A stretch of DNA of 64,000 bases from the NCBI GenBank assembly GCA_030390025.1, contig CM059431.1:144400001-144464000 (forward strand), in the 5' to 3' direction. A model generated the notes under the pieces. The model saw only the letters and a list, made by a program, of their open reading frames with translations. It searched no databases and was not told the DNA's origin. This document shows, piece after piece, positions 1 through 64,000 of this stretch. Both the position numbers and the translations under genes were made by a program. The stretch is from Squalus acanthias. Its lineage: Eukaryota. The number at the start of each line of letters is the position of its first letter. Positions within the stretch are counted from its first letter, which is position 1.

Positions 1-548
1 TGTTTGACATGTTACCTCCAGACTCAACTATTCTAATGCTCCCCTGGCCGGCTTCCCACAGTGCACCCTCCATAAATTTGAAGTTATGTGGGCCAATCAT
101 CCCAGTGTTTGCAAACCTAAATTGGCTCCCGGTCCGACAGTGCTTCAATTTTAAATTTCTCATCCTTGTGTTCACATCCCTCCGAAGCCTCGCCCTCAAT
201 TTCGCTGGAACCTCCTCAAGCCCTGCAAACATCCGAGATTTCTGTGCTCCTCCAATTCTGGCCTCTTGCGCATTCCCAGATTTCCATCTCTCCACCATTG
301 GTGGCCGTGCCTTCAGTTACCTAGGGCATAAGCTCTGGAACTTTCTCTATATAACTCTCCGCCTCGCTACCTCATTCTCCTTCTTAAGACGCTCCTGAAA
401 AGCTACCTCTTCGACTAAGCTTTTGGTCACCTGCCCTCTCGCTCCTTATGTGTCTCAGTGTCAAATGTTGTTTCATGAATTATGTAAAGCCGCCTGAGAC
501 GTTTTACTAAGTTAAAGACGCTATATAAATGCAAATTGTTGTTGTTGT
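1..548 (+). mobile_element. L2-type LINE 3' fragment
   Basis: Translates ...LNWLPV..FKFLILVF..IGGRAFSY....LWN; ends in ataaatgcaa..ttgttgttg tail. Related pieces at ~9950-10440, 11920-12130, 23390-23822 and 25220-25790. Confidence 0.75.
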
Positions 549-685
549 CATCTAAGCAACTGCTTCGTCCTGTGTTTTTTAAGTGTCATTGTGATCAACC
601 GAAAGAATTTGCAAGCAAACCAATTCGGTCCATTCATGTGGTTTATGCATAATTGCTGCTTTCGCTGTTTTGCTTCTCTTTTCAG

Positions 686-724
686 ATTAAAATCATATGA
701 AAAAACATAATTACATTCTCTCAG
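686..724 (+). other. Candidate upstream exon of the PYD-MS4A gene (ATG at 697)
   Basis: Strong pyrimidine tract plus CAG at 685, weak donor CAG|GTTGGA. ATG697 reads MKKHNYILS and is in frame with the 1853 acceptor. Confidence 0.35.
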
Positions 725-871
725 GTTGGAGACTCGCTCTCAAGCTTTGGGAGCTTGGCACCGAGATGGGCCTGCTCGAGGAGGGTGCATTTTACCGAGG
801 AATGTGAGCCACCTAGCCCCAAGATCTTGCATGCACATAATTTTTCTTTGCTTAGACTTCCTGCTATGTAG

Positions 872-1110
872 GTGTCAGCCGTGGCTCAGTGGGTAGCGAC
901 TCTCGCCTCCGAATCAGACATCTCGTGTGTTCAAATCCCACCCAAAGACTCGAGCACGAAATGTAGGCCCACACTCGCAGTGCCGGAGCTGAGGGAGTGC
1001 TGCACTTTCGGAGATGTCATTTTTCTGATGAGTTTTTAAATATACTCTCCGTCTATCCTCTGAGGTGGATGTAATTGATCCCAATGTACTATTGGAAGAG
1101 GAAACTGGAG
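872..1110 (+). mobile_element. tRNA-derived SINE (Deu-domain/SacSINE-like)
   Basis: A box TGGCTCAGTGG, B box GTTCAAATCC, core ctgagggagtgctgcact. Confidence 0.75.
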
Positions 1111-1129
1111 AGTGAAATTAGATTGTCTG

Positions 1130-1250
1130 ACCCACCGTGTCCAGAATCAGAGAGAGGAGCCCATTATCCCCTCTGTCTGGGGCTGGTATTGACCCCAGGT
1201 TCCACAGCGTGAAGGATCAGTGTCTGTCCCACTGCCCCACCCAGTCTCCC
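1130..1250 (-). mobile_element. tRNA-derived SINE head fragment
   Basis: Minus strand tggggcagtggg...cttcac..tggaacctggggtcaataccagccc resembles Pol III A and B boxes. Confidence 0.45.
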
Positions 1251-1360
1251 ATCAACGAGCGGAGCCCTTCAGCCCACTGTCTGGTACTTGACTTGACCAC
1301 AGGTCTTAGAGGGTAAACAGTCAGTTTCTGCTCCATCCCAGTCTCGATTAATGTTTGCAG

Positions 1361-1449
1361 ATTTCCATGATAACTGGAAGTTCGCAGCACAACAGAGCCG
1401 AGCGCTGTAACTAAGCACTTCTATTGAAAGGAGTACAAAACTTAAGCAG
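1361..1449 (+). other. Candidate non-coding 5' exon
   Basis: atgtttgcag| ... AAGCAG|GTAATT in non-repeat sequence; contains a stop in the ATG697 frame. Confidence 0.3.
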
Positions 1450-1519
1450 GTAATTACAAGTTTCAACCCTCAGAAACCCTCATATTCTCAGGATAAGTGG
1501 TCGGCCAGTTAGCATTGTG

Positions 1520-1780
1520 ATAAGAATACATTTCTTCACTAAGGGGGTTGTGAATCTTCGGAAATCTCGACACCAAAGGGCTGTGGAGGCTCAGTCGTCG
1601 AATATATTCAAGACTGAGTTCAGTAGATTTTTGAACACTACGATAAACAAGGGATTTCAGGATCTGAAGGGAAGGTGGAATTGAGGTAGACGATCAGCCA
1701 TGATCTTATTGAATGGCGGAGAAGGCTCGAAGGGCCGTATGGCCTACTCCAGCTCTTAATTCTTATGTTCTGATGTTCTT
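1520..1780 (+). mobile_element. CR1 LINE 3' end
   Basis: gatcagccatgatcttattgaatggcgg...ggcctactcc...ttcttatgttct tail. Confidence 0.75.
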
Positions 1781-1866
1781 AAACGCCATTGTATCAGAAA
1801 GCAGAAACACAGTCAGGCAGTATTATACATTCTATTTTTGCATTTGAAATAGATTGTCAGGAGCTC

Positions 1867-2094
1867 ATGGATCAAGCTGTAAAAATTCTGAAGGAACTGT
1901 CAGCCGATGATCTGAAGAATTTCAGACAATTACTGGGAGATAAGGGAATCCCGGCTGGGCAAATCGAGAATGCTGACGCTTGTAAACTGGCAGAGCTGAT
2001 CAAGAAACATTTTCGGACCGACTCAGAGCGTTTGCATGTGATAAAACGTATTCTGGAGGACATTCCACGGATGGATTTGGTGGAAAAGTTGCAG
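1867..2094 (+). CDS. Coding exon 1: pyrin (PYD)-like death-fold domain
   Basis: Acceptor ...catttgaaatag at 1852, ATG at 1867, donor CAG|GTAATT at 2095. The pattern [45 protein letters not shown] fits the PYD consensus (L.eL...lkkFK..L..IP.g.le.Ad..dLa.ll..I...i.r.DL.e.L). The RxDL ending is also DED-like. Confidence 0.85.
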
Positions 2095-5000
2095 GTAATT
2101 CAAATTTTCCTCCTTTGCGATTTTGTCATGGTCACCCCATCACGACAAAGAATTGAGAATTGCAAGGCCTTGGTTTTGGAACTGTCAATCAGTGTAAGAC
2201 GAATTACCCATGAACCCTACCCGAAACACCTGGGCGTCACTCTGGACAGGACTCTCACCTACCGGCCTCATTTCACCAAAACCGGCCAAAAAAGTAAAAT
2301 AAACTGGGTGAACTTAGTCCGGAAACGTGCTGGAACGACATGGGGAGCACAGCCAGTTCACTTCGCACCTCAAGAGTAGGCCTGGTCTACTCTGCTGTCG
2401 AATACTGCTCTGCCTCATGGCCCTGTAGCCACCACACAAAGACCATGGACGTGCAGCTAAACGCTGCCATGAGGATGGTGTCAGGGATGCTCAATTCCAC
2501 TGCAACTGAGTCGCGCCTGGTGCTATCCTACATTGCCCCGCCTGCCAATCGCTGTGACACCTCCATGCTCCGTGAGATTGGCAAAAATGATGAGCAACAT
2601 CGACCTTACAATTCACAAAGACTTGAAAACCCACCACCAATCTTCTTAAAATCACACCGGCCATTCTGGGAAACGGCAGCCAATATTTATCCAGCTTGTA
2701 TCGACCCACCATCCAGATGGACGGAATCATGGGACACATGCAACATTAAGAACAAACGCCTCATCACTCACCCAACAGCAGTGGACCCGAGCTCCGACCT
2801 TCCTCGAAGATAGCGGTCAACCCAATCCGCACAGGACATGGACGATACAGCCACCTGCTCCCCAAGTGGAAGATAAGGGTTGACCAGAAGTGCGACAGTG
2901 GCCATGAGTCCCAGACCATCACACACATCACATCAACCTGTCTATTAAGAATTGTTAAGAAACGCACCTCATTTCCCCACTCGGCACCTCAGGAGGCAGT
3001 CGAATCGATAGCCAAACTAGACAGCCCATTATAAGCAATTCCCGTCATATGAAACAACAACAACTGCAGAGGAATATTACAGGATAAAAATATTGCTCGG
3101 TTGATTTAAAAGCTTTGATCAATAAGGAGTTTTGTGTTTTTTCAAAGATTCTCATTATGTGGGTTTCGCTGGCAAAGCCATCATTTAATGCCCTTGAGAA
3201 GTTAGTGGTGAGCTGCCGCTTGAGCTGCTGCAGTCCCTGTGGTGAAGATACTCCCGCTGTGCCGTTAGGTTGATTTCTATGATTGCGACGCAGCGACGAC
3301 GAAGGAACATCGATATATTGCCAAATCAGGATACCGTCTAAATTGGAGGGGAACTTGCAGGTGATGGTGGTTCGATGCACCTGCTGTCTTGTCCTTCTAG
3401 GTGGTAGAGGTCGCAGATCTGAGAGGTGCTGCTGAATCATTCTTGGCGAGTTACTGCAGTGCATCTTGTAGATGGTACGCACAGCAGCCACAGTACGCCG
3501 GTGGTGGAGGGACTAAATATTTACTTTGGTGGATGGGGTGCCAATCAAGAAGATTCTTATTTTCTGGATGTTATCGAGCTACTTGACTGTTGTTGGAGCT
3601 GCACTTATCCAGGCAACTGGAGAATATTACATCACACTCCTGACTTGTGCCTTGTAGATGGTGGAAAGACTTTGGAGAGTCAGGATGTGAGACACTTGCT
3701 GCAGAATACTTAGCCTCTGAACTGCTCCTGTGTCATTGCATTTATCTGGCTGTTACAATTGAGATGCTGCCCAAGGGTGTTGACGGTAGGGCAATTGGGC
3801 GCTGGAGATTACATTGAATGTCAAGGGGAGTTGGTCAGGCTCTCCATTGTTGGACATTGCCATTGGCCGGCACTTCTGCGATGCCACCGAATCGTTCTTG
3901 GGATGGAGCGATGCTGGCACTGTCAGTATTAGACTCCTATATTCCTCGGAGCAACTTGGGATGGCAATAAATACTGCGCTTCCCGTGTCGCCACACCGCA
4001 AGAGCAAATAAAAACAAGTACCGTGAGCAGTGGTCAGGCATTCCTGGGCTAAGTCATCCATCTTACACACCAGGATGGTTCTCATGAATGACCTTAATAA
4101 ACAAAAACGATTCCCGCCATAGTTAGGGTGGCCCTATTGCGAGAATCCCAGTTTAATTCCTTAGGGCAGGTAGATTAACTGGATATTAAATAGAGGTGTT
4201 CATTATTATGAAGGGTTTTGAAAAGAAAGAAAGGATGTTTTGCCTTTATATAGCGCCTTTCCCGAAGACAGGGCGTCTCAAAGCGCTTTACAGCCAATGA
4301 GGTATTGTTTAGAAGTGTAGTCGCTGTAGTAGTGCAGCGAACGTGACAGCCGATTTGCGCAGAGCAAGCTCTCACAAACTGCAATGGGATAATGATCAGA
4401 TAATCTGTTAATAGTGATGTTCGTTGAGGGATTATGAATGACTCATGCAGTAAACGAGTACTTGCCTGCTCTACTTCGAAATATTACGGTGGGATCTTTT
4501 ACGCCCACCTGAGAGAGCAGATGTGGTCTCGGTTTAACGTCTCAATCAGAAAGACGGCACCTCTGGAGTGAGACTTCAGCCTATGACCTATTAACTCAGA
4601 GGCCAGAGGGCTAACACTCAGCCATTGCGGACTCCTAGCGGAAATAATGACAAACTGTTTCCGTTAGCAGTTGGGCCGATAACCAAAAGGCACAGATTTA
4701 GGTAATTGGTAAAAGAACCAGAGGGGGAGGTGAGGTGATTTTTTTTTACGCAGAGAATTGTTCTGATCTGGAATGTACTGCATGAAAGGGTGGCAGAAGC
4801 ACTTTCATAGAATCATAGAAAGATACAGCACGGAAGGAGGCCATTTCGGCACATCATGTCCGCGCCGGCCAGCAAAGAGTATTCCAGCCTAATCCCACTT
4901 CCCAGCTCTTGGTCCGTAGCCCTGCAGATTAGAGAATCCCAAGTGCACATCCAAGTACATTTTAAATGAGGTTAGGGTTCCTGCCTCTACCACTCTTTCA

Positions 5001-8000
5001 GGCAGTGAGTTCCAGAATCCCACAGCCCTCTGGGTGAAGAAATTTCCCCTCAAATCTCCGCTATACCTTCCACCAATTACTTTAAATCTGTGCCCCCTGG
5101 TTTCTGACCCCTCTGCTAAGGGAAATAAACCCTTTCTATTCACTTTATCGATACCCCTCATAATTTGAGACACCAAAATAAGGTCTCCCCTAAGCCTCCT
5201 CTGTTCCAAGGAAAAGAAACCCAGCCTATCCAGTCATTCTTCTCTACTCCCGGCAACATCCTTGTAAATCTCCTCTGCACCCTCTCTATTGCAATCACAT
5301 ATTCCCTGTAATGTGGTGAACAGAACTGAACGCAGTACCCTAGCTGAGGCCTAACTAGTGTTTTATACAGTTGAATCATAACCCCCCTGCAATTGTACTC
5401 TATGCCACGGATAATACAGGCAAGCATTCCCTATACCTTCTTAACCACCTTATCTACCTGGCTTGCTACCTTCAGGGATCTGTGGACATGCACTCCAAGG
5501 TCCCTTTATTCCTCTACACTACTCAGTGTTTTATCATTTAATGTGTATTCCCTTTCCTTGTTAGCCCTCCCCAAATGCATTAACTCACACTTCTCCGGAT
5601 TGTGTTCCATTTGCCACTGCTCTGCCCACCTGACCAATTTTTTGATATCTTCCTGCTCTCTACAGCTTTCTTCTTCAGTATCAGCCACACAGACGATTTT
5701 ATATCATCTGCAAACTTCTTAATTATACCCCTTATATTCAAGTCTAGATCATTGATATGTACCACAAAAAACAAGGGAACTAGTACTGAGCCCTCTGGAA
5801 CCCCACTGGAAACAGCGTTCCAGTAACAAAAACACCCATCAACCATTACTCTCTGCTTCCTGTCTCCGAGACAGTTTTGAATCCAACTTGACACTTTGCC
5901 CTGGATCCCATAGTCTTTTAACTTCGTGACCAGTCTGCCATGTGGAACCTTATCAAAAGCCTTGCTACAGTCCATATACAATTCATCAAATGCATTATCC
6001 TCATATACCCTCCTTGTTACCTGCTCAAAAATTTCAATCAAGTTTGTCCGACACGAGCTTCCCTTAACAAATCCGTGCTGACTATCCTTGATTAATCTGT
6101 GTCTTTAGAAATGAAGGTTTAGCCTGTCCTTCAGAATTTTTTCCAATAATGTTCCCACCACCGAGGTTAGGCTGACTGACCAGTAATTACTCGGTCTATC
6201 CTTTGCTCCCTTTTTAAACAAGAATATCACTTTAGCATTCCTCCAGTCCTCCGGCACCACACCTGAAGCCAGAGAGGATTGAAAAATGATGGTCAGGGCC
6301 TCTGCTATTTCCTCTTTTGCTTCGCTTAACAGCCTGGGATATGTTTCATCCTGGCCTGGTTATTTATCCACTTTTACAGCTGCTAAACCACTTAATACTT
6401 CCTCTCTCACTATATTTATTTCATCTAATATTTCACATTCCTCCTCCCTGATAGCAGTGTCTGCTTCGCCCCTCTTCTTTGTGAAAACAGACGCAAAGTG
6501 TTCATTAACAACCCCACCAACGTCTCCGCCTCCACGCACAGATTACCCTCATGACCTCTAATATGCCCTACCCTTTCTTTAGTTATCCTCTTACTCTTAA
6601 TATATTTATAAAACATCTTTGGGTTTTCCTTGATTTTACTTGACAAGAATTTTTGCTGCTCTCTCTTTGCTTTCATTATATCATTTTTAATTGCACCCAT
6701 GCACTTTCTGTACTCCTGTAAAGACTTTGGAGTATTTAGCCCTCGGTATCTGTAATACGCCTTCCTTTTTTTCTTTATCCTACACTGTATGTCTCTAAAC
6801 ACCCAGGGGGCTCTCTATTTGTTAGTCCCACCTTTTTTCTTTAAGGGCACATCTTTGCTCTGAACCCTCACTATCTCATCCTTGAATGCCTCCCACTGCT
6901 CTGACACTGATTTACCTTCCAGTAGCTGTTTCCAGTCCACTATGGCTAAATCCCCTCTGAGCTAAGCTTAATTAGCTTTCCCCCTATTACTTTTATTTTA
7001 TTCATGGTCTATCCATGTCCTTTTCCATAACTACCTGAAATCTAACAGAATTATGGTCACTAGCACCAAAATGCTCCCCCACTGACACGCCTTCTACCTG
7101 CCCATCTTCATTCCCTAAAATTAAGTGCAGAACCGCCCCCTCACTTGTTGGGCTTGCTACCTACTGGCTAAAAAAATTCTCCTGGAGGCATTTTAGGAAT
7201 TCCGCACTCTCTATACCCTTCACACTAATTTTATACCTGTTAATATATGGGGTAGTTGCAACCCCTATCTAATACTGCCCTATAGTTTTTGCACTACTCA
7301 GAAATGTGTCTTCATATTTGTTCTTCTATCTCCCTCTCACTGTTTGGGGGTCTGTAGCACACTCGCAGCAGTGTGATCGCCCCTTTTTTGTTTTTCAATT
7401 CGACCCATATGGCCTCGTTTGATGATCCCTCCAACATATCATTCATTCTCACAGATGTGATAGCTTCTTTAATCAATACCGCGAACCCCCCTCCCTTTTT
7501 ACCTCCCTCGCTATCCCGTCTGATAGTTATATTTAGTATTAAATTTCAAAATTGGATTTGGATAAATACATGAAAAGGAATAAAAAAGGCTAGTCTATGG
7601 GGAAAGAGCAGAGGAGTGGGAATATTTGAACAGCTCTTTCAAAGAGCTGGAACGGATACGATGAGTCGAACGACTTCCTTCTGTACTGCATCATTCTTTG
7701 ATTTCACCCCCTATGTTCTTTACTGGTAATTTGTAATGTTTCTTTGAACCATCCATGAAGTGTGGTTTGAGCTATTTTCCTACTGCACCCTATCTCGGTT
7801 GTCGAAGATGCGGCCCTTTCATTCCTTCTGCCTTACTAATCGACACAACCGAAAACGACTTAGCTAAGTTGCAGTTTGGGAGCTAGCAATCATTAGAGGC
7901 GGTGCAAAGAAGGTTCACCAGATTGATTCCTATGATTAGTGGGTTGCCCTACGAGGAGAGATTGAGTCGATTGGGCCTGTACTCTCTGAAGTTTAGAAGA

Positions 8001-11000
8001 GTGAAAGGTGATCTCATTGAAACATATAAGACTCTGCGGGGGATTGACAGGGTAGATGCAGATAGGTTGTTTTCCCTGGCTGAAGAGTCTGGAACTAGGG
8101 GTCATAGTCACAGGATTCGGGGTCGGCCTTTTAAGACTGGAGGAATTTGTTCACTCACATGGATGTGAATCTTTGGAATTCTCTGCTCCAAAAGGATGTG
8201 AATGCATAGTCTTTCAGTTTATTCAAGGCGGAGATCCGTAGATTTTCAGACTCCAGGGGAATCCAGCGATATATGGAGATCGGGCGGGAAAGTGGAATTG
8301 TGGTTAAAGATGAATGAGACTGCAGCGGTTCAAGAGGGTGGCTCACCATCCATGTCTCAAGTGCAACTGGAGATGGGCAATAAATGCTGGCCTTGCCAGC
8401 GACGCCCACATCGCATGAACGAATTAAAAAAATATTTTAATGAATGGCCGCTCAGGCTCGAAGATCCGAATGGACTACTCCTGCTCCTATTTCGTATGAT
8501 CTTATCACTGAGTGGAGAGGGTCAGGTTACAAAGAGCAAACTCACCGTAACATAGCACAAACGGCGAATCCGTTTGTTGCAGTTTCACCCCATCTTTGCC
8601 CTCGCGGGTTTAATTCTGGTAGCACAGAAAACGACCTTAACGAAGCAGTGAGCTGCAAGTCCAAGGGAGTTGAGATAGCGCGAGGGATGCGGTCAGTGAT
8701 CGTGTTTTGGGCCAGTTTATTGTGTTTATGGACTAGGGATGTTAGTTCTGCGGGTCTCTCAGGCACTTAGCTGGCGGACTGAATTAGATTGCACAGAAGG
8801 TGCAAATCCCATGTTTTTTTCTACAAGGACCTGGCAAACCAGCCTTCTCATCAGCAAATGTGTTTTCAACTGGGACATCCTCCGCATTACTTCATGGGGG
8901 TGCATTTTAAATTTGAGCGAGGGTGTACATCGGGCGGTATAGAATTGACCCGATTTCCACGGAGGGGAAAATTGGGCGTGGTGTATAACGGGCGGTAAAT
9001 TCGATATTACGCGTTTTACATCACCGCACAAGGGCAGAATGAGCCCGTCGTGTTCAGGAGGAGGACGTGACTGCGATTGGATCTCCTTTTTCTTTACCAC
9101 TACCGTCAGTCTTTGCATACACTGATCTTATTTGGCGTAGGTCGGAGAATGATGATCTTGGGAACACTGACTGAATCAGTTCTTGATTTGTTTGGCGATC
9201 TGCAGTGCTCCCTCAAGCCTGCAATGGTGTGTTTTTTATTAGCAGTTGTTCGCTAGTTTCGTTGTTATGGAGTTGAATCCGCTTCCCACATAGGTGCATA
9301 ACACAAGCGAAATATTGCGGATACTGGAGATCTGGAATAAAAACAGGAAATGCTGGAAATACTCAGCAGGTCAGGCAGCATCTGTGGAGAGAGAGAGGAA
9401 CAGAGTTAACGATTCATGTTTGCGCACTCTTCGTCAGAGCTGGAAGATGTTAGAGATTTAATAGATTTTAAGCAATACAAAGACAGCGAAATGGGGGCAG
9501 GACAAGGGCAAAGGGAAAAGTCTGTGACAGGGTGGAGGGCCTGAGTGATTATCTGTCAAAAGGAATGAAGACAAAGAAGGTGTTGATGCAGCAAGAAAAT
9601 AAACAACAGCTGGGTCTAGAGGGGGTGTAGATGTTTACAGCAGAATAGCAAAGGGAGCGGGAAGGATCGACTATGATCATCTCTCACATCTACCAGGTCT
9701 GACGAAACGTCATCGACATGAAATATTAACTCTGATTCTCTCTACATATATGCTGAGTATTTCCAGCATTTCCTCTACGTAGGCAATGAGTTCGCAAACC
9801 CATCATGCCAATTTGTGCTTTTGAATTTATTAAGAAAAATCAAAATAGACTGGTATATCAGCAAGGACCTAGGCACCACTTCATAACCAAGTGTTTGATA
9901 ATCTCAGCCGTGCTGACTCTGCAATATCCTGCTCAGCAATGCCTGGGGACTCCAACCTATAACCGTTCCGCCAATTCTGGAACCTTGTACATCCCCCAAT
10001 CCCTTTCCCCCACCATTGGCGGCCGTGCCTTCAGCTGCCTAGTCCTTAGTATCTGAAATTCCCACTCTACACCTCGCCGTCTCTTTCCTTCTCTCTCCTC
10101 CTTTAAGACACTCCTTAAAACCTTATGGCCGAGACATTCGTATCGGGCGGTGGCGAGAAACGGGCGGTATCGGATCAGCCGCACGTTCTACGCAGCGCCT
10201 GATATTCAGTTCCGTTGACTGCAATAGAACTGCATATCTGGCGCTGCGTACAATGGGCGGTCGATCCGATACCGCCCGCTATGCGCCACCGCCCCAGACG
10301 AATTTCTAGCCAATGTTCTTGATCAGTGTTTCTAATGGCTGCTTCTTTATCACCGCGTTATTTCTGTCTGATTACACCTCTGTGAACCCTATTGTGACGT
10401 TTCTCCTACGTTTAAGAAGCGATATAAATGCAAGTTACATCTGCTCGAAGTTGGAAGAGCCTCACATGAGTCAAGTAACAGCCTGACGTAATCCTGCTCA
10501 GAGACCCATCATCCTAAATTCCATCCCACCGCAGGATAGAACTCCCAGAGGAAGAGAAACAATGGATTACAGTCTGGGAGTCTCAATATTGAATCGAAAC
10601 CCTTCACAAGTGTTTGTGAAGACACGTGCAATCCCACTGGCTTAGTACTGAGCTTCGCTGATGTCCTTATCTTTGCAGGGCAATGATGCACCTGATGGTC
10701 AGAAGAAGAAATCAGCAGAAGAATGTACCCTTATGTCACCAACCTGTCCAGAATTGATTGCTCCTCAGCAACGGGAGTCGGTAGAGATGCAGCCAACCGC
10801 GTCTGCAGGTGAGTACTCAAAGATTGTGCTGAATCTTCCTGCACCAGATATTTCTCGCATTCAGTAAGCTTTCATTCCCGAGTACACACGCAGCCAAGGT
10901 GCGCCATTGATGGAGAGAGCGGATGTTTACCATGGTGGAGGGGCTGCCGATCAAGCGAATTACTTTGACGTGGATGGCGTCAAGCGTCTTGCGTGTAGTT

Positions 11001-14000
11001 GCAGCTTCATCTATACCGGCCAGTGGAGAGTATTCCAGTACAGCCCTGACTTGTTCCTTGCAAGTGGTGGCGAAGTGTCTGTGGTGGAGTCCTGAGGTAA
11101 GCCACTCTCTACATAATAACCAGCTTATGACCTACTCCAGTAACCATGACATTTATGTGGCTCGTGCAGTTGAGTATCTGGCTAATGGTGACTCCCAGGT
11201 TATTGATGTTGGGCATTCGGCAATTTTAATGTCATCAATTGTCAAGGTGAAGTGGTTAGGCTCTCCCTTGCAGAAGATGATCATTGCCAGTGCATTACCA
11301 ATAATTTGTTATTGGGATGGGTGTGAAGTGGCAAGGCCGGCACTAGGATCCTAAATCCTTCGAGACAATTAAGAATGAGCAACACATACTGCCCTAACAG
11401 TGTCGGCACAACCCAAGAGCAAATAAAAACAAGGTCCATTAGTCGTCGTAAGGCTGTGTGTTCTGCTCCTTTTCCTAGACAGACAGACAGGCAGGCAGGC
11501 AGGGAGGCAGGTAGATTTTACATCAGATATATTATCTTAATATTTTATTCCTTTACGTTTCAGAAAGTCTTTGAATAAAACTGCTTTCATCAATGTTGAA
11601 ACTGTCCCATTCAATTTTTATATGACTGAAAAGCAGAATTATTGTCAATACTTTGATCATTTGTTTAGATGAAAGAAAATCGAAAGACTATGGTCGCAAA
11701 GAACAGCTGCGATATCCTTCTGTGAGTATTGAAACATCCCGATACAAAGCGGGAGCTGTTGTTGCTCTGCGAGCATTTACTGAGAAATGTCTTTGGTCAT
11801 CAGCCTGTCTCCCTTTTTTCACAATCAATTGAGACAATGGCAGAAAGTCAACACAAAATTGCTGTCATAAACATCCAATATATCATCCAATTTTAATTTT
11901 TCTGTAAGATGTGTGTGGGGACCCAATCTCTGGAGTTAATTCCCTAAACCCTTCTGTCACTCTAACCTATAAGCTGCTCCTTAACATCCACATCTATGAC
12001 AAAGCTCTCGGTCACCCCCTAATAATAACCCCTTCTTTTACTTGATGTCCATTTCTTTTCATTACGCCTCTGTGAAAAAAATGTTGTCAAATTATTCTAC
12101 ACTAAAGCCGTTATTTAATTGCAAGTTGTGGCTGTCCGTACTCAGCGTATTTAATATTACTCAAACCATTGTATAGTTGAGTCCATTCCTATTGAAACTT
12201 TATGAATCCATTATAGATTTAAGTGCCCATTCCTATATAAATGCTATTAATCCATTGTAGATTTATGTATAGATTACTAGATAAATTTTATAAAGCCATT
12301 GTAGATTTTTGTGTCCATTGTGTCCATAATTTTAAGCTAAGTGCTCATTCATATCAAGTGCTATCAATTCGTCTTGGATTTACGTGTCCATTGCTTTATA
12401 ATTGTAATTTAAGTGCCCAAACCTACATAAATGCGATCAATACAGTGTAGATGTATGTGTCCATAACTGTAATCTAAGTGCCTATTGCTATTACATAGGA
12501 TTACATAGAATATACAGCACAGAAACAGGCCATTCGACTCAATCCGTCTATGCCAGTGTTTATGCTTCACTCGAGCATCCTCCCGTCTTTCCTCATCTAA
12601 CCCTATCAGCTTAACCGTTTCTTCCATTCTCCCTCCTATGATTATCTAACTGCCCCTTAAACGCATCTATACTATTCGCTTCAACAACTCCATGTGGTAG
12701 CGCGTTCCACATTCTCACCACTCTCTGGGTCATGAAGTTTCTTCCGAATTCCCTATTTGATTTCTTGGTTATTATCTTATATTGATTGCCTGTAGTTTTG
12801 CTCTTCCGCAGAAGTGAAACACTCTCTCTGTGTCTTTTCTATCAAAACGTTTGCATGATTTTATAGACCTCTATTAGGCCACCCCTCAGCGTTCTCTTTT
12901 CAAGAGGTGTACCCTCGCGTTTCTGGTAAAATCCTTGTAAATCTTCTCTGCACCCTCTCCAGTGCCTCTATATCCTTTTTTATAATATGTCGACCAGAAT
13001 TGCAGACAGTACTTTAAGTGTGGTCTAACCAAGGTTCGATACAGGTTTAACATATCTTCACTACCTTTCAATTCTATCCCTCTAGAAATGAACTATACTG
13101 CTTGCTTTGCATTTTATGGCCTGTTAACCTGTGTCGATTTGTGTATTTGTACTCCTTTAAACCTGTGCTCCTCCACCCCATTTAGATTCTTATTTTCCAA
13201 GCAATATGTGACCTCGCTATTTTTCTTACCAAACTGTACTAACTCACATTTATCTGTGTTGAACTTCATTTGCCAATTATATGCCCATTCTGCAAGTTTA
13301 TTAATGACCTCCTGTAATTTGTTGCAGTCCCCCTCAGTATTTACTAACCCCCCAATTCGGCGTCGTCCAACAATTATAAATTGTATTTTTGTTTCCAAAG
13401 TCGAAATCGTTAATACAAATTGGGAAGAATAGTGGTCCCAGCACTGATCCTTTTGGAACACCATTTCCCAGCTTCAGCCACAATGAATAGCTACCCTTTA
13501 CCCCTACTCTCTGCTTTCTGTCTTCTTGCCAGCTATCTATCCATTCTGCTACTTTTCTCCTGACTCCGCATTTGCTGACCTTATTCATTATTCTATTATG
13601 TGTAACTTATCGAATGCCTTTTGAAAATCTAGGTAAATTACATCTACTACATTACCCCAGTCTACTCTCTCTGTTACCCATCAAAAATTCAAGTAGGTTG
13701 TTCAAGCAAGCCTTTCACTTTTGAAATCAATGCTGACTATTATTATATTTTTATTTTCTAGATGTTCTTCTATTTTCTCCTTTCGTAGGGATTCCATTAT
13801 TTTTCCTTTCACCGATGTTAAGCTGATTGGCTTATAGTTCCCTGGACATGTTCTAACCCCCCTTCCTAAATATAGGTATTACGTTAACTATCCGCTAGTC
13901 ATCTGGCACTACCGCTTTTTCTAACAAATTAATAAATATGTGTAGTAATGCGTCTACTATTTACTCCACAGATTCTTTTCAAATGTGCGAATGTAATCTG

Positions 14001-17000
14001 TCCAGACCAGGGGTTTTATACTCTTTAAGTTTCATGAATTTATTTAGTATATCTCCTCGTTTTATTTAAAATGCAATTAACTCATTACTAATCTCATCAT
14101 CGGATGTCATCTCCAGCTGTTCCATCTCCCTGGTAAATACTGAAGCAAAGTAATGATTTAAAATTTCTACCATCCCTCTATTGCTGCCTATGGTATTATC
14201 CTTTCCATCCCTAGTGGCACTACTCCCATCACGACCTTCCTCTTTTTATTCATGTGCCTGTAAAATATTTTCCTATTTTGTTTTATGTTCCTTGATAATT
14301 TAATGTCATAGTTCCTCATTGCCTTCCTAATTGTGTTTTTTTACTTCTCTCCTAATCCTGTCATATTCTCCCTGATCATGCTCTCCCCTGCTGTCCATGT
14401 ACTAAATGTATGCCTCGTTCCTTACCCTCAAATGTTCCCTTATGGTTTTATTCATCCACGGTGTCTCATTAGTGTTTAGCTTATTCGTGTTTATTAGCAG
14501 AATACATTTTTCCTGGTCTCTGTTAAACACCATTTTAAATGTTTCCCATTGCTGTGCTGCATCATTTTTTGTCAATAGTGTTGTACATTTTATTTTCCCC
14601 AGTTCTATTCTCAGCCCCTCAAAATCAGCTTTTCTGAAATCTATTACCCAAGTGTTTGTCATACCATGTCCTTCTCAATTATCATCTTAAAGCTATTTAT
14701 ATTTTGGTCACGAATGCCTAGATACCCCTACTTTTACTTTTCTTAACTGCTCTGGTTCATTCCCCTTTTACTTGATCCAATAGCCAATACTCCCTTGTTG
14801 TGCTTTTTACATATTGGGTTAGAAAGGAGTCCTGTACATCGTAGGAACTCCATTCCCTTATATTCTTCACCCCTTTTTTATCAATACATTGTAGATTTAA
14901 GTGCCCATTCACTATGTTTTGGAAAGCCAGTTTCTTTGCTGCAGCCCATTCATGAAGTGATCGTCTGCCATTTGTCTTTTTTTGGAGAAAGTACAATTTA
15001 TTTTAATCCACCGTGCATTTTCCGTCCCCAATGGCACTCTACCACAACAGTTTCTCCCCGCCAGTGACTCCCCACCACAGCGAGTAAATGGCCAAGTCCG
15101 GCTGCCCGACGCTTCGTGTGACCACTGGGAGTTTGCTAATCCATCTCAACTTCATTGTTGATTCTCCTGTTTAGTTTTGTTTCTGACCCTCAGCTTTTGC
15201 AAATTGTTCTTGGTGTGGTGATCATCATCTTGGCCACGACCTCGGTAATTGTGACGCCCCATCGACGGTTTTTACCTTTACGGATTCCATGGTGGTCTGG
15301 GGTTCTGGTAAGACTCTGCATTCAGGAATAGAATTATCTGCGTTTGGTTTCTCTATAGTGATGATGGACAGACTGCTCCACATGGCCTTTAAAGTCCTGT
15401 ATCAGTAAGATCATCGGACGATGTAATCAAAACTACCATCAAATATCACGAGTTTCACAGGAGTTTACCTGTGGCCGCTGGGCAACCCAACATTTTACAT
15501 AAACACGGGAGGTTACTAATCCACTTTATCTACAGCGAGAGAGAGAGACAGAGTGGGGCAGTGGGATTAATTTGGGATTGATGCAGGTCCATGTGGAGAG
15601 GTGGGACAGTGGGATCAGTTTTGGATTGATAAAGGTCTATAGGGAGAGCGCGGGGAAGTGGGATCGGTTTGGAATTGATAAAGGGCTATCTGGAGAGCGG
15701 GGCAATGGGATCAGTTTGCCACTGATACAGGACTCTGGGGAGAGAGTGCGGCAGTTGCATTAGTTTCGGATTGATGCAGGGCTATGTGAGAGATCGGCGC
15801 AATGGCAGTAGATTGGAATTGATACAGGACCATGGGAGACAGCGGGGCAGTGTATTTAGTTTGAGTTTGATACAGGAATATGGGAGAGAGCGGGACAGTG
15901 GGTTTAGTTTGGGATTATTACAAGGCAATGGTAGGGCGGCACAATGCGTTTAACTTGGAATTAATGCCGAGCTATGGGAGAGAGTGGGGCAGTGCGTTTA
16001 ATTTGGGATTGATACAGGACTATGGAAGACAGCAGGGCAGTGTGTTTAGATTGGGATTGATACACGTCTCTGGGCGAGAGCGGGGATGTTAGATTATTTG
16101 GGGATTGATACTGAGCTATGAGAGAAAGCAGTGCAGTGGGATTAGGTTGGGTTTGATGCAGGGCTATGAGAGAGGCGAGCGGTGGGATTCGGTTGAAATT
16201 GATACAGGACTATGGGAGAGAGTGGAACAGTGGAGTAAGTTTGAAATTGATACAGGGCTATGGGAGTGAGAAGAGCACTGGCATTCGTTTGGGATTGATA
16301 CAAAACTATGGTGAGGGAGCAGGGCAGTGGGATTATTTTGAGACTGATACAGGGCTATGGGGAGAGAGTGGGTTAGTGGGTTTAGTTTAGGATTGATATA
16401 AGGCTATGGGGGAGCGGTACAGTGGGATTATTTGGGGATTGATACTGGGTTATGGGAGAGAGCGGAGAACTGGGATTAATTTGTGACTGATACAGGACCA
16501 TGGGAGAGAGTGGAGCAGTGGGTTTAGTTTGGGATTAATACAGGTGTATGCGCGAGAGTGGGGAAGTGGGATTATTTTGGGATTGATGCTGGGCTATGAG
16601 AGAGGCGAACAGTGGGATTAGTTTGAATTTGATACAGAACTATGGAACAGAGTGGAGCGTTGGAATACGTTTGGGATTGACACAGGGCTGTGGGAGTGAG
16701 AGGAGCAGTGGAATTAGTTTGGGATTGATACAGGACTATGGGAGAGAGCGTTACAGCGAGATTATTTTGGAATTGAATCAGGACTATGGGAGAGGGCGGG
16801 GCTGTGGGTTTACTTTGAAATTGATACAGGACTATGTGGGATAGTGGGTCAGTTTGATTAATTTGGGATTAAAACAAGATTATGGGAGAGGGCGGGGCAG
16901 TGGGTTTAGTTTGAGATTGATACAGGATTATGGAAGAGGGCGGGGCAGTGGGATTAGTTTGGGATTGATACGGGACCATGGGAGAGAGCGGAGGAGTGGA

Positions 17001-20000
17001 TTTAGTTTAGGATTGATACAAGATTATGGGAGAGAGCGGGACAGTGGGATTAGTTTGGGATTGATACAGGACTATGGGAGAGAGCGTGGCAGTGGGTTTA
17101 GATTGGGATTGATACAGTATTATGGGAGAGAGCGGGGCAGTGGGATTAGTTTGGGATTGATACAGCGCTATGGGAGAGAGTGGGGCTGGTGATTTAATGT
17201 GGGATTGATTCAGGGCTATGTGCGTGAGAGGAGCAGTGGGATTATATTGGGAATGATACAAGGTTACGTGGAGAGCGGCACAATGGGATTATTTGGGATG
17301 GTTCTGGTAAGGAACTGCCAGAGGCACCAGAGGCCGAATGGCCTCCTTCTGTGCTACTACCCTCTGTAGTTCTGTGCTGAACTAGAATGTTCTGCTGAGG
17401 TGGAATCTCGACCTTTGCTCTCCATCCAGCGCCGGATGCAGGAGAGATCGAGGCTGAATTTGGAAACTCTAAATGAGAAGAGGTTTTCTTCCTCAGAAGT
17501 GCTAAATCTCAACCCGAACAGCACAAAATATTGCAAAATAAACTCCACAACTACATCAATTTATATAATTTAAATCAGACCACCTTTTAAGCGGATACAC
17601 AGGGGATCAAGGCAGTATTTTCTCAAATGTGTTTGTTTTCCTTTGTTGCAGTTTTCTGTTGTAGGAATGATGCCTTTATTGCCTCTCAAGAAGACTGAAA
17701 GATACAAGGTACACCTTATCCATGATATTCGGCTGCTTAAAATGATTTTCTATAGAAATAGCGCAAATTGGAGTTTAATATCTCCTTTAGTCGTCATTTC
17801 AGGATTATGTAATTTTCGATATTAGTTTTGAATGTGGAAAATATCCTTCTCCTGCTCTCTTCATCTCCAGCATATCTGGAAAGCTTCACCTTTGCGTCAA
17901 TGCATCACGTGAGAGCTTCCCGCTCGCCAGAGGATTGGGTGCAGGCTGGCCTGTCATACCGCGGAAGCTGCTCAGCTGCCCATCCCCATTGTGTGTTTCT
18001 CCGACCAGTTCAATCGGTGCAATCTCACGATCAGCGCCGTCAGTCCACGGACAGCAACATAGGACTGGGCGACCAAGGACACGCATTAAGTTTACAGTTC
18101 AGCGACGACTCCCACTGATGTCCCGAGACTGATCTTTGTTACTTCAGCCTTCCGAATATTAGCGCGTGTCATTCTGATTGCTTGCTCCTTTCAGATGGGT
18201 GTTGAATTTATTTTTTTCATTCTCGCGATGTAGGTCGCTGACAAGGCCGTTATATAATGGCTAGTTGCCCTGGAGAAGGTGCTGGTGGGCCTTCTTGTAG
18301 TGGTTATGATGGTCTGAGATAGGTTTACAATGTATGTATGTGAACGCACGAATTATAGTAAACAAGGTTAGTGAGCTGCAGGCGAAAATAGCCACATGGG
18401 AATATGATGTCGAAGCAAGAAAAAAGGGCAGGATTGAATATTAAATATTCCTGGATATTAGGTGTTCAGGAAAGAGAGTGAAGGAAAGATAGGAGGTGGT
18501 GTGGCGGTATTGGTTGAGGAAAATGTCACTGTGCAGGAGAGCGAGGATGTCCTGGAGGGGTCAAGGACACAATCTATATGGCTAAAGTTAAGAAATAATA
18601 GAGTTGCCATTACACTACCAGCTGTACTTTATAGACCACCAAATATTGGGGAAAGTATGGAGGAGCAAATTTGCAGAGAAATTACAAAGAGATGCAAAAA
18701 CTATAGAGTAGTGATAATGGGGGACTTCAACTATCCTATTATGGACTGGTATAGTAATAGTATAAAGGGGAGAGAGGGGGAATAATTACTGAAATGTGTT
18801 CAGGAGAAATTTCTTGATCAGTATTTTTCCGGCCCAACAAGGAAGGGGGCATTGCTGGATTTGATTCCAGGGAATGAGGTGGGTCAAGTGGAGCAAGTGT
18901 CCGTCGTGGAACATTTAAGGAAAAGTGATCATAGTATCATAAGGATTAGATTAGCTATGGAAGAGGACATAAAGCAATCGAGAGTAAAAACACTTAATTG
19001 GAGGAAGGCCAATGTCAGTGGGATGAGAACGGATCTGGCCCGGGTAAATTGGAATCAAAGATTGGCTGGCAAAACTGTAATGGAAAATGGGCTGCCTTTA
19101 ACGAGGAAATAATACAGGTACAGTCGAGGTACATTCCCACTAGTGGAAAAGGTATGCAAATAAAGACAGCGCTCCCTGGATGACGAGAGGGATACAGAGT
19201 AAGATGAAGCAGAAACAGAGCGCGTATGACAGATGTCATAAGAACATAAGAAGATAAGAAATAGGAGCAGGAGTAGGCCAATCGGCCCCTCGAGCCTGCT
19301 CCGCCATTCAATAAGATCATGGCTGATCTGATCCTAAGCGCCAATCTACTATCTACTATTCTAGAACCATCTCCTGCATCTAACAGAATTGCACACACGA
19401 AATAGGAGCAGAATCAGGCTACACGGTCCCTGGGCCCGCTCCATTACCCACAGGGCCATGACCGATCCGAACCTAGACTCATGTCCAAATTCCTGCCCGC
19501 TCCCCGTAACCCTTAATGCCCTTTACTTCTAGGAAACTGTCTATTTCTGTTTTAAATTTATTTAATGATGTAGCTTCTACAGCTTTTTGTGGCAGCATAT
19601 TCCATGGACCTACCACCCTCTGAGTGAAGTTGTTCCTCCTCATCTCAGTTTTGAAAGAGCAGCCTCTTATTCTAAGACTATGTCCCCTAGTTCTAGTCTC
19701 ACCCGTCATCGGGAACATCCTCCCCGCATCCACCCGATCCAACCCCTTCACAATCTTATATGTTTCAATAAGATCGCCTCTCATTCTTCTGAACTCCAAT
19801 GAGTAGAGCCCCAATCTACCCAACCTCTCCTCATATGACCACCCCCTCATCCCCGGGATTAACCGAGTGAACCTTTTTTGCACTGCCTCGAGAGCAAGGA
19901 TGTCTTTACTTAAGTAAAGACACCAAAACTGTATGCAGTATTCCAGGTGCGGTCTCACCAATACCTTGTACAACTGAAGCAATACCTCCCTATTTTTATA

Positions 20001-23000
20001 TTCTATCCCCCTAGCAATGAAAGTCAACATTCCATTTGCCTTCTTAATCACTTGCTGCACCTGCATACTAAACTTTTGAGTTTCGTGCACCAGGACCCCC
20101 AGATCCCTTTGCACTTCAGTACTCTCCAGTTTCTTGCCATTAAGATAATAAATTGCTCTAGGATTTTTCCTGCCAAAGTGCATCACCTCACACTTTCCAG
20201 TGTTGTATTCCATCTGCCAAATCTCTGCCCACTTACTTAGCCTGTCTATGTCCCCTTGCAGGTTTTTTATGTCCTCCTCACTCACTACTTTCCCTCCCAT
20301 CTTAGTACCATCTGCAAATTTTGATATGTTACATTTGGTCCCTTCCTCCAAATCGTTAATATAGATTGTAAAGAGTTGGGGACCCAGCACTGACCCCTGT
20401 GGAACACCACTAGTTACTGATTGCCAGTCTGAGAATGAACCATTTATCCCAACTCTTTGCTTTCTGTTAGATAGCCAATCCTCTATCCATGCCAGAATAT
20501 TACCCTCAATCCTGTGATTTTCTACCTAAAGCAATAATCTTTTGTGTGGCACCTTGTCAAATGCCTTTTGGAAGTCTAAATACACTACGTCCACTGGTTC
20601 CCCTTTATCCACTCTATATTAGAGCTACGCCGTTCAGAGGGTGATGTCAGGAATCACTATTTCACAGAAAGTGTAGTGGAAATCTCGATGTCGCTCCCAA
20701 AAGGCTGTGGATGCTGGGGGTCAATTGGAGCTTTCAAGCCTGAGATGGATTGATTTTTGTTATGTAAGGATTGGGAGCTAAAGCCGGAAATTGGACTTGA
20801 GGTACAGATCAGCCACAACCTGAATTAATGGCGCAACAGTCTAGAGGGACTGTGTGGCCTCCGCCTGCTGCAATGCTTTAGCATTAGGAATCTAGATACT
20901 GAAATCCCATACAGCTATTTAAAGGGTTTGTTATCACCGTCTCAGATACATTTCTGGCGTTGATCCATTCCATCTCCAGTTCTTGTCTCACACCCAAACT
21001 ACATATGGGAATAAAATGTATCAATTCAGGTCAGCACTGTAGCCATGTAATCTTGTCTATCGCTCTTCAAAACCTCACTGGGCTGTGAAGTACTTGGTGT
21101 GCTAGCTCATTACTATAAAGGTTAATGAACGATAGTTACTCACAAACGCTATTTTCTTATGATACTTGTGTTAATCGACGTGAGAGATACTGCTGGGGAT
21201 TGGAACACCTGGAATTTTAGAGATCGAGCTTCTGAATGCAAGCACTCACAGTCAGATAGACCACAGCTGGATAAAGGTGAAGCCTGTCTCTTAATCTGTC
21301 ACCACAATGTGTCTCATTACCAACCTCAGTGGGTCGTTTGATCAATTTGTTCCCCTATCGCTCTACTGCAGCTGACAGGAAATGGATTCGTACAGCACAG
21401 AATGAGGTCATTCGGCCCATTGGGCCTGTACTGGTTCTTTTTAACGATCTATCCAATTAGTCCCACTACCTCTTCCCTTTCCACATAGCCCTGGTAAGTT
21501 TTCCCCTCCAACTATTTATCTCATTCTCTTTTGAAAGTTATTATTCAATCTACTTCTACTACCCTGAGAGGCAGAGCTTTCCAGATCGTAACAACACGTT
21601 GTGTAAAACCGTTCTCCTCCTGTCGCCTCTGGTTCTTTTGTCAATGATCTTATATCTGTGACCTGTGGTTACCGATCCACCTGCAACTGGAATTAGTTTT
21701 TTTTCCCGAGCGACACCAACAAAACGCCTCATAAATGTTAACACTTATATTAAATCTCCCCTTAAACTTCTCTGCTCTAAGGAGAATAATCCCAGCTTCT
21801 CTAGTCTCTCCACATAACTGAAGTCTCTCATCCCTGATATCATTCTGGTAAACCTCCTCTGTACCCTCTCTAAGGCCTTGACCTCTTTCCTAAAGTGTGG
21901 TGGCCAGAATTGGACGCAATACTCCAGCAGATACATTACAATTAGCATAGAATCAAAGACACCAATTTGGGGCGGGGCGATGTGGGCGTCGCAGTTAATA
22001 GTGAGGAAGACTGTGAGACACTACAATAAAATATCAATAAACTTGCTTAATGGGAAAATGAATTTCGATATAGATAAGTGTGAGGTGGTGTATTTTGATG
22101 GGAAGAAAAAGGAGGCCTCACACTCCTTGGATAATAAGAGCCTTATAGGTGTAAAGACAAGTGGTGAAAGGATATGGGATACCAAAAGACAACTCACTAA
22201 TGTAAAGACGCAGGTCAACACGTCCTTCAAATTCAAACAAAGCGAGGCCTTCATTTCTAGATTTGAAAGGCAGTGAAGTCATTTAAAATTATTGAACTTT
22301 GGTTAGAACCCACGTTGTGTACTGTCCACAGTTCTGGTCACCGTATTTTTAAAAAAGGTTATAAATGCATGGAGAAGGCGCAAAAAAGATTAACAAGGAT
22401 GATACTAGAACTCAAAGGTTATAATTTTCAGGAAAGACTGAATAAGCTGGGGCTCTTTACTCTAGAAAAGAAAAAGCTGAGAGTTGCCTAACAAAGGTTT
22501 TTAAAGTTATGAAGGGTTTTGAGAGGGTAGATATGGAGAAAATGTTTTCACTTGTCGGAGAGACCAAAACCAGGGGCCAAAAATATAGAAATATTACTAA
22601 TCAATCAGTAGGGAATTTAGGAGAAACTTCTTAACTCAGAGAGTGGTTGGAATGTGAAAAACACTAGCACATGGATTGGTTGAGGCCAATAACATAATTA
22701 TTTAAGGGGAAGCTAGATAAGCACTTCAGGGAGAGAGAGACAGAAGGATATGCTGATAGTCTTAGATGAAGAGGGATGGAAGGAGGATCGTTTGTTGCAT
22801 AAACATCGGCATGGGTCAGTTAGTCCAAATGGACTGTTTCTCTGCTGTACATTCCATGTAATTTTGTGTAAAGAAACAGGAGTAGGCAATTCAAACCCAG
22901 CAGCCTGTTCCAAGATTCAGTTAGATCATGGCTGATCTGTACCTTAACACAATCACTTGCTATCACTACGGGCTGAATTTGACCTCAATTGTCAGAGATA

Positions 23001-24498
23001 AATGTTTCGATATCCAACCTACTGGGTCAACTCTGTGGAGAATTTCTCACATCTAGATGTTACTTTTACCAAGAGAAGTTTTTTTATGTAAGGTTCTGGT
23101 GGCCGTTGCACTGCGAGATAATTGTAGAAACACTAACCAGTGATTAACCATCTCGTTTTCAGTTGAATCTTATACTTGGCTCGAACATATTTGGCTTGAT
23201 ATTGGCTCTAACATCATTGGGATTATCAATCTGGAATGGACATAACCAACCATCGGAATGTAAGGTGAGAAAATTATGTTTCCCCATTGAATGAATTTAT
23301 CCAAAGTGGAAATTGTGGATCAATTAGAAATAATTTAAATCATTTGACTGAGTCACTTCTTTAGATATGAAAGGTTGATATCTTCCTCGTATTAATTGGT
23401 GGCAGTTTTTGGCTCCCCGTACACCGACGCTTTGAATTTAAAATTCTCATCCTCGTGCTCAAATCCCTCCAAGGCCTCGCCCATCCCTATTTCTGTAACC
23501 TCCTCCAGCCTTACAACCCTCATGAGATCTCAGCTCTTCCAACTTTGGCGCTTGTCCATCCCCCACTCTTATCCCACCATTGGCCGCCGTGCCTTCAGCC
23601 GCCTATGCCCTGGGTCCCTCCCCCCCCCCCCCCACCCCACACACACACAAACCTCTCCGCCTTTCCATCTTTGCTCACCTCGTTAACCAAGCTTTTGGTC
23701 ACATGTTCTAATATCTCCTTTAAAGGCTCGGTGCCCAATTTTTTCTTATTTGCGTGTCTTTGAAGGACCTTGGGACATTTGACTACGTTAAAGGCGAAAT
23801 ATAAATTCAAGTTGTTGTTTTTGTGCGATAGTATCCAACGGGTGTTAACGAGTCGGCAGCCGGCTTTACATATCTCCCAATTTTGAATTCTCTTGAAGTC
23901 ACGGAGAGATGTAAATCGTTCGGCTGACTCGCTATCATCAGTTGTATACCGTCGCAAAATCTCAACATTTACCCCATTGGGAATGAACAATGCAGGCTGT
24001 TGAAATGGACCAGCGCACAGAGAAACGATGGGAAAGTGATTCCCAATGGCTGAGGAATGCTCTGCCTAAAAAGCATCGCCTGAGTTTCCCTTAATTGAAA
24101 TCAACGGAAAGGAAATTCCGTAGTGAAGTATAAATGGTGGCCGATCCGATATCGTCAGCTGCAAACCATCGTCAGAAGTTAAAATCCACAACCCCTCCCG
24201 CTCCGCCCACTGTTGTATCCCAATGAAGGCACCAATTCTGCCCTGTCTCTCAGTGGTGATGTTCACCAAGTTCACTTTAAACAAGCTGTTGTCTGCGAGA
24301 TCAATGTGCCTCCCAGTGGAATATATTCAGCTCATTCAGGGCCCTGTTTCTCCTCCCTTGCAGGATTACTTGACCGCCTTCCATTGGCTGATACTCGTGT
24401 TCCTTCTCCTGCAATTGATGCTCTCTATCTGGAACATCTTTGTCATCAGATTCTGGTTGAACAAGGGAGAAAAAGCTAGAAGTTCTCCGCATCCGTGA
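1867..24498 (+). CDS. Spliced gene join(1867..2094,10679..10808,11669..11721,15194..15307,17652..17708,23163..23264,24364..24498): pyrin-like domain + MS4A/CD20-like tetraspan protein, 272 aa
   Basis: All six introns are GT-AG, mostly with pyrimidine-rich acceptors. Phases 0,1,0,0,0,0 chain without a stop; 819 nt ending in TGA at 24496-24498. Protein: [272 protein letters not shown]. Confidence 0.75.
2170..3045 (+). mobile_element. 5'-truncated Vingi/Ingi-clade non-LTR retrotransposon, frameshifted
   Basis: [49 protein letters not shown], and a degenerate C-terminal CCHC-like [15 protein letters not shown]. Confidence 0.7.
3150..4010 (-). mobile_element. Decayed non-LTR retrotransposon 3' region (CR1 group)
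   Basis: Minus ORF ..[25 protein letters not shown]. Related pieces at ~10890-11430; the 5' endonuclease fragment at 31911-32510 may be the same group. Confidence 0.6.
4225..4632 (-). mobile_element. tRNA-derived Deu-type SINE
   Basis: Reverse complement has tggctgagtgttag head, gtgccgtctttctgattgagacgttaaaccgag core and aaggcgctatataaa tail. Confidence 0.7.
4806..7525 (-). mobile_element. CR1 LINE, ORF2 (RT and part of endonuclease) with stops and frameshifts
   Basis: [42 protein letters not shown]; (ttctatga)n tail at 4806. Confidence 0.9.
7884..8505 (+). mobile_element. CR1 LINE 3' fragment
   Basis: [34 protein letters not shown]. Confidence 0.85.
9308..9775. mobile_element. Penelope-like relic with inverted termini
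   Basis: gaaatgctggaaatactcagc at ~9347 and its inverted copy gctgagtatttccagcatttc at ~9752; same family as 24558-24690 and 43116-43325. Confidence 0.55.
10127..10311. mobile_element. Palindromic MITE (PIF/Harbinger-like termini) inserted in an L2 tail
   Basis: GGCCGAGACATTCG..GGGCGGTGGCG ... CGCCACCGCCC..CGAATTTCTAGCC; self-complementary along most of its length. Confidence 0.65.
10679..10808 (+). CDS. Coding exon 2: polar linker
   Basis: tccttatctttgcag|GGCAAT... GCAG|GTGAGT; 130 nt, phase 0 to 1, open frame [11 protein letters not shown]...TASA. Confidence 0.75.
11669..11721 (+). CDS. Coding exon 3: juxtamembrane segment before TM1
   Basis: atttgtttag|ATGAAAG... TCT|GTGAGT; 53 nt, phase 1 to 0, (D)[17 protein letters not shown]. 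Confidence 0.75.
12490..14865 (-). mobile_element. CR1 LINE, decayed
   Basis: [35 protein letters not shown]; attacatagg tail. Confidence 0.85.
15194..15307 (+). CDS. Coding exon 4: MS4A-like TM1, loop and start of TM2
   Basis: ttttgtttctgaccctcag|CTTTTG... CTG|GTAAGA; 114 nt; [14 protein letters not shown]...IPWWSGVL matches the MS4A QI.iG and P.W.G motifs. Confidence 0.85.
15545..17300 (+). repeat. 48-bp G-rich minisatellite, about 36 units
   Basis: Unit GGGAGAGAGCGGGGCAGTGGGATTAGTTTGGGATTGATACAGGACTAT; ends in a CR1 tail (ggccgaatggcctccttctgtgct). Confidence 0.9.
17652..17708 (+). CDS. Coding exon 5: MS4A-like TM2 end and intracellular loop (57 nt)
   Basis: ttttcctttgttgcag|TTTTCT... 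[28 protein letters not shown], same size and phase as the FIISGSLS..K exon typical of MS4A genes. Confidence 0.8.
17850..18080 (+). pseudogene. Probable decayed Ig/TCR V-set segment
   Basis: Across frameshifts: SSISG / [14 protein letters not shown] / PSPLCVS / [22 protein letters not shown], where TAG GAC TGG each differ by one base from Y-Y-C codons. Confidence 0.4.
18315..19236 (+). mobile_element. CR1 LINE endonuclease region, decayed
   Basis: [28 protein letters not shown] motifs. Confidence 0.85.
19237..20615 (-). mobile_element. Young 5'-truncated CR1 LINE
   Basis: Uninterrupted 303-aa RT C-terminal ORF 19479-20390; (ttcttatg)n tail. Confidence 0.9.
21390..21932 (-). mobile_element. 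CR1 LINE 3' fragment
   Basis: [29 protein letters not shown]. Confidence 0.8.
21950..22870 (+). mobile_element. CR1 LINE 3' fragment
   Basis: [29 protein letters not shown]1 3' UTR. Confidence 0.8.
23163..23264 (+). CDS. Coding exon 6: MS4A-like TM3 and second extracellular loop
   Basis: Branch-point-like CACTAAC at 23131, tctcgttttcag|TTGAAT... AAG|GTGAGA; 102 nt; [24 protein letters not shown] matches MS4A sLg.Ni.sai.A..gi.l. Confidence 0.85.
24364..24498 (+). CDS. Coding exon 7: MS4A-like TM4, short tail and stop
   Basis: ctgtttctcctcccttgcag|GATTAC...; [31 protein letters not shown].. matches MS4A TM4 (llvf..LEf.i.i); TGA at 24496. Confidence 0.85.
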   Translation, partial: DYLTAFHWLILVFLLLQLMLSIWNIFVIRFWLNKGEKARSSPHP

Positions 24499-24557
24499 AT
24501 CACTAAAGGTGATCCAGGAAAAAAAGGCTGCAGCGAATGTGTTTAAAGCTTGTACCG

Positions 24558-24690
24558 GTTCTGACGACAGGTCTTCGATCTGAAAGGTTATCTCTGTTTC
24601 TCTCTCCACAAAGGCTTCCTGACCTGCTGAGTATTTTCCAGGTGTTTCTGTTTGTATTTGAGATTTGCAGAATCGCAGTATTTGGTTTTT
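24558..24690 (+). mobile_element. Penelope-type terminal repeat fragment in the presumed 3' UTR
   Basis: ctgacgacaggtcttcgatctgaaa...cctgacctgctgagtattttccag...gatttgcagaatcgcagtattt. Confidence 0.55.
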
Positions 24691-24904
24691 GATACAGTGA
24701 AGTAACCTCATTGATTAGCAGATGAAATTCAACTGCGCTGATAATTCAGAGTTAATGCCCGCTCCCGTGAGCCATGCATATCTGCTGTCGGTTCTTTTAT
24801 TGAAACCAGGGAGTCTCCCTTTTGTACTATAACATCCCCAGTCTAGCCAATTATCCCTTTAATCCAGATATCCATTGACTATTCCAATGCCCTTCTGGCT
24901 GAAA

Positions 24905-25190
24905 AAAAGAGAGACTTGCATTTATATACCGCCTTTCACGACCGCAGGACATTTCAAAGCGCTTTAAAGTCACTGACGTATTTTTGAAGTGCAGTCACAG
25001 TTGCAATATGGGAAGCGCGGCCTCCAATTTTGCGCACAGCAAGCTCCCACAAACAGCAATGTGATTATGACCAGAAAACCTGTTTTGTGATGTTGATTGA
25101 GGGATAAATATTGGCCAGGACACCGGGGATAACTCCCCTGCTCTTCTTCGAAATAGTGCAACGGGATCTTTTACGTCAACCTGAGAAAGC
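24905..25190 (-). mobile_element. Deu-type SINE 3' half
   Basis: Reverse complement of tgacgtaaaagatccc..gaagagcagggga..aaggcggtatataaatgcaag. Confidence 0.7.
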
Positions 25191-26416
25191 ATTCCCAGTC
25201 TAGCCAATTATCCCTTTAATCCATGCTCGACTATTCCAATGTCCTGCTGGCTGGCCTTCTATTGCCACCCGATGTAAACTTCAGCTCATCTAAACCTCTG
25301 TTGCCCGTGTCCTAACTCGCTCACGTTTTACCATCTCCCCTGTGCTCGCTGACCTATATTGGTGCCTGGTACAATTCGATTTTGAAATTCTAATTCTTGT
25401 TTTTAAATCCCTCCGTGGCCTCGCCCCTCAATATCTCTGTAATCTCCTTCAGCTCAACAAGCCCCGAGATATCTGCACTCCACCATTTCTGGCCTCTTGT
25501 GCATCCCCGATATTAACCGCTCCACCATTGGTGGCCGTGCCTTCAGCTGCCAAGGCCCGAAACTCTGAAATTCCCTCACTAAACCTGCGTCTCTCTATCT
25601 CTCTCTCCTCCTTTAAGACGCTCCTTAAAACCTACTTATTTGACCAATCTTTTGATCACCTGTTCTAGTATCTCCTTACGTGTCTCCATGTCAATACATT
25701 GTTTGATAATCCTCATGTGAAGCACCTTGGGAAATTTTACTACGTTAAATAATCCATATAAATGCAATTTTTTTTGATTTTGTTGAGGTTCACGCATTTC
25801 CTCTGCGATCAATGCCAATTTTCCTGATCTTCACTGTATTTATGGCCGTGCAACGCGACTTTAGTAGTTACCAGTGGCAGGAGGATCAGTAACCAGAGAC
25901 AGAGACATAAGATATAAGATAAGTTGCAAAAAATCCATAGGAGAATTGTCTTTAGGCAGCGAATTGTTAGAAACCGGAATGCACTGCCCGAAAGGCTGGT
26001 GGAAGCAGATTCAAAGTTAACTCTTTTTGAATGTGATTCAGCACATGGAATGGTACAGCCCCGAAGGGGGCCATTCAGCCCATCCTGACTATGCCGGCTC
26101 TCTGAAAGAGCTCAGAATTCTCCCCATTCTCCTGCTCTTTCCCCAGAGCCTGGCAATTCTTCCTTTTTAATAAGAGATACAATTCCTTTTTAAAGTTACT
26201 GTTAAATATGCTTCCAACATCCTTTCAGGCAGTGCATTTCAGATCACAACAACTCACTGCTTTAAAAAAATTCTGGTCGCCACCCCTCTGATTCTTTTGC
26301 TAATCACCTGTGTCCTCTGGTTACGGGCCCCTTGTTTACTCTAGCAAAATCCCTCATAATATTGAACACCTCAGCCCAATCGCGCTTTGACCATCACTCA
26401 GCTGAGGCGCAGACGC

Positions 26417-26507
26417 AATAAATAGTGCAATTGATTGCTTTTCACATCAGTTGTTCTCTAAATTGTTTGTTGATCTGATTTATTACAGCATTCAATTCAC
26501 CAATAAA
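26417..26507 (+). terminator. Candidate polyadenylation signals of the PYD-MS4A gene
   Basis: The first AATAAA hexamers I found after the stop (26417-26422, 26502-26507), followed by T/GT-rich sequence. Confidence 0.3.
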
Positions 26508-27884
26508 CTTTAATAAGCCTGATGTCATTTCTCTTTATGTCTTGCACTGTAACATCCCCTGTCTGCCCAATTAACACTTTAATTGTTCGCACATTGTTTC
26601 ATCATGTTCCACACTGTCTCTCGTCAATTGGTTTAAATCTCTTCCCGAATTGCGCTTAGTAAATGATGCACCATTTCTCTTATCACTGCGTGATGACAAT
26701 CTACACACATTCGATTGCATAAGTCGGAAGGCAAATACACAGAAGAAAAATTGAACCGAGTAGGAAATATCTCGAATCGCAATTCACTATACAGAGCTTC
26801 ATGGATACGGGTGACGTCAAGTCCGTTTACAGATCCTACCAGAAGATGGAGGCACTGAGTCTGTTTTTCTCTTCAGTCCCCAGCTCGCAGTTTTATTTGA
26901 GTCGACGTCTGTCACTTGTGCTATAATCCACCTCAAGAGAATTTGTACAATAACTACTGTTGGAGAGTTAGAAGCTACACAGCGGCGAGTAGGAATAACT
27001 TCGAGCTCGTCTAATGGGCAAGCCAGACAAGGTACTCAGGGTACAACTGCACCACCGCTCCGGAAAACCAAGTTCACCTGTAATAAAGAGCAGAAATTCC
27101 ATTGTGGCTCCTCTGGAGAGCACGGAATATGTCAATCTGCAAAGCAGCATTTATCAATATTCATTGTTCATATTACATAGAATTACATTCAATTTACAGC
27201 TTAGAAACATTCCATTCGGCCCAACTGGTCTGTGCCGGTGTTTATGTTCCACAAGAGTCGCCTCACGTCCTGCTTCATCTAACACTATCAGCATAACCTT
27301 CTATTCCTTTCTCTCTCACGTACTTATCTAGATTCCCCTTAAATGCTATTCGCCACAAACACTCCTTGCGATATCGAATTCCACATTGTCACAATTCTCT
27401 GGTAAAATAAGTTTCGCCTGAATTCCCCATTAGATTTATTGGTGACAATCTTGTACTTATCGTCCCTAGTTTTGGTCAAATTAAGTCTTGACGTTTTAAA
27501 AAAATGAAAAACAGCAATTTAGCAAATGGTAGTCATGAGATAATTACATTGCGGCTGTGAAATCGTCTGTGGAGGGGGGAGTGTTCAGTTTCAGATTCCC
27601 TGAACGTAAATTTGGAAAAAAATGAGCTGAAAAAAAACCCGACATCATCTGATCATTCTCCTCACTGCTTGGCTCGGTGCCCAGAACACATCATGTCTGT
27701 CCTTGCAGGTTATTAGTTCATTCATGACTGTTCAACATTGCTAATCTCGCCCTAAATGTGATCTCTTCCAAACTTTTTATACTGCAGATTCTCAGTTTTC
27801 ATATGTGTGAGTGACAATAATCATAGGAAATGAGTAATGAGGTTGTTAGGAGAATTATGGTCGTCTCACATAGTTACATCTATC

Positions 27885-30800
27885 TACAGGGGCAGCACTG
27901 AAGGAGCCCTGCGCTGTCGGAGGTGCAGTACTGAGGGAGCGCTGCACTGTCGGAGGGGCAGTACTGAGGGAGCAATGCATTGCCGGAGGGACAGTACTGA
28001 GGGCACGCGGCACTGTCAGAGGTGCAGTACTGAGGTACTGCTGCACCGTCGGAGGTGCAGTACTGAAGGAGCACTGCAATGTCAGAGCTGCCGTACTGAG
28101 GTAGTGCTGCACTGTCGGTGAGGCAGTACTGAGGTAGTGCTGCACTGTCGGAGGTGCATTACTGAGGGAGTGCTGCACTGTCGGAGGTGCATTACTGAGG
28201 GAGTGCTGCACTGTCGCAGAGGCAGTACAGAGGCAGCGCTGCGCTTTCGGAGGTGCAGTACTGAAGGAGCCCTGCACTGGCAGAGTGCAGCATTGAGGCA
28301 GTGCTGCACCGTTGGAGGTGCAGAACTGAGGGAGCACTGCGCTGTCGGTGGAGCAGCATCGAAGGAGACCTGCAATGTCCGAGGTGCAGTACTGATGAGT
28401 TAGTGCTGCAACGTCGGAGGTGCAGTACTGAAGTAGCCCTGCCCTGTCAGAGCTGCCGTTCTGAAGTAGTGCTGCACTGTCAGAGTGCAGCATTGAGTTA
28501 GTGCTCCACAGTTGGAGGTGCAGAGCTGTGGGAGCGCTGCACTGTCGAAAGGGCAGTGGTGAGGGAGCGCTGCGCTGTCGGAGGTGCAGTACTGAAGGAG
28601 CCCTGCAATGTCAGAGGTGCATTACTGAGGTAGAGCTGCGCCGTCGGAGGTGCATTACTGAGGGCGCACTGCGCTGTCGGAGGTGCAATACTGAACGAGC
28701 CCTGCACTGTCAGAGTGCAGCATTGAGGTAGTGCCGCACCGTTGGAGGTGCAAAACTGAGTGAGCGCAGCACTGTCCAAGGGGCAGGACTCAGGGAGTGC
28801 TGCGCTGTCGGAGGTGCAGTACTGAGGGAGCGCTGCACTGTCGAAGGGGCTGTACTGAGGGATCGCTGTACTGTCGGAGGTGGTAGTACTGAGGGAGCGC
28901 TGCATTGTCGGAGAGACCACTGAGTGAGCGCTGCACTGTCAGAGAGGCAGTACAGAGGGATCGCTGTGCTATCGGAGGGGTAGTATTAAGGGAGCGCAGC
29001 ACTGTTGGAGGGACTGTACTATGGGAGTGCTGCACTGTCGAAGGGACAGTACTGTCCGAGAAGGCATTATTGAGGCAGGACTGCATTGGTGGAGGAGGCA
29101 GTATTGAGGGAGTGCTGCACTGTCGGAGGGACAGAACTGAGGAAGTGGTGCACTGTCGAACGGGTAGTACTGAGGGAGCACCGCACTGTGGGAGGAGGCA
29201 TTATTGAGGCAGCACTGCATTGGTGGAGGAGGCAGTATTGAGGTAGTGCTGCACTGTTGGAGGGACAGAACTGAGGGAGTGCTGCACTCTCGGAGGGGCA
29301 GTACTGAGGGAGCGCTACGCTGTCGGACGGGCAGTACTGAAGGAGCGCTGCACTGTCGAAGGGGCTGTACTGATGGAGTGCTGCACTCTCGGAGGGGCAG
29401 TACTGAGGGAGCGCTACGTTGCCGGAGGGGCGATACTGAGGGAGCGCAACACTGCTGGAGGGACAGTACAGAAGGAGCGCTGCACTGCTGGAGGGACAAT
29501 ACTGAGGGAGTGCTGCACTTTCGGAGGGACAGTACTGAGGGTGCGCTTCACTGTCGGACGGACAGTAATGAGGGAGTGCTGCACTGTCGGATGGGCATTA
29601 TTGAGGGAGTGCTGCACTGTCGGAGAGACATAATTGAGGGAGCGTTGCATTGTCCGACGGGCAGTACTGAGGGAGCGTTGTACTGTCGGAGGGGCAGTAC
29701 TAAGGGAGTGCTAGACTGTTGGAGGTGCATTGCTGAACGAGCGCTGCACTGTCGGAGTGGCAATCATGATGGAGTGTTGCACTGTCGGAGGGGCAGCAAC
29801 GAATTAATTCTGCACTGTCAGAGTGGCAATACACAGAGATTTGAGGCAGAAATGCATTGTCGTAGGAGGCAGTATTTTTGGAGCGCTGCACTGTCGAAGG
29901 GGCAGTACTGAAGGAGCGCTGCACTGTCAGAAGGGCAGTACTGACGGAGCGCTCCAGTGTCGGAGAGAGCACTCAGCGAGCGTTGCACTGTCGGAGAGGC
30001 AGTGCTGAGGGAGCGCTGCAGTGCCGGAGGGTCAGTACTGAAGGAGCACTGCAATCTCGGAGGGGCAGTATTCAGTGAGCGCTGCACTGCCTGACGGACA
30101 GTACAAAAGGTCCGCTGCACTGCTGCAGGGACAGTACTGAGAGTGCGCTTCACTGTGGGAGGGACACTAATCTGGGAGTGCTGCACTGTCAAACGAGCAG
30201 TACTGAGGGAGCGTTGCACTTTCAGAGCGGCACTACTGAAGGAGCACTGCACTCTCGGAGGGGCTGCACTGATGGAGCGCTGCATTGCTGGAGGGACAGT
30301 ACAGAAGGAGCGCTGCACTGCCGGAAGGACAGTATTGAGGGAGTGTTGCACTTTCGGAGAGGCAGTACTGAGGGAGTGCTACACTGTTTGAGGTGCATTG
30401 CTAAGAGAGCGCCGCACTGCCGGAGTGGCAACCGTGAGCAGATCTGCACTGTCGTAGGGGAAACACCGAGTGAGTTCTGCACTGTCAGAGGGGCAATACA
30501 AAGAAAATTCTGCACTGTCGGAGGTGCATTACTGCGGGAGTGCTGCAATGTCGGAGGGGCAATGCTGAGGCAGCACTGCACTGTCGGAAGGTAGTACTGA
30601 GCGAATGTTGCACTCTCGGAGGGGCATCAGTACTGAGGCAGTGCTGCACTGTCGGAGGTGCAGTACTGAGGGACCGCTGCATTTTCCGAGGAGCTTTACT
30701 GAGGTAGCGCTCCACTGTCGGAGGGGCAGTACTGAGGCAGCGCTGCACTGTCGGAGGTGCAGTACTGAGGATCCGCTGCACTGTCGGAGGAGCTTTACTG

Positions 30801-31910
30801 AAGGAGCGCTACACTGTCAGAGGGGCAGTACTGAGGGAGCGCTTCACTGCCGCAGGGACTGTACAGAAGCAGCGCTGCACTGCCGGAGGGTCAGTACTGA
30901 GGGAGCGCTGCACTGTCGGAGTGGCAGTCGTGAAGGAGAGTTGAACTGTCGGAGGGGCAACACCGAGTGAGTTCTGCACTGTCAGGGGGGCAATATAAAG
31001 AGACTTCTGTACTGTCGGAGGTGCAGTACTAAGGGAGCGCTGCACAATCGGAGGGTTAGTACTGAGGGAGCGTTGCATTGTTGGAGGGACTGTACTGAGG
31101 TAGCACTGCATTGTCGGAGGGACAGTCTTGAGGGAGCGCTGCTCTGTCGGAGGTGAAATGCTGAGGCAGCGCTGCACTGTTGGAGGGGCAGTACTGAGGG
31201 AGCGCTGCACGATAGGGGGGCATTATTGGGTAGTGCTGCACTATCGGAGAGGCAATCGTGAAGGAGCCCTGCACTGTCAAAGCGTCAATAGTGAAGGTGT
31301 GCTGCACTGTCAGCGGGGCAGTACTGAATGAGCACTGCACTGTCGGAGGAGTAGTGCCGAGGGAGCGCTGCACTGTTGGAGGGACTGTACTATGGGAGCT
31401 CTGTACTTTCAGAGGGCAGTACTGAGGCAGCGCTACACTATCGGAGGGGCAGTAATGAGGGAGCGCTGCACTGCCGAAGGGACAGTACTGAGGGAGTGCT
31501 GCACTGTCGGAGGAACAGTACTGAGGCGCTGCTGCAATGTCAGAGGGACAGGAATGAGGTTGCGCTGCACTGTCGGATGGGCATTGTTGAGGGAGTGCTG
31601 CACTGTCGGAGGGACAAAACTGAGGAATGCTGAACTGTCGGACCGGCAGTACTTAGGGAGCGCTGCACGATCGGTGGTGCAGTACTGATGCCGCGCTGCA
31701 CAGTCATCGATGCAGTACTGAGGAAGCGTTGCACTGTCGGAGGGGGAGTACTGAGGGAGTGCTACACTGTTGGAGGAGCATTACTGAGTGAAGGTTTCAC
31801 TGTCGGAATGGCAGTCGTGAAGGAGTGCTGCACTGTCGAAGGGGCAATACACAGGGAGATCCGCACTGCCAGAGGAGCAATACTCAGGGAGGTTTGCACT
31901 GTCAGGAGGT
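27885..31910 (+). repeat. 33-bp minisatellite array, about 120 units, SINE-derived
   Basis: Unit GCAGTACTGAGGGAGCGCTGCACTGTCGGAGG(T/G); gives the 11-aa periodic ORFs (STEGALHCRRG). Confidence 0.95.
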
Positions 31911-32510
31911 AATACACAAGTGGAGAAAGCGTTTTCTCAGTGTGAAGATGGGACTTCGGCTCCATAATGACTGCGCGGTGGTCACTGCTACCAATGCTGT
32001 CATGGACAGATGCATCTGCGACAGGTAGATTGGTGAGGACGTGGTCAAGCCTCACCACCTTTCCCAGCCAGCTCGGTCATTAGTGGTGCTACCGAGCCAC
32101 TCTTGGTGATGGACATTGAAGTTCCCCCACCCAATGTAAATTCTGTGCCCTTGCTACTCTCAGAGCTTCTTACAAGTGGTGTTCAACATGGAGGAGCACT
32201 GATGCAGCAGCTGGGGGAGGGCGGTAGGTGGTAATCAGCAGGATGTTTCCTTCCCCAAGCTTGACCTGAAGCCATGAGAATTCATGGGGTCCGGAGTCAA
32301 TGTTGAGGACTCCCAGGGCCACTCCTTCCCGAATGTATACCACTGTGCCGATGGGACAGGACATACCCAGGGGTGCTGATAGAGATTGAGGGATTTTCTG
32401 AAAGGTATGATTCTGTGAATATGACCATGTCATGCTTGACTAATCTGTGGGACAAGCTCTCCTAATTTTAGAACAAGTCCCCAGTTATTGATGAGGAGTG
32501 TCATTGTCGT
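31911..32510 (-). mobile_element. Non-LTR retrotransposon endonuclease fragment
   Basis: SWLQVK.GEGNILLITTYRPP; LDHVLTNLP...IGSSDH. Confidence 0.75.
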
Positions 32511-32559
32511 GTCTGTAGCCGATGCCGAGTGGTCCCTCCGGTTTTATTCTTATTTTTTT

Positions 32560-32862
32560 TCTCGTAGCTTGTTGTTACAACTTAGTGGCTTCCCATTGCT
32601 GTGGGGCTGGAGTCACATACAGGCCAGAGCACGTCGGGATAGCCGATTTCCTAAAGGACATTAGTGAACCAGATGGGGTTTTACAAAAATCCGATGTTTA
32701 ATAATCACCATTATTGATATTAACATTTTATTCCAGAATTATTTCCATAACTGAATTTAAATTTATGGCGTGCTGGGATTTGAATTCACGTCGCTGGATT
32801 AACTAGTCCAGTCTTCTCGCATTATTAGTTCATTAACATAACCACTATGCTACTGTTCCCGT
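32560..32862 (-). mobile_element. tRNA-derived SINE
   Basis: Minus strand tagcatagtggtt A box and attcaaatccc B-box-like motif. Confidence 0.55.
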
Positions 32863-33139
32863 ATGAAGCACATTTGCGCCTGCACAGGTGAATAGAAACA
32901 GGCGCACTGTATCAAACACTTCTATCAGCAACATGGTTATAACATCGTTAGAAGTAAAGGGACTCTGCCTGCACTATTGACGTAAACTGGTCTTAAATCC
33001 AAGAATTATTTCATAGAGATATCTGCGCAAAGGAAAGCCTCGAAAACTTCGTCTTATTATCGTTTTTAATATTTTTCCTAATAATACTTGCTAAAAAGCA
33101 GCAGGTTTGTTCAGTCACTAAGTATTTTAGCTGGTGTTT

Positions 33140-34680
33140 CTTCACTGAACCCTTTACCAAGATACGAACAATGACGGACAGGTAAAGACCCTTTGGTCCA
33201 TCCAGCAATTATGATACCTTGTGTATCAAAATATATACAAAATGCACCCGTCGCGACTGTGGCCTGTTCCAGAGGAAAACTATTCAGTGACATCTAAGTT
33301 AGTTGTGACCTTATACAACTTACAATTGTGACGCCTGGTCCTACCTAATCAAATTAATTGGAACAAACTGGCAGCTAGAACACAGTCTATTCGCTTCAAT
33401 ACCTTATAAACTTCAATCAGTTACCCCAAAATGTGCGCTTTTTTAAACTGTACAGTCCGAGCTCTTGTAGCCTAACTTGATAACTAAGATACTTTACAAT
33501 GGGAATTAGCTTAATGTCCATCCTCTGCAACCTTTCCAAAGCCTCAATATCGAACACCATGTGAGGTGGCCAAACTGGACATAGTATTCCAAGGGATGCC
33601 TGATCAAGGTCTTCTGCAAGGACAAATTAATATGTCTTGTCTTGTAATATATTGTTCACTGTATGCTCCCCAACAACTTATTCTCTCTAGCCATCACTTC
33701 ACGGTATTGCTGGTGTACCTTTAAGGTCCGCTTGAAGCCGTCGAGCATCGTCTACAGACCAAACACTCGCACAGACGTCAGAATCATCTTCAAATTTGCA
33801 GAACGAGCCCCCAACGCCTACAACTAGATCATTAATAAAAATAATAAATAACAACGGTCCCAACACTGATCCTTGCGGGACGCCACCGGGGCCCGTGCTC
33901 CAAACAGATCCAAATCCATCTATAACCATGTTTTTCACTTCGTCCTTCCAGCCACTTCTCAATCCAGCTCAACATATCACCACCAATACCAGCGGCTTTG
34001 ATCTTGTAAAGAATCCTCTTGTGCAGTAAATTATCAATAGCTTTTTGGAAGTCTAGGAAGGCAATGCTCAGCTACTATTTTCCCTACCAGATTTGTAAGA
34101 CAAGACCTCCTTTTTTGAAGCCATGTTGGGCGTTCCTAATATGTCTATCGAAACAATTATTTATTGCATCTCCAATCATTCCCTAAAGCATCTTTCCTGA
34201 CACTGATGTCAAGCTAATGGGCCTATCGTTAACCGGGTCCCTCTTGTCTCCGTTTTTATTTAAAGATTGGGACTGCATTAGCTTCCTTCCAGTTTACGGG
34301 AACCATCCCAGAGTGCAGTGAGCTACGAAAAATACGGCTCGCACAGCACCTGCCCCAACTCCCTGAGCACCGACGGGTGGATATCATCGGGCCAGGCTAC
34401 TCTGTCAACTTTCACTTTATTAAATCTATATAACGCAATATGTTTATCTATTTTAATATTACTAGTTTTATTATTAAAATCATTCCATTCTAATGTCGAA
34501 TTTCATCTTCAAGAATGAAGAGTGATACAAAGTGATAATTTATTATTTCTCCAGACCCAGTGAGTCCGTTGTAATGTGACCTTGATCATCCTTCAACGGC
34601 CCAGTACAGATTTCCACAGACTCTTCACATCACTGTAAAAAACTTTTCCATAACTTCCACAATTATCTACCATCATCTTT
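33140..34680 (-). mobile_element. CR1 LINE, decayed
   Basis: [27 protein letters not shown]. Confidence 0.8.
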
Positions 34681-34689
34681 TCCATAGTG

Positions 34690-35535
34690 GTCATGATGCG
34701 CAGATGCCGGTGTTGACTGGGGTGGACAAAAATGAGAAGTTGCACAACACCAGGTTATAGTCCAACAGTTTTATTTGAAATTTCGAGCTTTTGGAACTCT
34801 GCTCCTTCTTCAGGTACAGTGAGGGAATACAAAACGATTACAAAGTATATATAGACAGAGAACAATGTGTCTGCAGAGATACACTCCGTCAGGGAGGCAT
34901 TACATCAAAGACACAGCAGAGTATAGCTAAGACAATGCGGTGGGTCACAGGGGGTCCAACGTGTCAAATGCTGCAGTCTGCAGTTAAGCTTTTAACTTTT
35001 TTTTAAGAACTGGAAATCACACCTGTGAACCAGACAACGATGTCGAGTCACGTTCTGTAGCGTGACATGAAACCGAGATCCCGGTTGAGGCCGTCCTCAT
35101 GGGTGCAGAACTTGGCTATCACTTTCTGCTCGATGATTTTGCGTTGTCGTGTGTCTCTAAGGCCGCCTTGGAGAACGCTAACTCGCACATCCGAGGCTGA
35201 ATGTCCTTGACTGCTGAAGTATTCCCCGACTGGGAGGTAACAATCCTGCCTGGCGATTGTTGCGCGGTGTCCGTTCATACGTTGTCTCAGTGTCTGCATG
35301 GTCTCGCCGATGTACCATGCCGTGGTGCATTCTTACCTGCAACGTCTGAGGTAGACAAGTTTGGCCGTGTCACATGAGTATGTACCATGTACCTGGTGGG
35401 TAGTGTCCTCACGTGTGATGATGGTGTCTGTGTTGATGATCTGGCATGTCTTGCAGAGGTTGCCGTGGCAGGGTTGTGTGGTGTCGTGGTCGCTGTTATC
35501 CTGAAAGCTGGGTAATTTGCTGCGAACGATGGTAC
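34690..35535 (-). mobile_element. Penelope-like element 3' part (GIY-YIG endonuclease and terminal repeat)
   Basis: CHGNLCKTC..YSCDTAKLVYLRRC and QTLRQRMNGHR..PVGEYF..GLNRDLGF; terminal repeat shared with 41923-42148. Confidence 0.85.
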
Positions 35536-36435
35536 TTTTGAGTACCGTCCTCATGGTACCATCTTCTGACCTACAAAATTATTCAATGTACAGCCACTGT
35601 AAAGTCAAAATTCCAACTATGGGTTTAGTTGGGGAAATTAAATAACGTGACACCAACAAGAGCATTGAAACTGAGAATGAGGCACTAACTTAGTGAAACT
35701 ACAATTAAGCCCAAAAACGCCAAAGCAGCGTGTTGCAGATCGAGTTAAAACGTTCCATAGCCAAAGGATAAGAACTAAGCTTGCATTGTCTGCTATATCA
35801 ATGTATAAATGGGAGTGGCAACAGGAGATTATCAGGCAGGGGCAGGTCCAAGAACATCGAGACAAGGTTGCAGTGTTCGAAGCAGATTCAGCCAAAAGTA
35901 CAATTTTAACGATCAAACGTGGCTCCCAGGGTCAAGTCAATGGAGATCTCTCCACGTGACATTAGAAAGAGGTGGAACACACCTGCCACATTGATGATGA
36001 TGGGTCGCAACAACATCCTAGTTAATTGCATAAGAACATAAGAACTAGGAGCTGGATTCTGCCTTTCGTCCCTTCAATAACATCATGGCTCATGTTCTAC
36101 CTCAAGTCCACCTTCTGCATTATCCCCATATTTTTGTTGCCCTCAGTATCCAAAAATCTATCTTTGCCCTGAATATACTCAACGACTAAGCATCCTCAGC
36201 CCGCTGGGGTTGATAATTCCATGGATAAAAAACATTTTGAGTGAAGAAATTAATCCTCATCGCAATCCTAAATACCCAGATTAATAGAGCCGGGATCCTA
36301 ATGAATTACATTTACACAGAGTTAGAGTCAGGTCAAAGAAACAGCTAATGGTCGAAAGGGAGGGTAATTCAAAAACATTAACGTGTTGACTCCGAGAGCT
36401 CACTGTGCCCTTTCCAATGGTGTTTGATCCCAATA

Positions 36436-36900
36436 AACTAACAACGATCTTTGTCCCTTGCTATCTGTGCCCTTTTATATCCCAGTAATAAACAAATTTT
36501 ATGTTGAGCAATGCAATCTAATTGAGAACACAGAACTGAGTCCGGCTGCAGAACGCAGTCCATCTGCAGGGTCATTTGAACCGCAGTTGGAAGAGCTGGC
36601 GGGAAATGTATTAATTGTTGTCCCAATTACTTTTAATGATTTGTTAAAAGATCAGTTATTCATCAGAACAATTTAATCCGAATAAAACCGTGTGTGATTG
36701 AGATCGAGACCAGCAACAGAGAACAGGGCGGGGAGGGATTGTACTGATCAGGCTGAAGGTCGGGTTTATCTCTGTGATGTGTAACTGATCTTTACCCAGG
36801 GTTTGTTCATTAACCTGCAGAACCCACAACTCTAATTTACCCGGACTCTCTGGAAACAGAATCAGGAGCCGCAGCACAAGGTAAGGACCCGGAATATACT
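36436..36900 (+). repeat. Paralogous non-TE block A, promoter/leader-exon-like, ends in a splice donor
   Basis: Alignable with 39768-40236; ggagccgcagcacAAG|GTAAGG at 36881. Confidence 0.7.
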
Positions 36901-37569
36901 GAGCACAATTATAGAGTTTAAATGTATCGGAGACGACTCATCAATTTGTTTATTTGTGTATTTTTTCAATGATATTCAATTATGAGTAAGGCAAGAAAGG
37001 ATTGCTTATTTCTGAATTTAAATTACTGGAAACAGTGCCATTTAATAGGATAAAACCTCAAAATGTAAAAACCAACGCTAAAATTATACAGCTGTGAACA
37101 GTACTGCAACATATATTTCCCGTTTGTGACACGGTTATGAGCAAAAACGTAGAGGTCGAGGCTATTCAACATCAGACAGTTAGAATGACCATCACCGACA
37201 TCCAAAGTTTCCAGCCAAGGGAACATTACCTTTTGACCCGCATTGCCCTCAGGATACTGGGGCTCATTGGTGCCAAACCGAGTCAAATACCATCTTGTTA
37301 TCGAGGGGATTTACGGTCAGCTCCGCTCTGGTCTTTAACTCTTGCATCTATGAACACGTCTGGATCTGAGGATTTCAGGCCCCACCCGAGCTGAGCGTCC
37401 CTGAGCAGGTAATTGATGAGTGAATGTTGCTTGATGGCGCTATTTTTGAGTTCATCCATCATTTTGCTGAACATGGTGAGGTGGCTGGAATGGAGGTAAT
37501 TGGCTGGATTCAATCTGTCCTTAATTTTATGGATAGGTCATAACTGGCCATCCAAGCATTCAAACAACC

Positions 37570-38700
37570 ATGGTCAACATGTGAGGTAAGACGCAATATA
37601 AAGCTAAAAGAAGTGACTCTGACTCATGCCAATGCATGCGGTAATCCAGTGGACTGGGAGAAACACTCAAAACAGCAATGGGACACAAAAAATATTAAAA
37701 GCGGCAAAATGGAATACGAAAAATATATTGCAAGTAATGCAATTGCTAATTACTATAAACGTGTAAAACGTGTATAACTTTATTTAGAGTAGGGGAGTGG
37801 CTGAGGGAGTTGTGTTCCAATTAAAGACAGACAAGAGTGATACCATAAAAACTAACATGGCAACAGCAGATTTATCCAACAGTTACTTTTTATCGTTTTC
37901 CCAGTAGAGGAAGAGGACAAAGTACCAGTGATCGAAGGGAAACTAAAAATAAATCTAGCGGAGGATCTAACCGTATTTATAATAGTGAAAATGTTTATGG
38001 AAAAAATAATGGGACTCAGGATAAATAAATCTCCAGTACCTGATGGTTTCCACCCAAGTAGGAGTAAAAAATTCAGAACCGTTAGTTATAATCTTTCAAA
38101 GCTCTCTTGATTCGGGAATTGTGCCGTTAGACAGAATAATTCCTATTTAAGATTGTGAGATAGAGAAACCAGGAAACTTCATTCCTTTCAATTTACCTTC
38201 GGTTGAGGGAAAGCTACTAGAATCGATCTTTAAAGATAGATTGACTGAGCCATTGAGCAAATAAAAGGTGACCAGAGAAAGCCAGCATTGCTTTATTAAA
38301 GGTAAATAATGCCTGATTAATCTAGTTCACTTATTGAGTAGATCTCTAATAAGGTAGACATAGGAGTGCCTATGGATGTTACCTATGTGGATTGCAGCAG
38401 TAATTGAATAAGTTTCGACACAAAATAACATTTACAAAAATGAGAGTGCATTGAAATGGATGAAGCCTTTTAACTTGGAGTAAAATTGTGGGGGAAATAG
38501 GAGACAGTGTGAATTAATGGTGTGTACTCAGATTGACGTGTTGTGTAATGGGGTACTGTATTCCCTTAAGAATAGAAGATTGAGAGGCGATATGACCGAG
38601 GGGTTTAAAATGTTAAAAGGTTTCGATAAGGTAGATAGAGAAAAAATATTTCCTCTGATCGGGAAATCAAGAACGAACGGAAATAATTGAACCTTTGAAT
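37570..38700 (+). mobile_element. Old CR1 LINE fragment
   Basis: INKSPVPDGFHP; degraded RT remnants and agattgagaggcgatatga. Confidence 0.6.
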
Positions 38701-39767
38701 GAGGCCTTAACCTACTGAAACTACAAAATAGGCAAAGTTGAATTTTTAACATGGAGATGTGTGACCAAACAGAAAAGAAAATTGAAGAGAAACATTAGGC
38801 AGCTGCTGGATCATTATTGTAGGCACCATTTCTCCAGCCTGTAACAGTATTCCGTGAAGAGAATGAGGGATGGGCTGTTGGAACATGCGTGTACCTTGTT
38901 TGACGCTGCAACACGTTGAATAGCCTTGATGTATCCTGTATGGTGGATGGGGAATCAGACATGCAACAAGAGGCGGAAGCTAGTCAGATATGGGGCAGGT
39001 GGAATGGAAAGGAGAGACAGAATCAGATATAGATCGGGAACGGAAAAGGAGGAAAGAAAGTTAAGTGTAAAATTAGGACTTCAGCAGGTGGGGATGGATT
39101 AACTGGTTAGGGGAGAGTTAGGGTGGAGGAAGACTGTAGGGCTGGAGGCAGTTACAGATGGTGTGCGACATTGAGGCATGGAGCAGGTGGGATGGAATGT
39201 TCATCTGCGGAAGGGAAGTTACTACAGAATCGGACATAGAGCTCATAGGAATGGAAACAGGGGGAAGAACAGAAATGGAACCAGTGGGGGAGGGAAGAAA
39301 ACATTAAAGACCTGACACAGCACTGGTGGGAGCAGCCGACAGGTAAAAGGCAGGGGTTTCAGACACGGAGCAGGGGGAGCTGTAAACAGACTGGGAGCGG
39401 CAGCACAGAGAAGCAGGAAGGGGATTGAGACACGGAGCAGTCGCAATCGGTAGACTGAACTTTTAACATTAATATTACATACAAATACTAATTAGCAAAT
39501 CAATTTAATGTTCAGAGTTTCCCAGTATCATAATCAATTGACTCCGTTGCCAAACTGTTAAAATAAAGATGACATGAAAATGTGAAAATACATCACGACC
39601 ACTAAAAGGTAACAGGCAGATGAAGCAGAAATATCAGTTGTTTACCGCATACATTGACTGATTCCGTTCCAGTTACTGAAACCCGGAGCCTGAGATTCAT
39701 TGGTGTGGGCATCCTGATCAAGGCCCAGACTGGTACTCATTAACTAGAGGCAATTTGCTGCAGATTA

Positions 39768-40236
39768 TAAACAGCGATCTTTGATCTTTGCCCCTTACCA
39801 TCGCTGCCCTTCTCTGGTCCGATAATAAACTGGTTTTAGGGTGAATATTAATATCAAATTGATGATCTGAAACTGATTCCCGCTAAAGAACACGGTTTCA
39901 CTGTGGCGTCTTCTGAACCGCAGATGGAAGAGCTGTAGGGAAATGTAGTCATTGTTCCCAAACAGAAGATTAATGACTCTGGCTAAAATGTCAGCAATTA
40001 TTCAATACAATTCAATCCGAATAAAATCGTGTGTGATTCTGATCGAACCCTGCACCAGAGAACAGGGCAAGGAGGGATTGTACTGATCAGGCTGAAGGTC
40101 GCGTTTATGACTGTGATGTGTAACTTATCTTCAGGGTGTGTTCATTAACCTTTTGAACACACAACGCGAACTTACCCAGACCCTCTGGAGCCAGAATCTG
40201 GAGCCGCAGCACAAGGTAAGGACCCGCAATATACTG
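39768..40236 (+). repeat. Paralogous non-TE block B
   Basis: Shares ggagggattgtactgatcaggctgaaggtcg and ggagccgcagcacAAG|GTAAGG (GT at 40216) with block A. Confidence 0.7.
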
Positions 40237-40504
40237 CGTAAAAATGTTGTATTCTAAAATAGCGATATTGCCGTTTATTTGTGCAGTAGTTAAAAGAAAT
40301 AGATAGGTTAATAGAACAATAATGGACAGGTAACAACGGATGAATTTTCAGAAATTAATTTACTGGTTGTTGAGTTATTTGACAAAATAAAACTTCCCGA
40401 TGCAATTCTACAGGCTCTAATTCTGCTGCTGTAAAAATTATTCAAGTACATTTGTCGTTTATTGTACGCTTAGGAACGAAGAGTCAGAAGTCGTTTCCAT
40501 AATG

Positions 40505-41910
40505 TCATAGAATTATAGAACACAGAAGGAGGCCATTCGGCCAATCCTGCCTGTGCCGGTACTTTAAGAAAAAAATCCAATTAGTCTTGCTCTTTTGATC
40601 TGTCAACTGAAACTTACATTTTTCTCACCTTTAAGTCGTTATCCAATTCCCTTTTAAAAGTTACTATTGCATGTGCTTTCATCACCATTGCAGGCAGTGC
40701 ATTCCAGATCATAATAACTCAATGCCTACAACAATCCCCTCATCTCACATCTGGCTCGTTTGGCAATTGCATTAAATCTGTGTCCTCTGTTTACTGACCC
40801 TTCAGCCAGCAGAAACAGTTTTTCCTTATTTACTCTGTCAAAAAAGCTTCATGAATTTAAACACCTCCATTAAATCTCTCTGCTGTAAGGAGAACAACCC
40901 CAGCTTCTCCAGTCTCTATATTTAACTGAAGTCCCGCATCTCTGTTACACTAGTAGTAAATCTCCTCTGCGCCCTCTCCAAGGCCTTGACAGCCTTCCTA
41001 CAATGTGGTGCATAGAATTGGATAGAATGCTCCAGCTGAGGCAGAACCAGTGACTGATAAATGTTCAGCCTAACGTCCTTGTTTTTGTACTCTCTGGGCA
41101 AAACTGTGGCAGATGGAGATCTGTTTCTGAAATTGTGAGATCTTCCACTTTGAACCTGAAAAAGATAGATCAGAGTATTTCCTAATTGTCGAGAAGCTAG
41201 GAACTGTGGATGAGCCGGGAGATTTAGTGGTCCAAGTACAACAATCACGAGAAGCCAGTCGATGGGTACAACAATAATACAAAGGCTAATGTAACGTTGG
41301 CCTTTATCTCAAGAGGGCTGCAATACAAACTGGTAGAAGTTACGTCACAACTGTGCAGAGTTCAGGTTGGATCTCATTTAAAGTACCATGTTATGTTCTG
41401 GGCACCGCACCTCGAGAAGGAGATCTTGGCTTTGGAGGTGGTGCAGCTGAGTTTCACCAGAATAATACCGAGGCTAAAAGGGTAAAATTATGAGGACTTA
41501 TTACACAGATGAAGCATGTATTCTCTTCAGTTTGCAATATTAAGGGCTGATCTAATTGATGTATTTATGATGATCTAAGTAATTGATAGGATAAAAAGAG
41601 ATATAATGTTTCCTCGGATGTAGGAGTCCAGAACGAGGGGGCATAACCTTAAAATCAGAACTAGTCCGTTCACAGGTGAGGCCACAAAGCACGGCTTATA
41701 CACAGGGTCGTGAAAAACTGGAACATTCGCCTTCAAACAGCTGTTGAGGCTCAGACAATTGAAAATTTCAAAACTAAGATTGATAGATTTTACAGAACCA
41801 AGGCAGGTAGATGGAGTTTAGATAAAGATCAGCCATTATCTCATTGAATGGCGGAACAGGCTCGAGCGAATGAATAGCCTACTCATATTCCTATGTTCCT
41901 ATATTCCTAT
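40505..41910. mobile_element. Two divergently oriented CR1 3' fragments (minus 40505-41095, plus 41095-41910)
   Basis: LERAQRRFT on minus, LKYHVMFWAPHL on plus, CR1 tails at both outer ends. Confidence 0.7.
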
Positions 41911-41911
41911 G

Positions 41912-42162
41912 CCTCTATTTATACAAAATTGAGAGGTCGCACAACACCAGGTTATAGTCCAACAGTTTTATTTGAAATCACAAGCTTTCGGAGCTTACTA
42001 ACTGCTCCTTCGTCGGGCCCGACGAAGGAGCAGTTAGTAAGCTCCGAAAGCTTGTGATTTCAAATAAAACTGTTGGACTATAACCTGGTGTCGTGCGACC
42101 TCTCAATTTTGTCCACCCCAGTCCAACACCAGCATCTCCGCATCGTGACCTCTATTTATACA
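41912..42162. mobile_element. Penelope-derived palindromic insertion with 14-bp TSD
   Basis: Arms 41923-42017 and 42018-42112 with one mismatch seen and no spacer; CCTCTATTTATACA at 41912-41925 and 42149-42162. Confidence 0.85.
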
Positions 42163-42269
42163 GCCAAGGATCCACTATACTTTTCAAAAAGTCTTATGAA
42201 ATTCTCCTGCCATCTACAAATATTTCTGTACGTATGCCCCCATATATGTCGGTTCATGCACCTCTTTTA

Positions 42270-44340
42270 ATATTGTACCAGTTAGTTTATATTGAATCTG
42301 CTCATTCTTCCTTCCAAAATGCATCACTTCACACTTCCCTTTATTTAATTTGACCTGCCATGTGTCTGCCCATTTCACCAGGCTGTCTATGTCCTCCTGA
42401 CGTCTTTTACTATGCTTCTGATGGTTGACTACTTTTCAGAGTTTAGTGTCATTTGCAAACTTTGAAATTATACCTTGTATACCAAGTCCAGTTCATTCAT
42501 ATATATCAAAAAGAGCAATGGTCGTAACACCGGCCCCTGGGCATACAACCGTATGCTTCCCTCCACTCTGAAAAATATTGTTTCGCCACTACTTTCTGCT
42601 CACTTTCCCTTAGTCAATTTAGGTCCACGCTGCCATTGCACCTTTAATGTAATTGGCTTAAATTTTGCTAACAAGTCTATTATGTTGTATTTAATCAAAC
42701 GCCTTCTGAAAGTCCATATACACATCATCAATTGTACAACCTCCATCAACCTTCCACCTTATTTCATCGAAGAACTCAATCAATTCATTCGGACATGATT
42801 TGCTTTTAACAAATCTGTTTTGGGAGTCCATTATTACCCCATGCTCTTCCAAGTGACAAATTATTTTGTCTCATATTAGAGGCCCGTATTTTCCAATGCC
42901 TACGGGTGTGTACGAGCTGTGTACACGCCCCTAGGGACAGAGGAAATACCGGTGTCAGGCATGCGAAGCGCATGTGCTGAAAACCGGCATTTCCGATCTG
43001 TCAAGAATCCTCTTGACAGGTGGGACGCCTGCCCTGGAGAAAGGCGTCTGCGGTCGGAGAGTTCCACTTTCTGCAGAACCTCCGCCCGCTGAAATCACTT
43101 ATAATTCTTACGATAGCAAAATACTGCGGATGCTCGAAATCCAGAACAACAACAGAAAACGCTGAAAAAACTCAACAGGCCAGGCAGCATCCGAGGAGAG
43201 AGAAACAGAGTTAACGTTTCAGTTTGAAGACCTTTCGTCCTGACCTGAAACGTTAACTATGTTTCTCTCTCCACGGATGCTGCTTGGCCTGCTGAGTTTT
43301 TCCAGCGTTTTCTGTTGTTGTTTTTAAAATTCTTACGCCTGCTTTTACCAGCAAAAGAGTTTAAAAAAGTAAAAAAGTATTTTTTTCACTCATTTATAAT
43401 TTTAAAATACATTTAATAAAGGAAAGTCTATTTTTAGCCCCGTAAATTTCTTTAATTATTTTATTCAAAAATTTAATTTTTGTTTGAAATATTTAATTTA
43501 ATGTAATTTTAACTCATTTTTAAAACGTGATGCTTTTTTAAAAATGTATTTAATTGTTTAGTGTCTTTTTTCAGTGATTCCCCATTCATACTTTTGACAG
43601 GTCCATCTTTCCAAACTGTGAAGAGGGATACCCTTCTTTCATTGGCTCGCCTGGCCCACGTGATCACAGGGTCGCTTGCGAACCGCATGCGCTCCTGGGA
43701 TACCTGGGCCCTGCGCAGTTGGACTGTGGAGAGGCCCAGGATCAGAAGTGTCCGGACCTCGGGAGCCCTCAGGTAAAGACCTAGATTTTTCCCGTTAGGA
43801 GGTATCCGCACGTAGGAAGCCTCCTATCGGAAATAACGGGCCATTGTCTCTACAAGTAATTGTAGTTGCTTGGTTTATCTCTCTCCTCTATTTTGAACAG
43901 TGGTGTAATATTTGCTTCGCCCCCCCACCCCCCCCCCCCCCCCCCAGTCCTCTGGCACCACTCCCTTGTCCACGGAGGTTTGAAATATTGTGGCCAGAGC
44001 CTCCACAATTTCCACCCTTACTTCCCTCAGCATCCCATTCAGACCGGGTGAGTTTTATATTTTGAGCGATGTCCACCGATTTAGTACCACCCCTTTAACT
44101 ATTTATTTCTTATCCGATTTCACTACATTTACAGTAAATTGTTAGCATCCTCTTCTCTATTGAAGAAAGATGCGAAGAGCTAATTTAGTACCTCAGCCAT
44201 GCCCACTGCGTTCACAAGAAAATTGCCTTTTATGTCCTTAATCGGCCCCAACTTTCCTTCGACTATCCTTTTACACTTTATATGTTTATAAAATACATTA
44301 ATTTTCCCTTTTATATTATCGCTAACAATTCCTCATACAT
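42270..44340 (-). mobile_element. CR1 LINE fragment interrupted by a MITE
   Basis: RT-region sequence (minus ..gactttcagaaggcgtttgat.., ..aagtttgcaaatgacactaaact..) on both sides of 42881-43842. Confidence 0.65.
42881..43842. mobile_element. Non-autonomous DNA transposon (PIF/Harbinger-like TIRs) with a nested Penelope-type hairpin at ~43116-43325
   Basis: TIRs GGCCCGTATTTTCC / GGAAATAACGGGCC (12 of 14 match); CpG-rich ends, AT-rich centre. Confidence 0.65.
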
Positions 44341-47300
44341 ACATACTATGCCCATTCTGCAAGTTTATTAATGTCCACCTGAAATTTGTTGCAGTCCTCC
44401 TCAGTATTGACTATCCCTCCCAATTTGGTGTCATCTGGAAATACTGATAATGTGCATGAGACCAAATACTGAATTTGGGCCATAATGTAACTAGTGATGA
44501 AAATTTGACGAAAGCTATGAAAGATGTCAAAGCGGAACTGTTGTGAAACCACATGTCAACGTGCAGAATCTGCTTTGCTTTGCAACAAATCATCTTGGTG
44601 AACTGTTTAGATGGAACTGAAACTCAGACGTGACAATTAGGCTATTACTTCAGTGGAAGACTCTTGGTGATATTGTGGACTAACAATTAAATGTTGAAAT
44701 AAAAAGAAAAGAAAGATGGAGGTACCTAGTTGCGTTTCCCAGTGCACGGTACTCGGACCACTGCTGTTTGTGATATGCATTAATGACTTGCACCTGTTAG
44801 TACGGCGAAGCATTTCGAAATTTGCAGCTAACACGAAACGTAGAAGTGCAGTAAACAGTGAGGAAAATAGCAATAGATTTCAAAAAGTCATAGACAGGCC
44901 AGTGGAATGCACGGACATGTCTTAAATGAAATTCACGCAGAGAAGTGTGAGGTGTTACATTTTGGTACTAAGAATGTGCAGGGACCATGCCTACTATGTG
45001 GTACAATTTTAAAAAGGATGAAAGAACAGAGAGACCGGGGGTGTTTTTTAATAAATGCTTGACATTGGGTGGACAAGTTAGCAAAACATTTAATAAAGGA
45101 TATAGGGATCCTGGGCTTTATAAATAGAGGTATTGCATGCCAAAGCCAGGAAGTTATACTAAACTTGTATATACACTAGTTCCACCTCAGCTGGAGTAAT
45201 GTTTCCAATTCTGGGCACCACAATTTAGGAAGGCCGTGAAGGCTTCGGACAGGGTAAAGCTGAGCTTTGCTAGAATGGTTCCAGGGTTGAGGGATTACAG
45301 TTATCGGTATAGACCAGAGAAGCTGGGATTGTTCTCCTTGAAGCAGAGAAGGCTAAGAGGAGATTTGATGGAGATGTTTAAAATCATGAATGGTTTATAT
45401 AGAGTGAATAAAGATAAATTGTTTCCAAAGACTGAATGGTCGATAACGAGAGGGCACAGATTTACCCGGTGATTGGCAAATGAACCAGAGGCCACATGAG
45501 GGAAAACTTTTTTACACAGCGAGTGGTTAGGATTGTGAATGCAATATCTGATAGGCGGATGGATACAGATTCAATAGTAAATAACAAAAGGGAATTAGAT
45601 AAATACTTGAAAAAGACAAAATGCAGGGAAATAGGGAAAGAGTGGGGGAGTGGGACTAACTGGATTGCTCTTTGAAAGAGCAAGCGCAGACGGGATGGGC
45701 CGAATGGCCTCCTTCTATGCAGTACTATTCCACGATTATTTTTAGCGACTTTCACAACCTCAGATCGTCCCAAAGCGCTTTGCAGAAAATTAAGCATTTT
45801 TGAATTGCTGTCACTGTTGTAATTTAGGAAACACGGCAGCTAAATTTGCAAGCTCCAACTACAGCAATGCGCCAATGATTAGGTAATCTGTCTTACAGTA
45901 ATGATGGTTAAGGACCAATATTGGCTCGAACACCGGGGGAACTCGCCTCTGTGCTTCGAAAATAGTGCCATGGCCTCGTTCTCGTTCTCCTGATAGGGCA
46001 GACGCGGCCCTCATTTTAACGTCTCTTCTGAAAGACAGCACCACAGATAGCGCTGCACTCCCGCAATACTGCACTGGGAGTGTTGGCCTCGATTTTCTGC
46101 AAAAAGCCTCTGGTGAGGAGCTTGAACCCAAAGCCTTCTGATTCAGAGGTGCCCCTATGCTTGACATCGTTCACCTCACTCTGACCTATAAGTCAGAAGT
46201 TCGTGGCTTCCAGTCCCATTGCACAGTGTTGAGGGAGCGTTGTTCTGCGATTCCATCTTTCGGATAAGACTTTAAAATGAGGCCCTGTCTTTCTCTTCGG
46301 TGGACCTAAATGATCCATGGCACTATTGGAAGAAGAGCAGGGGAGTTCGCCCCGGTGTTCGAGCACGTATTTATCCCTCAACCAGCATCACTAAAAAAAC
46401 AGATTGACGGTTTATTGCTAATTGTGGGAGCTTGCTGTGCGCAAACTGTCTGCCGTGTTTCCCATATTACAATATTACATAGGATTACATAGGATTACAT
46501 AGGATATACGGCACAGAAACAATCGATTCGTCCCAACCAGTCCAAACTGGCATTTATGCTCCACTCGTGCCTCCTCTTGTCTTTACTCATCTAAATCTAT
46601 CAGCATAACCCTCTATTCCCTTTTCCCTCATATGCTTCCATAGCCTCCTCTTAAATGCATCTATACTATTCGCTTCAACCACTCCCTGTGTTAGCGAGTT
46701 CCAGATTCTCACCACTTTTTGGGTAAAGAAGTTTCTTCTGAATTGCCTACTGGATTTCTTGGTGACTATCTTATATTGATCGCCTCTAGTTATGCTCTAC
46801 CCGACAAGTGGAAACATTCTATCTATCTGTACTCTATGAAAACCTTCAATAATTTTAAAGACATCTATTAGTTCGCCCCTCAGCTTTATTTTTTTCAAGA
46901 GAAAAGAGACCCAGCCTGTTCATCCTTTCCTGAAATGTATACCCTCGCATTTCTGGTATCATCCTTGTTCATCTTTTCTGCACCCTATCCAGTGCTTCTA
47001 TATCCTTTTATTTAATATGGGGACCATAACCGTACGCACTCTAAGTGTGGTCCAACCAAGGTTCGGTACAGGTTTAGCATAACTGGCCTACGTTTCAATT
47101 CTTCACTTTTAAATCCTCGTGCTTTTTTTAAATTTGTATGGCCTTGCTAACCAGTGTCGCAGCTTTTAGTGATTTGCTAATTTGTATTCCGAGATCCCTT
47201 TGTTCCTCTACCTCACCTTGACTCGCACCATCCAAGTAATAAGTGACCTCGCTATACTTCCGACCAAAATGCAAAACCTCACATTATCTGTGTTGAACTT

Positions 47301-47640
47301 AATTTGTAAATTATATGCCCATTCTGCAAGTTTATTAATGTCCTCTTGTAATTTGTTGCAGTCCTCCTCAGTATTGACTATGACGCCAAATTTGGTGTAA
47401 TCTGCAAATTCGGAAATTGTGTTGTTGATTCCAAAGTCTAAGTCGATAATATAAATTGTCAAAAGCAGTGGTCCCAGCACTGATCCTTGTGGAACACCAC
47501 TACCCACCTTCTGCCACTGTGAATAGCTACCCTTCACCCCTGCTCTCTGCGTTCTTTCTTGAAGCCAGCTAACTATCAATTCCGCTACTTGTCCCCTGAC
47601 TCCGTATTCTCTGAACTTGTTCATCAGTCTATTACGGGGT

Positions 47641-47926
47641 ATAGAAACATAGAAACATAGAATCTAGGAGCAGGAGTAGGCCATTCGGCCCGTCGAGCCT
47701 GCTCCACCATTCAATACGATCATGGCTGATCATTCAAATCCAGTACCCTGTCCCTGCTTTAATCCCCACAGTACACATATCCCACCCTACCCCCTGTAAC
47801 TCCACGTATTTAATTCCCGCTAACATATCCCATCCTATCCCCATAACCCCACATATTTAATCCCCCCTAACACTAAGGGTCAATTTATCATAGCCAAATG
47901 AACCTAAGCCGCACATTTTTGGACTT
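47641..47926 (-). mobile_element. 5'-truncated HE1-like SINE, unit 1 only
   Basis: Near-identical reverse complement of 51378-51655; empty site ctattacggggtatcttatc in units 2 and 3. Confidence 0.8.
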
Positions 47927-48659
47927 ATCTTATCTTATCTTAGGCCTTTAGAAAATCTAGATAAATTACATCTACTGCAGTACCATGATCTACGCTCTCG
48001 GTTACCGCTTCAACATATTCATGAGTTTGGTCAAGCAAGACTTTCCCGTTTGAAATCCATACTGAATATTCATTGGTATGTTTTTGGTTTCTAGATGTTC
48101 TTCCATTTTCTCCTTTAGTAGGGGTTCCATTATTGTTCTTATCACCATAATATTGACCACACTGGATTAGCTGTAAAGCGCTTTGGGGCGTCCTGAAATC
48201 GCAAATCATGATATAAATGAGGGTTCTTTGTTTATGTCTTTCTCTGACTACTGGAAAACTCAATCACGGAGACAAATCGAATCCCACCATCTTCATTGGG
48301 CCAAGATGGCCTTATCCAATTCAAGAGTTGAGTTCACTTGCATCCTGTTTTATGTCTTCCGTGTGATGCATGACCGGATATAAAGGATCAGTCTTCCCTT
48401 TCATAAATTTCCTAAAGTGACTGCCAACTTTGACAGGGAATTGCAGCCTAAAGTGGAAAAACTGAGAGTGAGTATAAGATTATGCGCTGAGTTTCTGGAT
48501 ACACATAATTCCACTCTGATGAAGAGTGTCAAGGATATCAATAGAGAAGAGTTGAATATTGGGATCGATAGATTTTTGATGGATAAGTCTTTCAGGGATT
48601 TAGAGTAAAGGCGGAATAATAGAATTGAAGTATAGATCAGCCATTTTATAATTCAATGA

Positions 48660-49305
48660 TGCAGTCGGTTCGAGGGGGCGGAATGGCATCGTCCTGTGAC
48701 GACGTAATAGGATCGAGGGGTAGAACGGCTTCCTCCTGGTCCGATGTAAAAGGCTCGTGGAACTGAATGGCATCCTGATGTTCCTAATTAAATGTCCCGT
48801 GGGGTTAAATGGCCTCCTCCGTTTCCTATGTAACAGACGTGAGGGGTTGAATGGCCTCCTCCTGTTCCAAGGTAAAGGCTCACGGCGGTGAATGGCCTCC
48901 TCCTGTTGCTATTTAGCAGAGTTCGGCGGGCATGCGGGGGTGGGAGAAGAAACTTATTCTCCGGTTCCTTGGTAACATGATTGAGGGTCTGCACAGCCTA
49001 TTTCTCTGCCGATGTAACAGGCTCGAGCTACAGAATAGGCTCCTCCTGTGCCTATATAAAGGCTCGAGTTGCAGAATATCCTCCTCCTGTGCCTATGTAA
49101 CATGTTTGTGCTGCAGAAAGCCTCTTCCTGTGGCTATGCAACAGGATCGAGCTGCAGAATAGCCTCCTCCTGTGTCTATGCAACAGACTCGAGCTGCAGA
49201 ATAGCCTCCTCCTGTGCCTATATAACAGGATCGAGCTGCAGAATCGACTCCTCTTGTGTCTATGAAACAGGATCGAGCTGCAGAATGGCCTCCTCCTTTG
49301 CCTGT
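48660..49305 (+). repeat. ~42-bp minisatellite from a CR1 3' tail (unit 1)
   Basis: ACAGGATCGAGCTGCAGAATAGCCTCCTCCTGTGCCTATGTA repeats. Confidence 0.85.
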
Positions 49306-51216
49306 ATTCCTAACAATTTTAATGAATATGCTGTGTCCACCTGCATCCAGGAGAGATACAGTCGTTCTTTATTTATTTAAAAGGCCCTGGGTGGTGAGCA
49401 GCTTAACGGATCGGGTACTTATTGGAAATAAAAGCCACTCAGATGTCCGGTCACCATTTACCATAAAGTGCTTTGCTCCTCTGCAATTGTGAACTGATCT
49501 TATATTCATCAGCTGGGGTACCTCCAATCCAGATGCCACATTTCTCTGCTCCTTTGCAAAACTTGACATTTAACTTGGGAACACATTCGAAAATTAAAAT
49601 ACTGTCATCAGCAATATGGAATAGCAACAGAGTAACATTGAATGTGCATCACAGTAACAGACAATTTTCCATAACTGGTGCACGCGGTGTTCAAGCTCCA
49701 CATCAGCCTCCTCCCGCTCCTCTTGAGGGAGGATGGTCGTGTTGTATCTGCTCAACCACAGGCTTCCCCGATGAGCGGCCAACCGGTGGTCAATGCACTT
49801 ACTAATGGAATTCCATCAATGCGTTCATTAGAATCTCGTTGATCAATATCCCCCGGCTGCGAAGAGAATTGCCACATCAGATGGAAATACTGATAATGTG
49901 CATGAGACCAAATACTGAATTTGAGCCATAATGTAACTAGTTATGATAATTTGACGAAAGCTATGAAAGATGTCAAAGCGGAACTGTTGTGAAACCACAT
50001 GAGTACGTGCAGATTCTGCTTTGCTTTGCAAAAAAATCATCTTGGTGAACTGTTTAGATGGAACTGACCATGAGACGTGACAATTAGGCTATTACTTGGT
50101 GATAATGTGGACTAACAAGTAAATGTTAAAATAAAAAGCAAGATTACGAGAGGGCAGAGATTTATGGTGATTGGCAAAAGAAACAGAGGCCACATGAGCG
50201 ATAACTTTTTTACACATCGAGTGGCGTTCCCCAGGGCTCAGTACTCGGACCACTGCTGTTTGTGATATACATTAATGACTTGCACTTGTGGGTACGGCGA
50301 AGCATTTCGAAATTTGCAGCTGACACGAAACTTAGAAGTGCAATAAAGAGTGAGGAAGATAGCAATACACTTCAAAAAGTCAAAGACTGGCCGGTGGAAT
50401 GAACGGATACATCTCAAATGAAATTCAATGCAGAGAAGTGTGAGGTGATACATTTTGGTACTAAGAATGAGCAGGGACCATGCCTACTATGTGGTACAAT
50501 TTTAAAGGGGGTGAAAGAACAGAGAGACCAGGGGTGTTTTTTTAATAAATGCTTGACATTGGCTGGACAAGTTAGCAAAGCAGTTAATAAAGGATATGGG
50601 TTCTTGGGCTTTATAAAGAGAAGCATTGCATGCCAAAGCCAGGAAGTTATGCTAAACTTGTATAAACACTATTTCCACACCAGCTGGAGTAATGTTTCCA
50701 ATTCTGGACACCACACTTTAGGAAGGCCGTGAAGGCTTCGGACAGGGTACAGAAGTGCTTTATTGGAATGGTTCCAGGGATGAGTGATTACAGTTATCGG
50801 TATAGACGAGAGAAGCTGGGATTGTTCTCCTTGAAGCAGAGAAGGCTAAGAGGAGATTTGATGGAGATGTTTAAAATCATGAAGGGTTTATATACAGTGA
50901 ATAAAGCGAAACAGTTTCCAATGACTGAATGGTCGATAACGAGAGGGCACAGATTTATGGTGATTGGCAAATGAACCAGAGGCCACATGAGGGAAAACTG
51001 TTTAAACAGCGAGTGGTTAGGATTGGGAATGAAATATCTGATAGGGTGATGGATACAGATTCCATAGTAACCTACAAAACAAAATTAGATAAAAACTTGA
51101 AAAAGACAAAATGCAGCGAAATGGGGAAAGGGTGGGGGACTGGGAATGACTGTTTTGCTCTTTGAAAGAGCAAGCGCAGACGCGATGGGCCGAATGGCCT
51201 CCTTCTATGCAGTACT

Positions 51217-51655
51217 CGGTATAGAGGGCAACACGGTGGCATAGTGGTTAGCATTGGTGCCTCACAGCGCCAGAGACCCGGGTTCGAATCTGACCTCGGG
51301 TGACTGTCTGTGTGGAGTTTGCACATTCTCCCCGTGTCTGCGTGGGTTTCCTCCGGGTGCTCCGGTTTCCTCCCACAGTCCAAAAATGCGTGGGTTAGGT
51401 TGATTTGGCTATGATAAATTGACCCTTAGTGTTAGGGGGGATTAAATATGTGGGGTTATGGGGATAGGATGGGATATGTTAGGGGGGAATTAAATACGTG
51501 GGGTTACGGGGGTAGGGTGGGATATGTGTACTGTGGGGATTAAAGCAGGGACAGGGTACTGGATTTGGATGATCAGCCATGATCGTATTGAATGGCGGAG
51601 CAGGCTCGACGGGCCGAATGGCCTACTCCTGCTCCTAGATTCTATGTTTCTATGT
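51217..51655 (+). mobile_element. Full-length HE1-like (V-SINE type) SINE, unit 2 only
   Basis: A box tggcatagtgg, B box ggttcgaatc, V core gtggagtttgcacattctccccgtgtctgcgtgggtttcctccggg, CR1 tail, flanked by TACT. Confidence 0.85.
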
Positions 51656-54309
51656 TACTATTCTACGATTCCATACAGCGCCTTTCACAACCTCTGATCT
51701 TCCCAAAGCGCTTTTTTAGAAAATTAAGCATTTTTGAATTGCAGTCACTGTTGTAATGTAGGAAACACGGCAGCTAAATTTGCACACAGCAAGCTCCAAC
51801 TACAACAATGCGACAATGATTGGGTAATCTGTTTTACAGTAATGATGTTTAAGGACCAATATTGGCTCGAACACCGGGGGAACTCGCCTGCAGCGCATTC
51901 GAAAATCGTGCCATGCACTCGTTCTCGTCCACCTGAGTGGGCAGACGCGGCCCTAATTTTAACGTCTCTTCTGAAAGACAGCACCTCAGATAGCGCTGCA
52001 CTCCCTCAATAATGCACTGGGAGTCTTGGCCTCGATTTTGTGCAAAAGCCTCTGGTGAGGTGTTTGATCCCAAAGCCTTCTGATTCAGAGGTGCCCCTAT
52101 GCTTGACATGGTTCACCTCACTCTGACTTCTATGTCAGAAGATCGTGGGTTCTAGTCCCACTGCACAGAGTTGAGCACATATTCTGGGTCAACACTTCCG
52201 TTGACAGTGCTGAGGGAGATTTGTTCTGTCAGCGATTCCGTCTTTCGGATAAGACGTTAAAACGAGGCCCTGTCTTTCTCTTTGGTGGACCTAAATGATC
52301 CATGGAACTATTGGAAGAAGAGCAGGTGAGTTCGAACCGGTGTTCGGCCATGTATTTATCCCTCAACCAGCCTCAGTAAAAAAAACAGATTGACGGTTTA
52401 TTGCTAATTGTGGGAGCTTGCTGTGCGCAAACTGGCTGCCGTGTTTCCCATATTACAATATTAAATAGGATTACATAGGATATACGGCACAGAAACAGTC
52501 CATTAGGCCCAACCAGTCCAAACTGGCATTAATGCTCCACTCGTGCCTCCTCCTGTCTTTACTCAGCTAAATCTATCATAATAACCCTCTATTCCTTTCT
52601 CCCTCATATGCTTGCCTAACCTCCTCTTAAATGCAGCTATACTATTCGTTTCGACCACTCCCTGTGTTAGCGAGTTCCAGATTCTCACCAGTCTTTGGGT
52701 AAAGAATTTAAATCTGAATTCCCTGCTGGATTTATTTGTGACTATCTGATATTGATCGCCTCTAGTTATGCTCTACCCGACAAATGGAAAAATTCTATCT
52801 GTATCCACTCTTTCAAAGCCTTCCATAATTTTAAAGACATCTATTAGGTCGCCCCTCAGCTTTATTTTTTTCAAAAGAAAAGAGACCTAGCCTGTTCATC
52901 CTTTCCTGAAATGTATACCCTCGCATTTCTGGTCTCATCTTTGTACATCTTTTCTGCACCCTATCCAGTGCCTCTATATCCTTTTTATAATATGGCGACC
53001 ATAAGTGTAGGCACTCTAAGTGTGGCCTAACCAAGGTTCGGTACAGGTTTAGCATAACTTGCCTACTTTTCAATTCTACACCTTTAAACCCTAGTGCTTT
53101 TTTTTAATTTGTATGGCCTTGCTAACCTTTGTCGCAACTTTTAGTGATTTGTTAATTTGTACTCCGAGATCCCTTTGTTCCTCTACCTCACCTTGACTCG
53201 CACCATCCAAGTAATAAGTGACCACCCTATTCTTCCGACCAAAATGCAATACCTCACATTATCTGTGTTGAACTTCATTTGTAAATTATATGTCCATTCT
53301 GCAAGTTTATTAATGTCCTCCTGTAATTTGTTGCAGTCCTCCTCAGTATTGACTGTGCCCCCCAATTTGTTGTCATCTGCAAATTCAGAAATTGTGTTGT
53401 TGATTCCAAAGTCTAAGTCGTTAATATAAATTGTGAACAGCAGTGGTGCCAGCACTGATCCTTGTGGAACACCACTACCCACCTTCTGCCACTGTGAATA
53501 GCTACCCTTTACCACTGCTCTCTGCTTTCTGTCTTGAAGCCAGCTAACTATCAATTCCGCTACTTTTCCCCTGACTCCGTATTCTCTGATCTTGTTCATC
53601 AGTCTATTACGGGGTATCTTATCGAAGGCCTTTTGAAAATCTAGATAAATTACATCTACTGCAGTACCATCGTCTACGCTTTCGGTTCCCTCTTCAAAAT
53701 AATCAATGAGGTTGGTCAAGCAAGACTTTCCATTTTGAAATCCATGCTGACTATTCATTAGTATGTTTTTGGTTTCTAGATGTTCTTCCATTTTCTCCTT
53801 TAGTAGGGATTCCATTACTGTTCTTACCACCATAATAATGACCACACTGGATTAGTTGTGAAGCGCTTTGGGGCGTCCTGACATCGCCAATCATGATATA
53901 AATGAGGGTTCATTCTTTATGTCTTTCACTGACCACTGGCGAACTCAATCACGGAGACAAATCGAATCCCACCATTTTCATTGGGCCAAGATGGCCTTGT
54001 CCAATTCAAGAGTTGAGTTCACTTGCAAACTGTTTTATGTCTTCCGTGTGGTTCATGATCGGAAATAAATGATCACTCTTCCCTTTCATAATAGTTCCCA
54101 AAGTCACTGCCAACTTTGACATGGAATTGCAGCCTAAAGTGGAAATACTGACAGGGAGTATACGATTATGAGCTGAGTTTCTGGATACACAGAAATGCCA
54201 CTGTGATTAAGAGTATCAAGGATATCAATAGAAAACAGTTGAGTATTGGGATTTAGAGTTAAGGCGGTAAAATAGAATTGAAGTATGGATCAGCCATTGT
54301 ATAATTCAA

Positions 54310-55110
54310 TGTTGCAGTAGGTTCGAGGGGGCGGAATGGCATCATCCTTTGACGACGTAATAGGATCCAGGGGTTGAACGGCTTCCTCTTGGTCCTATGT
54401 AAAAGGATCGTGAAACTGAATGGCATCATGATGTTCCTAATTAAATGTCCCGTGGAGTTAAATGGCCTGCTCCGTTTCCAATGTAACAGACGTGAGGGGG
54501 TGAATGGCCTCCTCCTGTTCCAATGTAGAGGCTCTAGTGGGTGAATGGCTTCCTCCTGTTGCTATTTAGCCGGCGGAAAGTGGGGGAACAAATGTATTCT
54601 CCGGTTCCTAGGTAACAGGATTGAGGGTCTGCACAGCCTATTTATCTGCCTATGTAAGAGGCTCGAGTTGCAGAATCGCCACCTCCTGTGCCTATGTAAC
54701 AGGAACGAACTGCAAAAAAGTCACCTCCTGTGTATATGTAACAGGATCGAGCTGCAGAATAGTCACCTCCTGTGTCTATGTAACAGGCTCTAGCTGCAGA
54801 ATGGCCTCCTCCTGTGTCTATGCAACAGGATCGAGCTGCAGAATAGCCTCCTCCTGTGTCTAGGCAACAGACTCGAGCTGCAGAATCGCCCCCTCCTGTG
54901 CCTATGTAACAGGATCGAGCTGCTGAATAGCCTCCTCCTGTGCCTATGTAACGGGATCGTGCGGCAGAACAGCCTCCTCCTGTGTCTATGCAACAGACTG
55001 GAGCTGCATAATAGCCTCCTCCTGTGCCTATGTAACAGGATCGAGCTGCAGAATCGCCTCCTCCTGTGCCTATATAACAGACTCGAGGTGCAGAATAGCC
55101 TCCGCCTTTG
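54310..55110 (+). repeat. ~42-bp minisatellite (unit 2, longest)
   Basis: Same unit; gives the 14-aa periodic ORF 54642-55349. Confidence 0.85.
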
Positions 55111-58100
55111 CCAGTGATCCTTACATTTTTAATGTGTATGCTGTGTCCACCTGCATCCAGGAGAGATACAGTCGTTCTTTCTTTTTTTAACGGGCCCTGG
55201 GTGTTGAGCAGCTTAACGGATGAGGTAGTTATTGGAAATAAAATCCACTCAGATGTCCGGTCACCATTTACCATAAAGAGCTTTGCTCCTCTGCAATTGT
55301 GAACTGATCTTATATTCATCAGCTGCGGTACCTCCAATCGAAATGCCACATTTCTCTGCTCCTTTTCAAAACTTAACAGTTAACTTGGGAACACATTCGA
55401 CAATTAATATACTGTCATCAGCAATATGCAATAGAAGCAGGGTAACATTGAATGTGCAGCACAGTAACAGAAAATTTTCCATAACTGGTGCACGCGGTGT
55501 TCAAGCTCCACATCAGCCTCCTCCCAACCCTCTTGAGGGAGAATGGTGGGCTTGTATCTGCTCAATCACAGGGTTCCCTGATGAGGGGACACATGGTGGT
55601 CAATGAACATCCTAACCGCATTCCATCTATATGTTCATTAGAATCTTGTTGATCAATATCTCCTGGTTGCGAAGAGAATTGCCACATCAGAAGCAAATAC
55701 TGATAATGTGCATGAGACCAAAGACTGAATTTGGGCAATAATGTAACTAGTTATGACAATTTGACGAAAGCTGTGAAAGATGTCAAAGCGGAACTGTTGT
55801 GAAACCACATGTGTACGTGCAGATTCTGCTTTGCTTTGCAGAAAAATCATTTTGGTGAAATGTTTAGATGGAACTGAAACTGCGACGTGACAATAGGCTA
55901 TTACTTCAGTGGGAGAATCTTGGTGATATTGTGGACTAACAATTAAATGTTGAAATAAAAAGAAAAGAAAGATGGAGGTAAATAGTGACGTTCCCCAGGG
56001 CTCAGTACTCGGACCACTGCTGTTTGTGATATGCATTAATGACTTGAACTTGTGGGTACGGGGCAACATTTCGAAATTTGCTGCTGACACGTAACTTAGA
56101 AGTGCAGTAAACAGTGAGGAAGATAGCAATCGACTTCAAAAAGTCACAGGTCGGTAGAATGATGGACACATCTGAAATGAAGTTCAACACAGAGAAGTGA
56201 GAGGTGATACATTTTGGTACGACGGATTGGCAGGGACCATGCCTGCTAAATGGTACAATTTTAAGGGAGTGAAAGAACAGAGAGACCGGGGGTGTTTTTT
56301 AATAAATGTTTGACATTGGCTGGACAAGTTAGCAAAGCAGTTATTAAACAACATGGGATCCTGGGCTTTATAAATAGAGCCATTGAATGCCAAAGCCAGG
56401 AAGTTATGCATTACTTGCAAAAACACTAGTTCCACCCCAGCTGGAGTAATGTTTCCAATTCTGGACACCACACTTTAGGAAGGCCGTGAAGACTTCGGAC
56501 AGGGTACAGCAGAGCTTTACCAGAATGGTTCCAGGGATGAGGGATTACAGTTATCGGTATAGACGAGAGAAGCTGGGATTGTTCTCCTTGAAGCAGAGAA
56601 GGCTAAGAGGAGAATTGATGGAGATGTTTAAAATCATGATGGATGTATATACAGTGAAAAATGAGAAATTGTTTCCAATGACTGAATGGTGGATAACGAG
56701 AGGGCACAGATTTACGGTGATTGGCAAAAGAACCAGAGGCCACATGAGGGAAAACTTTTTTTACACAGCGAGTGGTTAGAATTGGGAATGCAATGTCTGA
56801 TAGGGTGATGGATTCTGAGTCAATAGTAACCTTTAAAGGGAATTAGATAAGTACTTGAAAAAGACAAAATGCAGGGAAATGGGGAAAGGGTGGGGGAATG
56901 GGACTGACTATTTTGCTCTTTGAAAGAGCAAGCGCAGACGCGATGGGCCGAATGGCCTCCTTCTATGCAGTAGTATTCTACGATTCTATATAGCGACTTT
57001 CACAACCTCAGATCGTCATAAAGCGCTTTACAGAAAATTATGCATTTTTGAATTGCAGTCACTGTTGTAATGTAGGAAACACGGCAGTTAAATTTGTGCA
57101 CAGCAAGCTCCAACTACAGCAATACGCCAATGATTGGGTAATCTGTTTTACAGTAATGATGGTAAAGGACCAGTATTGGCTCGAAAACCGGGGGAACTCG
57201 CCTGCTGTGCATCGAAAATCGTGACATGTGCTCGTTCTCGTCCACCTGAGAGTGAAGACGCGGCCCTAATTTTAACGTCTCTTCTGAAAGACAGCACCAC
57301 AGATAGCGCTGCACTCCCTCAATACTGCACTGGGAGTGTTGGCTTCGATTTTGAGCAAAAGCCTCTGGTGAGGAGCTTGAACCCAAAGCCTTCTGATTCA
57401 GAGGTGCCCCAATGCTTGACATCGTTCACCTCACTCTGACCTCAAAGTCAGAAGGTCGTGGGTTCAAATCCCACTGCACAGAGTTGAGCACATATTCTGG
57501 GTCAACACTTCCGTTGACAGTGCTGAGGGAGATTTATTCTCTCAGCGATTCCGTCTTTCGGATAAGACGTTAAAACGAGGCCCTGTCTTTCTCTTAGGTG
57601 GACCTAAATGATCCATGGCACTATTGGAAGAAGAGCAGGGGAGTTCGCCCCGGTGTTTGGCAATGTATTTATCCCTGAACCAGCCTCAGTAAAAAACAGA
57701 TTGACGGTTTATTGCTAATTGTGGGAGCTTGCTGTGCGCAAACTGGCTGCCGTTTTTCCATATTACATATTACATAGGATTACATAGGATATACGGCTCA
57801 GAAACAGTCAATTCGGCCCCACCAGTCCAAACTGGCATTAATGTTTCACTCGTGCCTCCTCCTGTCTTTACTCATCTAAATCTATCAGCATAACGCTCTA
57901 TTCCCTTCTCCCTCATATGCTTGCCTAGCCTCCTCTTAAATGCATCTATACTATTCGCTTCAACCACTCTCTGTGTTAGCGAATTCCAGATTCTCACCAC
58001 TCTTTGGGTAAAGAAGTTTCTTCTGAATTCCCTACTGGATATATTTGTGACTATCTTATATTGATCGCCTCTAGTTATGCTGCACCCGACAAATGGAAAC

Positions 58101-59649
58101 ATTCTATCTATATCCACTCTTTCAAAACCTTCCATAATTTCAAAGAAATCTATTAGATCGCCCCTCAGCTTTATTTTTTTCATGAGAAAGGGGACCCAGC
58201 CTGTTCATCCTTTCCTGAAATGTATACCCTCGCATTTCTGGTATCATCCTTGTACATCTTTTCTGCACCCTATCCAGTGCCTCTATATCCTTTTTATAAT
58301 ATGGCGACCATAAATGTACGCACTCTAAGTGTGGTCTAACCAAGGTTCGATACAGGTTTAGCATAACTTGCCTACTTTTCAATTCTACATCTTTAAACCC
58401 TAGTGCTTTTTTTTAGTTGTATGGCCTTGCTAACCTGTGTCGCAACTTTTAGTGATTTGTTAATTTGTACTCCGAGATCGCTTTGTTCCTCTACCTCACC
58501 TTGACTCGCACCATCCAAGTAATAAGTGACCTCACTATTCTTCCGAACAAAATGCAATACCTCACATTATCTGTGTTGAACTTCATTTGTAAATGATATG
58601 CCCATTCTGCAAGTTTATTAATGTCCTCCTTTATTTTGTTGCAGTCCTCCTCAGTATTGACCATTTCCCCCAATTTGGTGTCATCTGCAAATTCAGAAAT
58701 TGTGTATTTGATTCCAAAGTCTAAATCGTAAATATAAATTGTGAACAGCAGTGGTCCCAGGACTGATCCTTGTGGAACACCACTACCCACCTTCTGCCAC
58801 TGTGAATAGCTACCCTTTACCCCTGCTCTCTGCTTTCTGTCTTGAAGCCAGCTAACTATCAATTCCGCTACTTGTCCCCTGACTCCGCATTCTCTGATCT
58901 TGTTCGTCAGTCTATTACGGGGTATCTTATCGAAGGCCTTTTGAAAATCTAGATAAAGTGCATCTACTGCAGTACCATGGTCTACGCTCTCGGTTACCTC
59001 TTCAAAAAATTCAATGAGTTTGGTCAAGCAAGATTTCCCTTTTGAAACCAATGCTGACTATTCATTGGTATGTTTTTGGTTTCTAGACTTTCTTCCATTT
59101 TCTCCTTTAGTAGGGATTCCATTATTGTTCTTACCATCATAATATTGACCACACTGAATTAGTTGTAAAGCACAGTGGGGCGTCCTAACATCGCCAATCA
59201 TGACATAGACGAGGGTTCTTACTTTATGTCTTTCTCTGACCACTGGTGAACTCAATCACGGAGACAAATCGAATCCCACCATCTTCATTGTGCCATGATG
59301 GCCTTATCCAATTCAAGATTTGAGTTCACTTGCAAACTGTTTTATGTCTTCCGTGTGGTTCATGATCGGAAATAAATGATCAGTCTTCCCTTTCATAATA
59401 GTTCCCAAAGTGACTGCCAAATTTGACAGGGAATTGCAGCCTAAAGTGGAAATACTGAGAGTGAGTATAAGATTATGAGCTGAATTTCAGTATACACAGT
59501 AATGCCACTGTGATGAAGAGTATCAAGGATATCAATAGAGAACAGTTGAGTATTGAGATCGATAAATTTTTGACGGATATTTTTTATGAGAGATTTAGAG
59601 TTAAGGCTGAATAATTCAATTGAAGTATAGATCAGCCATTTTCTAATTC

Positions 59650-60095
59650 AATGGTGCAGTAGGTTCGAGGGGGCGGAATCGCATCGTCCTGTGAAGACAT
59701 AATAGGAACAGGGGTTGAACGGCATCCCCTTGGTCCGATGTAAAGGCTCGAGCAACTGAATGGCATCATGATTTTCCTAATTAAATGTCCCGTGGGGTTA
59801 AATGGCCTCCTCCCTTTCCTATGTAACAGACGTGAGGTGGTGAATGGCCTCATCCTGTTCCAATGTAAAGGCTCGAGGGGGTGAATGGCCTCCTCCTGTT
59901 GCTATTTAGCAGGCTCCGGCGGGCCGGCGGGGGGTGGGGTAAGAAATTTATTCTCCGGTTCCTAGGTAACAGGATTGAGGGTCTGCATAGCCTATTTCTC
60001 TGCCTATGTAACAGGCTCGAGGTGCAGAATGTCCTCTTCCTGTTTCTATGTAACAGTATCGAGGGTCTGAATGTCCTCTTCCTGTCCTATTTTCC
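59650..60095 (+). repeat. ~42-bp minisatellite (unit 3, shortest)
   Basis: aggctcgagggggtgaatggcctcctcctgtt-type units, closest to the CR1 tail. Confidence 0.8.
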
Positions 60096-60869
60096 TAAAA
60101 GCTTGAACGACTACCCGGTATCCACCTGAAGCCAGGAGAGACACGATCGCTAATTCCTCATTTAACAGGCATGCGTGGGGTCTACCTCAAGGGATCAGGT
60201 AGTTATTGGAAATAGAAGCTACTCAGCTGGCGAGTCACCAATCAGCATAAAGAGCTTTGCACCTCTCCAATTGTGAACTGATCTTATATTCATCAGCTGG
60301 AGTTCCTCAAATCGAAATGCGACAATCCTGTAATTGTGCAAAAGCTGACAGTTAACTTGGAAACTCATTTTAGCATTCCTATCAACAATATGGAAGCGAC
60401 AAAGAGAAACATTGAATGTGCAGCACATATCAGACCATTTCAACTAACTGGTGCATACCGGTGCTCATGCTCCACAGAAGCCTCCTCCCATCCCTCTTGA
60501 TCTAAGCCTATCAGCATAAACTTCTAAACTGTCCAAACAGGATTTTAATTAACTCAACAGTTGAATTGGAAAAGGCCTTCTGATCTCATGAGAATGGTGG
60601 GGTTGAATCTGCTCAACCACAGGACTCACTGATGAGGTGCAACCCGGTGGTCAATGCACTTCCTAACCGCATTCCATCGATTTGATCATTAGAATCTCGT
60701 TAATCAATATGTCCCGGTTAAGGAGAGATTTGCCCCATCAGATGGAAATACTGAAAATGTGCACGAGGTCAAAGGCTGGAATTGGGGCCTAACAGAAGTA
60801 GTTGTGACACATTGACGAAAGCTAAGCAAGATATCAATGAGGAACTGTTGATGAAACTCGTGTATACGT

Positions 60870-62085
60870 TGTAAGGGGTATCATAATGGGGTCACCCTTC
60901 GCTTTCTGACACAGTGAGCGGTTCGAATAGCTCCCACACCCCTCTGGTTCCTAGACTTTGGACTTATTTAGGGGTTTTGAACAATATTGCAGTAAACGGC
61001 AGGTTCTGATGAAAGAATTTTACTTTATTAAAAGGAAAAGGTAACAAACTTGAAACATAATTATTACTTAAACACAGATTGGGGAGCACACGGTATAATC
61101 GAGGGACAATGACTATATATCAAACAAAACCTTATCCCTCCCAAAGATCCCACTATCTTGCTAGGTTTTTGGTTTCAGGAGATCAGGGATAATGCTCACC
61201 AACGAATCCTTGACAGGATTTTAGAGTCCCTTGTTTCTGTGAGGTGTCCGATGGTCACTGAGGCAGTCGCTCTGGTTACTTCTTGCGTGCTGGTCTGTTT
61301 TCTGGCCTTCTTCCTCGTGGCTTTTGGTAGGTTTTGCTGGAGCAGGGAGAGAGCTGTGTCTGCGTGGTCAGCCAGTCCGAAAGGGAGAGAAATTATGGCA
61401 CAGGCTTTCAATTATACTGTTCCTTTTTCGCTCACAAAAAAACCCTTACTAAAACGGATTCCTTTAGGTTGCAAATGAACCTTGCTTAGTCCAATTGTCT
61501 AGTTTTGGCGGGCTTGCCAGTTCCAATGGCTTTTGCTCAGTGTTAAACATGCCTTGTTCGTTTTCCGATTTTAACACATCCTTATCTACGTGCCAAATCT
61601 CCACCCTATTGTCCGAGGTCTTTTGCCGGGCTTTCTTAACTGCTCTGGTCGATCCTTTGGCTGATGGGTTTTTTCATTGGATAATGGGCTATGAAAACTC
61701 TGTGCTGGAAGTTTTATTGTCAGGAATCGTTTTTAGATTTCCAGCATCCTGCTTGCACCTGGGGATTCATATTTGAATGTGTTTGTGAGTTTTTGCTTTG
61801 TCTCCTGCACCTTGGTAGGATTTGCAGTGTAAACAATTCCCAGACAGCTTGATCTGTTCACTGCCTGGCCACGCCCCTCGCAGCTTGTCTTGTGTCTGTG
61901 AATGGTGTCTCTCCCAACAGTAAGATTCAAAAGTCAGTTTCCTCAGGTTTTTCTTCCCTGATCTTTAGGTTTTTACATCAAATCACTTCAATTAGGTCCC
62001 ATCATCCCAAGTTTGTATGCAAGGTCCAAAAATGACTCCCTTTAGGGCTCTGTTCGAGTTTCTGGGGGATTTTGCGAAGCCTACA
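60870..62085 (-). mobile_element. Probable solo LTR (~1.2 kb)
   Basis: TGTA...TACA termini, minus-strand AATAAA near 61024-61029, abruptly truncates the fourth segmental unit; no TSD seen. Confidence 0.45.
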
Positions 62086-63180
62086 TGTGTGAGATCAAGA
62101 GTTTGACATCAGGATTGTGACATCAGGAGTGTGATATCTGGAGTGTGACATCAGACGTCTTACAGCTGGATGTGGAATCAGGAGTGTGACATCTGGAGTG
62201 TGAGAGCTGGAGTGTGAGATCTGCTGTGTCACATCAGCAGTGTGAGATCTGGAATGTGACACCTTGAGTGCACCATCTGGAACGTGACACCGGTATTGTC
62301 ACGTCTGGAGTGTGACATCACTGGTCTGACAGCTGGAGTGAGACATCTGGATTGTGACACCAGATATGTACCTTCTGGAACGTGACATGTTGCGAATGAC
62401 ATCTGGAGTCAAATATCTGAAGTACAACATCAGGATTGTGACAGGAGGAGTGTGACATCTGGAGTGTGACATCACGAGTGTGACATCAAGAGTGTGAAAT
62501 GTGGAGTTTGATATCTGGAGTGTGACATCTGGAGTGCTACATCAGCTGTGTGACATCATGACTTTGACATATGTAGTGAGAAACCTGGATTGCGAGATAA
62601 GAATTGTAACATTATGTGTGTGACATCTGGAGATTGACATCTGTAGTGTGACATCTGCAGTGTTACATCTGGCGTGTTACAACTGGAGTGTGACAGCTGC
62701 AGCATGCCGAAAGACGTATGACATTTGGATTGTGATATCCAGAGTGCGGCATCTGGTGTGTGAGAGCTGGAGTGTGACATCAGGTGTGTGACATCTGGAG
62801 TGTGACATCTGCAGTGTGCCATATGGTGTGTGAAATCTTTATTGTGACATCCAGAGTGTGGCATCTAGTGTATGAGATCTGGAGTGTGACATCAGGATTG
62901 TGACATCAGGAGTGTGACATCTGGAGTTTGACATATGGAGTTTGACATCAGGAATGTAACATCAGGAGTGTGACTTCTGCAGTGTGACATCTGGAGTGTG
63001 ACATTTGAGTGTGGTACATTGAGTCTGAGATCCGGAGTGTCACCTCATTAGTGTGACATGTTGCATAAGACATCAGGATTGTGAAATCATGTTTGTGACT
63101 TCTGGAGTGTGAGATCAGGAGTGTGACATGTGTGTGGCATCTGGAGTGTGACATCTGGGGTGTGATATGTTGTATGTCAT
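62086..63180 (+). repeat. 14-bp minisatellite, about 75 units
   Basis: Unit GGAGTGTGACATCT (variant ..ATCA). Confidence 0.9.
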
Positions 63181-63499
63181 ATTCTGATTTTCTGATCTTG
63201 CACGGAAGGGTTGCGGTAGCCAAGCATTACTTCATCGATAGTGTAAACCGAATTGTGTGTTTTCGACCTCCTTTCATGCCTGCGTTAATTATGAATATTT
63301 CCAGCAACCTTTCCCGAGCAGCTCGTTACTTGTCCAGCCGCTCTATTTCTTACTGTCGCAGTTTTTGTGACAATCTGTGTGTATATATTTGGTTCCTGTT
63401 GAGCAATTCTATGGGAATCGCCATTCTTTGGTTCAAATTACAACCGAGGCAGATATATCATTGCACATCTTCCCTTCTTTGTCCCTGTGATTCTCAGAT

Positions 63500-64000
63500 C
63501 TGACTGAGACAAAAATCTTGTAAAGGGCAAGGAGGGGGAGAAATTCCCAAAATGACTACAGGCATAATCAGCATAATTCCAGCCCAACAGGGAAGGACAT
63601 AGTGCTGGATCAAGTTCTGGGGAATAAAATGCGGCAAGTGCAGAATGTTTCTTCGGGAGAACTTCTGGAAAAAAATGATCATCATATCATTAGGCTTAGC
63701 TTAGCCATGGTATGCAAAAAAAAATAATCAAAGTTGAAGACACTCATCTGGAAGAGGGTTAATTTCAGTGAGTTGAAAGTGGATCTTGCCCAGGTGGATT
63801 GGAAACAAGGATTACCAGGTAATACAGTAATGGGCAATGGGTGGAGTACGAGGAGGAGATAGTTCGGGCTCAGACTAAGGGGGGAAAGAAGGGCATCCAA
63901 TGCTAGAGCTTCCTGGATGACTGAAGACATTAAGGCTATAATGTGTCATTGGATAAATATGAGGCTCTTGATACCATAGAGATTGAAGCAGAATACAGAA
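63500..64000 (+). mobile_element. CR1 LINE endonuclease-region fragment running off the window
   Basis: Similar to 18770-19230 (gtgctggatcaagttctggggaat, gatcatcatatcattagg, ggatcttgcccaggtggattgg). Confidence 0.7.

Follow-up and report, generated by a model that had tools for sequence, protein, structure and literature searches.

In the window (the whole stretch of 64,000 nucleotides of Squalus acanthias DNA that was analysed) lies a real gene for a pyrin domain (PYD) carried on an MS4A-type tetraspan, with a conserved caspase-type motif, DxxD-G, directly behind the PYD. As the best model we propose, tentatively, a caspase-switchable PYD tether. While intact, the protein would anchor and cluster the PYD at the cytosolic face of the membrane. 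Effector caspases would cut after Asp82 and free an 82-residue pyrin-only fragment, and this cleavage would end the membrane signalling platform. A preliminary description of this DNA had seen a static membrane-tethered PYD; the tether is retained here, while the conserved caspase-type site (10685-10699) had been missed.

Gene structure and domain composition

Seven GT-AG exons (1867-24498) join in frame to a 272-residue protein without internal stop, consisting of the PYD, a 61-residue linker and four hydrophobic segments. Across 22.6 kb, neither the reading frame nor any of the 12 splice dinucleotides is disrupted.

1851-1852, plus strand: splice acceptor AG, 14 nt (1853..1866) before the ATG, kept in 8/8 genome copies
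1867..2094, plus strand: coding exon 1, encoding the pyrin domain (aa 1-76), with a short H2-H3 loop and, in helix 6, RxDL (Pfam PYRIN, E 6.2e-14)
10679..10808, plus strand: coding exon 2, linker aa 77-119, poorly conserved (21-30% identity to 10 orthologues), predicted disordered
10685..10699, plus strand: DAPD-G, aa 79-83, predicted site of caspase-3/7-type cleavage immediately C-terminal of the PYD
11669..11721, plus strand: coding exon 3, basic segment next to the membrane, in which K-x-Y-G...L-R (aa 125-134) is conserved
15194..15307, plus strand: coding exon 4, TM1 with a short outer loop and the start of TM2 (PWWSGVL); the exon end is of the MS4A type
17652..17708, plus strand: coding exon 5 (57 nt), remainder of TM2, then the basic inner loop KKTERYK (17688-17708)
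23163..23264, plus strand: coding exon 6, TM3 followed by the short second outer loop
24364..24498, plus strand: coding exon 7, TM4 and a short basic tail up to the stop codon

The acceptor at 1851-1852 implies a further exon upstream of the PYD exon, and its phase is compatible with that exon being coding. None was identified; for one candidate, a 5' exon that would end at 1449, the donor is present solely in the window copy. The 8.6-kb junction between exons 1 and 2 is based on orthologous RefSeq models which have both halves in one chain. Three RNA runs from the same species, compared with positions 1700-18000, gave mostly repeat-derived contigs, with no exon junction among the matches listed and the PYD exon uncovered, and decide neither way. 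The coordinates first proposed for the gene (1867..15307) enclose only four of the seven coding exons; the end of TM2, KKTERYK, TM3 and TM4 are at 17652-24498. The four hydrophobic segments, the polar linker of about 60 residues and the KKTERYK loop described at that stage are all found in the joined protein; as long as the protein starts at 1867, it lacks a signal peptide (best 11-mer hydropathy 0.39 in the first 40 residues).

The identity of the PYD was established by Pfam profile search (PF02758, 52.4 bits, cut-off 22.9). Its best PDB sequence match is the NLRP6 PYD, and the nearest solved structures are the PYDs of NLRP6, NLRP4, NLRP12 and NLRP3. In the predicted structure of the white-shark orthologue the domain forms six helices (pLDDT 70-86), which compare with isolated PYD chains at TM 0.68-0.78 depending on the target. 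All of the top 10 Foldseek matches of this model are PYD chains, with weak E-values (0.03 and above). Identification of exon 1 as a death effector domain (DED) was rejected, as the DED profile reached 28.4 bits (cut-off 35.9) and the first DED chain appeared at Foldseek rank 31. PYDs are described as having a long H2-H3 loop (PMC11874512). In the window PYD the loop is 5-7 residues shorter than in NLRP6 and NLRP3; the AIM2 PYD aligns to it over equal lengths, so that a short loop is not exclusive to it. A word-seeded search among longer proteins with the PYD exon or with an ASC-like PYD of the same genome gave no match, a failure of sensitivity, as the orthologues were found by another search.

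The membrane half shows four hydrophobic peaks in the 19-mer Kyte-Doolittle profile (2.66, 1.34, 1.74 and 2.53), TM2 being the weakest and proline-rich. There are 12 Lys and Arg residues on the N-in side versus four on the other side. Hydropathy and positive-inside counts fit four transmembrane segments with both termini cytoplasmic, and an N-in topology is very probable. Exon 4 by itself matches the Pfam CD20 family (PF04103) below the cut-off of 27.9 bits (16.2 bits, E 0.011); two orthologues exceed it (P0007, 34 bits; P0003, 31.8 bits). The end of exon 4 is the same as in four MS4A-like exons on C2617 and C5: four of the eight CD20-family loci examined end an exon at PWW(S/T/G)Gxx with a phase-0 intron, and a 57-nt exon starting with Phe follows in two of these four. 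Fc-epsilon-RI beta is weakly matched by the protein (E 0.24). Confidence in the orthologue model is low for its TM half (pLDDT 40-70, pTM 0.29), and a Foldseek search with the model gave no MS4A chain among the matches listed. The PYRIN match, the four peaks, the charge bias and the CD20 match of the orthologues support the original view of a cytosol-facing PYD on an MS4A-type tetraspan. As described in PMC11663944, MS4A proteins assemble into homodimers, heterodimers and clusters, and some MS4A/TMEM176 proteins conduct cations.

Orthologues and genome copies

PYRIN and CD20 occur in one chain in RefSeq models of seven shark species (Heterodontus, Carcharodon, Cetorhinus, two Chiloscyllium, Hemiscyllium and Stegostoma). 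The fusion is thus already in RefSeq, every model being named 'uncharacterized'. Conservation is highest in the TM half, where 38 of 124 columns are invariant. Outside the PYD, two Heterodontus paralogues are identical at 175 of 183 residues; within it, at 44 of 76. An ITIM reading of LRYPSL was rejected, since white, basking and zebra sharks have Asn in place of the Tyr.

Three full-length copies were found in the S. acanthias genome, two of them with stops. These two, the closest full copies, carry a stop in exon 2 together with a frameshift in exon 1 (C7) and a stop in exon 6 (C3741). In addition, there are five PYD exons without a nearby TM exon and three unpaired TM4 exons. The PYD exon has a dN/dS of 0.82-1.11 versus deeper genome copies, which are possibly pseudogenes themselves. 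Because of these values and the damage to both of the closest full copies, the window copy may be under relaxed selection.

The family could be functional elsewhere while the window copy, one of a birth-and-death array, drifts as a paralogue or serves as a constitutive membrane decoy, lacking regulated signalling. The broken copies and unpaired exons are consistent with this, as are the divergence of the PYD exon, which equals that of its upstream flank (55/204 versus 147/632, p 0.30), and two copy-specific residues, K9 and Q32. The intact frame and splice sites over 22.6 kb, as well as the retained PYD core, motif and TM invariants, argue against it, and we regard it as very improbable. Of the two roles considered in the preliminary description, nucleator and decoy, the decoy suits the window copy at least as well.

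The linker motif and candidate partners of the pyrin domain

The linker (aa 77-137) is polar. In the orthologue model, residues 81-149 have a pLDDT below 50 and are predicted to be disordered, and the motif lies in this region, past helix 6. DAPD is the sole DxxD in the 272 residues and is kept in 6/6 genome copies of exon 2. Among six lineage representatives, D79, D82 and G83 are three of the four invariant columns out of 43 in exon 2. DxxDG is present in 11 of 12 orthologous proteins and DG in all 12. Positions P3 and P2 vary (AP, VP, EL, EH), and one Hemiscyllium paralogue has Tyr at P4. As a control, DxxDG was found within 25 residues in 1 of 281 PYDs from 96 unrelated proteins, and DxxD[GSA] in five. 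Fisher values for the motif overstate the case: it was chosen with the alignment in view, the sequences share descent and represent about four independent lineages, and the site is at an exon start.

Gly is preferred at P1' of caspase sites. The conserved DxxD, in what is predicted to be an exposed loop, has the form of a caspase-3/7 substrate motif. According to PMC10942788, DxxD is the common caspase-3/7 consensus and DMPD, also with Pro at P2, is cut in GSDME; the same source reports that caspase-7 fails to cut human GSDME, so that a DxxD may be present and yet uncut by a given caspase. Caspase-domain exons, counted for caspases in general, gave 28 matches in the S. acanthias genome. Judged from the sequence, putative cleavage at Asp82 by caspase-3/7 is fairly probable.

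If cleavage occurs, we infer, indirectly, a modest preference for the uncut form being the active one and the freed PYD a competitor of the POP type. According to PMC7555848, single PYDs originate from duplicated exons and act as competitors of nucleation. The reverse direction would be a latent signal: the membrane would keep the PYD inactive, and a caspase cut would let it polymerise and nucleate an adaptor, turning apoptosis into inflammatory signalling. The predicted cut would leave a clean PYD with about six extra residues, and loss of a fusion partner is described as an often-found trigger of death-fold polymerisation (PMC11874512). However, a steric block of the PYD is unlikely with a flexible linker of 61 residues, and several filament-interface charges are missing from the window PYD; we consider this direction quite unlikely.

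A further reading places the activity in the remaining membrane fragment, which would become an active channel or pro-death effector once freed of a PYD that serves as cap or docking site, comparable to p20 BAP31. Caspase-8 excision of a cytosolic domain makes BAP31 pro-apoptotic (PMC3742741), and cation conduction in the MS4A/TMEM176 group, the conservation of the TM half and the concentration of Heterodontus paralogue differences in the PYD would agree with such a role. Yet the cut would be 55 residues from TM1, and the quality of the TM model does not allow a judgement. This reading appears improbable.

Three other PYD genes were found in the genome and are the candidate partners of the tethered PYD: a PYD-death-domain adaptor (C28), a PYD-HIN gene (C15) and an ASC-like PYD (C21). 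The locus combining PYD and HIN shows that an AIM2-like gene is present in S. acanthias. The PYDs of C28, C15 and C21 score 40.0, 30.5 and 7.2 bits, respectively, with the family profile, and those of C28 and C15 are closer in sequence to the window PYD than that of C21. In the tree the family groups near PYD-DD and PYD-HIN at weakly supported nodes (88/81, 84/75), and a binding partner does not follow from likeness. Our literature search found no paper on zgc:174906 (PYD-DD). The C21 PYD has mouse ASC as best PDB match (E 3e-5).

Clustering of the tetraspan could alternatively seed filaments of ASC or of a PYD-caspase, giving a transmembrane inflammasome sensor in which DxxDG is incidental or a late off-switch. 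The true PYD fold, nearest to PYDs of the NLRP proteins, and the ASC-like PYD on C21 speak for it, as do AIM2-like interface residues in the orthologues, which have an acidic position 9 and G31-K/R32 in 10/10 and an acidic position 25 in 11/11. AIM2 nucleates ASC through a hydrophobic interface, and its D15R mutation abolishes nucleation (PMC4646227, from which the AIM2 residues were taken and placed by hand in the AIM2 register). The window copy has Lys (K9) at the position of ASC E13 and AIM2 D15, and Gln (Q32) at that of AIM2 K39. Among seven charged ASC interface positions, mapped by hand (E13, K21, K26, R41, D48, D51, E80), the window PYD keeps three and reverses the charge at two. Orthologue PYDs keep 2-4 of the seven; NLRP3 and NLRP6 keep six. 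None of the 11 family PYDs keeps K26, R41 or D51 of ASC; E13R, D51R, K26A and R41E break up ASC specks (PMC12832225). The C21 PYD itself keeps just three of the seven, which makes this a weak test.

Further evidence against a seeding role comes from the genome. No CARD was detected in the 137 kb that follow the C21 PYD, nor a PYD in the 30-40 kb preceding four ASC-like CARD loci, and none of the PYDs had a caspase exon nearby. Neither a PYD-caspase nor a PYD+CARD gene was assembled, both weak tests; all these searches for PYD, CARD and caspase exons give lower bounds only. A complex prediction of the window PYD with the C21 PYD (score 0.17, mark 0.34), made without alignments and with no folded controls, decides nothing. 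ASC or a PYD-caspase as partner, as originally suggested, has so far gained no support from these weak tests, and seeding of such filaments seems unlikely.

Comparison with known systems

In the oldest lineage of jawed vertebrates, a PYD on a tetraspan would tie sensing at the membrane to death-fold signalling. The conserved motif suggests a way in which apoptosis and inflammation are coupled in sharks, and makes a vague model testable by a single mutation (D82A). It is conceivable, if rather doubtful, that the caspase-switchable tether is a shark-specific membrane switch and the first multi-pass membrane pyrin protein, acting through the PYD-death-domain adaptor or an AIM2-like PYD-HIN route and not through ASC. 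Effector caspases cutting the tether would then decide if a dying cell signals inflammation, and PYD modules would be swapped between paralogues to change specificity. Outside supplements (such as the domain-pair lists of PMC11788884, on ghost shark only), our literature search found no paper on a PYD-MS4A protein.

PYDs have been described mainly in soluble inflammasome proteins (PMC11874512). The predicted cleavage product resembles POP1-3 in being a bare PYD, and duplicated stand-alone PYD exons occur nearby; however, POPs are separate primate genes (PMC7555848), whereas the shark fragment would derive from a membrane precursor by proteolysis. BAP31 is likewise a multi-pass membrane protein from which a caspase excises a cytosolic domain and so flips its role (PMC3742741), which for the shark protein is a prediction. 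In contrast, its 'vDED' is a coiled coil without death fold (PMC3742741), its sites are those of caspase-8 and its sequence is unrelated.

With NLRP3, NLRP6 and AIM2 the protein shares an N-terminal PYD of the same fold, which clustering could oligomerise. Those proteins are soluble and cluster via NACHT or via HIN and DNA, whereas the shark protein is a tetraspan and has largely lost the ASC-type charged interface. The MS4A family (CD20/MS4A1, Fc-epsilon-RI beta/MS4A2) has in common with it the four hydrophobic segments, the N-in/C-in charge bias, and the exon end with the 57-nt exon. Unlike this family, the shark protein has an N-terminal PYD, a very short second outer loop and tail, and a proline-rich TM2 end; no ITAM was seen in it, and its gene is on a different contig from the other CD20-family matches. 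In MAVS and the death receptors, a death-fold domain is likewise held on the membrane via a long linker, but this domain is a CARD or a death domain instead of a PYD and the anchor is single-pass. MAVS is silenced once proteases cut it off the membrane.

A pyrin domain joined to an MS4A-type membrane half

The window gene comprises seven coding exons.

Coding exons of the window gene
1867-2094, plus strand, exon 1, pyrin domain (PYD)
10679-10808, plus strand, exon 2
11669-11721, plus strand, exon 3
15194-15307, plus strand, exon 4, weak CD20 match taken alone
17652-17708, plus strand, exon 5
23163-23264, plus strand, exon 6
24364-24498, plus strand, exon 7

Every intron is bounded by GT-AG, the phases are compatible, and the 272-residue frame contains no stop. 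Exon 1 encodes a pyrin domain (Pfam, E 6.2e-14; the DED score is below the cut-off). The preliminary description had placed the gene at 1867..15307, which holds for four of the seven exons; the remaining three lie outside. An acceptor 14 nt 5' of the ATG is conserved in all eight genome copies, and a search for an exon upstream of it identified none. Introns 1 and 3 carry decayed reverse-transcriptase fragments, which we take to be LINE-like. Minisatellite arrays occupy 15550-17260, 27892-31788, 54647-55112 and 62099-63165 of the window (periods 48, 33, 42 and 14). An isoform of Chiloscyllium punctatum (X3, RefSeq; P0131) resembles exon-2 skipping with another reading frame; in the window, joining exons 1 and 3 would yield a 102-residue PYD-only product with an early stop.

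The N-terminus lacks a hydrophobic stretch, in agreement with the proposed absence of a signal peptide. The K+R balance (12 vs 4) supports an N-in orientation, from which we infer, as first suggested, that the PYD faces the cytosol. The exon end at PWWxGxx and the following 57-nt exon starting with Phe are common to the window gene and MS4A/CD20-like genes of the same shark: the former was found in four of the eight CD20-family loci examined in the genome, the latter in two of these four. Profile comparison with one such locus gave a probability of 86% over 17 columns, and the nearest Atlas clusters of the membrane half are MS4A/CD20-like (0.88, a lead only). In the AlphaFold model of the white-shark orthologue, the N-terminal domain has six helices (pLDDT 70-86), the linker is disordered and the membrane half is of low confidence. 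Foldseek with this model ranks PYDs first, at weak E-values.

A profile of six genome PYD copies, searched against 1.84 billion representatives, gave 116 matches. Three of the 20 scanned with Pfam contain PYRIN and CD20 in a single chain; they are RefSeq 'uncharacterized' proteins from Heterodontus, Carcharodon and Chiloscyllium. That both domains share one chain in the gene models of other sharks supports the fusion. A second search revealed at least 12 fusion proteins from seven species and three shark orders, with no ray or chimaera protein among the best 8000 candidates, to which scoring was limited. Full-length alignment of the window protein with 10 of the 12 gave identities of 45–55% in the PYD, 21–30% in the exon-2 linker and 49–82% in TM1-2. 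The window protein is a member of both the PYD and the MS4A families.

The DxxD-G motif behind the pyrin domain

Only four of the 43 columns of exon 2 are invariant among six lineage representatives (D79, D82, G83 and P105). DxxDG occurs 14 residues past the RxDL of PYD helix 6 in 11 of 12 orthologous proteins, the twelfth having YELDG. These 12 represent 11 genes, one of them contributing two isoforms. Isoforms P0003, P0006, P0118, P0119 and P0134 and the PYD-less P0131 were excluded. As a control, 281 PYDs of 96 unrelated proteins retrieved in the same search were considered: the 25 residues behind the PYD contained DxxDG in one case and DxxD[GSA] in five. The p-values are optimistic because the motif was selected post hoc in related sequences. 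DAPD is the sole DxxD of the window protein, and the motif is conserved in all six genome copies of exon 2.

Glycine is favoured after a caspase cut. The caspase-3/7 consensus is DxxD, and the DMPD of GSDME is cleaved (PMC10942788, in part). The motif sequence suggests caspase cleavage, which would leave a bare 82-residue PYD and an ordinary-looking MS4A protein. The intact protein would hold its PYD at the cytosolic face of the membrane (for MS4A clustering see PMC11663944, in part); cleavage would act as an off-switch and additionally give a POP-like fragment (for POPs see PMC7555848, in part). We tentatively favour such a caspase-switchable tether, direction included, at somewhat less than even chances. 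The same cut could run the other way. That the PYD is activated upon release from the membrane appears quite unlikely to us; that the membrane fragment is activated by cleavage, by analogy with BAP31 (PMC3742741, in part), would be less probable still.

ASC and other candidate partners

The preliminary description suggested that the membrane-tethered PYD, once clustered, could nucleate ASC or a PYD-caspase. ASC positions at which mutations disrupt specks (PMC12832225, in part) were mapped by hand via the mouse ASC, NLRP6 and NLRP3 sequences. By this mapping, NLRP3 and NLRP6 keep six of seven charged positions, the window PYD three and the orthologues two to four. The window PYD has reversed charges at the E13 and D51 positions, and ASC K26, R41 and D51 are kept in none of 11 family PYDs. 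This loss is a weak argument and should not be over-read, because the shark's own ASC-like PYD (contig C21) also retains just three of seven and AIM2 nucleates ASC via a hydrophobic type I interface (PMC4646227, in part). Orthologues retain AIM2-like residues (acidic 9, G31-K/R32, acidic 25); K9 and Q32 occur instead in the window copy and in both of its siblings. Presumably these are the positions of AIM2 D15 and K39. AIM2 is impaired by D15R and K39E (PMC4646227, in part).

The genome contains at least 11 PYD exons: eight of the window family, one with a death domain (C28), one with a HIN domain (C15) and the ASC-like one (C21). A stretch of 137 kb downstream of the C21 PYD revealed no CARD, the regions upstream of four ASC-like CARD loci (chosen among the 20 of 51 CARD matches inspected) no PYD, and the surroundings of the listed PYD exons no caspase exon. 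ASC, which may still be a partner, is therefore unconfirmed. Nucleation of ASC or a PYD-caspase was not borne out by these weak tests, and we consider the ASC nucleator unlikely.

Family profile scores are 40.0 bits for C28, 30.5 for C15 and 7.2 for C21, an order with which the tree agrees weakly. The C28 gene (C28:27225233-27229612, minus strand; L043) encodes a bipartite PYD and death-domain adaptor resembling coelacanth/zebrafish zgc:174906, a name for which no literature was found, and snake 'FADD-like' proteins; it is a candidate partner of the window PYD. The C21 PYD (C21:11856995-11857267, minus strand; L050) lies 0.3–1.5 Mb from a CARD-exon cluster on the opposite strand. At C15:86153212-86172000, one strand carries a PYD exon (Pfam, E 1e-15) and, 11 kb beyond it, the genome's sole HIN match, a HIN-200 exon (Pfam, E 1.3e-16; closest in the PDB to mouse AIM2 HIN, E 5.8e-11).

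Stretches of the C15 PYD-HIN locus
L045:3212-3457
L046:4267-4725
L047:1662-2198

By its exon sequences this looks like a putative AIM2/PYHIN-type gene. Its presence in a shark contrasts with the therian origin of PYHIN given in PMC13253634 (in part).

Copies in the genome and relation to known families

Three full-length copies exist, and both besides that of the window contain stops. Isolated exons comprise three for TM4 and five for the PYD; behind three of these PYDs lies a copy of exon 2. A broken NACHT-LRR (NLR-like) gene (C7:145333836-145339803) lies near an orphan TM4 exon. Tandem PYD-exon2-PYD arrays devoid of TM exons are found at C7:141955614-142013398 (minus strand) and C7:144471310-144493332 (plus strand); one PYD begins with ATC and one contains a stop. 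By their splice phases, these arrays could be read as an in-frame poly-PYD in which every linked PYD precedes a DAPD-G.

The dN/dS of the PYD against deeper genome copies is 0.82–1.11. Copies d1, which is broken, and d2 differ by 24 non-synonymous changes and one synonymous change. Two Heterodontus paralogues agree at 44 of 76 residues of the PYD, as against 175 of 183 in the rest of the protein. Selection on the window copy may be relaxed. That this copy is drifting, or a constitutive decoy (the preliminary description had a membrane decoy as its alternative), is the reading to which we give least weight.

A literature search combining MS4A, pyrin domain, CD20, shark or cartilaginous fish and transmembrane death fold, which covered journals outside subscription and was judged mostly from titles and opening abstract lines, turned up no account of the fusion. 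The accessible main text of PMC11788884 contains none of the terms 'pyrin', 'CD20' and 'MS4A', and that of PMC11874512 lacks 'CD20'. An MS4A phylogeny reports dogfish MS4As that are not confined to blood (PMC2826416, in part). The PYD changes fast and is exchangeable as a module, like those of immune birth-and-death families. The window protein, for which a role as an inflammasome sensor was not borne out, may represent a previously undescribed variant of membrane-tethered death-fold proteins.
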